From NCBI GenBank assembly GCA_002269645.1, contig NIVC01000620.1, forward strand, positions 1 through 64,000: a DNA stretch of 64,000 bases. Reading direction: 5' to 3'. The stretch is from Macrostomum lignano. Lineage: Eukaryota. A program made the position numbers and the translations under genes. Below the pieces are notes generated by a model. That model did not search any database. It was given only the letters and a program-made list of their open reading frames with translations, and was not told the origin of the DNA. Within the stretch, counting starts at the first letter, position 1, and each line of letters starts with the position of its first letter. Shown here in pieces: positions 1 to 64,000 of the stretch.

Positions 1-640
1 ATCGCGCATTGTTGACGCAGTATTGATCTCAGCCGATAATGAGCTTTTTGGCCAATCCTCACTATCACTCGATAACAGTTCTTCAATCGTCGATATTCAA
101 TGGGATAGTCGTCGACAACTGCTATTTGTAGCTCAGAGAATTTAGTAACTGCTACAGACCTATGCGGCAGTCGCGCTTTGACAGTGACTACCCTAAAATT
201 TGCTGTTTAACTGGGAACTCGGACAAGCTGTTTGTGGCGGTAAAATCCGCATCGGTGTTCGCCATTTTCCAAGACTCTGGAGAAGAGCAAAGTCAGCTGC
301 AGCTTTGATTTCCTGGATAATTTGACCCAGTCATCGCTAATTAATGTTCACGATTTTATGCTGACGGTCTATCATGACTCCAAGCTTTATAAGGTGTGCA
401 TCATTACGGAGATGCTGATCGAGGAACAGCCCGAAGACCGGCACTGTGCATATGGCTGTGAACACGTCTAATTTGAGGGAAAACGATTCCGCAATACTTT
501 CTTTGGCATCGTTTGGCGAATTCCGTGGGGATTGCGGATTCAATTTTTGGCGAGGCTCCGCTTGTCCAACATCTCCAAGCTGCTGACTGGAGACCTCAAT
601 GAAGAACTTGCGGCTTGTGCTGGCAGAGAGTAGCAAGCAT
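1..640 (+). pseudogene. 3' fragment of the Zn-finger/coiled-coil/beta-propeller-like gene family (paralog of 5410, 50246 and 63349 copies)
   Basis: Hand translation gives IVDIQWDSRRQLLFVAQ, VTATDLCG, ICCLTGNSDKLFV and VHDFMLTVYHDSKLYKVCIITEMLI in shifting frames with stops. These match IRDLHCDNQRQLLFISQ..VTVTDLSG..WCIAGNCDKLF..VRDQMLFLSD..FTICIITKKLI of ORF 48258..50246. The 5' part lies outside the window; the right end is approximate. Confidence 0.7.
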
Positions 641-1676
641 CGGAAAGTGTTCTTTAGTTCGGGTGGCGCCCGTGGTCCGCAATGCTACACTCTTCGAGTG
701 AAGTGAAGTTTTTTCCTGTACAAGCAGTGAAAAGTTTACTTCTTTATTTCGATAAATCTCGAAAAATCGAATAAACAAAATTTTTAACAAACTTTCAGAA
801 CTGCTCAAATTCCATTTTTTCTACCAATGCTTCTGGCTGATCAAATTCAATTTATCCTGCTCCCTGCTGCCATTAAAGACAATTTAACAACTCCCCACGT
901 AGATGCTGTTTTTATTCTCATTTAACGCTCTTCTAAACTGATAGATCCGTTTTAGATAAGAATAAATTTTTATAATCAATTTCTATGACATGTACTCGTA
1001 TTTTATGTACTTTAAATGCAAGACGCCTCATCTGAAGACATCTTGATTATTCCCTATTAAAACTTTCTATTTTACGAAGCGTATGATCTAAATTTATAAC
1101 TAGAGTTATTAAAACATTATTTCAGTTTAATGGTTTACTTTTGAGCCTCGTTTCAAACAGTTTTAAATAAAATCTCGTTTCTTAGAAAACTGCGTTTACT
1201 GTCTACGGATTCTTTGGGTGTTCTTGTTGGTATAGACTGTTAACTCTCGCCTCAGAACTTGCTTGCAGCTCAAATTTCTTCAGATGCAGTGTCTTCCACT
1301 TAACTGTGAAAGAGGCTGTACATTCATAGGGGCTACTTGGAGAGCATTCATGAGCACAGGATAGAGTTGCGGTTGAGATGTACTTCTAAGTACAAACATA
1401 GTCATGGCAGCACTCTGTTCTGAGCTCAGTTTTATTGTACTGCAGTTGGAAAATTCATCCCTTCATTGCGTACAGTAGTGTAGTTCAGAGTACGCGAATA
1501 TAAGTGATCTGTCTCGGAGCCAGCTCCAGGTACAATAGGTCTAGCTCTGTTCTCACATAGAGCCTCTCTTAGTCCAAGCTGTGCTCTGTATCTCTCTAAC
1601 AAACACACATGGCTACCAGTAATCGAGCTTGCCAATGACAGAGCTGCGATGCAGACACTGGCTCACCTGATCTGCC

Positions 1677-2163
1677 GTGCCATTCGGCGAGGTAAGGCGT
1701 CTGGCAACGCATCAGCTGGCGACGGCAACTGATGCTGCTCACCAGACCGTCCTCATGCTGGTGGCCGATGCTCCTGATACGTCCGTAATGACTGAGAAGT
1801 GCATCATGTACTTATTTGAGCTGGGTGCAGATCCTCTTGCTTCTGACGATGCGGGCGACACGGCTGCTCACCTGACTTCCAGGAGGGACCACCTGCGCTG
1901 CTGACGCTGCTGCCGTTCAATGCGAAGTGGCTGCCGAACCACTCCGGCGCGACTCCGCTGATGGGGCGGCGCGGACTGGCAGCTGGAGATGCGCCAAGCA
2001 CCTGCTGCATCTGCTGCGACAGCCAATTTTTAATGAGTTCGAAAAATTTGGCAACTCAAAAAGATTGCAACTGCTCGAAATGAAGGATCGAAGGGGTCAG
2101 ACGGCTATGGACCTGGCAAGATTTAACGGCCACTCAGAGCTGGCTAGAGACATTAATCGGTGA
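1677..2163 (+). pseudogene. ankyrin-repeat protein, frame-disrupted (or assembly error)
   Basis: Two adjacent ORFs (1677..1904, 1927..2163) carry ankyrin motifs: LFELGADPLASDDAGDTAAHL and DRRGQTAMDLARFNGHSELARDI. The true start is not located. Confidence 0.65.
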
Positions 2164-2564
2164 GAAAGATTTTCTATACCATCTAGGGGTGTTTCATAGA
2201 GCACCTGTCAGAGCTATCCATGGTCCTGATCATACATGCGCAACAGTCGGCGAGTCGGCCGACCGATTTGGCGGCCAACCAAGGGAAGTCGCAAAATGCC
2301 CACCAGAATAAATTAAGTAGTACTAAGTAGATGACGAGACATTTTGCCTTAATAAGACAGTTAGAGTTACTCCTGCCGTTTACCCAAAGTTACGTTAATT
2401 TTGCTTTAGGTATTTTTTACATGTAAGTCGCACTTTTTGGCCAAAAACTGTCGCATTTTTGTTAAAACTAAGTCGCACGGCCGACTGAATTTCGGAGGTT
2501 GCGCATTTATGGTCCTGATGGAGGTCGATCAGATAACGTTGGAATTTTAATCTAACTAACGACG

Positions 2565-3165
2565 CGTCATCCTAAGCCATAGAAATCCTAAGTTAACTTA
2601 AGCTATATATATATTCTAAGTCAACCTAAGCCATAGACATCCTGAGTCATCCTAAGCCATAGACATCCTAAAAATTCATTATAATCCATAGACATCCTAA
2701 GCCATAGACATCCTAAGCCATAGACATCCTAAGCAATAGACATCCTAAAAAGTCATTTTAAGCCATAGACATCCTAAAAAAAGTCATTTTAAGCCATAGA
2801 CATCCTAAAAAAGTCATTTTAAGCCATAGACATCCTAAAAAAGTCATTTTAAGCCATAGACATCCTAAAAAGTCATTTTAAGCCATAGACATCCTAAAAA
2901 AGTCATTTTAAGCCATAGACATCCTAAAAAAGTCATTTTAAGCCATAGACATCCTAAAAAAGTCATTTTAAGCCATAGACATCCTAAAAAAGTCATGCTA
3001 AGCAATAGACATTCTAAAAAAAGTTATTCTAAGCCACAGGCACCCTAAAAAAGTCATCCTAAGCCATTGACATCCTAAAAAGGTCATCCTAAGCCATAGA
3101 CATCCTAATTCATCCTAAGCCATAGACATCCTAAGTCATCCTAAGCCATAGACAACCTAAGTTTG
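2565..3165. repeat. minisatellite with CCTAAGCCATAGACAT core; 16-bp and ~30-bp units
   Basis: Tandem taagccatagacatcctaaaaaagtcattt units with variable A-run length, flanked by shorter cctaagccatagacat units. Confidence 0.95.
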
Positions 3166-3521
3166 TAACATGTCGCTAGATTCACAAATCAGCCTAAAAA
3201 CGTAATCACGTATAGCGTTCGTAGCTTATTAACTTAATTCGTTTGTCACTATTCACAAGTAACTTCTAAAATTTACATGAATAAGACGCCTATGGTGAGC
3301 GTTCTCTAAAGTAGACGGTTCACATCCGTATGGTTGTATTAATATATTAATTTATAAAGAGAATCGCCTTTATTGAATCAAATATTTTTTTGATTGCAGT
3401 GAGATACGACTCGTACTGAAAGCTGGCTTCATCTCGGCCTAACATTTCAGGTGAGGGAAATATTAAATAGCGAATTAGCCTCAGTCCCGCTGAAAATGAG
3501 CAGTATTTCTTGCTTCTCTAA

Positions 3522-4138
3522 ATGCCATCTCAATTTAGGAAAAGTCAATCGAAAAGCTTAAAACGCTTGGCCGATGCTGGCAACTCGTTGGGCCTGCAGA
3601 AAGCGGCGACCCGCGGCAGCTGCGACCTACCAGAGAAATCCGGTGCAACTGGGTTAATGTGGGCAGCTTTCAACAGCAAATGCTGCGATGAGAATTGTGG
3701 CAGCAGTTGCTGCGGCTGTCTGATCCAACTTGCTCGAACATGTGGTCTCGCAGTTGTCTGCACTATGCGGCCCAGGGCGGCAATTCTGCCGCTGCATCCG
3801 CCCTGCTGGCTGCTGGAGCCTCCCCTAACGCCAGAGATCGCTTCGGATCTACGCCACTCATGGTCGCGGCTAGAGAGGCTCCTGCTGCTAACGCCGCTGC
3901 AGTTTGTCGGGTTCTCCTGGACGCAGGGTCAGACTGGAGTTTGCGAGATGGATGGGGCCGGACTGCTCTGGACTCGGCCAGGGAGAAGGGAAGAAGCGAA
4001 CTTGTCGAGCTGCTGCTTAGGTTCGGTCAGAAATTACTAAACACTGAAAATTCTACATGCAAACGAGATATGAATTCGTACTGGTTTTTAGCAAAAATAA
4101 AAGCAACTTTGCTAAAAAGGAATTGGGATTTTTCATGA
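3522..4138 (+). CDS. ankyrin-repeat protein with one apparent frameshift near 3660-3700; probably spliced at the 3' end
   Basis: ORF 3522 has GATGLMWAA. ORF 3695 has SCLHYAAQGG, GASPNARDRFGSTPLMVAA and GRTALDSAREKGRSELVELLL. Candidate donor near 4026; short candidate exons follow near 4185-4229 and 4295 (tttgcag acceptors, gtgagt donor). Confidence 0.7.
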
Positions 4139-5409
4139 CATCAGCAAGAAAGCTCGTGAAAACTCTATATACTTCATTTTGCAGATACGAGGGAAAGAAG
4201 TTTTTCGATGAGACGACCTCTGAGCTACCGTGAGTCAGCTGATCGAAATTTACTGTCCTTACGAGCTACACTAATTAGTTAATATTATTTTGCAGAGGGT
4301 TGTGGGCACCCTGGAGCAACAACTTTGACACCTGAGCACATATATACAAGCACTCCAATACTTGCATATACTGGCACGCACTCATACTCATACAAACGCT
4401 CACAAAAGGGTGCACAGGCGGCCCTGATTACCTGATTCTCTAATCGTCAGGGATTATACACTAATTCTGTGATTGGCCCTCATGGGGTGTGCAGTGGGGT
4501 CGATTTTTCTAGAATCGGAGAGCCAGACGCGCTACGAATACACCTACCCTTGCCCTGGTAACTATGAGCGTGCAGATGGAATCTGTTCTTCTTTTGTATT
4601 GTTGCAGACCCGAATAACAACAACTAGCTATCTCTGGAGCGATGGAATCTGACACGACAGCATCGTCATGCTCCTGAGAGTTTTAGTCAAATTTATAGAG
4701 CTTTTGGATGGTCTTACCTTCGAGAGAGTTCATTCCAGATGACAGTGCGACATCTGAAGTGGAAAAGTAAGAGGTTAAACTATAGCCCTTACTTGCGAAA
4801 CACTAATGTACTGGTTGCAATTCAGTATACGTTTCTAAAACTTCTTTTTTATAAATTTTTTATATGCAAACCCAATTATACATGTATCAATGTACCAATA
4901 TATCATACTGGGTACTGGGTAGTAAACCTCGTACTTTTAGCACCCCTAATCTCCAGTTTAAGTGCTATCATATGATTTAAAACTGTGCAAAGGTTATTTA
5001 TGTACCTTGATTTATGAGAGAATACAGCTAGCTCTCTGCACTTGCCTGCATTTTATATCCACTGAACTGTCGCAAAAGCTAAATTAAGGCGTCATGCATT
5101 AATTGGAATTTTATCGCGCCGCCCAACCCGTGCACTTTTACCATTTTTAGCCCCTGGGGTAGAATACGTTTTAAGTCAAGAAAAAAAAAGGAAACCTTTA
5201 TTGACTACATGTAGTTATAGCTGTAACTGTTTTCGAATGGTTTCGTGTGAGAAAGATTTATTTCGTAACACTTTGGTTCGTTAAATCGGTATTTTTATTG
5301 CACAGTCTCCCTAGGGCACAAAATGGCTTGAAATTTCGACAAATAAACGGGTATAAAGTAAACCGAACACAGACTAGAACAGGTTAGGTTTCAAGTTAAT
5401 GAGGGCCAA

Positions 5410-6900
5410 ATGGAGGCGCAAATATTGTGCAATGTGAGACTATGCAAGCGTCCAGTCGAGTTTGAGTCACCAATCACCTGCCTGAAGCTCTGCTCAAAGC
5501 ACATCGAGGACGATCGACTAAAAACCCAAGAGTCTGAGGCAGTTGTCATGGAAACAATATCGCGCTTTAAGAAATTTCAAGCGCCTATGAGATTGATGCA
5601 ACAACGACTGGTAGCTGACTTGCAACTGCTTGATGACACTTTCAACGAGCTGAGAGACACTTTAGACAAGTGCCAAGCTGACCTCACCGCTGCCATCACC
5701 AGGCACAATGACGATCTGGTGACGTCCCTGGGAGTTCTCCCAGGTCTTGAGGACTTTGAGCGAGACCTCGAGCAAGCAAAAGCAGCAAATGACCTGAGAC
5801 AAGTCTTTGCAATTACTGACGGCATGCAGAGGTCTCTTAACAACATTCAGCTGGACTCAAAGCTGGTCGGATTTAAAAGCGAGGGCGATGAGATAACCAT
5901 GGTACCATTTCCTGATTTGCTTTCACCTATCAAAATTTGAAAGCCTGCGCTGAAATGCAGCTAGGCATCTCCTGCCTTCTCGTTGAGAATACTGATCAGA
6001 CTCCAACTTTTGTAAAAGTCTGAGAGTGACAAAAACTGCTGAAACTGTTGAACTGGATGGGCAACTGCAGTGCGAGACAGTCTGTAGCAACACTAGCGGC
6101 TTCGGTCTCAACAGCGAGGGAATCATCATTCGAGACTGCAGCCAGAGCGCTGCTCAGCTGCCCACTGCGGCCGTCTTTGTAGCTGTTAAGCGTCACGATT
6201 CCCCACTCAGCGAATCGGATGAAGGCGATCCCGCTGGCGATTCGGAAATATTTCTAGCGTCGACAGCACCAAAACTGATTTCAGAGCCATTAAGCTGCTG
6301 CTGGAGGCCGATCAGCCGATCCGAGACCTTCACTACGACAACCGTCGACAGCTGTTGTACATCGCTCAACCTGGCGCGATTACAGTGTGTGACCTGAGTG
6401 GAGTCAAGTGGCCTCTGACATTCAAAACAACATCGTAGAGATATTTTTTCTCGCTGGTGACCGCGACAAGCTGTTTGTTCTTGTTGAAATCAGAGATGAT
6501 GAAATTCCTTTGATTTTTTGTTCTTTCCAAAGAGACAGGTCAAGTACAGAGCAAGATTACAGTTCCGGAAACTTGCAGTCAGGCGCTGAATCAATCAACT
6601 GAAATGACCGTGCGCGATCAATTTCTATTTCTATCAAATTCTGAGAAAGTCTTCACAATCTACAGCATTACTGGACTGCTGATTGGGTCATATGTCCGCT
6701 ACTCTCTTGAAATTACAGAATTCTTAACTGACTTAGGTGATATAGAGCAATGCTTTTCGGACTTTTGTAACGATTCGAGTCTGTCACTTCGACTCTCGAT
6801 GCAAATCATCGGTTATTTATCGACGGCTAGGATTATTCCGGTTCAGAAAGGCGCATTGTGTTGCAAGTTTGTGGATCTGGATGAAGACGCAGCTCTCTGT
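5410..6900 (+). pseudogene. Zn-finger (B-box-like)/coiled-coil/beta-propeller-like gene, multiply frameshifted
   Basis: N-terminal C-x4-C-x11-C-x3-C-x2-H and PMRLMQQRLVADLQLLDDTF are shared with 48258..50246. Homology continues through ORFs 6026 (TVCSNTSGF), a shifted ADQPIRDLHYDNRRQLLYIAQ, 6408 (GDRDKLF) and 6604 (MTVRDQFLFLS). The 3' end runs into the tandem array. Confidence 0.8.
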
Positions 6901-9900
6901 GTTAACCCTAACCAACCAACAATGAATCTGAGAGCTGGGCTGTTTGACGTAGAAATTTCGATTTAGTCCAGTTTCACGGAGAGGATTTCTATTTCGCGGA
7001 GAATATTTCGATGGTGTTCAGTTTCACGGAGAGGATTTCGATAGTGTTCAGTTTCACGGAGACGATTTCTGTTGCGCGAGAGGTGTTGGAAAATGGGATT
7101 CCGCTGATGGAGTTCAGGGAATGGAATTCCGCTGATTGGAGTTCTTCCCCTTTCTTCTCCGAAGGAGGAGTTGGCCTCGTTAATACTAAAGTTGGTGCGA
7201 TGTTTGTCTGTCTGTATCTTCTTAATACTAAAGTTGGTGCGATGTTTGTCTGTCTGTATGTTGCAATTTTTCTCCAAGACTACTTGCAACTCAGCGTTGA
7301 AACTTATATGGGTAAACTGCAAATTTTCTGGGTTGGGTTTATAGCTATTTTAATCTTTCATTTTCACATTTTAAGATCCCTAAAAAAGCAGAAATAATAT
7401 AACAATAGGGAATATGATCCACCTTGCGCAACTCTTAGTGATTGCGCCACAACAGCTGGCCTATCTGTGTAGTGTATTCTTTTAGCTGAAGGGGTGTAAC
7501 CGGGCCAGTTGGCATCAATTTTTAGTGATTACGCCATAACTTTCTCCTATCTCGGCAGTGTATTTTCTCTCCAATGGGGGAATGGGGGCGTTCTCAGTGG
7601 CTGCGTGTGTACAATCGGACCCTAGCTCACTGGCTGATTGTATAGACAATTGCGCAACGATATGTTTTCTGATTTTCAATAGGCAGCCCTGTGTATTTGT
7701 TGGACACTGTGTATTTGTTGGACAGTAAAATTCAAGGAATAAACTTGCGAGCCTCCCACTGCTGCAGGCAGTGAACGTACACTCGATAGTTCAATTCCTT
7801 AAAACGGGAAATTTCAAAGCCAAACTGTTCTTCGAGTTTTAAACTTGAGGAGGAGACTTATATTGCTGGAAAGAGGTTGCAACGCTGAGTTAGGGGATAT
7901 AAGTTGTTTGCTCTAAATGTGAAAATTAAAAGCACAGCATTCGAAAAGCAATTTCCATACTTTTAACTTTTTGCAAAGATCGTACTCATTTTCGAGGGTT
8001 CAATGAGGGTTTGACAGACCCCCAACAGTGGGGGGGGGTTCAATTTCTAGCTGCGCTGCGTATTCGAAGGGGTTCGGTCGCTGTGTATTGGAGGGTTGAT
8101 TTAGATTGCGCAATTTTTTGTTAACTTTAACCGAGGCTGATACTGACTGCCTGAGAAATAAGTTGCGCAATTTAATTGGTTCAATGTTTTTACGGCGCCT
8201 TTCAACACGCAGCTGTGTGTAGCTCTAACCCTAACCCTAACCATAACCAATGAATTCTGAGAGCTGGGTTCTGTTTGACGGAGAAATTTTGATTGAGTCC
8301 AGTTACACGGAGAGGATTTTCGCGGAGAGGATTTCGATGGTGTTCAGTCTCACGGAGACGATTTCTGTTTCGCGGAGAGTTCATGGAATGGGATTCCGGT
8401 GATGAGAGTTCTTCCCTTTCTTCTCCGAAGGAGGAGTTGGCCTCGTTTAATACTAAAACTGGTGCGATGTTTGTTTGTTTGTCCGTATGTTGCAACTTTT
8501 CTCCTAAACTACTGGCAAGTCAGCGTTGAAACTTATATGGGTAAACTGCAAATTTTCCGGACTGGGTTTATAGCAATTTTAATCTTTCATTTTTACATTT
8601 TAAGATCCCTAAAAAAGCAGAAAACTGATTTCCTAACCTTCTTTGGCCCTTCTGTGGCCACTCTGCCTCTCCAGTGGAGGGGTTGCAGTCTGTTTGTAAA
8701 AATAGCCACCCCAACCTCCGCCCGCGGGTCGCTGTGTTTTGGGGGGGGTGGGTGCGCGTGTTCTGCGTTAAATGCAAAACCCCCGCGTGTTGGGGGTTCA
8801 ATTAAATTTAACGATTCCCCCGGAATGGGGGGTTGGGCTTGGGCTGAGTGTACATAGCAGTTGTACAGTGTAAGGAGATAGCTAGGACTGTGTCGAGATT
8901 TAATTGGTTTTATTATCGGCGGCATTCAATAGGCAGCCATGTGTATTTGCTGGGCAGTAAAATTTAATGAATAAACTTGCGAGCCTCTTTAGCAGGCTGT
9001 GAACGTACACTCGATACTTTAATGCTTTAAATCAGGAAATTTCAAGCGCTAACTGTTCCTCGAGTTTTAAACTTTCAGAGGAGGGACTTATATTACTGGA
9101 AAGATCTTGCAATACTGAGTTCGGGGATATAAGTTGTTTGCTTTAAATGTGAAGACAAAAAGCACAGCATTTAAAAAACGATTTCCATACTTTTAACTTT
9201 CGGCAGTGTACTCATTTTGGAGTTCAATGGGGGTTCGACCAACCCCCAACAGTTGGTGGGAGGGGGGGTTCAACTTTTAATTGCCACTGCGTATTGGAAG
9301 GGGGTCAGTCGCTGTGTATTGGAGGGTTGATTTAGTTTGCGCAATCTTTTTGTTAACTTTTACCGAGACTGATACTGACTGACTGTGAAATCGGTTGCGC
9401 ATTCAATTAATTCAATTGGTTCAACACGCTGCTGCGTTGTAGCTCTAACCCTAACCCTAACCCTAACCCTAACCACTAAATCCTGAGAGTTGATTCTTTT
9501 TTACGGAGAAAATTTCGATTCAGTCCAGTTTAATGGAGAGAATTTCTGTTTCGCGGAGACGATTTTGATGGATGTCAGTTTCACGGAGAGGATTTCCATG
9601 GAGTCCAGTTTCACGGAGAGGATTTCTATTTCTCGGAGGGGATTTTGATGAATGTCAGTTTCACGGAGAGGTGTTTGATGGAGTTCTCTTTTACGGAGAG
9701 GATTTAGATGATGTTCAGTTTCGCGGAGAGGAGTTGGATGATGGGTTTCATGGAATGGCATTTCAGGGAATGGAGTTCCGGTGATGGGAATTCTTCCCCT
9801 TTCTCCTCCAGAGGAGGAGTTGGTCTCGTCCTTATACTAAAACTGACGCGATGTTTGTCTGTATGTTGTAAGTGAACTCCTACAATTCTGGCAAGTCAGC

Positions 9901-12330
9901 GTCGAAACTTATATGGGAAAACTGCAAATTTTCCGGAGCAGGCTTTAGGCTATTTTAATTTTTAATTTTCACATTTTAACATCCCTAAAAAAGCAGAAAA
10001 CTGCTTTTTTAACCCCCAATAACCTTCTTTGGTCACTCTGCCTGGGGCTTCAGCCAGTTTGTAAAAATAGCCACCCCAACCTCCGCCCGCGGGCCGCTGT
10101 GTATTGAGGGGTGGTGGGTGCGCGTGTTCTGGGTTCAATGAAAATAAACCCCCCCCGCGTGTTGGGGGGTTGAGTTAAATTTAATGCTTCCCCCAGAACG
10201 GGGGTTGGGCTTGGGCTGAGTGTACATAGCAGTTGTACAGTGTAAATAGATAGACTGTGTCGAGATTCATTTGGTTTTATTATTGGCGCCTTTTTTCTCC
10301 ATAGGCAGCCCTGTGTATTAGTTTGGCAGTGAAATTCAATGAATAAACTTGCGAGCTTCTCTAGCAAGCAGTCGGGAAATCAGTAAATTTCAAACGCTAA
10401 CTGTTCCTCGAGTTTTAAACTTTGAGAGGAGAGACTTATATTGCTGGAAAGATCTTGCAACGCTGAGTTCGGGGATATAAGTTGTATGCTTTAAATATGA
10501 AAAGAAAAAGCACAGCATTAAAAAAAACCATTTCCATACTTTTAACTTTCTGCAAAAATTTTACTCAGTTTTGCGAGACGTAATAGATAAAGTTGGGCGT
10601 ATTGGAAGGGGATCTGCCGCTGCGTATTGGAGGGTTGATTTAGATTGCGCAACCGTTTATTTAACTTTAAATAAGACTGATACTGTCTGACTGAGAAATG
10701 GTTTGCGCAATTAATTGATTCAATTAATTCAACACGCAGCTCTGTGCAGCTCTAACCCTAACCCTAACCAATGAATTCTGGGAGTTAAGTTCTTTTTGAC
10801 AGAGAAAATTTCGATTGAGTCCAGTTTCACGGAGTATTCTGATGGTTTTCGGTTTCACGGAGAGGATTTCTTTTTCGTGGAGAGAATCTAGATGTATTTC
10901 TGTTTTACGGAGACGATTTTGATGGATGTCAGTTTCACTCAGAGGATTTCCATGGAGCCCAGTTTCAGGGAGAGGATTTCTGTTTCGCGGATTGGATTTC
11001 GAAAGGAGTCCAGTTTCACGGAGAGGATTTCTGTTTCGCGGAGAGGATTTCTGTTTCGCGGAGAGGATTTCTGTTTCGCGGAGAGGATTTCTGTTTCGCG
11101 GAGAGGATTTCTGTTTCACGGAGGGATTTTGATGGATTTGGTATCTTCAGTCAGTCAGAGAAGAGAGTAAAGAGAAGAATCAAAAGAGAAGAGAGATGAG
11201 ATGAGATGATAGAAAACAGAGTAGAAATGAGACGAGAGATTAGACATGACGGATGGGAGAGAAGAGGGAGTAAGGCGTGAACGAAGGAGAGAGAAGAGAA
11301 GAGGAGAGAGAAGATGAGAGGGGAGATATGAGATAGCAAAGGGATACAAGAGAGATAATATGAGAGAGAATAGATGAGGGATAAGAGCGTACAGAGGAAA
11401 TATAGGAGAGGGGAGAGTAGAGGAGAAAGAAAGAGTGAGATGAGGGGATGAGGGATGAGAGAGGAGGGAAGACAGGAGAGAGAAGAGAGGAGAAAAGAGG
11501 GGAGAAAGGAGACAGGAGAGAGTAGAGACGAAAGACCAGGGAGAAGATATAAATAAGGTAGTAGAGATGAGAGGAGAGAGAGGAGAGAGAAGCGAAAGGA
11601 GAAGAGAGAGAGGAGAGAGATGAAAGATGAAAGATCAGAGATGAGAGAGTTAAGAGAGGAAAGTAGTGAGGAGAGGAGAGATGAGAGATGCGATGAGAAG
11701 AGATGCGTGAGAACATAAGAGAGAAGAGATTAGAAATTAGAGAAGAGAGGGGAGAAGATGAAAGGAGAAAGGAGAGGAGAAAAGAGAGAAGAGAAGAGAC
11801 AGGGGATAGTGGAAAGGAGGAAAGAAAGATGGGAGACAAGAAAGTAGAGTGTGAGAGCGTATATGAGATATGAGAAATGAGAGCACAGAGGAGAGAGAGG
11901 GTAAAGAGAGACGATAGATAAGTGAGTAGAGATGACATATGAGAGAGGAGAGAAGAGGGAGAGATAAGAGAGAAGAGAGGAGACAGGAGACAGAAGTGAA
12001 GAGGAGAGATATGAGAGAAGAGATGAGACAAGAGACAGGAGAGGGTACAAACGAAAGACGAGGGAGAAGAGATAAATAAGGGAGTAGGGGTAGAGATGAG
12101 ATGAGAGAGAGGAGAGAGAAGAGAGTCACGATAATAGCGAATAGAAGAGAGAGGAGATATGAGAGACGTGAGAGTCTTTGAGCTATGGTCTTTCAAAGAT
12201 TTTGTAAAGAATTTGGAGACGATTTGGAAGATGGGATTCAAGTGAAGTTTCAGCTGATGGATTTCAGGGAATGGAATTCCGGTGATGGGAGTTCTTCCCC
12301 TTTCTCCTCCGGAGGAGGACTTCCACTCGT
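6880..12330. repeat. tandem array of ~1.2-1.3-kb diverged units, each opening with (CCCTAA)n
   Basis: Units restart at about 6880, 8200, 9420 and 10730 with cagct..taaccctaacc, then agtttcacggagaggatttc sub-repeats and a taatactaaa..gtttgtctgtctgtatg block. The fourth unit is split by a purine tract and resumes near 12230. Confidence 0.9.
11150..12175. repeat. cryptically simple purine-rich (GA/GAGAG/GAA) tract
   Basis: About 1 kb almost entirely A and G on the + strand. The S/L-rich minus-strand ORFs are a by-product. Confidence 0.95.
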
Positions 12331-13077
12331 AAGTTAATAAATCCAGTGTATAATTATGCGCGTGCAATTTAATTATAACTTGTTGCTGTTGTACTGTTAT
12401 TTATATTTTAAAGTTCTCAAAAAGCAGGAACACTTTTATTGCGAGATTCATGATCAAGCAACTGTTGCAATTGTACCGCTTTCGTCGCCTACAAATGTGA
12501 TTTTCTGTTACATACATGTATATACTAGCTGTAACCCACGAGCGTATAAACGTTAAGTTGTCATGAAAACTTTTCATAAATTATAGTTACTTTATGTAAT
12601 ATTTTAATCACCTGGCAGTGTTGTCTTAGTATTATACTCTGATCCGCTGCGCCGGTATACAGTATTATACAGTGCATGGTCCTTGGGTATGGTATGCACC
12701 TTTCACAGCAATTAAGTTAGTGGACTTCTAAAATTATGTGAGACGAACGTGCTACTATGTACATGTACCATGCAATCTTTATAGCTATATGTAACCATTT
12801 GGAAGCCGCGATCAGATGGTTATCATTAGTTAATGTGATTGTTGATGTCACTGCAAGTCGTACTACGTCTTAAAAAATGACCTGCACAATTTATCCGATT
12901 TCTCGAATTCTTGTTAGTTTCAGCGAAGCTAAAAAAATCCGAAAAAGGGACTAAAGAGACTTGTTGAAAAAAATCTTTCAATAACACAGGGTGTTGTGTC
13001 CAACAATCATGTGTTCAATTGGAAATATGATATAAAATACCTTCCCTTTGGCGTTTCGAAATCAGATATACCTGTAA

Positions 13078-13849
13078 TAGGGGTCCCAAATCCCGGACAT
13101 TTTACAAATGCCGGTATCCCGGAAAAAAATTGACCAAATCCCGGGATCCCGGGCCAATCCCGGGATTTTTAAACAAACAAAATTTACGGAAAGCTTTCTA
13201 TTATCCACAAAACAAATTTCTCAACCAATTCGAGCATGCATCATTTGTTGGATTTCTACTTTCTATTTCTAGCTTATACTGCATTGATAAAATAGTTGAA
13301 GTTAGTTGTTAGTTGTACATACATAACTAAACTACACCCTCTCCCCTCGGATTAGGACTGTATACGCTGCGCTGGGTGCCTCTTTCAGCCCCCAACACAC
13401 AGACCACCTCACACACACACACACACAGATCGAGGCTCAGACTCAGAACCCAGTCCCCACCCGGCCTCCTTTTTCTACTGCTTCCTTTCTTTTCCTTAGC
13501 TAGCTGCGCCTGCGCCCTGCAGCGGGCCCCGCGGACCAGTTGGGCCCAGTGTCCAGGGCCATTGCCACTTGACAGGTTAGAGTCTAGACTAGACCCTTAG
13601 TCTACTCAGTGACTAGTAGTAGTGCTTGATACAGTTGATTAATAGTCCTACTGTCCTTCATTCTAAAACTTCATTCTCAGGATGCAAAAATTCTCTCAAA
13701 ACTGTTAACTGCTAACTGCAAGACGAAAAATATTCACTTTTGCAAATTGTAAATTCCATGCAATCCCGTGCTACCCGGATCCCGGATCCCTAATCCCGGG
13801 ATCCCGAACACTAACAAAAAGCCGGGATAGCTATCCATTGGGACCCCTA
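13078..13849. mobile_element. non-autonomous hAT-type DNA transposon (MITE)
   Basis: TIRs TAGGGGTCCCAA / TTGGGACCCCTA; 8-bp flanks acctgtaa (13070-13077) and gcctgtaa (13850-13857), 7/8 identical; clustered subterminal CCCGGGAT motifs. Confidence 0.85.
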
Positions 13850-15201
13850 GCCTGTAACTATTAAACGATGCGATCGACCTATCGATCGATCTTTCAATTC
13901 AGGCAGTTCACTTATTATTGTAAATGCCGTAATGTTTTAACTTATATAAAGAAGGAATATTGCTTTTCAAAGTTAAAGAACTAATTAATAGAAGGCAGTA
14001 GTTTGTATTCTCGCTTTTAAAGCATTTAAACATAAAAGTTTGTTTTGTTATACGTGCTACAATAGAGTTTCTGTTTCTCTCGATTTTTTCTTTCCGTGAA
14101 ACGAGAATCGCAACAAGCTGAAACTGAACTGCTGCAACTTGGTCCTGGAGGAAGAGGAACTTTATGCTGTTTTGCTGAGCGTAGTTTCTGCTGTTATCAT
14201 GGTATATTTTTTGTTATAAACAGTAGTTATTGTGGGATAGGTCAACACCTAAGCCATTGTTTTTAAAGTACAGCAGGTAACAGTCGCCGCAGGTCGCAGG
14301 ATTGTGAAACTGCAGTCCGAGTCCTGTCTGCAGTGATTCGGTGGTGCCTGACGGATCTATCATCCATTCATCCGGGAGGCCACAAGCTAGTGCCATATGA
14401 ATTAGGCCTAGTGTGTATATGTGAGCAAGTATGTTTTTACATAATTACTTACAAGACTGATTTTAATTAAATACAAGTCTCTGCTATCCATGTAAAATTG
14501 AAATAGTGTAGGGGGCTTAAAATGCATATTCGATGTCAAAATAATTTACTCAATTAAAGTGCACCAGTGCAGGATTGCCATTTGCCAACATTAGGCCTAT
14601 ATGATAATTTAATTATAAACTTTAATTATTTTTGCCATGTTTATGGTATGCAATAGTGTCAATACTTCCTTTTAAAATAAAAGTTATATAATAATTACAA
14701 AAAAATTATTTTTTTTAATGTTTGGCAAAATATTTCCTTCCGCTTCCTTAGCCTAAGGCTTAGGCTTATTTTAAACTTATAGTAGGCCTAGTTAAAATTA
14801 AATAAGACAATATGTTTTTTAATGAAAAGCCTAGGCCTAGCAACTATAATATAATTTTAATAAGTATTAAGCCTAATAAAACAGAATGTGCTAATATTAA
14901 TATAGGTCCTAGTAAAATAGGTCATAATATTAATATTAAGGCCTATTGAAATATTTAGTAAATATATGTATTATAAATATTATTATTAGCTTATAATATT
15001 TTATATATTTTATATTTATTGGAAAAAAGATAATCTTCTTTTTATATGCAAAACAAAGGATTTATAATATATTCTTGGCATTTATTTCTTAAAATTAGAA
15101 TAAATATTAAGGTAAGGGCAGAAAAAGAAATAGGCCTATAATTTTAGTGGTCAGTTGGCTAATACCAAAATAAGGGGTTTTGACTTTTGAACTATTACTA
15201 G

Positions 15202-16090
15202 TGAGGTAGGGGTGGTGAAAAAAATAAACAAGATTTGAAATTGTAAGATTAGGGAGAATAAAAAATTTGGGTTTGTCGTTGGCATGTAAAGCCGGAAAAT
15301 TGCACAAATTGCTGCGCTGATTCTTCTCCTAGGTTACTCCGTCTGCCGGGTCCTCAATTCCGGGGGAGGGTAGTCGTAATCGTAGTCGAGTGGTCCTGTA
15401 GCGGCCCGGGTCATTCAAATTAGGTCCTCAGACACCGAAAAATTATAGTTTGTCAAAATTGCTAGTTGTGTTACTCTCAGTAGTAAAGTAGCGCTGCCAC
15501 CACCATAAATGTCGTTTTACGGAATGTTTAGGGTCTCAGAGCTTTCTTTGAGATGAGACTGATTGGTTATTTTATGCCCCGCGGGCAAATGACTCAATAG
15601 AAAACTAAAGGCTTCAATTCTGAACAACTGAATAAATATTAAATGTTGCGAACTTATTATTATTTCGTTAATTATTATTACGGTTAGTTATTATCGCTAC
15701 GCGAGATGAACAAGCAGAGACAGGAGCAGAAACTAACTAAACTAAAACTCAAACAAACACACACACTTTAAAAAAAATGACTCCAGAGATAACTCATATA
15801 TAACATATTGGCGTGAAGGATCCCAGGGGTGGGACAGAGGATGGGACAAGGGAAGGGACAACGAAGGGAAAAAGAGGAAAACCCGGCTGCTGGAAACATT
15901 AAAACAACAGGGGCCAATGGAGGGAACAGAAAAGGGAACAGACAAGGGAGCAAGGGCGGGAACAAACGGGGGAACAAACCAGGGAACAAAAGTTGAAAAA
16001 AAAATGACGTCAATCTGTCCGGCCGTCCTCATGTTGTCGCCCGCGAGAGATCTGCCGTCGTTCACCCCAGTGGTAGACCGGCCTACCACA
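15202..16090 (-). repeat. 3' LTR of the Ty3/gypsy element
   Basis: Near-identical to 23941..24828; about 14 substitutions plus small indels seen by eye. Confidence 0.95.
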
Positions 16091-16142
16091 GGCGCGGGGG
16101 CGCCGGGGCGAATGGCAGCAGACAGACGAACTCCCGGACGTC

Positions 16143-16655
16143 TCAGGGGCGGCAGTCCTGCTTCGCCAGCCGGCCACGCGCAGGCTCGGGCTGAAGGTCA
16201 AGAAGCTGCAGGCGCTGCCCATTTAAGGCTCCGGGTGCCTCTCGATGGCGGCCTCCCAGAACTGGCGGACCTCTGGCAGCCATCCGTTCTGGAGGTGGCC
16301 CGCCTCCTAATAAGCCAGCGTGACAAATAGGGCGAGGGCAGGCCAGGGGTCGTCCTCCCTTGCGAAAGCAGGCATCTACACGCCGCAGCGTCGCATCGAG
16401 GAGCTCCCTCGTGTTCACGGGCGGCATTTCGCGACAGAGTGTCTGCCATGGGGCATCCACTTGAACGCGGCCCTTGTCGTCCGCCTGGTGGTAGGCCTCG
16501 TTGAGCGCGCGGCGGAGCTGTTCGCGAGCTGGGGCCGCGCCGCTTGGGGCAGTGGCCAGGGCCCGCAGGGTGTCAGCTTCATTGGTGGACAGCCAGGGCG
16601 CGGTTGTCTGCATCTCTGGAGAGACATTGTCGCAGTTGGACCAATTGTTAGCCAT
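16143..16655 (-). CDS. third ORF (ORF3) of the LTR element, unknown function, frameshift and stop in this copy
   Basis: MANNWSNC..APWLSTNEADTL..AYHQADDKGRVQVDAPWQTLCREM..TRELL, then in a shifted frame WPALALFVTLAY*EAGHLQNGWLPEVRQFWEAA. Homologous peptides are recovered from the older copy at about 25980-26340. The 3' end is uncertain. Confidence 0.65.
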   Translation of the reverse strand: MANNWSNCDNVSPEMQTTAPWLSTNEADTLRALATAPSGAAPAREQLRRALNEAYHQADDKGRVQVDAPWQTLCREMPPVNTRELLDATLRRVDACFRKGGRPLACPRPICHAGLLGGGPPPERMAARGPPVLGGRHREAPGALNGQRLQLLDLQPEPARGRLAKQDCRP

Positions 16656-17574
16656 AGAGCTGCGACGAGACGTAATGCGAGTGTCCAGAAGAAAATTTAG
16701 CTTAGCAGGTCGGATCAACAGAATTGGAGAAAATAAAATTGAAGATGGCCCCTAAAATAGGTGCAAAATATTCCAACTGGTGGAATTCCAAACCAACCAG
16801 AGGAAATAAAATTCAACCACTGGAATTGAGCCATCACCCCCGTGCACTCTAAGGTGGCACACAGAGTTGGGATGGGCGCATGAATCAAGGAGTCATAAAA
16901 TAGATAACCGCGCGGCAGGGGTCCAAAATCAGAATGAATGAATGGGGCGCCTCACACGGCTCACAAAACAGGTTGGCGGTTAGAGAGAGGGGGGGGCTGA
17001 ACATTCGCATAAACAGTAGTTTAGAAAAATAGTAAGAACATAGGTAGTTCCTAAAAATTAGAATAGCAGATAGATACAGGCATAGTGACTGAGTTAGAAT
17101 TTGGATCTCCATAAGGAGTTACACAAAACGGCAAAAGGCACTAGGAAGGGGCTGGACAGGCGCCCTTACAAATTTTCCCAGGCTCGGCTTGGTCAGAACA
17201 AAGAAAAAGGGGGCCGTTCACCTCAGATGCCCTCCGCTGAGGACAAGGCCTAGAGCCAGGGTGGCTAGACCTGAGCGGGGCAAACGACTGTGGCACCAGA
17301 GCAACATTGGCTTGCAAAAATTAAAAAAAATACCTTCAGCCACAAGCAAGGACTGCAAGGTTTACGATTGAAATATAACTTCGCAAAGTTAATGACACGC
17401 AATTGAGCAAATTAATGAATTGCATGCGGATAAGTAATTGTCGCGTAGGTGCTGGCTTTTCCCATCAAGCCTAAGGCTAAATATCAGAACGCAGAAGTGC
17501 AGGTCGCGTTGAATAAATATGGGCACCAATTGAGCATGAGCACAATGTACAAAGGCTTTTGACCGGAAAGCGTA

Positions 17575-17850
17575 AGGAGCAGAAATGGAAAAAAAAATTA
17601 GTTGCTTTTGCCCTCAAGCATAAGGAAAGTACATTGAGAAACACTGCTTTTGCCATCAAGCATAAGGGAAGTACAGAAATTAATTGCTTTTGCCCTCAAG
17701 CATAAGGAAAGTACAGAAAATTAGTTGCTTTTGCCCTCAGGCATAAGGAAAGTACAGAAAATTAATTGCTTTTGCCCTCAAGCATAAGGAAAGTACAGAA
17801 AATTTGTTGCTTTTATCCCTCAAGCATAAGGAAAATAAAATTGAACTGGA
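17575..17850. repeat. ~36-37-bp tandem repeat in the IN-ORF3 spacer of the LTR element
   Basis: ttgcttttgccctcaagcataaggaaagtacagaaaatt about 7 times; related units at 27480-27620 in the older copy. Confidence 0.9.
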
Positions 17851-18002
17851 AAATTGAAATCTGCTTTCAGCACAGAACAGGTACAGAGAAAGCTTACCGC
17901 AAAATTAAAATCGGAACGCGTTCACAAATTAGACTACTACTAGTAATGCGCATCAAAAGTTAGCAACTTGGCGCAACAGAAAATTCATTGGTAAATACCT
18001 TT

Positions 18003-21000
18003 TCAGATCTCCATTTCCATGCCGATGTCAGGCAGATCCGGGTCGCCTTCGGCGAGCACTTCCGGATGGCGGAGGCTTGGCTCAAACAGCTGACTGCCTC
18101 GCAGGTCTAGCTGAGTTGTGGCCGGCTGCTCTGGCGTGGGCTGATTGGCTGGGTCGACTTCGCTGTCTTCGCTCGACTCATAGGGCAGCATTGGCCGCTC
18201 TGTTTGGCGCGGTGGCTCCTGTGGTCGATCCGCCATCATCTGCGGCACCTTAATTATGTTGTTGCGATGTACCAACATTTCGGCGGGGTGTCCTCGTCGG
18301 GCAGTTGCTGGCTGGATCCAATAAGCTACTTCACCGACCTTTCTGTTGACCTTGTACATACTCTTGTATGGCCGGTGGAACTTGGGCAGCTCACCCAACT
18401 CGAGCTTCGGGTTGGCCAGGCAGACCAGATCTCCGGGCTGCAGTTCCACGGGCTTGGGTCGGTTCTCGTAGTATTCTTCGCGGCGTTGGATCTCGGCTCG
18501 CAATCACTGTCGCACAATTCTCTCGGTCTCGGCCAGTCTGCGCTGATGCTTCGCGATGTACTCGGGATGTCCGGAGATACGTCCAGGCGGTCTAGGGTGT
18601 TATCGATCGGGTACCAATAAGGCACTCTGTAGACGACGTAATGCGGCGAGAATCCCGTCGTACGATTGACAGCTGATCGCAGGGCTGTCAAAGCGGCTGG
18701 CAGCATCTTGTCCCACTGTTGATGATCTTCGAGAAGACAAGTGAGCACCTTCTTGATGTTTTTGTTGCACGATTCAGCTTGTCCATTGGCCCAGGGCGAA
18801 TATGGTGGCGTCGTTGTCTGCCGGATGCCATAGACTTCGCAGAAATGTCTAAACTCGTGCCCAGTGAACTGCTTGCCTTGGTCCGAATGGATCCACGCGG
18901 GAATTCCGGTGATTGGGAAGACTTGTTCCTGCAGCAGAGTTATAATTGTCTTGGTGCGCTGATTTTTCATGGCGAAGGCGAATGGATACTTCGACGTAGT
19001 ATCGACGTAGGTTAGGATGTACTTGTTTCCTCAGTCTGTCAGGTCTCCAGTGGGGCCCAGGATATCGATTGCACATTGCCCATAGATTTTGCAGACCGGA
19101 AACGACTGTACATGCGCCGGAATTCGTCGCCATCCTTTGCTTTGAGTGCAGGTCTGGCAGGAAGCAACATAGTCGGACACTGCCTTGGCCAGGGCAGGTC
19201 GCCAGAACCTTTCGCGCACCTTTGCGATGGTGAGGTCTCGGCCCATGTGTCCGCAGTAGGGCGAACCGTGCAGGTCGGCAAACACAGTGGGGTCGAGGCT
19301 CTTCGGCAGAACGATCCGCGCTTTCTCCTCTTCGCCAATATCGTCGAGATGAATAACTAATAGTCCATCGTCTCGGACTTCGAGCTGCTCGTAGAACGCT
19401 AGTAAGTTTCGTTCGTCTCGCTGATTTAGTGGCGGTTTTGGCTGTCGGCTTTCCAAAAGGTTGATCATCATGGCGATGGCAGAGTCAGCACGCTGATGAG
19501 TCTGGAGCTCCTCACGAGTGACTGGCCTCGGGATGTGATCAGTTAGATTCAATGTTGAACGTCGATTAGTCAAATTAGTTGGCGCGGCTTCGGCTATGGT
19601 GGCATGGTTCGGGGTCTGGAGCTCCCTCCGCACGATCGCTACTCTGGCCGGTTGCCGGGTCGTTGATGTGCCCGAAGGTCGATCCTTGTCGGTAGCTTTG
19701 GCGTCATTGTTGTCGGATTCAGATCGGTCAGCAGTTGATGATGAGTCAGCAGAGCTGTCCGCGTCGCTGCTGAATCTCACCTTCTTAAACTTTGGGCAGC
19801 GAGCGGGTTGGCAGCTGTCCTCTCTGGCTGCGCTGTGGTCGCTGTCTGTGCCGTCTCCAGCTAGTAGTCGGCGGCTCCTTGACGGGCAACATGTCGTGCT
19901 ACTAAAACTGGTAGGCGACCTCTGCGAGTCATCGTAACGGCTGGCTGATGGCCTCAGCTTCGTCGCCGGCGGGTGCAGCTCTGTCAGCGGCTTGCTGTCG
20001 GCTGTCGGGGTTGCTGGCGGCGTAGCCTCGCCGTTGGACTCCTTCGGCTTAGTTGGTGGTTTCTGTCGCTTACAGCGGGTCGACGGCTTCTTGCTCGGTG
20101 GAGGACTAGGGTGGCTGCTGTCGTGGACCTTCGGCGCTGCTGCGCCAGTTATCGCGGCTGGCTGCTTACTTTGGTCCTCATCAGCTGCCTTGCGCTGAGC
20201 CTCCTCCAAGCATTCGGCGTCGTCCTCCGGCCGTCTCGAGAGACTGTCGGCGTTTTGATGCTGACTCGATTTGCGATGCTGGATCTTGAACTCAAATTCG
20301 CTTAGTCTCTGCAGCCATCGTCCGAAGATTCCTTCTTGCTGAGTTCGCCTTAAGATCCAGGTTAATGCGGCATGATCGGTTCGGCAGATAAACTTCTTGG
20401 CCAGCAGGTAGAATCTGAAGTGTCGCATTCCATCTACGACTGCCAAGAGTTGCTGTTTAGTAATCGGATATCGGGCTTCGGCTAGTTTCAGTCGCCGGGA
20501 GAAATAGCCAATTGGTCGCTCAACTCCGTCAGCTTGGCGTTGGCTCAGACAGGCTCCGATTCTGGTTGCAGAAGCATCCGTGTCCAGGATAAACATTACA
20601 TCCGGATCTTCACTGAACTGCGGATACGCAAACACTGTCGTCGAAGTCATTGCGGCCTTGAGCTGATCAAACGCATCTTGCTGGGCTTTTCCCCATAGAC
20701 AATTCAAGTTTCTAATCCTCTTCTCCTTAATCAGATCGTGGAGCGGAGCAGCAAGTTCTGCATAGCTAGGTACGAATTTGGCATAATAAGCGCACGTGCA
20801 GACAAAACTTTTAAGTTGGCGAGCTGTCCTTGGTCTTGGCCAGGTTTGAATCGCTTCGATCTTAGCTGGGTCGGTCTTGATTCCATCTTTTGTTACCACA
20901 TGTCCCAGATAGTTTATACTGGCCCGAAATAGATGGCACTTCTTGCCTTTGAACTTTAGATTTGCTTCTGGAACCCGTTTGAAAACTTCTTCCATATGTT

Positions 21001-22852
21001 GTAGGTGATCGTTGAATTTCTTAGAGTAGACGATGACGTCATCCAGATAGGCTATTGCACTTTTGTAGGCGATCCCGTTGAGCACAGCGTTCATCAGTCG
21101 CATGAAGCTAGCTGGAGCTGAACTTAGTCCCATAGGCATAACATTGTAGGCAAATTGTCCGCAGTGCAGCGTGGCGAAGGCAGTCAGATCTTGATCCTCT
21201 GGACGCAGTGGAATCTGATAGTAGCCGCTGTTCAAGTCAAACGTGCTGAATAGCTGGCTTCCTTCGAGGCTAGCGAATGCTTCTTGGATGTTAGGAATCG
21301 AGTACGGAAAGTACTCACACTTTTGATTCAGACTCCTGAAATCTTGCACAATTCGTAGGCTGCCGTCCTTCTTCGGGATGATCACCAGCGGGGTGTTATA
21401 GCTGGAGAAGCTCAGTCGAATCACGCCTTTGGCCAGCAGATCGTCGAGTAACTGGTCCACCTTGGGTAGCAGGTGCGGCGGGATCCTTCGCGTTGGGAGA
21501 TGCACCGGATCTTTGTCCTTCAGTACGATGTTGTGGGTGACCAGATGAGTTCGGCCGAGATCGTGTGGCCCCTGCGAGAAGATGGTCTTGTACTTTCTCA
21601 ATAGCTCAATGACTTGAGCGCGCTGGTCTTTGGAAAGATCCTCACTGATATCAATCTCCTTAATCCAGGCATCGGGATCCTTGTCTTGGATTTGATTGAC
21701 AGAGTCTTCTGATTTCAGCAGCGGGAAGAAATGTAGCTCGGGCAGTCTGATTGGTCTAGCAATCCCGACTAGGGCATTCGCTCGCACTTTGATGGCTGTA
21801 GTACCATGGTTGATCATTTTGATAGCGCCTTCTCCATTAGCCATGGAAATCAGGGCAGGCGTGGCGTCCAGGTGCTGCACATCTTCTTCACGCCGAGCCG
21901 GTTTCAGCGGCTCGATCACTGCGGGTGTATCCTGGTTTTCTTTTTGTCCTTTTGCTAATTTGATTTTGATTCGGGCAGATGATAATGGTGGCACCGTAGT
22001 GCTTTCGGCGGTGTAAATTCTGCACGTTGTAGCTTCAGTTTGCATATAGCGAAGTGGTGCGGCAGTGCCGTCCTTGAAAAACAGCATTCCGGCGGCGAGG
22101 TCCAGTGATGTGCTGTACTTCTCCAGGAACTCGAAACCCAGAATGTTGTCATGCGATCCTTTTGCTAGCAGAAACTTGACTGTAGGCTCGAAATTACCAA
22201 TTTTCACTTTAATAGATAGCTGGCCGGCCATTTGAATAGGCTCTCCATTGTAGGTCACGATACGTTGAAGGCAGGGCTCGATTTGGCCACGCAAGGTCGG
22301 GTCGTCAGTACATAGGCGGTGCCAGGTGCTGAATCCTAGGACTTCGCACTTGGACCCGGTATCAAGCAAGAAAGCAAAATAGCGGCCCTGAATCTCACCA
22401 GTTAGAAACGGGTCTCTCCGAGGTCGCTTGGGTGCTAATGGCTGTATAGGTGCAGCGGAGGCGGTCTCAGCAGTGGCCTGCTGAGTGACTAAAGTCCGCG
22501 GCGGGGACTTCAGTGCTGGCTCGGCTGCTGGATGGCGCTGCCCCGATGGCGCATCCAGCCGTCCCGTTTCCCGAGCTGCTGTTGCGCTGGGATGCGGTGC
22601 TGGCCGACCGTCGGTGCAGGCACTCATCGGCGCGGTGCTCGCAATTGCACCTGTAACACATGGCATTCTGCTGCCGCAGCTGATAGGGCGGCGGCCTCGA
22701 ACTCGACCATTGCTGCAGCTGCTGCTGCTGCTGACGTTGACCTCCTGCTGGCGGCGTTCTCGGCGGCAGGTTGCTGCCGTCTTGTGGTTGCTGAAGTTGA
22801 TGGAACGGTTGCTGCGGCACCATACGCGTGCCAGGTGTCGTAAATTGGGCAC
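18003..22852 (-). CDS. pol: pol polyprotein (aspartic protease, RT, RNase H, integrase), disrupted in the integrase
   Basis: FLLDTGS protease; RIVQDFRSLN, DLNSGYYQI, MPMGL, YLDDVIV (RT); ILDTDAS, TDH (RNase H); H..PYCGH..C..C zinc finger; WIHSDQGKQFT and NGQAE integrase core. In-frame TGA at 19031, a frameshift near 18530 and TGA near 18507. Confidence 0.95.
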
Positions 22853-23873
22853 TTCCGTCGATGCTGCAGCAAGGAGTCGAGGGTACCAGACATCTGGAGC
22901 GTTGGCCCCACAAGTCCCGCGGCTGGTGGCGAGGTTCCCATGGCTCCAGGGCGTCGTTATCGCGCGATCCCCGAGAGTAGAACTCTCGCATCTCGTTACT
23001 CAAAGTTTCAAGTAGGCGTCGCTGCTCTTGCAATGTCTCGGCTTGTTGTACCATGACTTCCCGCAACCAGTTTTCCTCAGGCCGAGATGACTTGGCGTCA
23101 TGTTGCACCGCAGTGGGCGTCTGACTGTCGTCATCTTCCAGGACCCGGACATGCCTCGCTGCTGGCGGCGGTGCTACACGCTGAGCCAGACTAGCTGCTG
23201 TCTCCAGGTGTAGCATGGCCCTCCTCGCTGCGGTCAGATTCGGCAGTCGCACCAGGATGAGCTGTTCTCGGGCCGACTGAGCAATCCGCACTCCCACAGT
23301 GAATTGATCCACCAGTTCAGCCTGCTTCTGAACCGGGGTAAAATGTGGGAATGCTCGATCAGCCAGAGCAATTAGTCGGTCGCTGTAGTCGTCAACATTC
23401 TTGTTCTTGCCCTGCTGGCAGCTTCGGAACTGCTCCCAGTACTCCAGTGTGTCGGCAACATGTGTAAAGCATTCAGATAATCGCTGTTTGAACTCACCAA
23501 ACGTCAGATTATCTGGCAGCTCCATTCTGACAACTGCGGGGTAGGTGGTGGCGATGTCCAAATTCACAAGGACCTCCGCCTTCTTTCGTCTGTTGTCAAC
23601 GATTCCGTTGAGCTCGCATCGCTCTTCGAGAGCCTTGATCCAGACGTCGAATTCCCGGTTGGGCGTGTACTGCTGAATCTTGACCGGTTTTGGCGCTGGA
23701 GCTCGATCCTGCTGCTGGGGCTGCTGGTACACATGATGATGGTGTTGCGGCTGGCCCAGGCTGGTCTGCTCCAGTCCAATCATCTTGTCGTAGGTCGGTC
23801 TTGTATTTGAGTTGTCGGGGCCCGCGGCGTCGTTTGTCGCATCCGCGGCCGTTGAATTAGTAGTTGAAGCCAT
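22467..23873 (-). CDS. gag: gag (retrotransposon Gag with C-terminal zinc knuckle)
   Basis: 468-aa ORF starting just inside the PBS; FDVWIKALEERCELNG..FGEFKQRL..QQGKNKNVDDYSDRL capsid-like region; CYRCNCEHRADEC knuckle. Confidence 0.9.
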   Translation of the reverse strand: MASTTNSTAADATNDAAGPDNSNTRPTYDKMIGLEQTSLGQPQHHHHVYQQPQQQDRAPAPKPVKIQQYTPNREFDVWIKALEERCELNGIVDNRRKKAEVLVNLDIATTYPAVVRMELPDNLTFGEFKQRLSECFTHVADTLEYWEQFRSCQQGKNKNVDDYSDRLIALADRAFPHFTPVQKQAELVDQFTVGVRIAQSAREQLILVRLPNLTAARRAMLHLETAASLAQRVAPPPAARHVRVLEDDDSQTPTAVQHDAKSSRPEENWLREVMVQQAETLQEQRRLLETLSNEMREFYSRGSRDNDALEPWEPRHQPRDLWGQRSRCLVPSTPCCSIDGSAQFTTPGTRMVPQQPFHQLQQPQDGSNLPPRTPPAGGQRQQQQQLQQWSSSRPPPYQLRQQNAMCYRCNCEHRADECLHRRSASTASQRNSSSGNGTAGCAIGAAPSSSRASTEVPAADFSHSAGHC

Positions 23874-23919
23874 AACGTAGATTCTGAACGACTCGTCGAA
23901 TGGGTTTTGGCATCTCGTA

Positions 23920-23939
23920 ATCCCACTTAGCTGACACCA
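23920..23939 (-). promoter_or_regulatory. primer-binding site, tRNA-Leu(CAA)-like with 2-nt bulge
   Basis: Minus strand TGGTGTCAG-CT-AAGTGGGAT, 1 nt after the 5' LTR. The metazoan tRNA-Leu(CAA) 3'-end complement is TGGTGTCAGAAGTGGGAT. Confidence 0.8.
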
Positions 23940-23940
23940 A

Positions 23941-24828
23941 TGAGGTGGGGGTGGTGAAGAAAATAAACAAGATTTGAAATTGTAAGATTAGGGAGAATAA
24001 AAAATTTGGGTTTGTCGTTGGCATGTAAAGCCGGAAAATTGCACAAATTGCTGCGCTGATTCTTCTCCTAGGTTACTCCGTCTGCCGGGTCCTCAATTCC
24101 GGGGGAGGGTAGTCGTAATCGTAGTCGAGTGGTCCTGTAGCGGCCCGGGTCATTCAAATTAGGTCCTCAGACACCAAAAAATTATAGTTTGTCAAAATTG
24201 CTAGTTGTGTTACTCTCAGTAGTAAAGTAGCGCTGCCACCACCATAAATGTCGTTTTACGGAATGTTTAGGGTCTCAGAGCTTTCTTTGAGATGAGACTG
24301 ATTGGTTATTTTATGCCCCGCGGGCAAATGACTCAATAGAAAACTAAAGGCTTCGATTCTGAACAACTGAATAAATATTAAATGTTGCAAACTTATTATT
24401 ATTTCGTTAATTATTATTACGGTTAGTTATTATCGCTACGCGAGATGAACAAGCAGAGACAAGAGCAGAAACTAACTAAACTAAAACCCAAACAAACACA
24501 CACACTTTAAAAAAATGACTCCAGAGATAACTCATATATAACATATTGGCGTGAAGGATCCCAGGGGTGGGACAGAGGATGGGACAAGGGAAGGGACAAC
24601 GAAGGGAAAAAGAGGAAAACCCGGCTGCTGGAAACATTAAAACAACAGGGGCCAAGGGAGGGAACAGAAAAGGGAACAGACGAGGGAGCAAGGGCGGGAA
24701 CAAATGGGGGAACAAACCAGGGAACAAAAGTTGAAAAAAAAATGATGTCAATCTGTCCGGCCGTCCTCATGTCGTTGCCCGCGGGAGATCTGCCGTCGTT
24801 CACCCCAGTGGTAGACCGGCCTACCACA
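23941..24828 (-). repeat. 5' LTR of the Ty3/gypsy element
   Basis: Matches 15202..16090; followed on the minus strand by the PBS. Confidence 0.95.
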
Positions 24829-24832
24829 CTAG

Positions 24833-27800
24833 CATTAAGTTTGCATAAAAAAACTAGAAAATTACACAGACAAATCATAACTAGATTTTCTCCTGTTTTA
24901 CATTGGCTGCCAAGTCCTCAAGTCCCAGGGGGAAGGTAGTTGTAATTGTAGTCAAGCAGTCATTTAATAGGCATGGTAATTCAAATGGTAGACACTAGAG
25001 TTTTAACATCATAATTTAATGTACATTGATTTGCTTAGCTAATTATTATCAATAGAAAAGAGTTGCCACCACTGTAATTTTCATATTATAGAACTAATTA
25101 GTCTTAGAACTTTCTTTGAGATAAGAACTGTTTGGTTGTTTTATGCCCCATGGGCAAATAACTCGAGATAAAGCTATGGGCTTTGAGTAATTAATGAAAT
25201 AAATGTTGGCATAATATTCTTATTAGTGGCTATTTAGCAAGTTTAAGAAATAAGCTTCTTGCAATAGAGATGTTCTAACAGAGCCATGGTGTGGGCTAAA
25301 ATATGAATGCATATTAAAGAGCAAGATATTCAAGTAGGGATCTTTGAGTCAAAGCAAAATATAAGTAACTAATTGATCAAACCAAAAGATGAAAAGGTGA
25401 AACAAACAAGAGAGGAAAAGGGAAAGATAGAGAATAATTCAATAGCATGTAAAGTAAGCAATATTTATAGGATAAAAACAAGCACCAACAGTTGGGTCAG
25501 GCAAGGGACAAAATAGACTGAGAAAGGACAACAAGGCATAGATACCAAAATAACATATAGGATTGAATGGAGAAAACAAAAAGATCTACTACAAAGAAGT
25601 GGAAAGACTAGGGATTGAGAAGACAAATGCTATGCCATGAATAAGACAAGAAAAATGACAAAATTGCCCGGGAGCAGGAAAATTAGCTCCAGGGCTAGAT
25701 ACCAGATGCATTTTCAAAGAAGATAAAAAATTAAACTATTAAATCAGTCTCTTAATAATCAATGGCAACCAACTAACACATGCATTGGGTGGCTATAAGC
25801 TTGTTAACAAATATTAGCAGTCTGCTGCTCAGTTGTGTCCACCTTGGCTAGTGGGCATTTGACCACCTCAGACCACAGGCCATGTGTTCCAGGCTGGTTT
25901 GCTCTGGGCCTCACCTCATGTTGTCCAAGGTTGGGCAGTGGCAGCAAGCAAACTTACTGGCTATCTGAGTATATAGACCTGGCCAGCTATATCGAAATGC
26001 AAATGCTCAGGGCACTTCTCCACTGCAGAATCCCAGAATCGGCAAAGCCTAGGGTCCCAGCCTCCCTAGAGATAGCCGGCCTCCAAATAGGCTAAGGCCA
26101 TGAGTAAAGCCAAAGCTGGATGTAGTCAGCCCAGTCTGTGCCATAGATATTCCTTGGCAAACGTGAGTTGTTCTACAAGGAGATCCTTGGTTAATTCTAA
26201 TAGCATGAACCCACAGAGCATTCGCCAGCTGGGATAAGTTGCATGCGTCCCTTTCTAGTGGCCTGATATACTGCCTAGTCATGAAGGTGTGCAAAGTGGC
26301 CGCCTTATCTAGACAAAGCCAAGGTGTCCTAGACTAGATAGCCACCAATTTGGGCATTGACTTAGCTAGACTCAAGGTTGGGTAGGCGTCAATAAGGCAT
26401 TGTAATTGCAGTGCACCAGGGGATTATTGGCAAAGTCTTGCTAGTCATGGGGAGCCAAATGCAGCAATTGGGCAGCTCCATTCCACATTGGGTTGTCAGA
26501 AATTTTGCAGAAACTCACAAGGGTATACAATAACAAGATTGAATGAAAACAAAGAGGAGTTGACAGTCTATGTAGGGAAATTAAACTTGAAATTAGCCAG
26601 ATTTAGATAATAGTGTGGCACAGAATAATTTATAATAATAAGCAATCAAAGTTAAAAAACAGCCTTTAATACTAAGGTGGTGTCTTGCAGATAGACAAAG
26701 GAAGGTCCCATACTAGGAATAAGGCCTTCATCTTATATGAACTAGTGTTTAGGGGGAGGCTGAATGTGTAAACATTAAGTTGAGGAAAAATATTATAATA
26801 GTAAAAGGCAATTGTAGGCACCTTACTAATGATATTTTAATAATAGTAGGTTATTAACTGATATGTCATGCATGAGGAAGGGGCTCTATAAGGAGTTACA
26901 TTAAACAGGGGCTAGCAAAAGGCACTAGGAAAAAAGCCAAACTGGTGGCCCTCAGAGTTCCTAAGCTTGTGCAAAATTGGGACAAGGAACAGGGTTTGAG
27001 TTATCTCAGATGCCCTTTTCTGAGGACATGGCCTAGAAACAGGGCCTTATTATGTGAGCAGGGCAAAAGTTTATATGGTCCTTCAAACAGTAGTCTCGCA
27101 AAATTGAAAAGATACCTTCAGTTTTAATCAAACTGCAAGGTTTATAGAAATTGTTGCTTTTCTCCCAAAAGCATAAGGTTAGGGTGAAAAGAAAGGATAC
27201 TTTCCACACTTTGATTGCATGCAAAGAAAGCTCAGAATGAAATAGGGATATGCAAAAATCCTATAAAATGCAATTAAGCAATGGTAATATATCAAATTGG
27301 TTAAATATTGACGCATTGGTACGGGCTTCTAATATAAAGCCTAAGGCTAAATATTAGAGTGCAAGGTGCTAGTTTACTATAATGCATTGGATAAAAAGCA
27401 AATGCAAAATGTACATAAGCACTGAAATAGCTCAAAGGAAAATGCTGTTTTTAGCTAGAAAGCATAAAGAAATGGCATAAGCTTAATAAAAGCTGCTTTT
27501 GCCCTCAAACATAAGGCCAAGTTAAACAGAAAAATTGGTTGCTTTTGCCCTCAAGCATGGGACAATGACAAGAAAATTGGCTGCTTTTACCTTCAAGCAT
27601 AAGGTCAAATTAAACAGAAAATAAAAATTCAGCTTTCAGCATATATAAGTAGGCAGCGGCAAATTAAATTAAAATTTATTTGCAAACTTGACTACTGATA
27701 GTAATGTGTATCAACAGTTGTCAACAAGGTGCAACAATAATTGCTGGTAATAACCTTTAAATTTCAACCTCTATGCTAATCTCAAGCAGATCTAGGTTGC

Positions 27801-30800
27801 CTCTGGGTAGCACTTCTAAATGGCAGAGGCTTGGCTCAAACAGCTGGCTGCCTCATAGGTCAGGCTGATCTGCGGCTGGCTACTCTAGAATGGGCTGATT
27901 GGCTGATTGGCTTTGCTTTCAAGGCTCGACTTGTAGGGCAGCATAGGCTACTCAGTTTTGCATGGCAACTCCTACGGTGGGTCTGCCATCATCTGCGGCA
28001 CCTTGATGATATTGTTTCGATGGATAAACATCTCAGCTAGGCATCCTTGTTGGGCTGTTGCAGGCTTGATCCAGTAGGCTACTTTGCCAACCTTTTTAGT
28101 GACCTTGTACATGCTCTTGTATGGCTAGTAGAACTTGGGCAGCTTTCCCAACTCAAGCTCCAAGTTGGCTAGGCAGACTAGGTCTCCAGGCTGCAGTTCC
28201 ATGGGCTTTGGTCAGTTTTTGTAATACTCTTCTCGGTGTTAGATCTTAGCTTGCAGTCGTTGTCATACAATTCACTTTGTCTTGGCCAGTCTGTGCAGAT
28301 GCTTGGTGATGTACTCTAGGAGATCAGCCAATATGTCCAGGCAGTCTAGGGTGTTATTGATTGTGGTACCAATAAGACACTCAATAGACTGGTTGCCAGT
28401 AGTATGGTTGATGGCTGACCTTAGTATGGTCAAAGCAGCTAGTAGCATCTTGTCTCATTGTTGATGATCTTTGAGGAGACAAGTAAGCACTTTCTTAATG
28501 TTCTTATTGCACAATTTAGCTTTCCATTGGCCCAGGGCAAGTATGGTGCATTGTTGTCTACTGGATACCATAGACCTCACAGAAATGTCAGAACTTATGT
28601 CCTGTGAACTGTTTGCCTTGATCTGAATGGATCCACATGGGGATTCTATTGATCAGGAAGCCTTGTTCTTGCAGGAAAGTGATGATTGTCTTGGTGCACT
28701 GATATTTCATAGTGAAGGCAAATAGATACTTTGACATGGTATTGATATAGGTCAAGATGTACTTGTTGCCCCAGTCCATTGGGTCTCTAATGGGCATGCT
28801 TGGGCACAACCTAGGGATTCACCCAGCTGTTTCTATTGGCAACACACACACATAAGTCGCTATTGGACAGAATAGTAGTCACGTTACAGCTCTCAGCCAA
28901 TAGCGACTTACATGTGTGTGTTGCCAATAGAAACGGCCGAGTGATTCCCAAGGTTGCGCATGTATGCTAATGGGGCTTAGGATGTTGATTGCACATTGCC
29001 CATAGATCTCACAGACTAGAAACAATTGTACATGCGCTGGAATTTGTTGCCATCCTTTGCTTTGAGTGCAGGTCTGGTAAGAAGCAACATAGTCAGACAC
29101 TACTTTTGCCAGGGCACATTGCCAGAACCTTTCACACACTTTAGCAACAGTGAGGTCTTGGCCCATGTGTCCACAATAGAGTAAACCATGTAGGTTGGCA
29201 AACAGTAACATTAAGGCTCTTTGGCAGGATGATTCATGCTGTCTCTTCCTTGCCAACATAGCAGTCCTGTCTCAGACTTCGAGTTGCTTATAAAATTCTA
29301 GTAGATTTTGTTTGTCTCTTGTCAAATTTAATCACTGATTTAGCAGCAGCTTTGGTTGTCAATTTTCGATTAGGTTGATCACCATAGTGATGGCAAAGTT
29401 AGCATGCTGATAGGTCTGGAGCTCCTTGTGAGTGACTGGCCTTGGGATATAATCAGTTAAATTTAAAGTTTGGCGTCTGTTAGTAGAATTTTAATTGGTG
29501 CAGCTTTGGCTATAGCAGCATGGTTAGGGGTCTAGAGCTCCCTCTGCATGATCACTACTTGGACCAATTGACATGTTGTTGAGGTGCCCGAAGGTCGATC
29601 TTTGTTGGTAGCTTCGGTGTGACTATCTTTGGATTTGGATTTGTTAGCAGATAATGAGGTACAAGAACTGAACCTCACTCTCTTCTCAAACTTAGGGCAG
29701 CAAGTGGGTTGGCATTAGTTATCTCGGGCTATACTGTGGTCGCTGTCCTCGTCACCTTCAGCTAGTAGTTGGTGGCTCCTAGACAGGCAACGTGTCATGC
29801 TACTAAAGCTGGTAGGTGATTATTGCGAGTCCTAGTAATGGCTAGCTGATGGCCTCAGCTTTGTTGCCGGTGGGTGCAGCTCTGTCAGTGGCTTGCTATT
29901 GGCTGGCAATGTTGCTGGCAGCATAGCCTTGGTTGTGCTGTTGGACTTTTTTGGCTTCGTTGGCAGCCTTTATTGCTTGCAGCAAGTTAATGGCTTCTTG
30001 CACAATGGAGGGCTAAAGTGGCTGATATCGACGACCTTCGGTATCGCTGTGCTAGATTTTGTGGCTGGCTGCTTACTTTGGTTCTTGTCTGCTTTCTGCA
30101 CTGAGCCTCCTCCATGTTTTTGGTGTCGTCCTTGGGGCCATCTTTAGAGACTGTTAGCATTCTGATGCTGACTTGATTTGCGATGCTGGATCTCAAACTC
30201 AAATTTGCTTAGGCACTGTAGCCATCATCCAAAGATGCCTACTTGCTGAGTTTGCCTCAGGATCCAGGTCTGCCAGATCAGTTTGGCAGATGAATTTCTT
30301 GGCTAGCAGGTAGAAGCAAAAGTGTCACATTCTATCTACGACTACTAAGAGTTCTTGTTTCGTGATTGGATATTGGGCTTTGGGCAGTTTGAGTTGCTGG
30401 GAGAAATAGCCAATAGGGTACTAGATCCCATCAGCTTGGTGTTGGCTTGCTGTCCATGTTGACCTCCAGCTGGCGGCATTCTTGGCGGCAGGTTGCAGCT
30501 GTCTTGTAGTTGCTAAAGTCTAGAGAACTGGTTGTGTTGCACAATTTGTGTGCCAGGTATTGCTAATTGGGTGCCTTTGTTGGCACTGTGGCAAGGAGTC
30601 GAGGGTGCCAATCATTGGTTGCGCTAGGCCCACAAGTCTCGCGGCTGTTGGTGAGCTAGTTCCCAATGCTCCTGGGTGTCATTATTGCACAATCCCATCA
30701 AATAGAACTCTTACAGCTCATTGCTCAAAGCTTCCAGAAGTCATTGTTGCTCTTGCAGGGTCTCAGCTTGCTGTTCTATCACTTCACGCAACCAGTTCTC

Positions 30801-31060
30801 TTCAGGCTGAGATGACTTGCTATTGTGTTGCATCCAGTGGGTGTCTGACTGTTGTCATCATTGAGAACCTGGATATGTCTTGCTGATAGCAGTGCTACTT
30901 GCTGAGCCAGGCTAGCTGCTGTCTCAAGGCATAGCATGGCCCTTCTCACTATGGTCAGATTCAGCTGTCGCACTAGGATGAGCTGTTCTCTTGCCAACTA
31001 AGAAATTCGCACTCTCACAGTGAACTGATCCACTAGCTCAGCCTCATGCTTATTATTATA
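24833..31060 (-). mobile_element. older, degenerate relative of the Ty3/gypsy element (LTR remnant, ORF3, IN, RH, part of gag; PR-RT deleted)
   Basis: Colinear similarity to 15300..23330. Near 30450 it jumps from RNase H (young ~20540) to the gag end (young ~22735). Many stops. Its LTR probably begins left of the young element near 15108. Confidence 0.9.
28795..28966. mobile_element. 172-bp fold-back MITE, hAT-type TSD
   Basis: Perfect 8-bp TSD CTAATGGG (28787-28794, 28967-28974); long inverted arms (tttctattggcaacacacac..taagtcgctattgg and its reverse complement). Confidence 0.9.
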
Positions 31061-31386
31061 GGTCTGATAACTATGAAAATTAAAGGGAATAAAAGATAAT
31101 ATATAAGAAAAAAAGAATAGAAACAAAAAATAGATCAAAAGAAAAAATAAAAGAAAAGGAGCCTGGTAGATAGGATTTAGTAAAAAGAGGAAGAAAATGG
31201 AGGGAGGGGAGAGGGACAAAGAAAAATGAGAGAGAAGATGGGAGAAAATAAAGAAGCAGGTAAAAAGCAAGGAAAAGACAGAAGATAGAATATGTTTATA
31301 TATTATTAAAATGATTATTTTCTATGACTGTTTGACAATTGGCTTTCATTTGACAAAATAGCACTATTTGAATTTGAATTCAATTA

Positions 31387-32070
31387 TCTCTACCTATAAA
31401 AATCAAAACTCTGTGTGTGTGTGTGTGGACAATTTTAATCGCTATGGACTCCCAAACCACTCAACCAAATGACACCAAACTTTACACCCACCCTTAACTT
31501 ACTACGGAGAATGTCTTAGGCTACCTTTTAATTTCCTAGACTCAAGTCTTCCTACCTAAAAGTACAAAAAACTGCTCAAAATGCGCGATTTTTTCACTTA
31601 ATCCGCCATAGCGCCGCTCCACTTCTACCGATTCTCTTCAAATTTTACACAGGCAATTTTCAACTATTTTGACACAATCGTGTAAAATTTCAAATCTCAA
31701 AGTTAATCCTGAGCGGTGCTGTGCACTTTTAAAGTTAGTCTGCTTTTTTCAGCGAGACAGCCACCCCAACCTCCGCCCGCCTGCCTTTCTTTCCCTTATC
31801 TTGCGAGATGTGGAAAATGGGTTCGAAAATTGACTATTTTTCGGCTGCCATAAGTTTGCTCCACGTAAAGCGATTGACATCAAACTTGACACAATTCTTC
31901 ATTGACTCATTCTCTGTCTAAATGTTAAGTCTCAACTCTGTAACTCAATCAGAACAGAAACTGTAAGCATGTGAAGTTTGTCTGCTTTTTCTGTTGTTTG
32001 TGCCACTCACTCACTCCACTCATTCCCCCAGAGCCAGACGAAGGGTCAGGCGATAGGACTGAATGTACAT
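31387..32070 (+). mobile_element. probable non-autonomous Helitron-like repeat
   Basis: Begins TCTCTACCTATAAAAATC then a (TG)n microsatellite and ccaaactttacac. Shares agccaccccaacctccgcccgc and tgtacatagca..tgtacagtg with the 6880-12330 units. No 3' CTRR end confirmed. Confidence 0.4.
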
Positions 32071-32579
32071 AGCAAATGTACAGTGTTTTGGAATAACTTT
32101 ATTTATAGCCTTCTCTGCACCCCGAGAGTGGAGAGGCTACGAGCCATGACAGTTTAGTGAGAAATTCTAACCACTGCCCTCCCCTCTGTATTGGCAAACT
32201 CTGCAGCAGTTTAACACTGGATGGCAATTGGCAAATCGAGGGAATCCAGCATGGTTTGTAAAAGCGAAAGATTTATGAAAAGGCGATGCAATGCAATACA
32301 ACCCTACTAAATTAGGCACACCATTGAAATTTTAAGTTTCTCTTAAAAGTACTTTGAAATTTAAATGGCCTAAGAAATGCGTATTTCCTTGGTTGTTAGA
32401 CTGATGCAGACTGCAGTGGAGCTGAAGATACACAAATTCCTTTCAGGGCTGCAAATTGGCAAGAAAGATGACGTGATCAAAGCATGAGAACAACCATGAG
32501 AGTACTACGTCCCACAAACTGGCTTTCCAAGCAGGGATGGGCAGACTTTTACCTCAAAGGCCAGATAAAGAATCCAGCT

Positions 32580-33248
32580 CATAGCTGAGGGGCAGATGAA
32601 AGTGGAAAGAAGAAGGAATAGACGATTCGAAGAGACGATGAGAGAGAGGGGAGAAGAGGGGAGAGAGGAAAAGCGAGAGGAGAGAGTAGAGATGAGGGAG
32701 CAGAGAGCTGCAGATGAGGAGAGAGGAGACAGCAGAGAGGAGAGCAGAGAGGAAACAGCAAACAGGTGAAAGAAGAGATGAGAGAGTAAAGGGAAGAGAG
32801 AAGAGATAAAGATACATCTCTACATCTCTAAGGTTGTAGAGATGAGAGAGGTGGAAGGAGAGATGAGAAATGAGAGATGAGAGATAACGGAGAGAGGAGA
32901 GTGGAGTGAGAGAAGAGAGGGAGACAGAGTATAGAAAAGGGAAGAGAAGAGAAAAGAAGAAAGGAGAAAGGAAAGTGAGGAGTCAAAAGAGGGGAAAGAA
33001 AAGAGTACAGAGGAGAGAGGTGAGAGAACATATAAGACAGAGATGCCAGATTAAAGAGGGGGATGAGAGAGCAGAGACGAGAGTGAACAGATAAAAGATG
33101 GGAGAGTAGAGAGAACAGAGGAGAGGTTACAGAGACGAGAGGAGAGAGGAGAGACAAAGGTAGAGAAGTGAGTGAGGAGAGAGGAGAGGAAAGAGGAGAA
33201 TGGAGAGGGGAGAGAGTAGAGACAGAAGGAGAGATAAGAGAGAAAGAC

Positions 33249-33304
<56 letters not shown>

Positions 33305-33348
33305 CAGAGAGAAATGATAAGAGATAAAAGATAAAAGAAGAGAAGGAA
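32580..33348. repeat. purine-rich simple-sequence tract (left part)
   Basis: A/G-dominated + strand including a (GA)n run near 33255-33300; continues after the insertion at 37275. Confidence 0.95.
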
Positions 33349-34064
33349 CCCAGAGGGAAATTTTGGGTACGCCTAAGGGTACCCTGACGGCGGCGCCTTT
33401 AGTCGGGCGGAGTCCGCCAGGGCGACTGGCTGTCCAGGCGAAGCGGAGTACATCTGCAGTGCGCTTGGGCGCCGGTAGAGAAGTTTTTTTTCTACTACTA
33501 GTAGAATGTTAAGCGCATGCATCCTAGAAATTAAATCCAAATTTGCACGGGCAAATTTGCACCTACTGCACGCGGGCAGCACGGGCTTCTAGCTTCGTAG
33601 CAGCTCGTCTGCTTACTAGCTTAATAATGGCTTAATTCTATTATGATTTTCAACGAAGTCCTGAAGTTTTGGCTCGTATATTGTTCGATATACGATACGA
33701 GCGTATTGGCAAATATACTTAATTTTGTTTGTGCTTATAAACCGTTTAACAAAATTCAGCATGTCATGGTATTGTTGTTATACAATGCTTAGAGATTAAC
33801 ATATTTACTTGTCTTCCATTGAAGTACTCAGAAGAGAGAAGACAATAAAGATGAATATGAGCGTAAAAAAGCAAAGATACGGAAAATCTGTTTTCGTTTC
33901 TTCAAAAACAATCATCATTGCTCGAACTTGAGTCGCAATGCTCCATATTGGTGTCCGAAAGCTCGGAGTCGCTGGATTGCAGCCGAACCACTTTCATGCG
34001 TCGCTTAAATGCTCCAACGTCACTCCTGCGCTTACGAGCAACTCGACTTGAAGTGAGAGCTTGA

Positions 34065-34425
34065 CAGTCAAAGGCCGTGGCTGCAGTCGCAGTGACTTGC
34101 CGCTGCCGAGCACCAGAAGGCGTTGCAGCTGGGGCTTGGCATGGTGAGGCCGTGGCTGCAGTCGCAGTGACTTGCCGCTGCCGAGCACCAGAAGGCGTTG
34201 CAGCTGGGGCTTGGCATGGAGAGGCCGTGGCTGCAGTCGCAGTGACTTGCCGCTGCCGAGCACCAGAAGGCGTTGCAGCGGGGGCTTGCCATGGAGAGGC
34301 CGTGGCTGCAGTCGCAGTGACTTGCCGCTGCCGAGCACCAGAAGGCGTTGCAGCTGGGGCTTGCCATGGAGAGGCCGTGGCTGCAGTCGCAGTGACTTGC
34401 CGCTGCCGAGCACCAGGAGGCGTTG
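34065..34425. repeat. 60-bp tandem repeat (about 6 copies) inside ORF 33902..34516
   Basis: gccgtggctgcagtcgcagtgacttgccgctgccgagcaccagaaggcgttgcagctggggcttg unit; encodes ATPSGARQRQVTATAATASP(W/C)QAP on the minus strand. Confidence 0.95.
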
Positions 34426-35109
34426 CATCAGAATGGGTGCGGCTAATAATTGATGCAACCGCCGGATTGATTGGCGTTAAGGCATCGGGAGCTGCTGCAG
34501 TGGATTTGCGGTGCAATCGCTTCTTCAGCCGATCGCTTCCACGCTTGAGCTGCTCACGACAAGCTTCTGCTCACAGTCTGCTCACAAACTGCTTTGACCG
34601 AAGGCCTGCCGGTGTCCTCGGTTCTGCCGAATAGCTTGGTCATCGCCTCTGTCAAAAAATTAATTGCATGGATTTTAGGTATAGTTAAATGAGTAAAAAG
34701 TATAAATGTGCTACTCATGATCAGAACTGATAGTAGTGCTTATAGCATTTATTTCTTTTCTCTGGTTTCGTTTCGTTTGATGTGTATATATCAAAAAGCT
34801 TACATTTATATGTTCTTTCGCTATCATAATTTTTTATGTAATGTATACAGCGGGCAGCCAGGATCGTTGGCCCTTCCGTCAAGGTGCCCTATAAGTATAA
34901 CCTTAGCACCCGCCGGGTCACTGGTGGACTTGCCTTTGCACATAAACTTCTCCTAGGTCGTGGCTCCGAAGAGCTTAAACTTCTCCTTCCATCTCTTATC
35001 CAGAATCCAGAAGTCTAGCTATGGCTTTCGTTCAAATAACTGCCTGTATGAATTCACCTTAAAAATTCCCTTCTATGGAACAGAAGTTCGAAAACGTCCA
35101 GATGTGATG

Positions 35110-36200
35110 CTAATCCATCCAGAGGTGGATTAGCAGCCAGTTTGCAATGCTTTCAAATGGGGAAAGTCTAAAATGACCCACTTTGATTTGTGAAGCCCGA
35201 GATGAAACCTCCGTTCTGACTTTTCACACAGACCTTGGGCATCCAGTGCGCAGTCAATCGGAGAAAGAAACATAGCCGAGGGACTTTTAGTTTTTCAGAT
35301 ATCCAGAGGCGGATTAGCAGGTCTGAGAATGCCCGCTTGCGATTTGTGAAGTTTGAACTGATCCCACAGTTCTGACTTTTCACACAGACCTTGGGCATCC
35401 AGTGCGCTATCAATCAGATAAAAAACCATTGCCGAGTGACTTTTAGTTTTTCAGATATCCAGAGGTGGATTAGCGGCCAATTTCCAATGCTTTCAAATGG
35501 GGAAAGTCTAAAATGACCCACTTTGATTTGTGAAGCCCGAGATGAAACCTCCGTTCTGACTTTTCACACAGACCTTGGGCATCCAGTGCGCAGTCAATCG
35601 GAGAAAGAAACATAGCCGAGGGACTTTTAGTTTTTCAGATATCCAGAGGCGGATTAGCAGGTCTGAGAATGCCCGCTTGCGATTTGTGAAGTTTGAACTG
35701 ATCCCACAGTTCTGACTTTTCACACAGACCTTGGGCATCCAGTGCGCTATCAATCAGATAAAAAACCATTGCCGAGTGACTTTTAGTTTTTCAGATATCC
35801 AGAGGTGGATTAGCGGCCAATTTCCAATGCTTTCAAATGGGGAAAGACTAAAATGACCCACTTTGATTTGTGAAGCCCGAGATGAAACCTCCGTTCTGAC
35901 TTTTCACACAGACCTTGGGCATCCAGTGCGCAGTCAATCGGAGAAAGAAACATAGCCGAGGGACTTTTAGTTTTTCAGATATCCAGAGGCGGATTAGCAG
36001 GTCTGAGAATGCCCGCTTGCGATTTGTGAAGTTTGAACTGATCCCACAGTTCTGACTTTTCACACAGACCTTGGGCATCCAGTGCGCTATCAATCAGATA
36101 AAAACCATTGCCGAGTGACTTTTAGTTTTTCAGATATCCAGAGGTGGATTAGCAGCCAGTTTGCAATGCTTTCAAATGGGGAAAGTCAAAAATTATCCAC
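35110..36200. repeat. 340-bp tandem repeat (~3.2 copies) built of two related ~170-bp subunits
   Basis: Identical 81-aa ORFs recur at 35168, 35508 and 35848. Each unit contains ttctgacttttcacacagaccttgggcatccagtgcgc twice. Confidence 0.95.
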
Positions 36201-37274
36201 TTTGATTTGTGGAGCCCAAGTGGAGCCCATTATCCGAGGGTTTGTCACCGCAGTCCTCGAAATTCACGCAGACTTCCACTCTTGTGGTGGTAGTGATGGT
36301 CTCCAGATTTACATCGGGGCCAATTTGCGAAGTCTTGGTGACCGTTTCGGTTGGCTCCCAGCTACATGTAAATGGGTCGCAGAAGTTCGCCCGTCCTTTG
36401 AAAGCCTGCTTCCACGTGCTTCTGCTTCCAGTCGCATTGTCGTCGGTGTCGTTCGTGTTGTTATTTGCATCGGCGAAGAACTCGCGGAATATGTCCTCGG
36501 CAAGCCACACACGCAGCGAAATCACGAATGTATGACAGTTGTAACATTTTGCTTTGTTATTTGCGGTAGCTTATACGAGAAGTAGAAGGGAAAACGAAGC
36601 GGGAATGCCACTGATAATGATAATTATCAACAACAATGACTACTGAAAATGCTTTTCGGGACAATTTTTTGCTGCCAATTCTACCGAGGCGCGGATCAAG
36701 GATTTTCCCCAGGGGAGCAAGCATATACGTCAGTGACCAATGTCCAGTTGAAACGCCCAACTCAAAGTGGAAAATGGAAATGAAAATTGAACAAAGTTTA
36801 TCTTACTGCTTTACTGTAAGTAGATAGGTGGGAGAAAAGGTGTGACAAGAAAGAAAAAAATTTTATGCTGACAAAAATTATTGCATTATGAATTCATGAT
36901 GCGTTTGCATCATTATTCGACAAAAATCGTTAATGGGCTCAATACACAAAGATTAAATAAATTTGTTACTTGTATGCTCGATCATCTCGCCTTAGCATCG
37001 ATTTTAACAAGAAAATTTGTCAACAATAAAACAGTGCGCCAAATAGTGCGCCTTGGGGATTGTAAAGAGAACTAAAATAAATAGAATTTTTTTTTGCTTT
37101 TATAAATTTGCAATCTCCAAAGCATCATGGTCCTCGCATTTCAGGGAAAATCAACCGCCTTTTTTATTGCATGAATGCAGTAAAAAAATTCTTCCCATAA
37201 TTGACGGGCGTACCCTGGCATACCCCTAGGCGTACTGCGCCCACAGTGCGCCCAAATTTTTTTTTCCCACTGGG

Positions 37275-37570
37275 AATGATGAGAGAGCAAAGACAAGAGA
37301 GAAAAGAGGTGAGGGAAGAGACGAGAGAAGAGGGGAGAGATGAGAGAGTAGAGGAGAGAGGAGAGGGGGAGAGAGGATAGAGGAGAGGAGAGAGAAAACG
37401 AAAAAGTAGAGAGGAGAAAGGAGAGGAAAGAGAAACGAAGTGACAAGAGATGAGATAAGAGAGATGAAAGAGAAGAGAGATGAGGGAAGATACGAGAGAA
37501 GAGGGGAGAGATGAGAGAGGAGAGAGGAGAGACGAGGGACGATAGAGATGAGAGGAAACAAAGAGACGAT
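37275..37570. repeat. purine-rich simple-sequence tract (right part)
   Basis: Same composition as 32580..33348, starting immediately after the right TIR. Confidence 0.9.
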
Positions 37571-38516
37571 AGAAATTTTAAAGGATCCAAGGGACGTAGG
37601 GAGATTCAGGGAGAGACCAGAGTTTAGCAATATATGTTTTAGAGTCAGACAGACATTGCCTGACATTCTGCGCAGTACCCCAGCCAACAATGTCTCAAAC
37701 CCTAATTTTACACGAATGTGCTCCATTTTATGTCTACCTCTATCCTACTAACTATTAACAAGTTTTTGTTTGTGTATGGCCTTAGATTTCAGAATACATG
37801 CAAAAGTAGTTCCGGGTATTGGAATTCCCCGGGTTCAAAATCCGCGGGTTTCGACAGCTTGTATAGCTATAATATAGAAATAACATTGTAAATTTGATTG
37901 CCTTGATACATGATATTTATTTAAATAGCAACTTAATGCATGCTATTACTTTAAACGTCCTGGCAAATGCACATTTTTGTACCTGTTAAATCTAGGAATA
38001 TCTGTCTTAGGCACCAACCCTATTGGAATAAATGTTGAAAACCTGCAGATGCATGCTTTAAAACTCACTTTTTTATTTTTATGCTCATGCAAAACAAAAT
38101 ATATGTATATGTAGCATAAATCAGTTTATATTTAGCCACTTTTTAGAGATTTTTAATTGGATGATTTTTTGGAATTGAAATTTACTCTTAAAAATTCTGA
38201 AATTTAGAAAATCGAAATTAAAATTTCAGAACATCTCTAAGCATTATAAATGACAAGTGTATAGGCCCCTTCCACAGAGGCATTAGGCCCTTCTATATAT
38301 ATTTATTTGCTGGAGAAGTAGCCAGCAGGAAAGGGCACTGTGCTTTAGTAAAATTTCAAAAATGCATTGGATGCCGTCTGTGGTTTTACAACTTTTTCCT
38401 ATAGGGGGCACCAAAATATGTTTATTGTGGTGTGCTTATGATACCTACCTACAGGTATATAGAAATATCAGCTGCTTTAGCTAATCGATTGACTTACTTG
38501 CAGATCAATTATAGAA

Positions 38517-41372
<2,856 letters not shown>

Positions 41373-42549
41373 TTTTGAGATGAACTGACGGCTCCTTCAG
41401 CTGATCCCCATGCTGTTGGAAAAGTAGCTGAACATTTTATACTGCTTAGCCTGGCTTATTTCAGTTATATGGATATTTATAGTCTGCAGGTGTGCGTATT
41501 TTGATTCTAAATATTTGTGTTTCACGAGATTCACAGCCATTAGGGTCAAGCCTAAGACACAGAAGCCGCTGTACACCCCGAGTGAGCGCTCTGTATGAGT
41601 ACAGCACTGCGTACAAACAAAATCGTTCGACCTTTTTAAAACGATGTCTAAATTGTCAAATAATGGACCCCTGAATTGAGATGTGTTTGTGCAATGTGCA
41701 TGCTTTGATAGTAATCCTTGAAATTTTTATTTGTATTCAAGACTGAGAATTGCCAGTGCTTGTAGTTTTTAATAAACATATTTCCAGCTTCCAAATTTGA
41801 ACTTTTATTTCTTAATTCACATAAGCAGACAGACTTTGACTTGCATGATTGATTTATTATTTTACTAGTGTCTATTCAATTTTTAAACAGCATTCTCGTT
41901 GCATGCTACTTGCTTATTGGTCGGTAAGTAGTTGGACTTAAATAAAATATTCTATGGTAATCAAGAACAGTAATCAGTGATTTTCTTATCTTAAATGGCT
42001 TCTTTTTGTTCTTGGCTTACTCGGGTCAGCAATCTGCTCTCAACTCTATTTTGCAAGTACCACACATTAATTTAATAATCTTACAATATTTGTTATTAAA
42101 AATTGTATTTTTGTACATTCGGAAATTCTAGTTACTCCCAAATGTACCCTGTTGTTCAATAATGATTTTCGCGAAAAAAAATTGTTTTAAGAAACATCCA
42201 GTGTTACGCAGTATTTTGACGGATCCATTCTATCTTTAACTGTTGATTTATGTTGTTTGTCTTGATTGTAAATTATTAATAAATCAAAGGTTAATTAATT
42301 TTATTCATATCTAATGCATGGAGTTTTACCGACAAAATGCTGCAAGTTTTTACAACTGCACTTTTTCATTTAAAAATATGCGTATATACTACTGTAAGTA
42401 GGTCACTATATGGTTCTCTTGTTTTGCTCGAAACAAAAAAATGTACAGTCTACCATTAGTAAGCGACATCAAAATATCGACTGAATTTTTTAATTCTACC
42501 GATAGAATACTACTATAAGTAGCATACTAAAATTTAAAAGCTAGAAAAA

Positions 42550-42670
42550 TAGAGATAGATTGATAGATAGAAGATAGATAGATAGATAGATGGATAGATG
42601 GTGAGATAAATGGATAGGTAGATAGATAGATCGATACTTGACGATTCATAATAGAATCACTAGATAGTTT
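42550..42670. repeat. degenerate (GATA)n tract
   Basis: gatagattgatagatagaagatagatagatagatagatggatagatg. Confidence 0.85.
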
Positions 42671-42815
42671 TCTTGTTTTACTCCAAACATTTAAAAATAA
42701 TATTCAAGAAGTCTACTATTAGTAGGCAACATCAAAACATGTAAAAAAATTTTGTTACTACTAACAGAAAGCTACTAAAAGTACCACACAAAAATTTTAA
42801 AATAAAAACTTTCAG

Positions 42816-45800
42816 ACAACACCAGAGCAGCTGCAATGCCGCACAGTGTGCGGCCAGGGCGCCGTTCGTTGCGTCAGATTTAACGCCGACGGCAATTACT
42901 GCCTTACTGGCGGCGCGGACAAGTCTTTGAAGCTGTGGAATCCAGCCAAATCCCTGCTGCTCAGGTCGTATCTTGGCCACGGTCAGGAGGTGTTGGCTGT
43001 GGCCTGCGCCTGCGACAATGCCAATCTGGCTAGCGGGGGCGAGGATAAAATGGTGGCTTATTGGGACACGGCTAGCGGTACCGCCGTGCGAAAGTGAGGG
43101 CTTAGAGGCTTTGCTTTTTAAGTGTCTTCTGTTTGTTCTAGAAAGGCCAGTCTATCTTAGAGAATCTCCAGGCATCTATAAGACTCTCCAGTCATATGAG
43201 AATTTCAGTCATCTATAAGAGTCCCCAGTCCATCTATAAGAGTCCCCAGTCCATCTATAAGAGTCCCCAGTCCATCTATGAGAGTCCCCAGTCCATCTAT
43301 GAGAGTCTCCAGTCATCTATGAGAGTCCCCAGTCCATCTATGAGAGTCCCCAGTCATCTATGAGAGTCCCCAGTCCATCTATGAGAGTCCCCAGTCCATC
43401 TATGAGAGTCCCCAGTCCATCTATGAGAGTCCCCAGTCCATCTATGAGAGTCCCCAGTCCATCTATGAGAGTCCCCAGTCCATCTATGAGAGTCCCCAGT
43501 CATCTGAGAATCTCCAGTCATCTACCGGTATAAGACTTCTTTAAGTCTACATATGTATTTAGACATATGCATAAGAGTCCATACGCACTGTTGTGTCTAA
43601 GTCCTACGATGTTCTCCAGTCCATGTACTGCAGTAGTTATACGCTGAGTCCTTCATGCCATTTAAATGTCTCTTTTATCCCAATAAATGCTGCATCGAGT
43701 CCTCCCCACCTGTCCACCTGCCTGCGCAGATACCGCAGCCACCTGGCTCGAGTTGGCGCATTGGACTTCAGTCCGGACGCCACCCTGCTGGCCAGCAGTG
43801 TTGGGCACTTCCGTTACCGAGTAACTTGCAAATGGTAACGCAAGTTACTTTTTCGTAAAGCGTTCCTTACGCAAGTTACTTTTTTATTTTAGTAACGGAG
43901 TAACGGTAAGTTACTCAAATTTCGGAAGTCCGTTACAGTTACTTTGCAACAATCGCAATATTTAAATTAAAAACTGAAATGCTTAGCTAGTACGCCGGTT
44001 GTCACATGTTTTTGCATTTTTCATTCATAAATTCAAAATTAAGTGAATAGTATCATATGGTATTGCGTTTAATTAATGAAGAAATACTTGAAACATGTTT
44101 TACTTTGTTAATATTGGTAAAATATTTTCGCCTTTCATTGAGGCTTTTCATATTACCAATTCCAGAATCAGAATCGGTTCGGATCTTCCAAGAAAAACAG
44201 CAGTATAACTATTTAATTCTGTTGAATGTTTGACTGCCTTAACAACCTCACATAGCACAATTTTTCACTTTCTTCTTAGCGATTTTCATTCAATAATAAA
44301 AACTTTATAGCACGTATCTCCCTCTAGTTATGGAGACAAAAAGTTATACTTCACAAATTGGTTCTGATTCTGGAACCAGAACTAGCTATATGAAAAGGCC
44401 CATTTTCGTTACTAAAAATTTTCAAGTTTGATTCAAACAAACAACCAAAGAAAGAAATTCATCTGTAGCCTCCACAAGTCCCTCCACTGGCACTGCAGTA
44501 CACTACACCATTTTATACAGTTCTATTTATTTTACTCTATTGAATTATTGATATTCGTTTATTTTATCATTTATAATTTTAATTATTGATTGCCATTGCC
44601 CATTGGTCCTTCTATTTGCCTCACATCGTGTCGCCAATTCCTGTCTCTGTCTGTTAATCGGTTAATCCCAATGCCCAATGGCAAATTTCGGTAACAACAA
44701 TGTGAAAAAATGTGCAATGTGAAAAAAGCAGAAAATTTTGTTAATAACATGGGTAACGGAAGTGAGTAACGGACAGTAACTTAAAAGTTACCAGGTTTTT
44801 GTCTAAAGTTACTAGGCTAACGTAAGTTACTTTTTAAAAATTGGTAACTTAAGTTACAGTAACGCAAGTTACTTTTTTTAAGTAACTTGCCCAACACTGC
44901 TGGCCAGCGGTTCAGTGGACTGCACAGTCCGCCTGTGGGATCTGCGCAGTAAAGCTCAAGCGCCTGTGCAGCTGCTCACCGATGCCAGGGACTCCGTCAC
45001 GGCGGTGGCTGTTCACTCCTGGCGAATCTATACGGCTAGTCTGGATGGACGCTTGCGCTGCTACGATGCCAGGAAAGGTGCCGTTGCTGAGGGGCTTTGG
45101 TTTGAAATCTGTTTTGTTAAAAAGTATATATGTGCCATTTGGTGTACATGTAGACCTCACAAGGACCGCTGTTCATTCCTGCGTCAGTCAGGATCGTGAG
45201 CCGATTGGGAAGAATGGCCCTCAGCGCTACCTGTGGACGATGCGCCGAAGGCAGTCATTATTTAAGAGAGCTGGGCCTGACCTCAAATCAAGCTTGAGTA
45301 TTTCGAAATGAGACTCATGACTTTGATTTGCGATTTGTAAACAACTTTTCTCTTTTGCTACGCGCAGTGTCTCTTTCCTTATCAGTTCTACCATAGTTTA
45401 CTTTGCAGGGCAGTTGTACTCGAGCAGTGTCTCAGATCGAGGCAACAGCCGAGCCATAAATGAACCCCGCAGGCCGCCTCGCAGAGGACAATCTGTGCAA
45501 GCCTCTGATCGGCCTGTGCGCCACCCGCGATGGCCGGTGCATTCTGGCCAGCTGCTCCGATGCCAGACTCCGCCTCATCGACCGGGACACTGGCGACCTG
45601 CTGGCCAGCTACTCGGGTCACAGCGTGGCCGATCTGTCAGTTGAATGCGACGTGTCCGCGGGAGACTCGCTGGTTCTGTCCGGCTCGGCTGGCGGCTCTG
45701 GCGAGCTGATCTGCTGGGATCTGCTCAGCGGCGAGCTGCGGTGCAGGCTGAGGCATCCCGCAGCTGAGCCCGCCAGGGCTGGAGTCAGGACTCAGGCTTC

Positions 45801-45915
45801 GGTGGTGCAGTCTGTGTCGGCTCATCCGAAACTGTGCAGAGTTCTCACCGCGATGGGCGATGCCGTGTTCTTGTGGGCAGATCCGGCCCATGCTATCGCT
45901 GATGAGCCTCAGTGA
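42816..45915 (+). CDS. WDR83: WD repeat domain-containing protein 83 (MORG1), interrupted by a transposon
   Basis: Exons 42816-43093 (CGQGAVRCVRFNADGNYCLTGGADKSLKLWNP), 43730-43795 + 44908-45077 (YRSHLARV..LLAS/GSVDCTVRLWDLRS..ARDSV..SLDGRLRCYD) and 45473-45915 (RDGRCILASCSDARLRLIDRDTGDLLASYSGH..VVQSVSAHP..LTAMG). These track the WDR83 sequence known from vertebrates. The start codon was not located (upstream exon). Confidence 0.92.
43190..43520. repeat. 21-bp minisatellite in a WDR83 intron
   Basis: ccagtccatctatgagagtcc about 15 times, with 20-bp variants. Confidence 0.95.
43796..44899. mobile_element. 1104-bp non-autonomous hAT-type transposon inside a WDR83 coding exon
   Basis: TIRs CAGTGTTGGGCA / TGCCCAACACTG; perfect 8-bp TSD CTGGCCAG (43788-43795, 44900-44907); many subterminal GTAAC/GTTAC motifs. 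Confidence 0.95.
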
Positions 45916-46549
45916 CCTCTCGTGTCGTCTAGTGAAGTTTTTAATAAACTGCATTTTTCTAGTATTTCTGCTGTCTGTGCAGACTAAATTTATCCTTTGC
46001 TGTAATGTACTGTGCTATTACAAGTGGAGCTATGGCGTTTCTCAATAAAACCTAATGATTATCGTTTTCATATTTAGAAAATAGCAAGCAAGCAATTTTT
46101 TTCATTTTTTGTATATTTGGATTTAAGGCTGGCTCAGGCTCAGCTGCTTTAGTTTAGGAACTCTCTAAATATATGATTGTTGAAGCAGTATTTTTAGATT
46201 TTGTGTTTTAAACAGGAAACATCAGAGTGAAATAGTGACAAGACTACAAATTGATGAGTGACAAGGCAGCTACAAATCGTTGTTGCTCAGTGCTACTACA
46301 ACTTGATATCAGTTACAGGGCTACAACAAATTAATACGAATGACAAGACTACTATGGATTTGAAATAGTTCAAATGGCTACTAAAAGTTTATTAGGTTGA
46401 AAGAGCTGCTACTCCAGTCGTTTCTCGTCGTGATGGTCGAGTGTCTCTGGCACCGCCGCGCGATGCTATGGTTTCACATTCATGTTTATGTTTATCTTAA
46501 TATGCATAATGACGTTCATCGCCATATTCATATTGACCTTCATATTCAT

Positions 46550-48375
46550 CTTCTTCTTCTTCTTCTTCTCCGTTTATCGCCTTGCGGCGTGGAGTGAACA
46601 GCGTCAGGCTTCACCGCAAGTGCGTTTGTGTCGCGCCATGTTTGTCGCCGATAACGTTCTTCCGCACTTGTCGCATTCTGCTGTCTTCCTTCGGTATTTT
46701 CTTGCTCTTCTCTTGTTCTCCTCCATCTCCGGTGGATTGTGGTGTTGTTCTTTACATGTCTTTCTGTGCCTCGCTAGGTTCGATTTTACGATTGTGCTTC
46801 CACATTGCTGACATTTTACTCTTGACGCATCTATTTCCGTCTCGCCTTGGCACACCTTCTCATGGTTTGCCAGGGTCGCTTCCTGTCGGAACTCCTTGTC
46901 GCATTTGTGGCATCTGAATTTCACCGGCTCTTTAAACACGCGATGCATCCTCTTTTGGTGGATGGTTAGTCCGCCCTTGCTTTTACACACTTTGCCGCAG
47001 AGTTCGTATTCGCATTTGAAGCCATCTCCAACCTCTCTCGGGTTCGTTTTTACGTGGTACCGTTCTTGACTTCGTTCGATCAGGCTGTTGTTACTGTCCG
47101 TCTTGGCCTTTTTTCCTTGCACTCTCTCCCACTCTTGTAGGTGTACAGTCCGCTGGTGTACTACGTTCCGCCAGTGTTTCCTGTCTAGAACGTGGCGTTC
47201 GATGTCTTGCGGTTCCATACCGGCTTCCCGGATGAGGCGCTTCCAGTAGGATATGGTGTTGTTTTTCCGTTTTTTGCGCTTAGGGATCCTTTCCAGGCCT
47301 CTGTACCACCCTAATACGGCTTGCTTTATTTGTCTGTCGTCTTCCATCCGTAGGACGTGGCCAATCCTTTTTAGGTGACTTTTCTCAATCTTTGTTCTTA
47401 ATGACACAACACCTAGTTCGTTGCGGATATCTTGCATATTTACTCCTAGGCTTTCCATTTCGCGCAGCGGTTCCATTCTCTTGTTGGACCAAATGTTGCG
47501 GTATGTTTTGTCGATGAACTGTTGCATTTTTTTGATTTCGCCGAGCAGGAACGGGCGGGTGTTCGCATGGAACAGGAGTACACTTTCCACGCACGCCTCG
47601 ACCACTTTAGCTTGTGTGGTCTTTTTCAGGCGGCATCGATGGAACCTTTTCCTGATCGCATTCCACGCTTTGGCGGCTCTCTGGATTCTTTGCTGTGTGT
47701 CGTATCTCCTATCCATCCACGACCCTAGGATGCGAGTTTTACCTCCGACGGATGTTCCTAGGGCCATCTCCTCCTGTTTCTCGTCATTTGTCAGTTCTTC
47801 GAACTTCTTCATATTCTCTTTGGTCGTTGTTAGGCTTCTCGTCAGTTCTCTGCCATTGCCTAGGATGGTGGTGTCGTCTGCAAAGAGCGATGAGGTCCAC
47901 TTGACCGTTCGCATCTCCGAGTTGTACTGGTTGATTCTCTGAGGTGGCAAGGAGTGTCCAGGTAAGTACGTCCATTCCACCCCGCAGCTTAATCCTCTGC
48001 TGGCCGCTTCTGTCTCCCGAGTTTCTTCCGCTTTCCTGATGCTCGCCTGGTGGTAGATGTTAAATAATATCGGGGAAGTTGGGCATCCCTCGCGTAAGCC
48101 TCGCTCGGGTAGCCATGTTTCGCTTGATTTCTCCTTGCCTTGCACTTTATACGCGGTATGTTCATGCAGGTCTTTCAGTTTTTCGATCGTCTCTTGCGGC
48201 ATCTTGTACGCTTGGAGGATTCCCCACAGGATCGGCTTGCACACTCTCGGATATGCCTTACGGAGGTCTAGGAGGATTGCCGTTTCTGTGTCTTCGATGT
48301 TGCAGTCTCCTGATGCTCTTTTTGTTTCCAGGTACTCGGCAATGTCCTCGTGCATCCTGGTGAATATCTGTGCGT
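46550..48375 (-). mobile_element. 5'-truncated RTE-like non-LTR retrotransposon with C-terminal zinc fingers and (AAG)n tail
   Basis: LLDLRKAYPRV, GLREGCPTSPILFNIY, LFADDT (RT); four C-terminal Cys/His fingers (for example CGKVCKSKGGLTIHQKRMH); stop at 46604; (TTC)n at 46550-46569 on the + strand. No endonuclease or early RT motifs. Confidence 0.9.
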
Positions 48376-50246
48376 TCGTCTTCATCTTCATCTTCGTCTT
48401 CATCTTGATCTTCGTCTTCATCTTGATCTTGATCTTCGTCTTCATATTGATTTGGATCTTCGTCTTCATATTGATTTGGATCTTCGTCTTCATCTTGATC
48501 TTGATCTTCGTCTTCATATTGATTTGGATCTTCGTCTTCATATTGATTTGGATCTTCGTCTTCATCTTGATCTTGATCTTCGTCTTCATATTGATTTGGA
48601 TCTTCGTCTTCATATTGATTTGGATCTTCGTCTTCATATTCATCATCGTATTCAAAGTCATCTCTGTTCACAAATTCGATTCGCCAGGTTGTAACAATTA
48701 CTCGACCATTCTCCACCTTTGCCGCTTTGTACTGAACACCTGCATCGGAGGACAGGATGTACTGCGGTGTTTCTGATGTCGGCCACAGTGTGAGTGAAGG
48801 TGCGCAGGGAGCCAGTTGAAATTCAGCTGGAACAGAGTTCTCCCCAGCCACGGCATAGGCATGGTCTTTTGTGTCACTGCACAAGCCCGGCGTCTGGCAT
48901 GGTCCCATATAGAACGACCTTGAGTTGATCAGCTTCTTAGTAATGATGCAGATAGTGAAAACATTCCACCTATCAGACAAGAACAGCATCTGGTCTCTGA
49001 CTGACATTTTCGAACCATCTCTCATGAGCTCACAACCACTGGGTATGGGAAAAGCCAGTTGAACCTTACCAGAGTCTTTCTCGACTCCCACAATGGCCAG
49101 ATGTCGATCTGGCTTTTCAATTAGAGCAAACAGCTTGTCGCAGTTTCCAGCAATGCACCACAGCTCCGTAGCGCCTTCGTGCAACTCGGTGATGCAGATT
49201 CTTGACTTGAGAGCTCCGCTGAGGTCGGTCACTGTCACCGATGTCTCCTGAGAGATGAACAGCAGCTGTCGCTGATTGTCGCAGTGTAGATCTCGGATCG
49301 GCTGATCGGCCGCCCAGCTGCACGTGAGGCGTCCAACTTCTTTTGCATCATCGGAGAGCAGCAAAATTTTAAACGCCATGTCATTCGGGCTTGAACTGCT
49401 TTCATCATCTATTGTCGCTGAGAGGAGTTGCTGTCCTTGATCAGCTTCAGGAAGGACAGCTACAAAGATACTGGGCTGTGGCATACAGTCGCTGCTATCC
49501 CCATTAGCCTTCTTAATCACACCTGACTGGTCAATGACAAAACCTGTGGTGTTGCTGCACACTGTTAGGCATACTGCAGTTGTTAGCACCTCTGCCTTGC
49601 TTATTCTCTCTTCTGCTCGAAGTGCAATTTCTTCATCAAAACGCCTAGAATCAGCAGCAGCATCAAACTGCTCAGCGAGTTTTCTGAGTAAAACCAACTC
49701 AGCTCTCAGTCCGGTCTCAAGCTCTCTTATTCTCGAGTTCAAATCCGGGTAAGCTGCGATTTCGACTGTCTGACTTTCCTCATCCAATCTCACCAGATTT
49801 GAGTCCAGCTGCAATGTCTTCAGCGATCTCTCCATGCTCTTGTTGATGAGGAAGGCCTGCCTCGTGTTTTTGTCATCCTTGGCTCTCTTTAGCTCTTTTT
49901 CAAAGTCATTCATGTCTGAGACAATTAACAGATGGTCAATGAGCTGGTCATGCTGCTTGGTAACGACAGCAACGAGCTCACTTTGACACCTGTCCAATGT
50001 CTCTCTCAGGTCGGTAAAGGTGTCGTCGAGCAGCTGTAGGTCGGATGTGAGTCTCTGCTGCATCAGTCTCATGGGCTCCTGGTACTTCTTGAAGAGCTGC
50101 ACTTTGTGGGCTACTCTGAGTTCAGCCTCGTCTACTTCGATGAAGTCTTGCTGCATGTGCAGGTCGCAGAGAGGCTGGCAGGTTACAAGCGACTCGCCAA
50201 CAGCGGGACTGCGGCAGAGGCGCATTGAACAACGAGCGGGTTGCAT
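48258..50246 (-). CDS. intronless Zn-finger (B-box-like)/coiled-coil/beta-propeller-like protein with acidic repeat tail (TRIM/NHL-like architecture by inference)
   Basis: 662-aa open ORF; C-x4-C-x11-C-x3-C-x2-H, then a helical heptad-rich region, then beta-strand-rich repeats (IRDLHCD..LLFISQ..VTVTDLSG), then (EDEDPNQY/EDEDQDQD)n. The last ~35 aa come from the RTE insertion. Confidence 0.8.
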   Translation of the reverse strand: MQPARCSMRLCRSPAVGESLVTCQPLCDLHMQQDFIEVDEAELRVAHKVQLFKKYQEPMRLMQQRLTSDLQLLDDTFTDLRETLDRCQSELVAVVTKQHDQLIDHLLIVSDMNDFEKELKRAKDDKNTRQAFLINKSMERSLKTLQLDSNLVRLDEESQTVEIAAYPDLNSRIRELETGLRAELVLLRKLAEQFDAAADSRRFDEEIALRAEERISKAEVLTTAVCLTVCSNTTGFVIDQSGVIKKANGDSSDCMPQPSIFVAVLPEADQGQQLLSATIDDESSSSPNDMAFKILLLSDDAKEVGRLTCSWAADQPIRDLHCDNQRQLLFISQETSVTVTDLSGALKSRICITELHEGATELWCIAGNCDKLFALIEKPDRHLAIVGVEKDSGKVQLAFPIPSGCELMRDGSKMSVRDQMLFLSDRWNVFTICIITKKLINSRSFYMGPCQTPGLCSDTKDHAYAVAGENSVPAEFQLAPCAPSLTLWPTSETPQYILSSDAGVQYKAAKVENGRVIVTTWRIEFVNRDDFEYDDEYEDEDPNQYEDEDPNQYEDEDQDQDEDEDPNQYEDEDPNQYEDEDQDQDEDEDPNQYEDEDPNQYEDEDQDQDEDEDQDEDEDEDEDERTDIHQDARGHCRVPGNKKSIRRLQHRRHRNGNPPRPP
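48376..48655 (-). repeat. coding 24-bp repeats in a 72-bp higher-order pattern
   Basis: Pattern of EDEDPNQY x2 plus EDEDQDQD, repeated about three times. Confidence 0.9.
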
Positions 50247-50859
50247 GATTTTCTGCTGGTAGGCGCTTTGAGTAGGAACTGCGCTAGTGCGTTGCAGCTT
50301 TTCTCTTCGTAACTTTTATGCTCTGGTTGTAGAGAGGAGTATTCATAGTCTAGTGTGTGCTCGTATAGTATACATGTATTGTGATTGGGAAAATACTGTA
50401 CAGTACTAAATGGGAAGCAGGCATTTTAATATTAATACATTTACGTAGCTTTCCCAACCCTATGGAGAGAAATTACTGAGACAACGAGACTTAAGAGACG
50501 TAAAGGATCTAAACTGCACAATTGTACGAGTGGGAAAAACTGTCTTACTTGAATGGCTTTTTATATCGATTTATTCTGCTACTGAACCGTGCATATTTGT
50601 CTGCTCCATAGGACTTATTCCTCCCTACGAGGCTGTGGTTTTCATTTAATCGATCTTAAATAGATTGAAAAAATAGGATAAAAATTTACACTTATTTATT
50701 GTGAGAATTACAAAGTAAAGGAGATATGCACGTCAGGGTTATTTTCATTGGCATGAATTGGCTTTGCTTAAAAAGATGTGAAAAGCCAATTCGTTGCTAC
50801 TACTCATAGTAAATCCGGCGCTCCATACGAAACCATTAATGTCAGGTTATTCCCAAAAA

Positions 50860-52012
50860 CCGATATCTGCAGTTGACTTCAGCTAGTTGTGCCAGCGTGG
50901 CACCAGCGGGCATCAGACGAAGGGCGAGACGCACTCGCACAGAACGAATGATAGGCAGTGCCTGTCTCGGTATAGTCGGTCAGACCAGCTACACTACATG
51001 TATGGAATCTGAATATAACGTTTTCGTTAATGCTCATCGTCAAGAGATTAATGCTCATCGTCAAGCGATTAATGCTCATCGTCAAGAGATTAATGCTCAT
51101 CGTCAAGAGATTAATGCTCATCGTCAAGAGATTAATGCTCATCGTCAAGAGAATAATGCTCATCGTCAAGCGATTAATGCTCATCGTCAAGCGATTAATG
51201 CTCATCGTCAAGAGATTAATGCTCATCGTCAAGAGATTAATGCTCATCGTCAAGAGATTAATGCTCATCGTCAAGAGATTAATGCTCATCGTCAAGAGAA
51301 TAATGCTCATCGTCAAGAGATTAATGCTCATCGTCAAGAGATTAATGCTCATCGTCAAGAGATTAATGCTCATCGTCAAGAGAATAATGCTCATCGTCAA
51401 GAGAATAATGCTCATCGTCAAGAGATTAATGCTCATCGTCAAGAGATTAATGCTCATCGTCAAGAGATTAATGCTCATCGTCAAGAGAATAATGCTCATC
51501 GTCAAGAGAATAATGCTCATCGTCAAGAGATTAATGCTCATCGTCAAGAGAATAATGCTCATCGTCAAGAGATTAATGCTCATCGTCAAGAGATTAATGC
51601 TCATCGTCAAGAGATTAATGCTCATCGTCAAGAGATTAATGCTCATCGTCAAGAGATTAATGCTCATCGTCAAGAGATTAATGCTCATCGTCAAGAGATT
51701 AATGCTCATCGTCAAGAGATTAATGCTCATCGTCAAGAGATTAATGCTCATCGTCAAGCGATTAATGCTCATCGTCAAGAGATTAATGCTCATCGTCAAG
51801 AGAATAATGCTCATCGTCAAGAGATTAATGCTCATCGTCAAGAGATTAATGCTCATCGTCAAGAGATTAATGCTCATCGTCAAGAGATTAATGCTCATCG
51901 TCAAGAGATTAATGCTCATCGTCAAGAGATTAATGCTCATCGTCAAGAGATTAATGCTCATCGTCATGAAAAAGAGATTAAGGCTCATCGTCAGGAGATT
52001 AATGCTCGTCAC
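50860..52012 (-). pseudogene. inverted C-type lectin derivative: leader repeat amplified, lectin body missing, 3' end retained
   Basis: Minus strand 51030-50860 (gaaaacgttatattcagattccat..gtgtagctggtctgaccgac..tgtgcgagtgcgtctc..gaagtcaactgcag) matches 56695-56850. The (MSINLLT)n unit matches the MSNNLLTMSINLPT leader of 56038. Confidence 0.75.
51028..52010. repeat. 21-bp minisatellite, about 45 copies
   Basis: gattaatgctcatcgtcaaga, with gaataat and agcgatt variants. Confidence 0.98.
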
Positions 52013-52139
52013 TTTTGTGCGCCACTTCTGATATTTTATATTTAATCATCAAACATAGCCAAAGAGAAAGGGAGGGAGAGACGGGAGTGCGACAGTAGAA
52101 CAGCAATTCCAGAAATTGAGTACTTTTAAAGGGATAGCG

Positions 52140-52500
52140 AGGTTTGCCTGCGGGACGTTTGCCAGCCGACGTTTGCCAGCCGACGTTTGCCAGCCGACGT
52201 TTGCCAGCGGGACGTTTGCCAGCCGACATTTGCCTGCGGGACGTTTGCCAGCCGACGTTTGCCAGCCGACGTTTGCCAGCCGACATTTGCCTGCGGGACG
52301 TTTGCCAGCCGACGTTTGCCAGCCGACGTTTGCCAGCCGACATTTGCCTGCGGGACGTTTGCCAGCCGACATTTGCCTGCGGGACGTTTGCCAGCCAACG
52401 TTTGCCAGCCGATGTTTGCCAGCCGACGTTTGCCAGCCGACGTTTGCCAGCCGACGTTTGCCTGCGGGACGTTTGCCAGCCGACATTTGCCAGCCAACAG
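52140..52500. repeat. 14/15-bp GC-rich tandem repeat
   Basis: gccagccgacgttt interspersed with gcctgcgggacgttt. Confidence 0.95.
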
Positions 52501-52502
52501 TA

Positions 52503-52866
52503 TTTTTTTTATTAGAGGCAGGGGGGTTGTGTGCACCCTGGCGCACTTTAAGCAACATAGGCACACAACCGGCGAGAGGCATTACTGCCCATTCCGCCGA
52601 CTCCCCTGAGCAGGCATACAAGCGCGCGGATACGTACGCAGGCACACACTCACACAGGAGTGTACAGCGGCCCTAACTTTATATTATCGTTAGGCGTGTA
52701 CACTTCACTGCGCCTTGGGGGGTTGGCTCTCAAGGCCGTTAATTGCACGAGCAGAGCCAAGCCGAGATTCCAATTCAGCCCCAAATTAATGTGACTGCAC
52801 TTGGAATCGAGCCTGGGTCGCTGGCACACCAGAGCAGCTGCGCTACCGCTGGGCTACGGCCCCCCT
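52503..52866 (-). mobile_element. 364-bp tRNA-derived SINE with poly(A) tail and 13-bp TSD
   Basis: Head GGGGGCCGTAGCCCAGCGGTAGCGCA..GGCTCGATTCC (A/B boxes); tail CTAATAAAAAAAA; TSD CCAGCCAACAGTA at 52490-52502 and 52867-52879. Confidence 0.9.
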
Positions 52867-53199
52867 CCAGCCAACAGTAAGTCAGTGAGTGAAAATTTTG
52901 ATACTGAAATATTCGCAGTTTGTCGGTTTTTTAGTCCAACTTTTTGACGGTTATTCGTTCGCATGTATAAAATTTCGAAAACAAAATCTATACAAATTAT
53001 GCAGTTCATTAATATAGCATCTAGTTTAACAACAATTTCTTTGAATGTGAAAATATTAAATTTACTTCTGACAGCTTTATTGTATTGCTTCTCCCAGTTT
53101 GAGATGTTTGATTTTTGACTTGCCAATGAAGACACGCAAATTTAAACGGGAATCTGCAGCGAGCCAAGTTTTGAGCAAATATAAGAACTGCTAAACGAT

Positions 53200-55870
<2,671 letters not shown>

Positions 55871-56037
55871 TGAGGTGAACTGCGAGTCGATGTCGTAGAC
55901 CAGCCACCAGGTGCATGTTTACTGCTCAAATACAGCTGAGGCACTAGAATCGGAGGCTACGAGTATAAATTCTGAGCTGAAACTCTGCTGCAGCTGCGTC
56001 TGTCGATTTTACCTTCTCAGTTTCTTCAGCATTGACA

Positions 56038-56799
56038 ATGAGCAATAATCTCCTAACAATGAGCATTAATCTCCCTACGAAGTTCTTGGCTCTAGACCTC
56101 ACGCTCGGCAGTGACAACGAGCAGCTGTATTTTCTTATCAACGGATATCTTTGCATCAACGGCGAGTTTGTTGAGACCTACTCAAGCGAACTCAACAAAG
56201 TCGGGTGCGCCGCTCTGTGCACCCAAAACCAGCGCTGTCAGGCGTTCAGCATGGCTGACGGTCCGTGCCAGCTGTTCGTGTTCGACAAGTGCAGCAAGTC
56301 GGTGAGGAGCTGCGGCTGCTCCAGGAGAGGCCGGGTGTTCGTCAAGCAGCGGCCGGGACTCGAGGCGGGCGCGCTGTGTCCGTCTGGCTACGGCATGGAC
56401 CTGTGCGGAGTGAAGTACAGGCTGTACTCTGGCATCGGGACGTGGCGGTCGGGCAGGCAGAAGTGCGAGTCAGAGAGAGGTCTGGTCATCATGGCCGACG
56501 TGACCAGCGAGCAGGAGATGAGCCATGTGGACTCGATCTACTCGAACTACAGCTCTGAACAATCGGTCTGGCTCGGGGGCCTTCAGCCAGAAGGCAGTGC
56601 TGAGCCGGCTGTCGGCTGGTACTGGGTCGGCTGCAATGACACCGTGGACGCTGCTCTGTGGGACAACAATGAGCCCAACAATTATGGAGGTGTCGAAAAT
56701 GTTATATTCAGATTCCATGGTGTAGCTGGTCTGTCCGACTGTGCTGAGACATGCACTGTGTCTACCGTTTTGTGCGAGTGCGTCTCTCCCTTCATGTGA
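56038..56799 (+). CDS. PAN/apple-like plus C-type lectin domain protein, intronless
   Basis: CAALCTQNQRCQAFSMADGPCQL (PAN-like); TWRSGRQKCE, VWLGG, WYWV, WDNNEPNN..ENV..LSDC (CTLD with EPN motif). First ATG at 56038. Confidence 0.85.
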   Translation: MSNNLLTMSINLPTKFLALDLTLGSDNEQLYFLINGYLCINGEFVETYSSELNKVGCAALCTQNQRCQAFSMADGPCQLFVFDKCSKSVRSCGCSRRGRVFVKQRPGLEAGALCPSGYGMDLCGVKYRLYSGIGTWRSGRQKCESERGLVIMADVTSEQEMSHVDSIYSNYSSEQSVWLGGLQPEGSAEPAVGWYWVGCNDTVDAALWDNNEPNNYGGVENVIFRFHGVAGLSDCAETCTVSTVLCECVSPFM

Positions 56800-57280
56800 T
56801 GTTTGCGGGCGCGGCGCTGTCAGAACTAAATGAGAAGTCAACTGCAGAAATCGACCTTTGGAATAACGCAGATGTTAAAACTAATGTGTCGAACATGTGA
56901 TTAACACTGACTGTTAAAGCTGAACAACGATTTGGATGATAATACAGAAATATACAGGAATTCCGGCGATTGGAATTATTCGCTGTGTTAGGATGCAGAT
57001 GGTGTTACGGTTGAAGAACACGAAGGCACTTGGGTTTATGAATTGAAGGAGGGCGTTATTTGAGCAGCTCCAAATTGGCATGAGCACGAAGCTCGCTCTT
57101 ATATTTCTTTTCCCTTAAGGGTATTGAAGTTTCTAGCAAATAAGGTGTACGGTAACATTTTGCCCTGATGGCACATAGACTACTTTTAGAAGAAAATAAA
57201 TCTATGAATAATACAGCATAGCATGCAGCGTATGCTACAGATGGCAAGCCTTTATGATGCATTGCAGTTTCTTGTTGGTT

Positions 57281-57503
57281 TGTGATAGTTCACGAAGGAA
57301 ACCGGTTTTATTGTACAGCCTGTAGCTACGAATTGGAGTGCTCCAGTTAAGCAGCTCTCTCTACTCATGCTTGGTGTATTTGAGCGTTGCGGCTCTGCTC
57401 ACTTTAATGAAAAGAGTACTGCTTAACAGCTTCGGCCATAGAGTATGCACCGTGGTAATAACTAACATAAGAGATTTTCTATAAACTATCTAAGCATCTA
57501 ACA
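57281..57503 (-). repeat. probable short 3' LTR of a second gypsy family
   Basis: Minus strand PPT GGGGAGGAG followed by TGTTAGATG...AATAAA...CTATCACA; no partner LTR in the window. Confidence 0.6.
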
Positions 57504-58430
57504 CTCCTCCCCATTAGTCTTTGGACCGGTCACACAGTTCAAAATTCAGTTCAAGTACCATCCGGTCTTCCAAGAGTAGAGTAAGGTCGGGCGCCTTTCG
57601 GTTGCGCTGACTGCGGTTGTTCCTCTCGGTCTGTTTTGGCTCCGTTGCATTTCTCTCCGTAGTATCAGCTGTATCTTCATGTGCGTCCATTAGAGTATCT
57701 CCTGTTACAGGTAGAATCCTCGGCTTGGTATGCTCCAGATGGTATCGGCCGTGTTTTCCGTCGTCCAATTGTACTCTCACGATTTTCTTACCTTCTCTAG
57801 CAACGATTGCACCGGGCTTCCATTTCTCGGTTTCGTTCCTGTAGGTCTTTACCCACACCGGTTCTTTGGACAAGGTCAACGTTGCCTTCCAAAGTAGATG
57901 TCTTCGCATTAACTCTGCAGGTGCCCTTCCTGTCGTGGAGTGACGGGAGTTCCTGCACTGTAGAAGGAAGCGGTCGACACTGGTTTGTAGATCGTCTTAT
58001 CGTCTTCGCCGCCTGATGCCGCCACGTGGTTCTTCAGGTCTCTGACAAACCTTTCCGCAAGGCCGTTTGATCGTTGGTGGTACGGAGGCGTGAGCACGTG
58101 TTTGCATCCGATTCCTTTGAGCCAGCTTTCCATCTCCAGTGAAGTGAATTGTGGACCATTGTCAGTAACCAATGTATAATATTTCCCACTTATTTTGCTG
58201 TCTAGCGGGAAAAGGCTCGAGGTCTCGTTTATTGACCGAGGCGAAGCCGAGGTCAATGTTGCGGGAACACCTTGCGCGAACGTTCTTCGGAAACGTCGGA
58301 TAGTCACTGCCGATGTGGTTGACTGCGTAACATGTACTTCTGCCCATTTGCTGTAGGCATCGACTATTACGAGCAGGTACTTGTAAACGGTCCAGCGTAG
58401 TCTACACCACTGAGAAGCAGGTGTTCATCC
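57504..58430 (-). mobile_element. degenerate Ty3/gypsy integrase fragment
   Basis: YLLVIVDAYSKW, TLVTDNGPQFTS, TPPYHQRSNGLAERFVR, VWVKTYRN..KWKPG across frameshifted ORFs. Confidence 0.85.
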
Positions 58431-59864
58431 ACTCAGACTACACAAGCTTCTCTTCAGGTGATCATTCCGAATCCTTGCTTGCCGCGTTTCGGTTTCGCAT
58501 GCATGTTTTTGCTAGTCACTTTGAAACTTAAAAAAGTATTGATAGTTAGTTCCGATCGTATTACAACTTTAACGAGTTTAATGCTTTAAAATTTGGAGCT
58601 GGTGTGAAAGCAAAACCCTTATCATTCGATCCTACATTACAATTTCGGTAACAAAAGTTAACATGCTCGCACTACTCAAAGCGCGATTTGTCAGTAGTTT
58701 AACATGTAGACAGTTGTATGAACGCGTAAAACTTTATAAAATTATGGGCCCCTTGAGATAATTTTAATAAATATCAGACGGTAATTTAAACTGCTACCTG
58801 ACGATACCTTCAATAACTACCTCACGATACCTCCATTGTCTACCTCACGATACCTTCAATGACTACAATACCTTTAAAGACGAACAATCAGTACCTTTGA
58901 CGACTACCACCTTGAGTTATACGTGTGGAAAAGAAACCTGCAGAGAATAATGACACTATATGACAGCTGTCGTTTTTCATGAAAATAAATACACAGCTTA
59001 TTCATATTTCGAAAATAAATAGTCTGACAAAGTTTCGCGATTTGACCACGCTCTAAATAAAGGATTATCGCTGGGCTGGTTGGGGTGGGGCCAATAATCC
59101 AGCCTGCAGATAAGCAATAAGGGCTGATCCAAAGTAATTAATGCACATTCTTACCTGTGATCGCCTCCATTTGTACTGATCCGCCGTATTCTTTATTAAT
59201 ATTCCTGTTTTACAATCCTGCATTTACACCCCCGCCATTTTTACATCTTGGTTTTATTGCGGCTTTTACCTGGCTTTTGCCTCATCTTACTCCAAAAACA
59301 AGCTCCTGAATATCTCAAAATGCTTTCATTAACGGTTTTTAACGTTATGTAATTACCTAATTCCAAAAAAAATTATTTACGGTTTTTACTCTTTTGACCT
59401 GCTTTTATCTCTTCACTAAATTATCCTACTCAAAGTAGCCCCTTTTACATGCGTCCAATATTTTATCCTTCAAAATAAAATAGCGCCAAGATGCTTTTTA
59501 GTCCTTTTTTACCTATTCAATATTGCACTACCCCTGTATATATTTGGTCTAGAGCTTTGTGAGGACCCTACTTTATTAGATTACCCCTTAATTACCTAGT
59601 GCATTCATACATCCAATTGTTAATAAAAACACTAAATTTCGTAAATTTTAATTTCGTGTAACAAAGTATGATCGCATTATAATTAGTAATATATTGGCAG
59701 AGCCCCTCTAGGGCAGAAACGTGGGTAAAAAAATTGTACACACTGGTTTAACAACAACAAATAAAGGATTATTGAAGACCGCATTTTTACGTTTTGTGTT
59801 TTTAATTAAGACACTGCAAAATGGCATATACTGATAGGACTACTGAAAATTGATGCGGGTCACG

Positions 59865-60250
59865 AGTCTACTACAAATCGATATGGGTGACAAGGCTACT
59901 GCAAATCGATATGAGTGAGGGCTACTGCAAATTGATATGGGGGACAAGGCTAGTGCAAAACGATATGAGTGAGGGCTACTGCAAATTGATATGGGTGACA
60001 AGGCTAGTGCAAAACGATATGAGTAATGGCTACTGCAAATCGATATGGGGGACAAGGCTAGTGCAAAACGATATGAGTGAGGGCTACTGCAAATTGATAT
60101 GGGGGACAAGGCTAGTGCAAAACGATATGAGTAATGGCTACTGCAAATCGATATGGGGGACAAGGCTAGTGCAAAACGATATGAGTGAGGGCTACTGCAA
60201 ATTGATATGGGTGACAAGGCTACTACAAGTTGATATTGGTGAGGGCTACT
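59865..60250. repeat. alternating 26-28-bp minisatellite (~54-bp dimer)
   Basis: gctactgcaaattgatatgggggacaag alternating with gctagtgcaaaacgatatgagtgagg. Confidence 0.92.
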
Positions 60251-61450
60251 GAAAATTTATATTTTAAAAAATATTGGATAAAACTTAGAACACGTTTAAA
60301 AAGTTTCCAGCCCCATTTCGTACAGTTGGGTTCGCGAGAAAAAGCTTAGTTCTCGCGATATGTGACTCGTGTGTGACTCATTCGTCATTGGCTGAGCGAT
60401 TAACTGGGGGAGACAAAGTTTGAGCGTTGTTTGAGGTGTGTTGTTTGAAGAGTTTGTCGCCTTTTGGGAATATTAGGCGGTCCACCTTGACATTTTTCTC
60501 CCTGTACTTCAATGGCAACCCCTTTCTTGTTAAAATATTTTCTCCATCAAAAAAGCGCTGTTTGATATGACCACGAGCTAATAGGGAAACTAATGGCAAT
60601 TTCATGAAGCTTGCAAATGGATACTGGACGTCACCTAAATAGGCACTAAATAGAATCTAAATAGGCACACGACGTGTACAACGCACCTACCAACCCACCA
60701 GAGAGCGAACACCCAACCAGCCCCCCTTGCACTAAAGGCGCTTATCCCTTGCGGGTTTGCGAGAAATGGTTTACAAGAACAAAATGTGTATTCCGGCAAG
60801 AAGTTTTACTACCCCGTCCTTATTTCCGGTTTGAGGCAAAGCAAGCCGTGATGCCCGCCTTGATCTCCGTTTTCCTCTTTCACCAGTGCAAAGACTTATT
60901 TATCTGTCCGAAAATTCTGTGCTCCATGGTTTCGAATTTGGGACTTCAAAGTTATTAACGAGCACAACGCGACGTTATTAAGGGTATATTGTTTACTATA
61001 GATATTTGACCGCACATTATTGTCCTCCTTATTGTCATTTTACTCCTCACTTATTTCGTAAGTCACATTTTAGAATGTAATAAACTTACAGGTATTGCAA
61101 TGAATTGTAATAAAAAACTTAATTTTTTCACCTCGCTGGAATTTGGGGATTTTGTAAGTTTCTATGGGTGTTATCCTACTGAATGAAGCTCAGTACTCTT
61201 GACAAGTTAAAAAATCTCTAAAATCCAAATGCTAATTGAAAATTATATGACGATTATCAAAGTAGGCAACTTGATTAGGCAATAATTTTCACTGCTTTAA
61301 AACAATACTGCACTCGCAATTTTATACTTTGTAAATCTAGCATATCGTACGACGGCCCTGGATTTCGCACACCATGAACCAGCCTCAACTGTCCCATTCC
61401 TCAGAGAATTTCCTCACGAACCTTATTGTAATACTGGCCGCTCTGACCGA

Positions 61451-63304
61451 TTACCGCAAAAAAAAGTTTTTGGCTGAATGTGGAAATTGTGTGGTAGTAC
61501 CGGCTTTTGCTTTCTTTATCGGTGCGGACATTGCTGCTGATATCCCTTGCCGCTTTTCGTAGCCTCTGAAGCACTGGCCGCCAGAAGCAGAATATGTCAC
61601 TTTACCATGCGGCGTCGCTCCTCGTCCTGGTGGTCTAGTGCTTTGGGCACCGTCACTGCTGCCATCATCATCTTCATCATCATCATCATCTTCTTCTTCT
61701 TCTTCTTCATCTTCAACTTCGTCTCTGTTCACACAGTCAATAAGCCAGGTTGTCACAATGACTCGTCCATTCTCCAACTTTGCCACTTTGTACTGAGCGC
61801 CTGCATCAGAGGACAGGATGTACTGTGGTATCTTTGATGTCAGCTGCAGTTTCAGTGAAGCTGCGCAAGGTGCCAGCTGAACTTCTGCTGGAACAGAGTT
61901 TTCCCCAGCCACAGCATAGGCCTGCTTTTCTATGTCTCTGCACAAACCTGCCATCTGCCAGGGACTCTGACGGAGCGACCTCGAGTTGATAAGCATTTTA
62001 GTAATGATGCAAACAGTGAAAAAATAGCGCTTATCCGACAAGAGCAGCATCTGATCTCTGACTGACATTTTCGTATCTTCATGAATAAGCTCAAAATCAC
62101 TGGGCATGGGAATGACCAGTTGAATATTACCAGAGTCTTTATCGACTCCCAGAATGTCCAGATTGCCGTCTTGTTCTTCCGTTAGGGCAAACAGTTTGGT
62201 GCAGTTTCCAGCAATGCACCACAGCTGCTTGGCGCCTTCATGCAACTCGGTGATGCAGATTCTTGACTTGAGAGCTCCGCTGAGGTCGGTCACTGTCACC
62301 GATGTCTCCTGAGCGATGAACAGCAGCTGTCGCTCATTGTCGCAGTGGAGATCTCGGATCGGCTGATCGGCCTCCCAGCTGCACGTGAGGCATCCAACTT
62401 CTTTTGCATCATCGGAGAGCAGCAAAATTTTAAACGCCATGTCTTTTGGGCTTGAACTGCCTTCAGGTATTGACTCTGGGGGCAGTTGGTGGTCTTTATC
62501 AGCTTCAGGTTGGACAGCTACAAAGATACTCGGCTGTGGCAGACAGTTGCTGCTATCCCCATTAGCCTTCTGTATCACACCTGACTGGTCAATGACAAAA
62601 CCTGTGGTGTTGCTGCACACTGTTAGGCATACTGCAGTTGTTAGCACCTCTGCCTTGCTTATTCTCTCTTCTGCTCAAAGTGCAATTTCTTCATCAAAAC
62701 GCCTAGAATCAGCAGCAGCATCAAACTGTTCAACGAGTTTTCTGAGTAAAACCAACTCAGCCCTCAGTCCGGTCTCAAGCTCTCTTATTCTCGAGTTCAA
62801 ATCCGGGTAAGCTGCGATTTCGACTGTCTGACTTTCCTCATCCAATCTCACCAGATTCGAGTCCAGCTGCAATGTTTTCAGCGATCCCTCCATGCTCCTG
62901 TTGATGAGGAAGGCCTGCCTCGTGTTTTTGTCATCTTTGGCTCTCTTTAGCTCTTTTTCAAAGTCATTCATGTCTGAGACAATTGACAGATGGTCCATGA
63001 GCTGGTCATGCTGCTTGGTAACGACAGCAACGAGCTCACTTTGACACCTGTTCAATGTCTCTCTCGGGTCGGTAAAGGTGTCATCGAGCAGCTGCAGGTC
63101 GGATGTGAGTCTCTGCTGCATCAGTCTCATGGGCTCCTGGTACTTCTTGAAGAGCTGCACTTTGTGGGCTACTCTGAGTTCAGCCTCGTCTACTTCGATG
63201 AAGTCTTGCTGCATGTGCAGGTCGCAGAGAGGCTGGCAGGTTACAGGCGACTCACCAACAGCGGGACTGCGGCAGAGGCGCATTGAACAAGGAGCGGGTT
63301 GCAT
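61451..63304 (-). pseudogene. close paralog of 48258..50246 with a single premature TGA
   Basis: ORFs 62675..63349 and 61451..62647 are in one frame, separated by TGA at 62675-62677 where the paralog has CGA (49617-49619). High identity throughout, different acidic tail. The ATG matching the paralog start is at about 63304. Confidence 0.85.
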
Positions 63305-64000
63305 GATTGCTGATTTTCTGCTGGTGGGCGCTTTGTGTACGAACTGCACTAGTGCCTTGAAGCTTTGCTCTGCAAATTTTAATACTAATACATGTACGTA
63401 GCTTTGCTAACCCCAGTGAAAGAAATTACTTAGACAACGGGACTTAAGAAACCTAACTCGTCAATGACAGGATTTAGACTGAACAATAATACAAGTAGGC
63501 AAAAATTGTCCAAACTGAAGGGCTTGCTTTATTGATTTATTCTTCTACTGAACTGTGCATACATTTTATTTTCCATAAAACTTACTCCTCCACACGAGGC
63601 AGTGCTGTTTGATTCGACGATCGATCTGAGAGGGATTGATTGAAGTTGATAAAAATTCATGCCATTTATTGTGGGAATTAGGTGTAGTGAAAGCTATAGC
63701 CATAGGGAAGTTAAAGGAATTATGCAGGTCTGGGTTATTCAAGATACGGAGGCAATGAGAAGGCCATGCGTTCGAGGAAAAAAAACATAAAACAATTATC
63801 CAAGGAATATTTGTTGTTTCTTTTCTTCCAGAGAACTCTATAAATTCCCACCTCTGACATGCTGTGTGGCATCTCTGTCAGTTACTTTTGCCATGCCGTT
63901 TTTAGGCTGTTGGACCTGCTTCTATCCTGCGCACATAATCCCCAGCAGTGCATTGGTACTCGCGATATATTAGCAATCGTAGTAATACATAGAAATCTTT

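Follow-up and report, generated by a model that had tools for sequence, protein, structure and literature searches.

A probable non-env accessory gene (ORF3) in a Ty3/gypsy retrotransposon lineage of Macrostomum lignano

The question raised by this locus is whether the open reading frame lying between the integrase and the 3' LTR of a Ty3/gypsy element of Macrostomum lignano (here ORF3) is a real gene, whether it is an env gene and, if not, what its product might do. The DNA analysed (the window) is a stretch of 64,000 nucleotides that holds a young copy of the element and an older, related one (Table 1). A first-pass annotation had described ORF3 as a conserved third gene with an env-like position and a splice acceptor but no env features, and had offered an anti-silencing factor, a small fusogen or a transactivator as possible products.

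The carrier elements and the remains of ORF3

The carrier is a Ty3/gypsy LTR retrotransposon: the protease–RT–RNase H–integrase order, the paired LTRs, the target duplication and the primer-binding site (which we take to resemble tRNA-Leu) are all present, and Ty3 Gag-Pol is the top match of the young pol among solved structures (E 1e-73). The young element is full-length (15202-24828, minus strand, 9,627 bp) and is not intact, since its integrase is broken over three frames. Its gag-like ORF gave no Pfam match, no polypurine tract was found ahead of the 3' LTR on the sense strand (16091-16130, a C-rich stretch), and the tandem array of the spacer gave no stable RNA fold (z +1.15). A low-complexity linker of ~300 residues (19300-20200), part of which is kept in the old copy, separates RNase H from the integrase zinc domain. 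The families reported from M. lignano in the available text of PMC12801592 are Mag, CsRN1, Gmr1/Osvaldo and Mdg3/Micropia.

Table 1. Positions of the features of the young and old elements within the window
Feature	Position	Strand	Basis or remark
Target duplication CTAG, 4 bp	15198..15201; second copy 24829-24832	.	sequence inspection
Young 3' LTR	15202..16090	-	98.3% identity with 5' LTR, 889 columns
ORF3 best-kept block	16229..16342	-	different frame from 5' piece, stop at 16309-16307
ORF3 5' piece, ATG 16655	16347..16655	-	homologous part 16601-16347, 48% identity to P0003 over 85 aa; frame breaks near 16350
Candidate splice acceptor CAG	16660..16662	-	last AG before ORF3 ATG, 4 nt ahead of ATG 16655
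Non-coding spacer, 1,347 nt	16656..18002	-	22 ATGs; sequence
41-bp tandem array, 5.9 copies	17594..17834	.	related 42-bp array in old copy at 27492-27621
Remaining integrase, frames 19030-18326 and 18503-18003	18003..19030	-	ORFs, Pfam, alignment
pol: protease, RT, RNase H, integrase zinc domain	19031..22999	-	Pfam; Ty3/gypsy order
gag-like ORF	22467..23987	-	ATG 23873, one CCHC-type knuckle
Primer-binding site	23920..23939	-	sequence; downstream of 5' LTR
Young 5' LTR	23941..24828	-	888 bp, TG...CA ends; TATATA at 24540
Old LTR-like remnant	24884..25186	-	69% to young LTR
Old ORF3 remains	25928..26327	-	three frames with stops; 46% to P0003 over 101 columns, E 3.9e-16
Old gag-pol-integrase remains, decayed	27760..31051	-	~75% base identity to young element

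The older element runs from ~31050 to 24829 in the same orientation, its pol matching that of the young element at ~75% of bases. The young element is placed at the edge of the old LTR-like remnant, of which no continuation was found below 15201. The CpG observed/expected ratio is 0.07-0.26 in the old element (24829-31051) against 0.63-1.02 in the young one, and of 476 CpG cytosines aligned from the young copy 213 are T in the old one (10-21% in other contexts), a sequence pattern that points to methylation-driven decay. The 5mC level of M. lignano is reported to be low (PMC10658182).

ORF3 remains are located between integrase and 3' LTR in both elements. All of the young/old peptide pairs quoted in the first-pass annotation were found where it had placed them, but as a single protein they do not hold together, being spread over two frames in the young copy and three in the old. 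Nor is the open frame 16655-16143 (170 aa) the protein that it had been listed as: homology to intact relatives is confined to residues ~19-103, and the PALAL block lies in another frame that carries a stop. Beyond ~16229 no convincing alignment of the young copy to the relatives was obtained in three frames (best shuffle p 0.034, six tests). Because the conserved blocks are split over two frames, a stop interrupts the second (16309-16307) and homology is lost after ~16229, the young-copy ORF3 is, judged by its sequence, a pseudogene.

Elsewhere in the window lie a long host exon encoding GRAM and myotubularin phosphatase domains (38493-39902, plus strand), two more RT-bearing, non-LTR-looking elements (46604-50315 and 53209-55956, both minus strand), one with C2H2 zinc fingers after the RT and the other with RNase H, and integrase remains near 58032-58214. 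Large tandem arrays are found at 50902-52000 (21-bp unit, ~45 overlapping copies), 35081-36220 (340-bp unit) and 40881-41060 (a GATA run).

Intact relatives and selection on the protein

A HMMER search of the native ORF against 1.84 billion representative proteins returned two matches (E 1.7e-13 and 3e-11), both hypothetical M. lignano proteins: BOX15_Mlig013834g1 (P0003, 291 aa) and BOX15_Mlig017912g3 (P0004, 233 aa). Intact relatives therefore exist, and they have in common a core of ~145 residues that is unbroken across the sites where both window copies break, P0003 having ~130 additional residues. Each cluster comprises two member sequences from 1-2 contigs. No relative from another species was present in the protein libraries searched, and neither intact protein matched any Pfam family at E up to 1, so that the gene stands outside any described family, as had been claimed. 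The last 30 residues of P0003 and P0004 contain 6 and 9 Arg/Lys and 2 and 1 RGG, respectively, and are free of acidic residues; the window-copy tail, whose frame is uncertain, has 5 Arg/Lys, 3 acidic residues and no RGG, and a basic tail is not clearly present there. Both relatives are known as protein sequences apart from their surrounding DNA and may be host genes.

In the best-kept block (16342-16229 against 26119-26006) 21 of 38 residues are identical, compared with a null mean of 13.3 at matched nucleotide identity (reached in 2 of 20,000 shuffles, p 0.0001, a value flattered by the block having been picked for likeness), and within the window the block finds the old copy by tblastn at E 2.6e-9. 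Identity at the three codon positions is 0.58, 0.83 and 0.39. The antisense reading with a common third position has 52% identity, and the sense frame is preferred because the antisense contains four stop codons and shows a weaker pattern, with the first position best kept. When codon pairs were picked independently by anchoring to P0003 (83 pairs, 80 counted and 3 with stops excluded), pN was 0.36 and pS 0.77, both as uncorrected proportions, with third-position identity 0.35 and a pN/pS of 0.46 (bootstrap 0.35-0.61; 0.35 in the C-part). The true ratio would be lower, since synonymous sites are saturated. Positive-control values in the same copy pair were 0.49 for pol (0.21/0.43) and 0.32 and 0.29 for the integrase pieces (0.16/0.48 and 0.14/0.48), and the gag components were 0.27/0.45. 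Residue identity above chance, together with a ratio that is not near 1, bears out the selection that had been claimed: as read from the sequence comparison, the ORF3 protein underwent past purifying selection. ORF3 residue identity between the copies is 45% against 61-72% for pol, and its silent sites are more diverged than those of pol in the same pair (pS 0.77 against 0.43-0.48), a pattern suggestive of an earlier split, or of exchange of this module.

Predicted structure and expression

An AlphaFold model of the ~145-residue core, built on a six-row alignment, reached pLDDT 74.7 and pTM 0.69 (the remaining four models scored 58-66) and shows seven helices with one short hairpin. By this prediction the core is a soluble bundle of helices, in which the hydrophobic stretch forms one 13-residue helix. 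A hydropathy scan gave no N-terminal signal peptide, the N-termini being acidic or polar, and no membrane-length hydrophobic run in the common core; over 19 residues, hydropathy peaks at 1.39 in P0004 and, at a site outside the core, at 1.6 in P0003. The furin site R-x-K/R-R is absent and neither intact protein has an N-glycan site. Fold searches with the core model gave no clear match, and no F-type or gB-type ectodomain was among the matches listed. Scan and model agree with the earlier description of a helical product with one short hydrophobic stretch and no signal peptide, and the absence of env features stands, there being neither furin site nor membrane anchor.

The splice acceptor proposed at 16660 is present, but it is unexceptional: 11 of the 627 AG sites in the element score equally or better in a crude pyrimidine/AG-free test, five of them, itself included, in the spacer. 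It does not match [T/C]TNCAG, the top SL trans-splice acceptor motif, which fits 9,551 of 21,754 known M. lignano sites (PMC8629364). Four contig sets presumed to derive from RNA were aligned to 16089-24830 at 85% likeness. Among the 15 joints listed of 104, none lies at 16660, and contigs X1-1 and X4-25 run unspliced across it. ORF3 is covered by all four sets at a summed depth several-fold below that of spacer and pol, which is a weak measure, and sibling contigs carry small gaps within it. A joint skipping 2,611 bases (18563-21175) occurs in two of the four sets, with non-canonical ends and nine inserted letters; it is likely to be a deleted copy.

Published data give more on the relatives. 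Mlig017912.g1/.g4 map to the transcript RNA1509_45341, classed as 'neoblast-strict', and Mlig013834.g1 is classed as non-specific with a social-group label (PMC7336406). RNA1509_45341 (1,242 nt, typed 5'UTR-CDS-3'UTR) is reported in a stringent neoblast set of 357 clusters with logFC of -3.9, -4.9 and -5.5 after irradiation (PMC5173321). We link P0004 (g3) to the g1/g4 transcript because a common prefix marks M. lignano gene models that fell into one cluster at 95% identity (PMC5730564). It should be noted that these data concern Mlig017912, whose identity to the two aligned pieces of the young ORF3 is 46% and 70%. An RNA of 1.2 kb fits an ORF3 subgenomic message plus part of the LTR, but could also be an assembly truncated at the 5' end or the message of a host gene.

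Proposed role, alternatives and known systems

That ORF3 is a real accessory gene of the element, and not env, we regard as probable and hold with good confidence. What it does is more tentative. Because gag, pol and the 22 spacer ATGs precede it on the genomic RNA, ORF3 would need a subgenomic RNA or internal entry, and it is likely to be made in stem cells from a short spliced or internally started RNA. Its helical core would be a binding adaptor rather than an enzyme, and the tails, rich in Arg and Gly in both intact proteins, may bind RNA or hold a nuclear signal. The target could be the unspliced genomic RNA, at the level of export, stability or translation, perhaps by way of the tandem array kept in both spacers. 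By analogy with CERV and Rev, we lean, at somewhat less than even chances, towards a soluble stem-cell accessory adaptor whose target is the RNA of the element itself; the grounds for RNA handling, thin as they are, lie in position, solubility, basic RGG tails, the neoblast-enriched relative and the array in both spacers.

Plant VANC proteins provide a model for anti-silencing by an element-encoded protein. ORF3 could likewise keep the element active in neoblasts, either by binding to a protein of the host's silencing machinery (PIWI/piRNA, methylation or chromatin) or by recognising the DNA of the spacer repeats, a role that we consider rather doubtful. The faster divergence of ORF3 than of pol is what conflict genes or swapped modules show, although it would also fit an older divergence or recombination; the drop in contig cover over ORF3 in all four runs (a weak measure, as stated) and the predicted adaptor-like helical fold are in keeping with such a role, as is the strong CpG loss of the old copy, because of which methylation-type silencing is likely to act on the lineage. 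However, neither a host partner nor a DNA-binding motif was found. A transactivator, the other product that had been suggested, is a further candidate. It is unlikely that ORF3 is a captured host neoblast gene, or a domesticated element gene, with P0003 and P0004 as the host copies and the element copies passengers or exapted. Both relatives are annotated as M. lignano genes in few copies, one has a complete short neoblast transcript and P0003 has its extra residues, but the transcript-based gene models need not exclude elements (as the description in PMC5730564 would suggest), the libraries hold no relative from another species, and two elements that have diverged from each other carry ORF3 at the same place, with selection evident between the copies. 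A cytoplasmic helper that binds Gag and moves particles between cells or into the nuclei of dividing neoblasts appears less likely still, ORF3 having no membrane anchor and no distinct structural match.

A degenerate env or a small fusogen of the sORF2/FAST type is very improbable. ORF3 shares its position after pol with some lepidopteran sORF2 genes, the sORF2/FAST-like proteins of MDG1-group elements being encoded by short accessory ORFs reported to lie sometimes after pol (bioRxiv 10.1101/2025.03.14.642691), but the small fusogen of the first-pass annotation is largely refuted: ORF3 starts with MANN, MDDT or MADE and not with the myristoylation motif MGxxxS/T, it lacks signal peptide, furin and N-glycan sites, its hydropathy is low, and in place of a single membrane helix after an ectodomain of 10-50 residues it has a longer helical core with a globular model. 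A chance likeness of non-coding 3' sequence, to which the broken state of both window copies might point, is scarcely credible and was rejected on the codon-position pattern, the saturated synonymous sites and the two intact relatives.

The analogy with errantiviruses is weak. ORF3 shares the pol-to-3' LTR position with the F-type and HSV/gB-type env of gag-pol-env elements (PMC13524379) but lacks a signal peptide and a membrane anchor, and neither ectodomain type was among the fold matches listed for it. In flatworms, errantiviruses are reported to have gag-env-pol order, with an HSV/gB-type env between gag and pol (PMC13524379), and the available text of PMC12801592 lists no errantivirus cluster for M. 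lignano. The model for the proposed function is CERV of the C. elegans element Cer1, described as a nuclear protein made from a spliced mRNA and required for export of the genomic RNA (PMC10309623). It too is a lineage-restricted Ty3/gypsy accessory protein without outside homologues, in the cells that transmit the element, but it is reported to be 517 aa long, to share exons with gag and to contain both a Cys loop and a G-protein-like domain (PMC10309623), whereas ORF3 has 170-290 aa (233-291 in the intact proteins), lies after integrase and has few Cys (2 and 5) and a helical core. The Juno and Vesta LTR elements of bdelloid rotifers carry an additional non-env ORF3 of enzymatic type (GDSL, DEDDy), likewise family-specific and after pol (PMC5408684). 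The M. lignano ORF3 differs in having no GDSL, DEDDy or other Pfam match, in forming a new sequence family and in its flatworm host. Plant LTR retrotransposons are also said to have family-specific, non-env additional ORFs (aORFs) after pol. We found no published description of ORF3 for Macrostomum retrotransposons, and the word ORF is absent from the available text of PMC12801592 (Mob DNA 2025); the earlier LTR classification cited there and some supplements (PMC7336406 orthogroups, PMC5946080, preprints) lay outside the search. Non-env third ORFs as such are already known, and ORF3 is a real new family among them.

Extra ORFs after pol are known in plants, rotifers and insects, few with a function. 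As an intact expressed relative is present in a worm with RNAi and transgenesis, the role of non-env third genes and the use of adult stem cells by retrotransposons become testable. One entry of the published neoblast marker list, whose sole human label is spurious (synapsin, e=0.010), may turn out to be the product of a transposon. It is possible, if speculative, that the protein of this Macrostomum Ty3/gypsy lineage is a regulator specific to stem cells and belongs to a new family of helical folds. It would be translated from a short neoblast RNA of its own, would pass between element families more rapidly than pol does, and would let the elements be expressed in cells that give rise to soma and germline alike; the host may already be using one copy as a neoblast gene.
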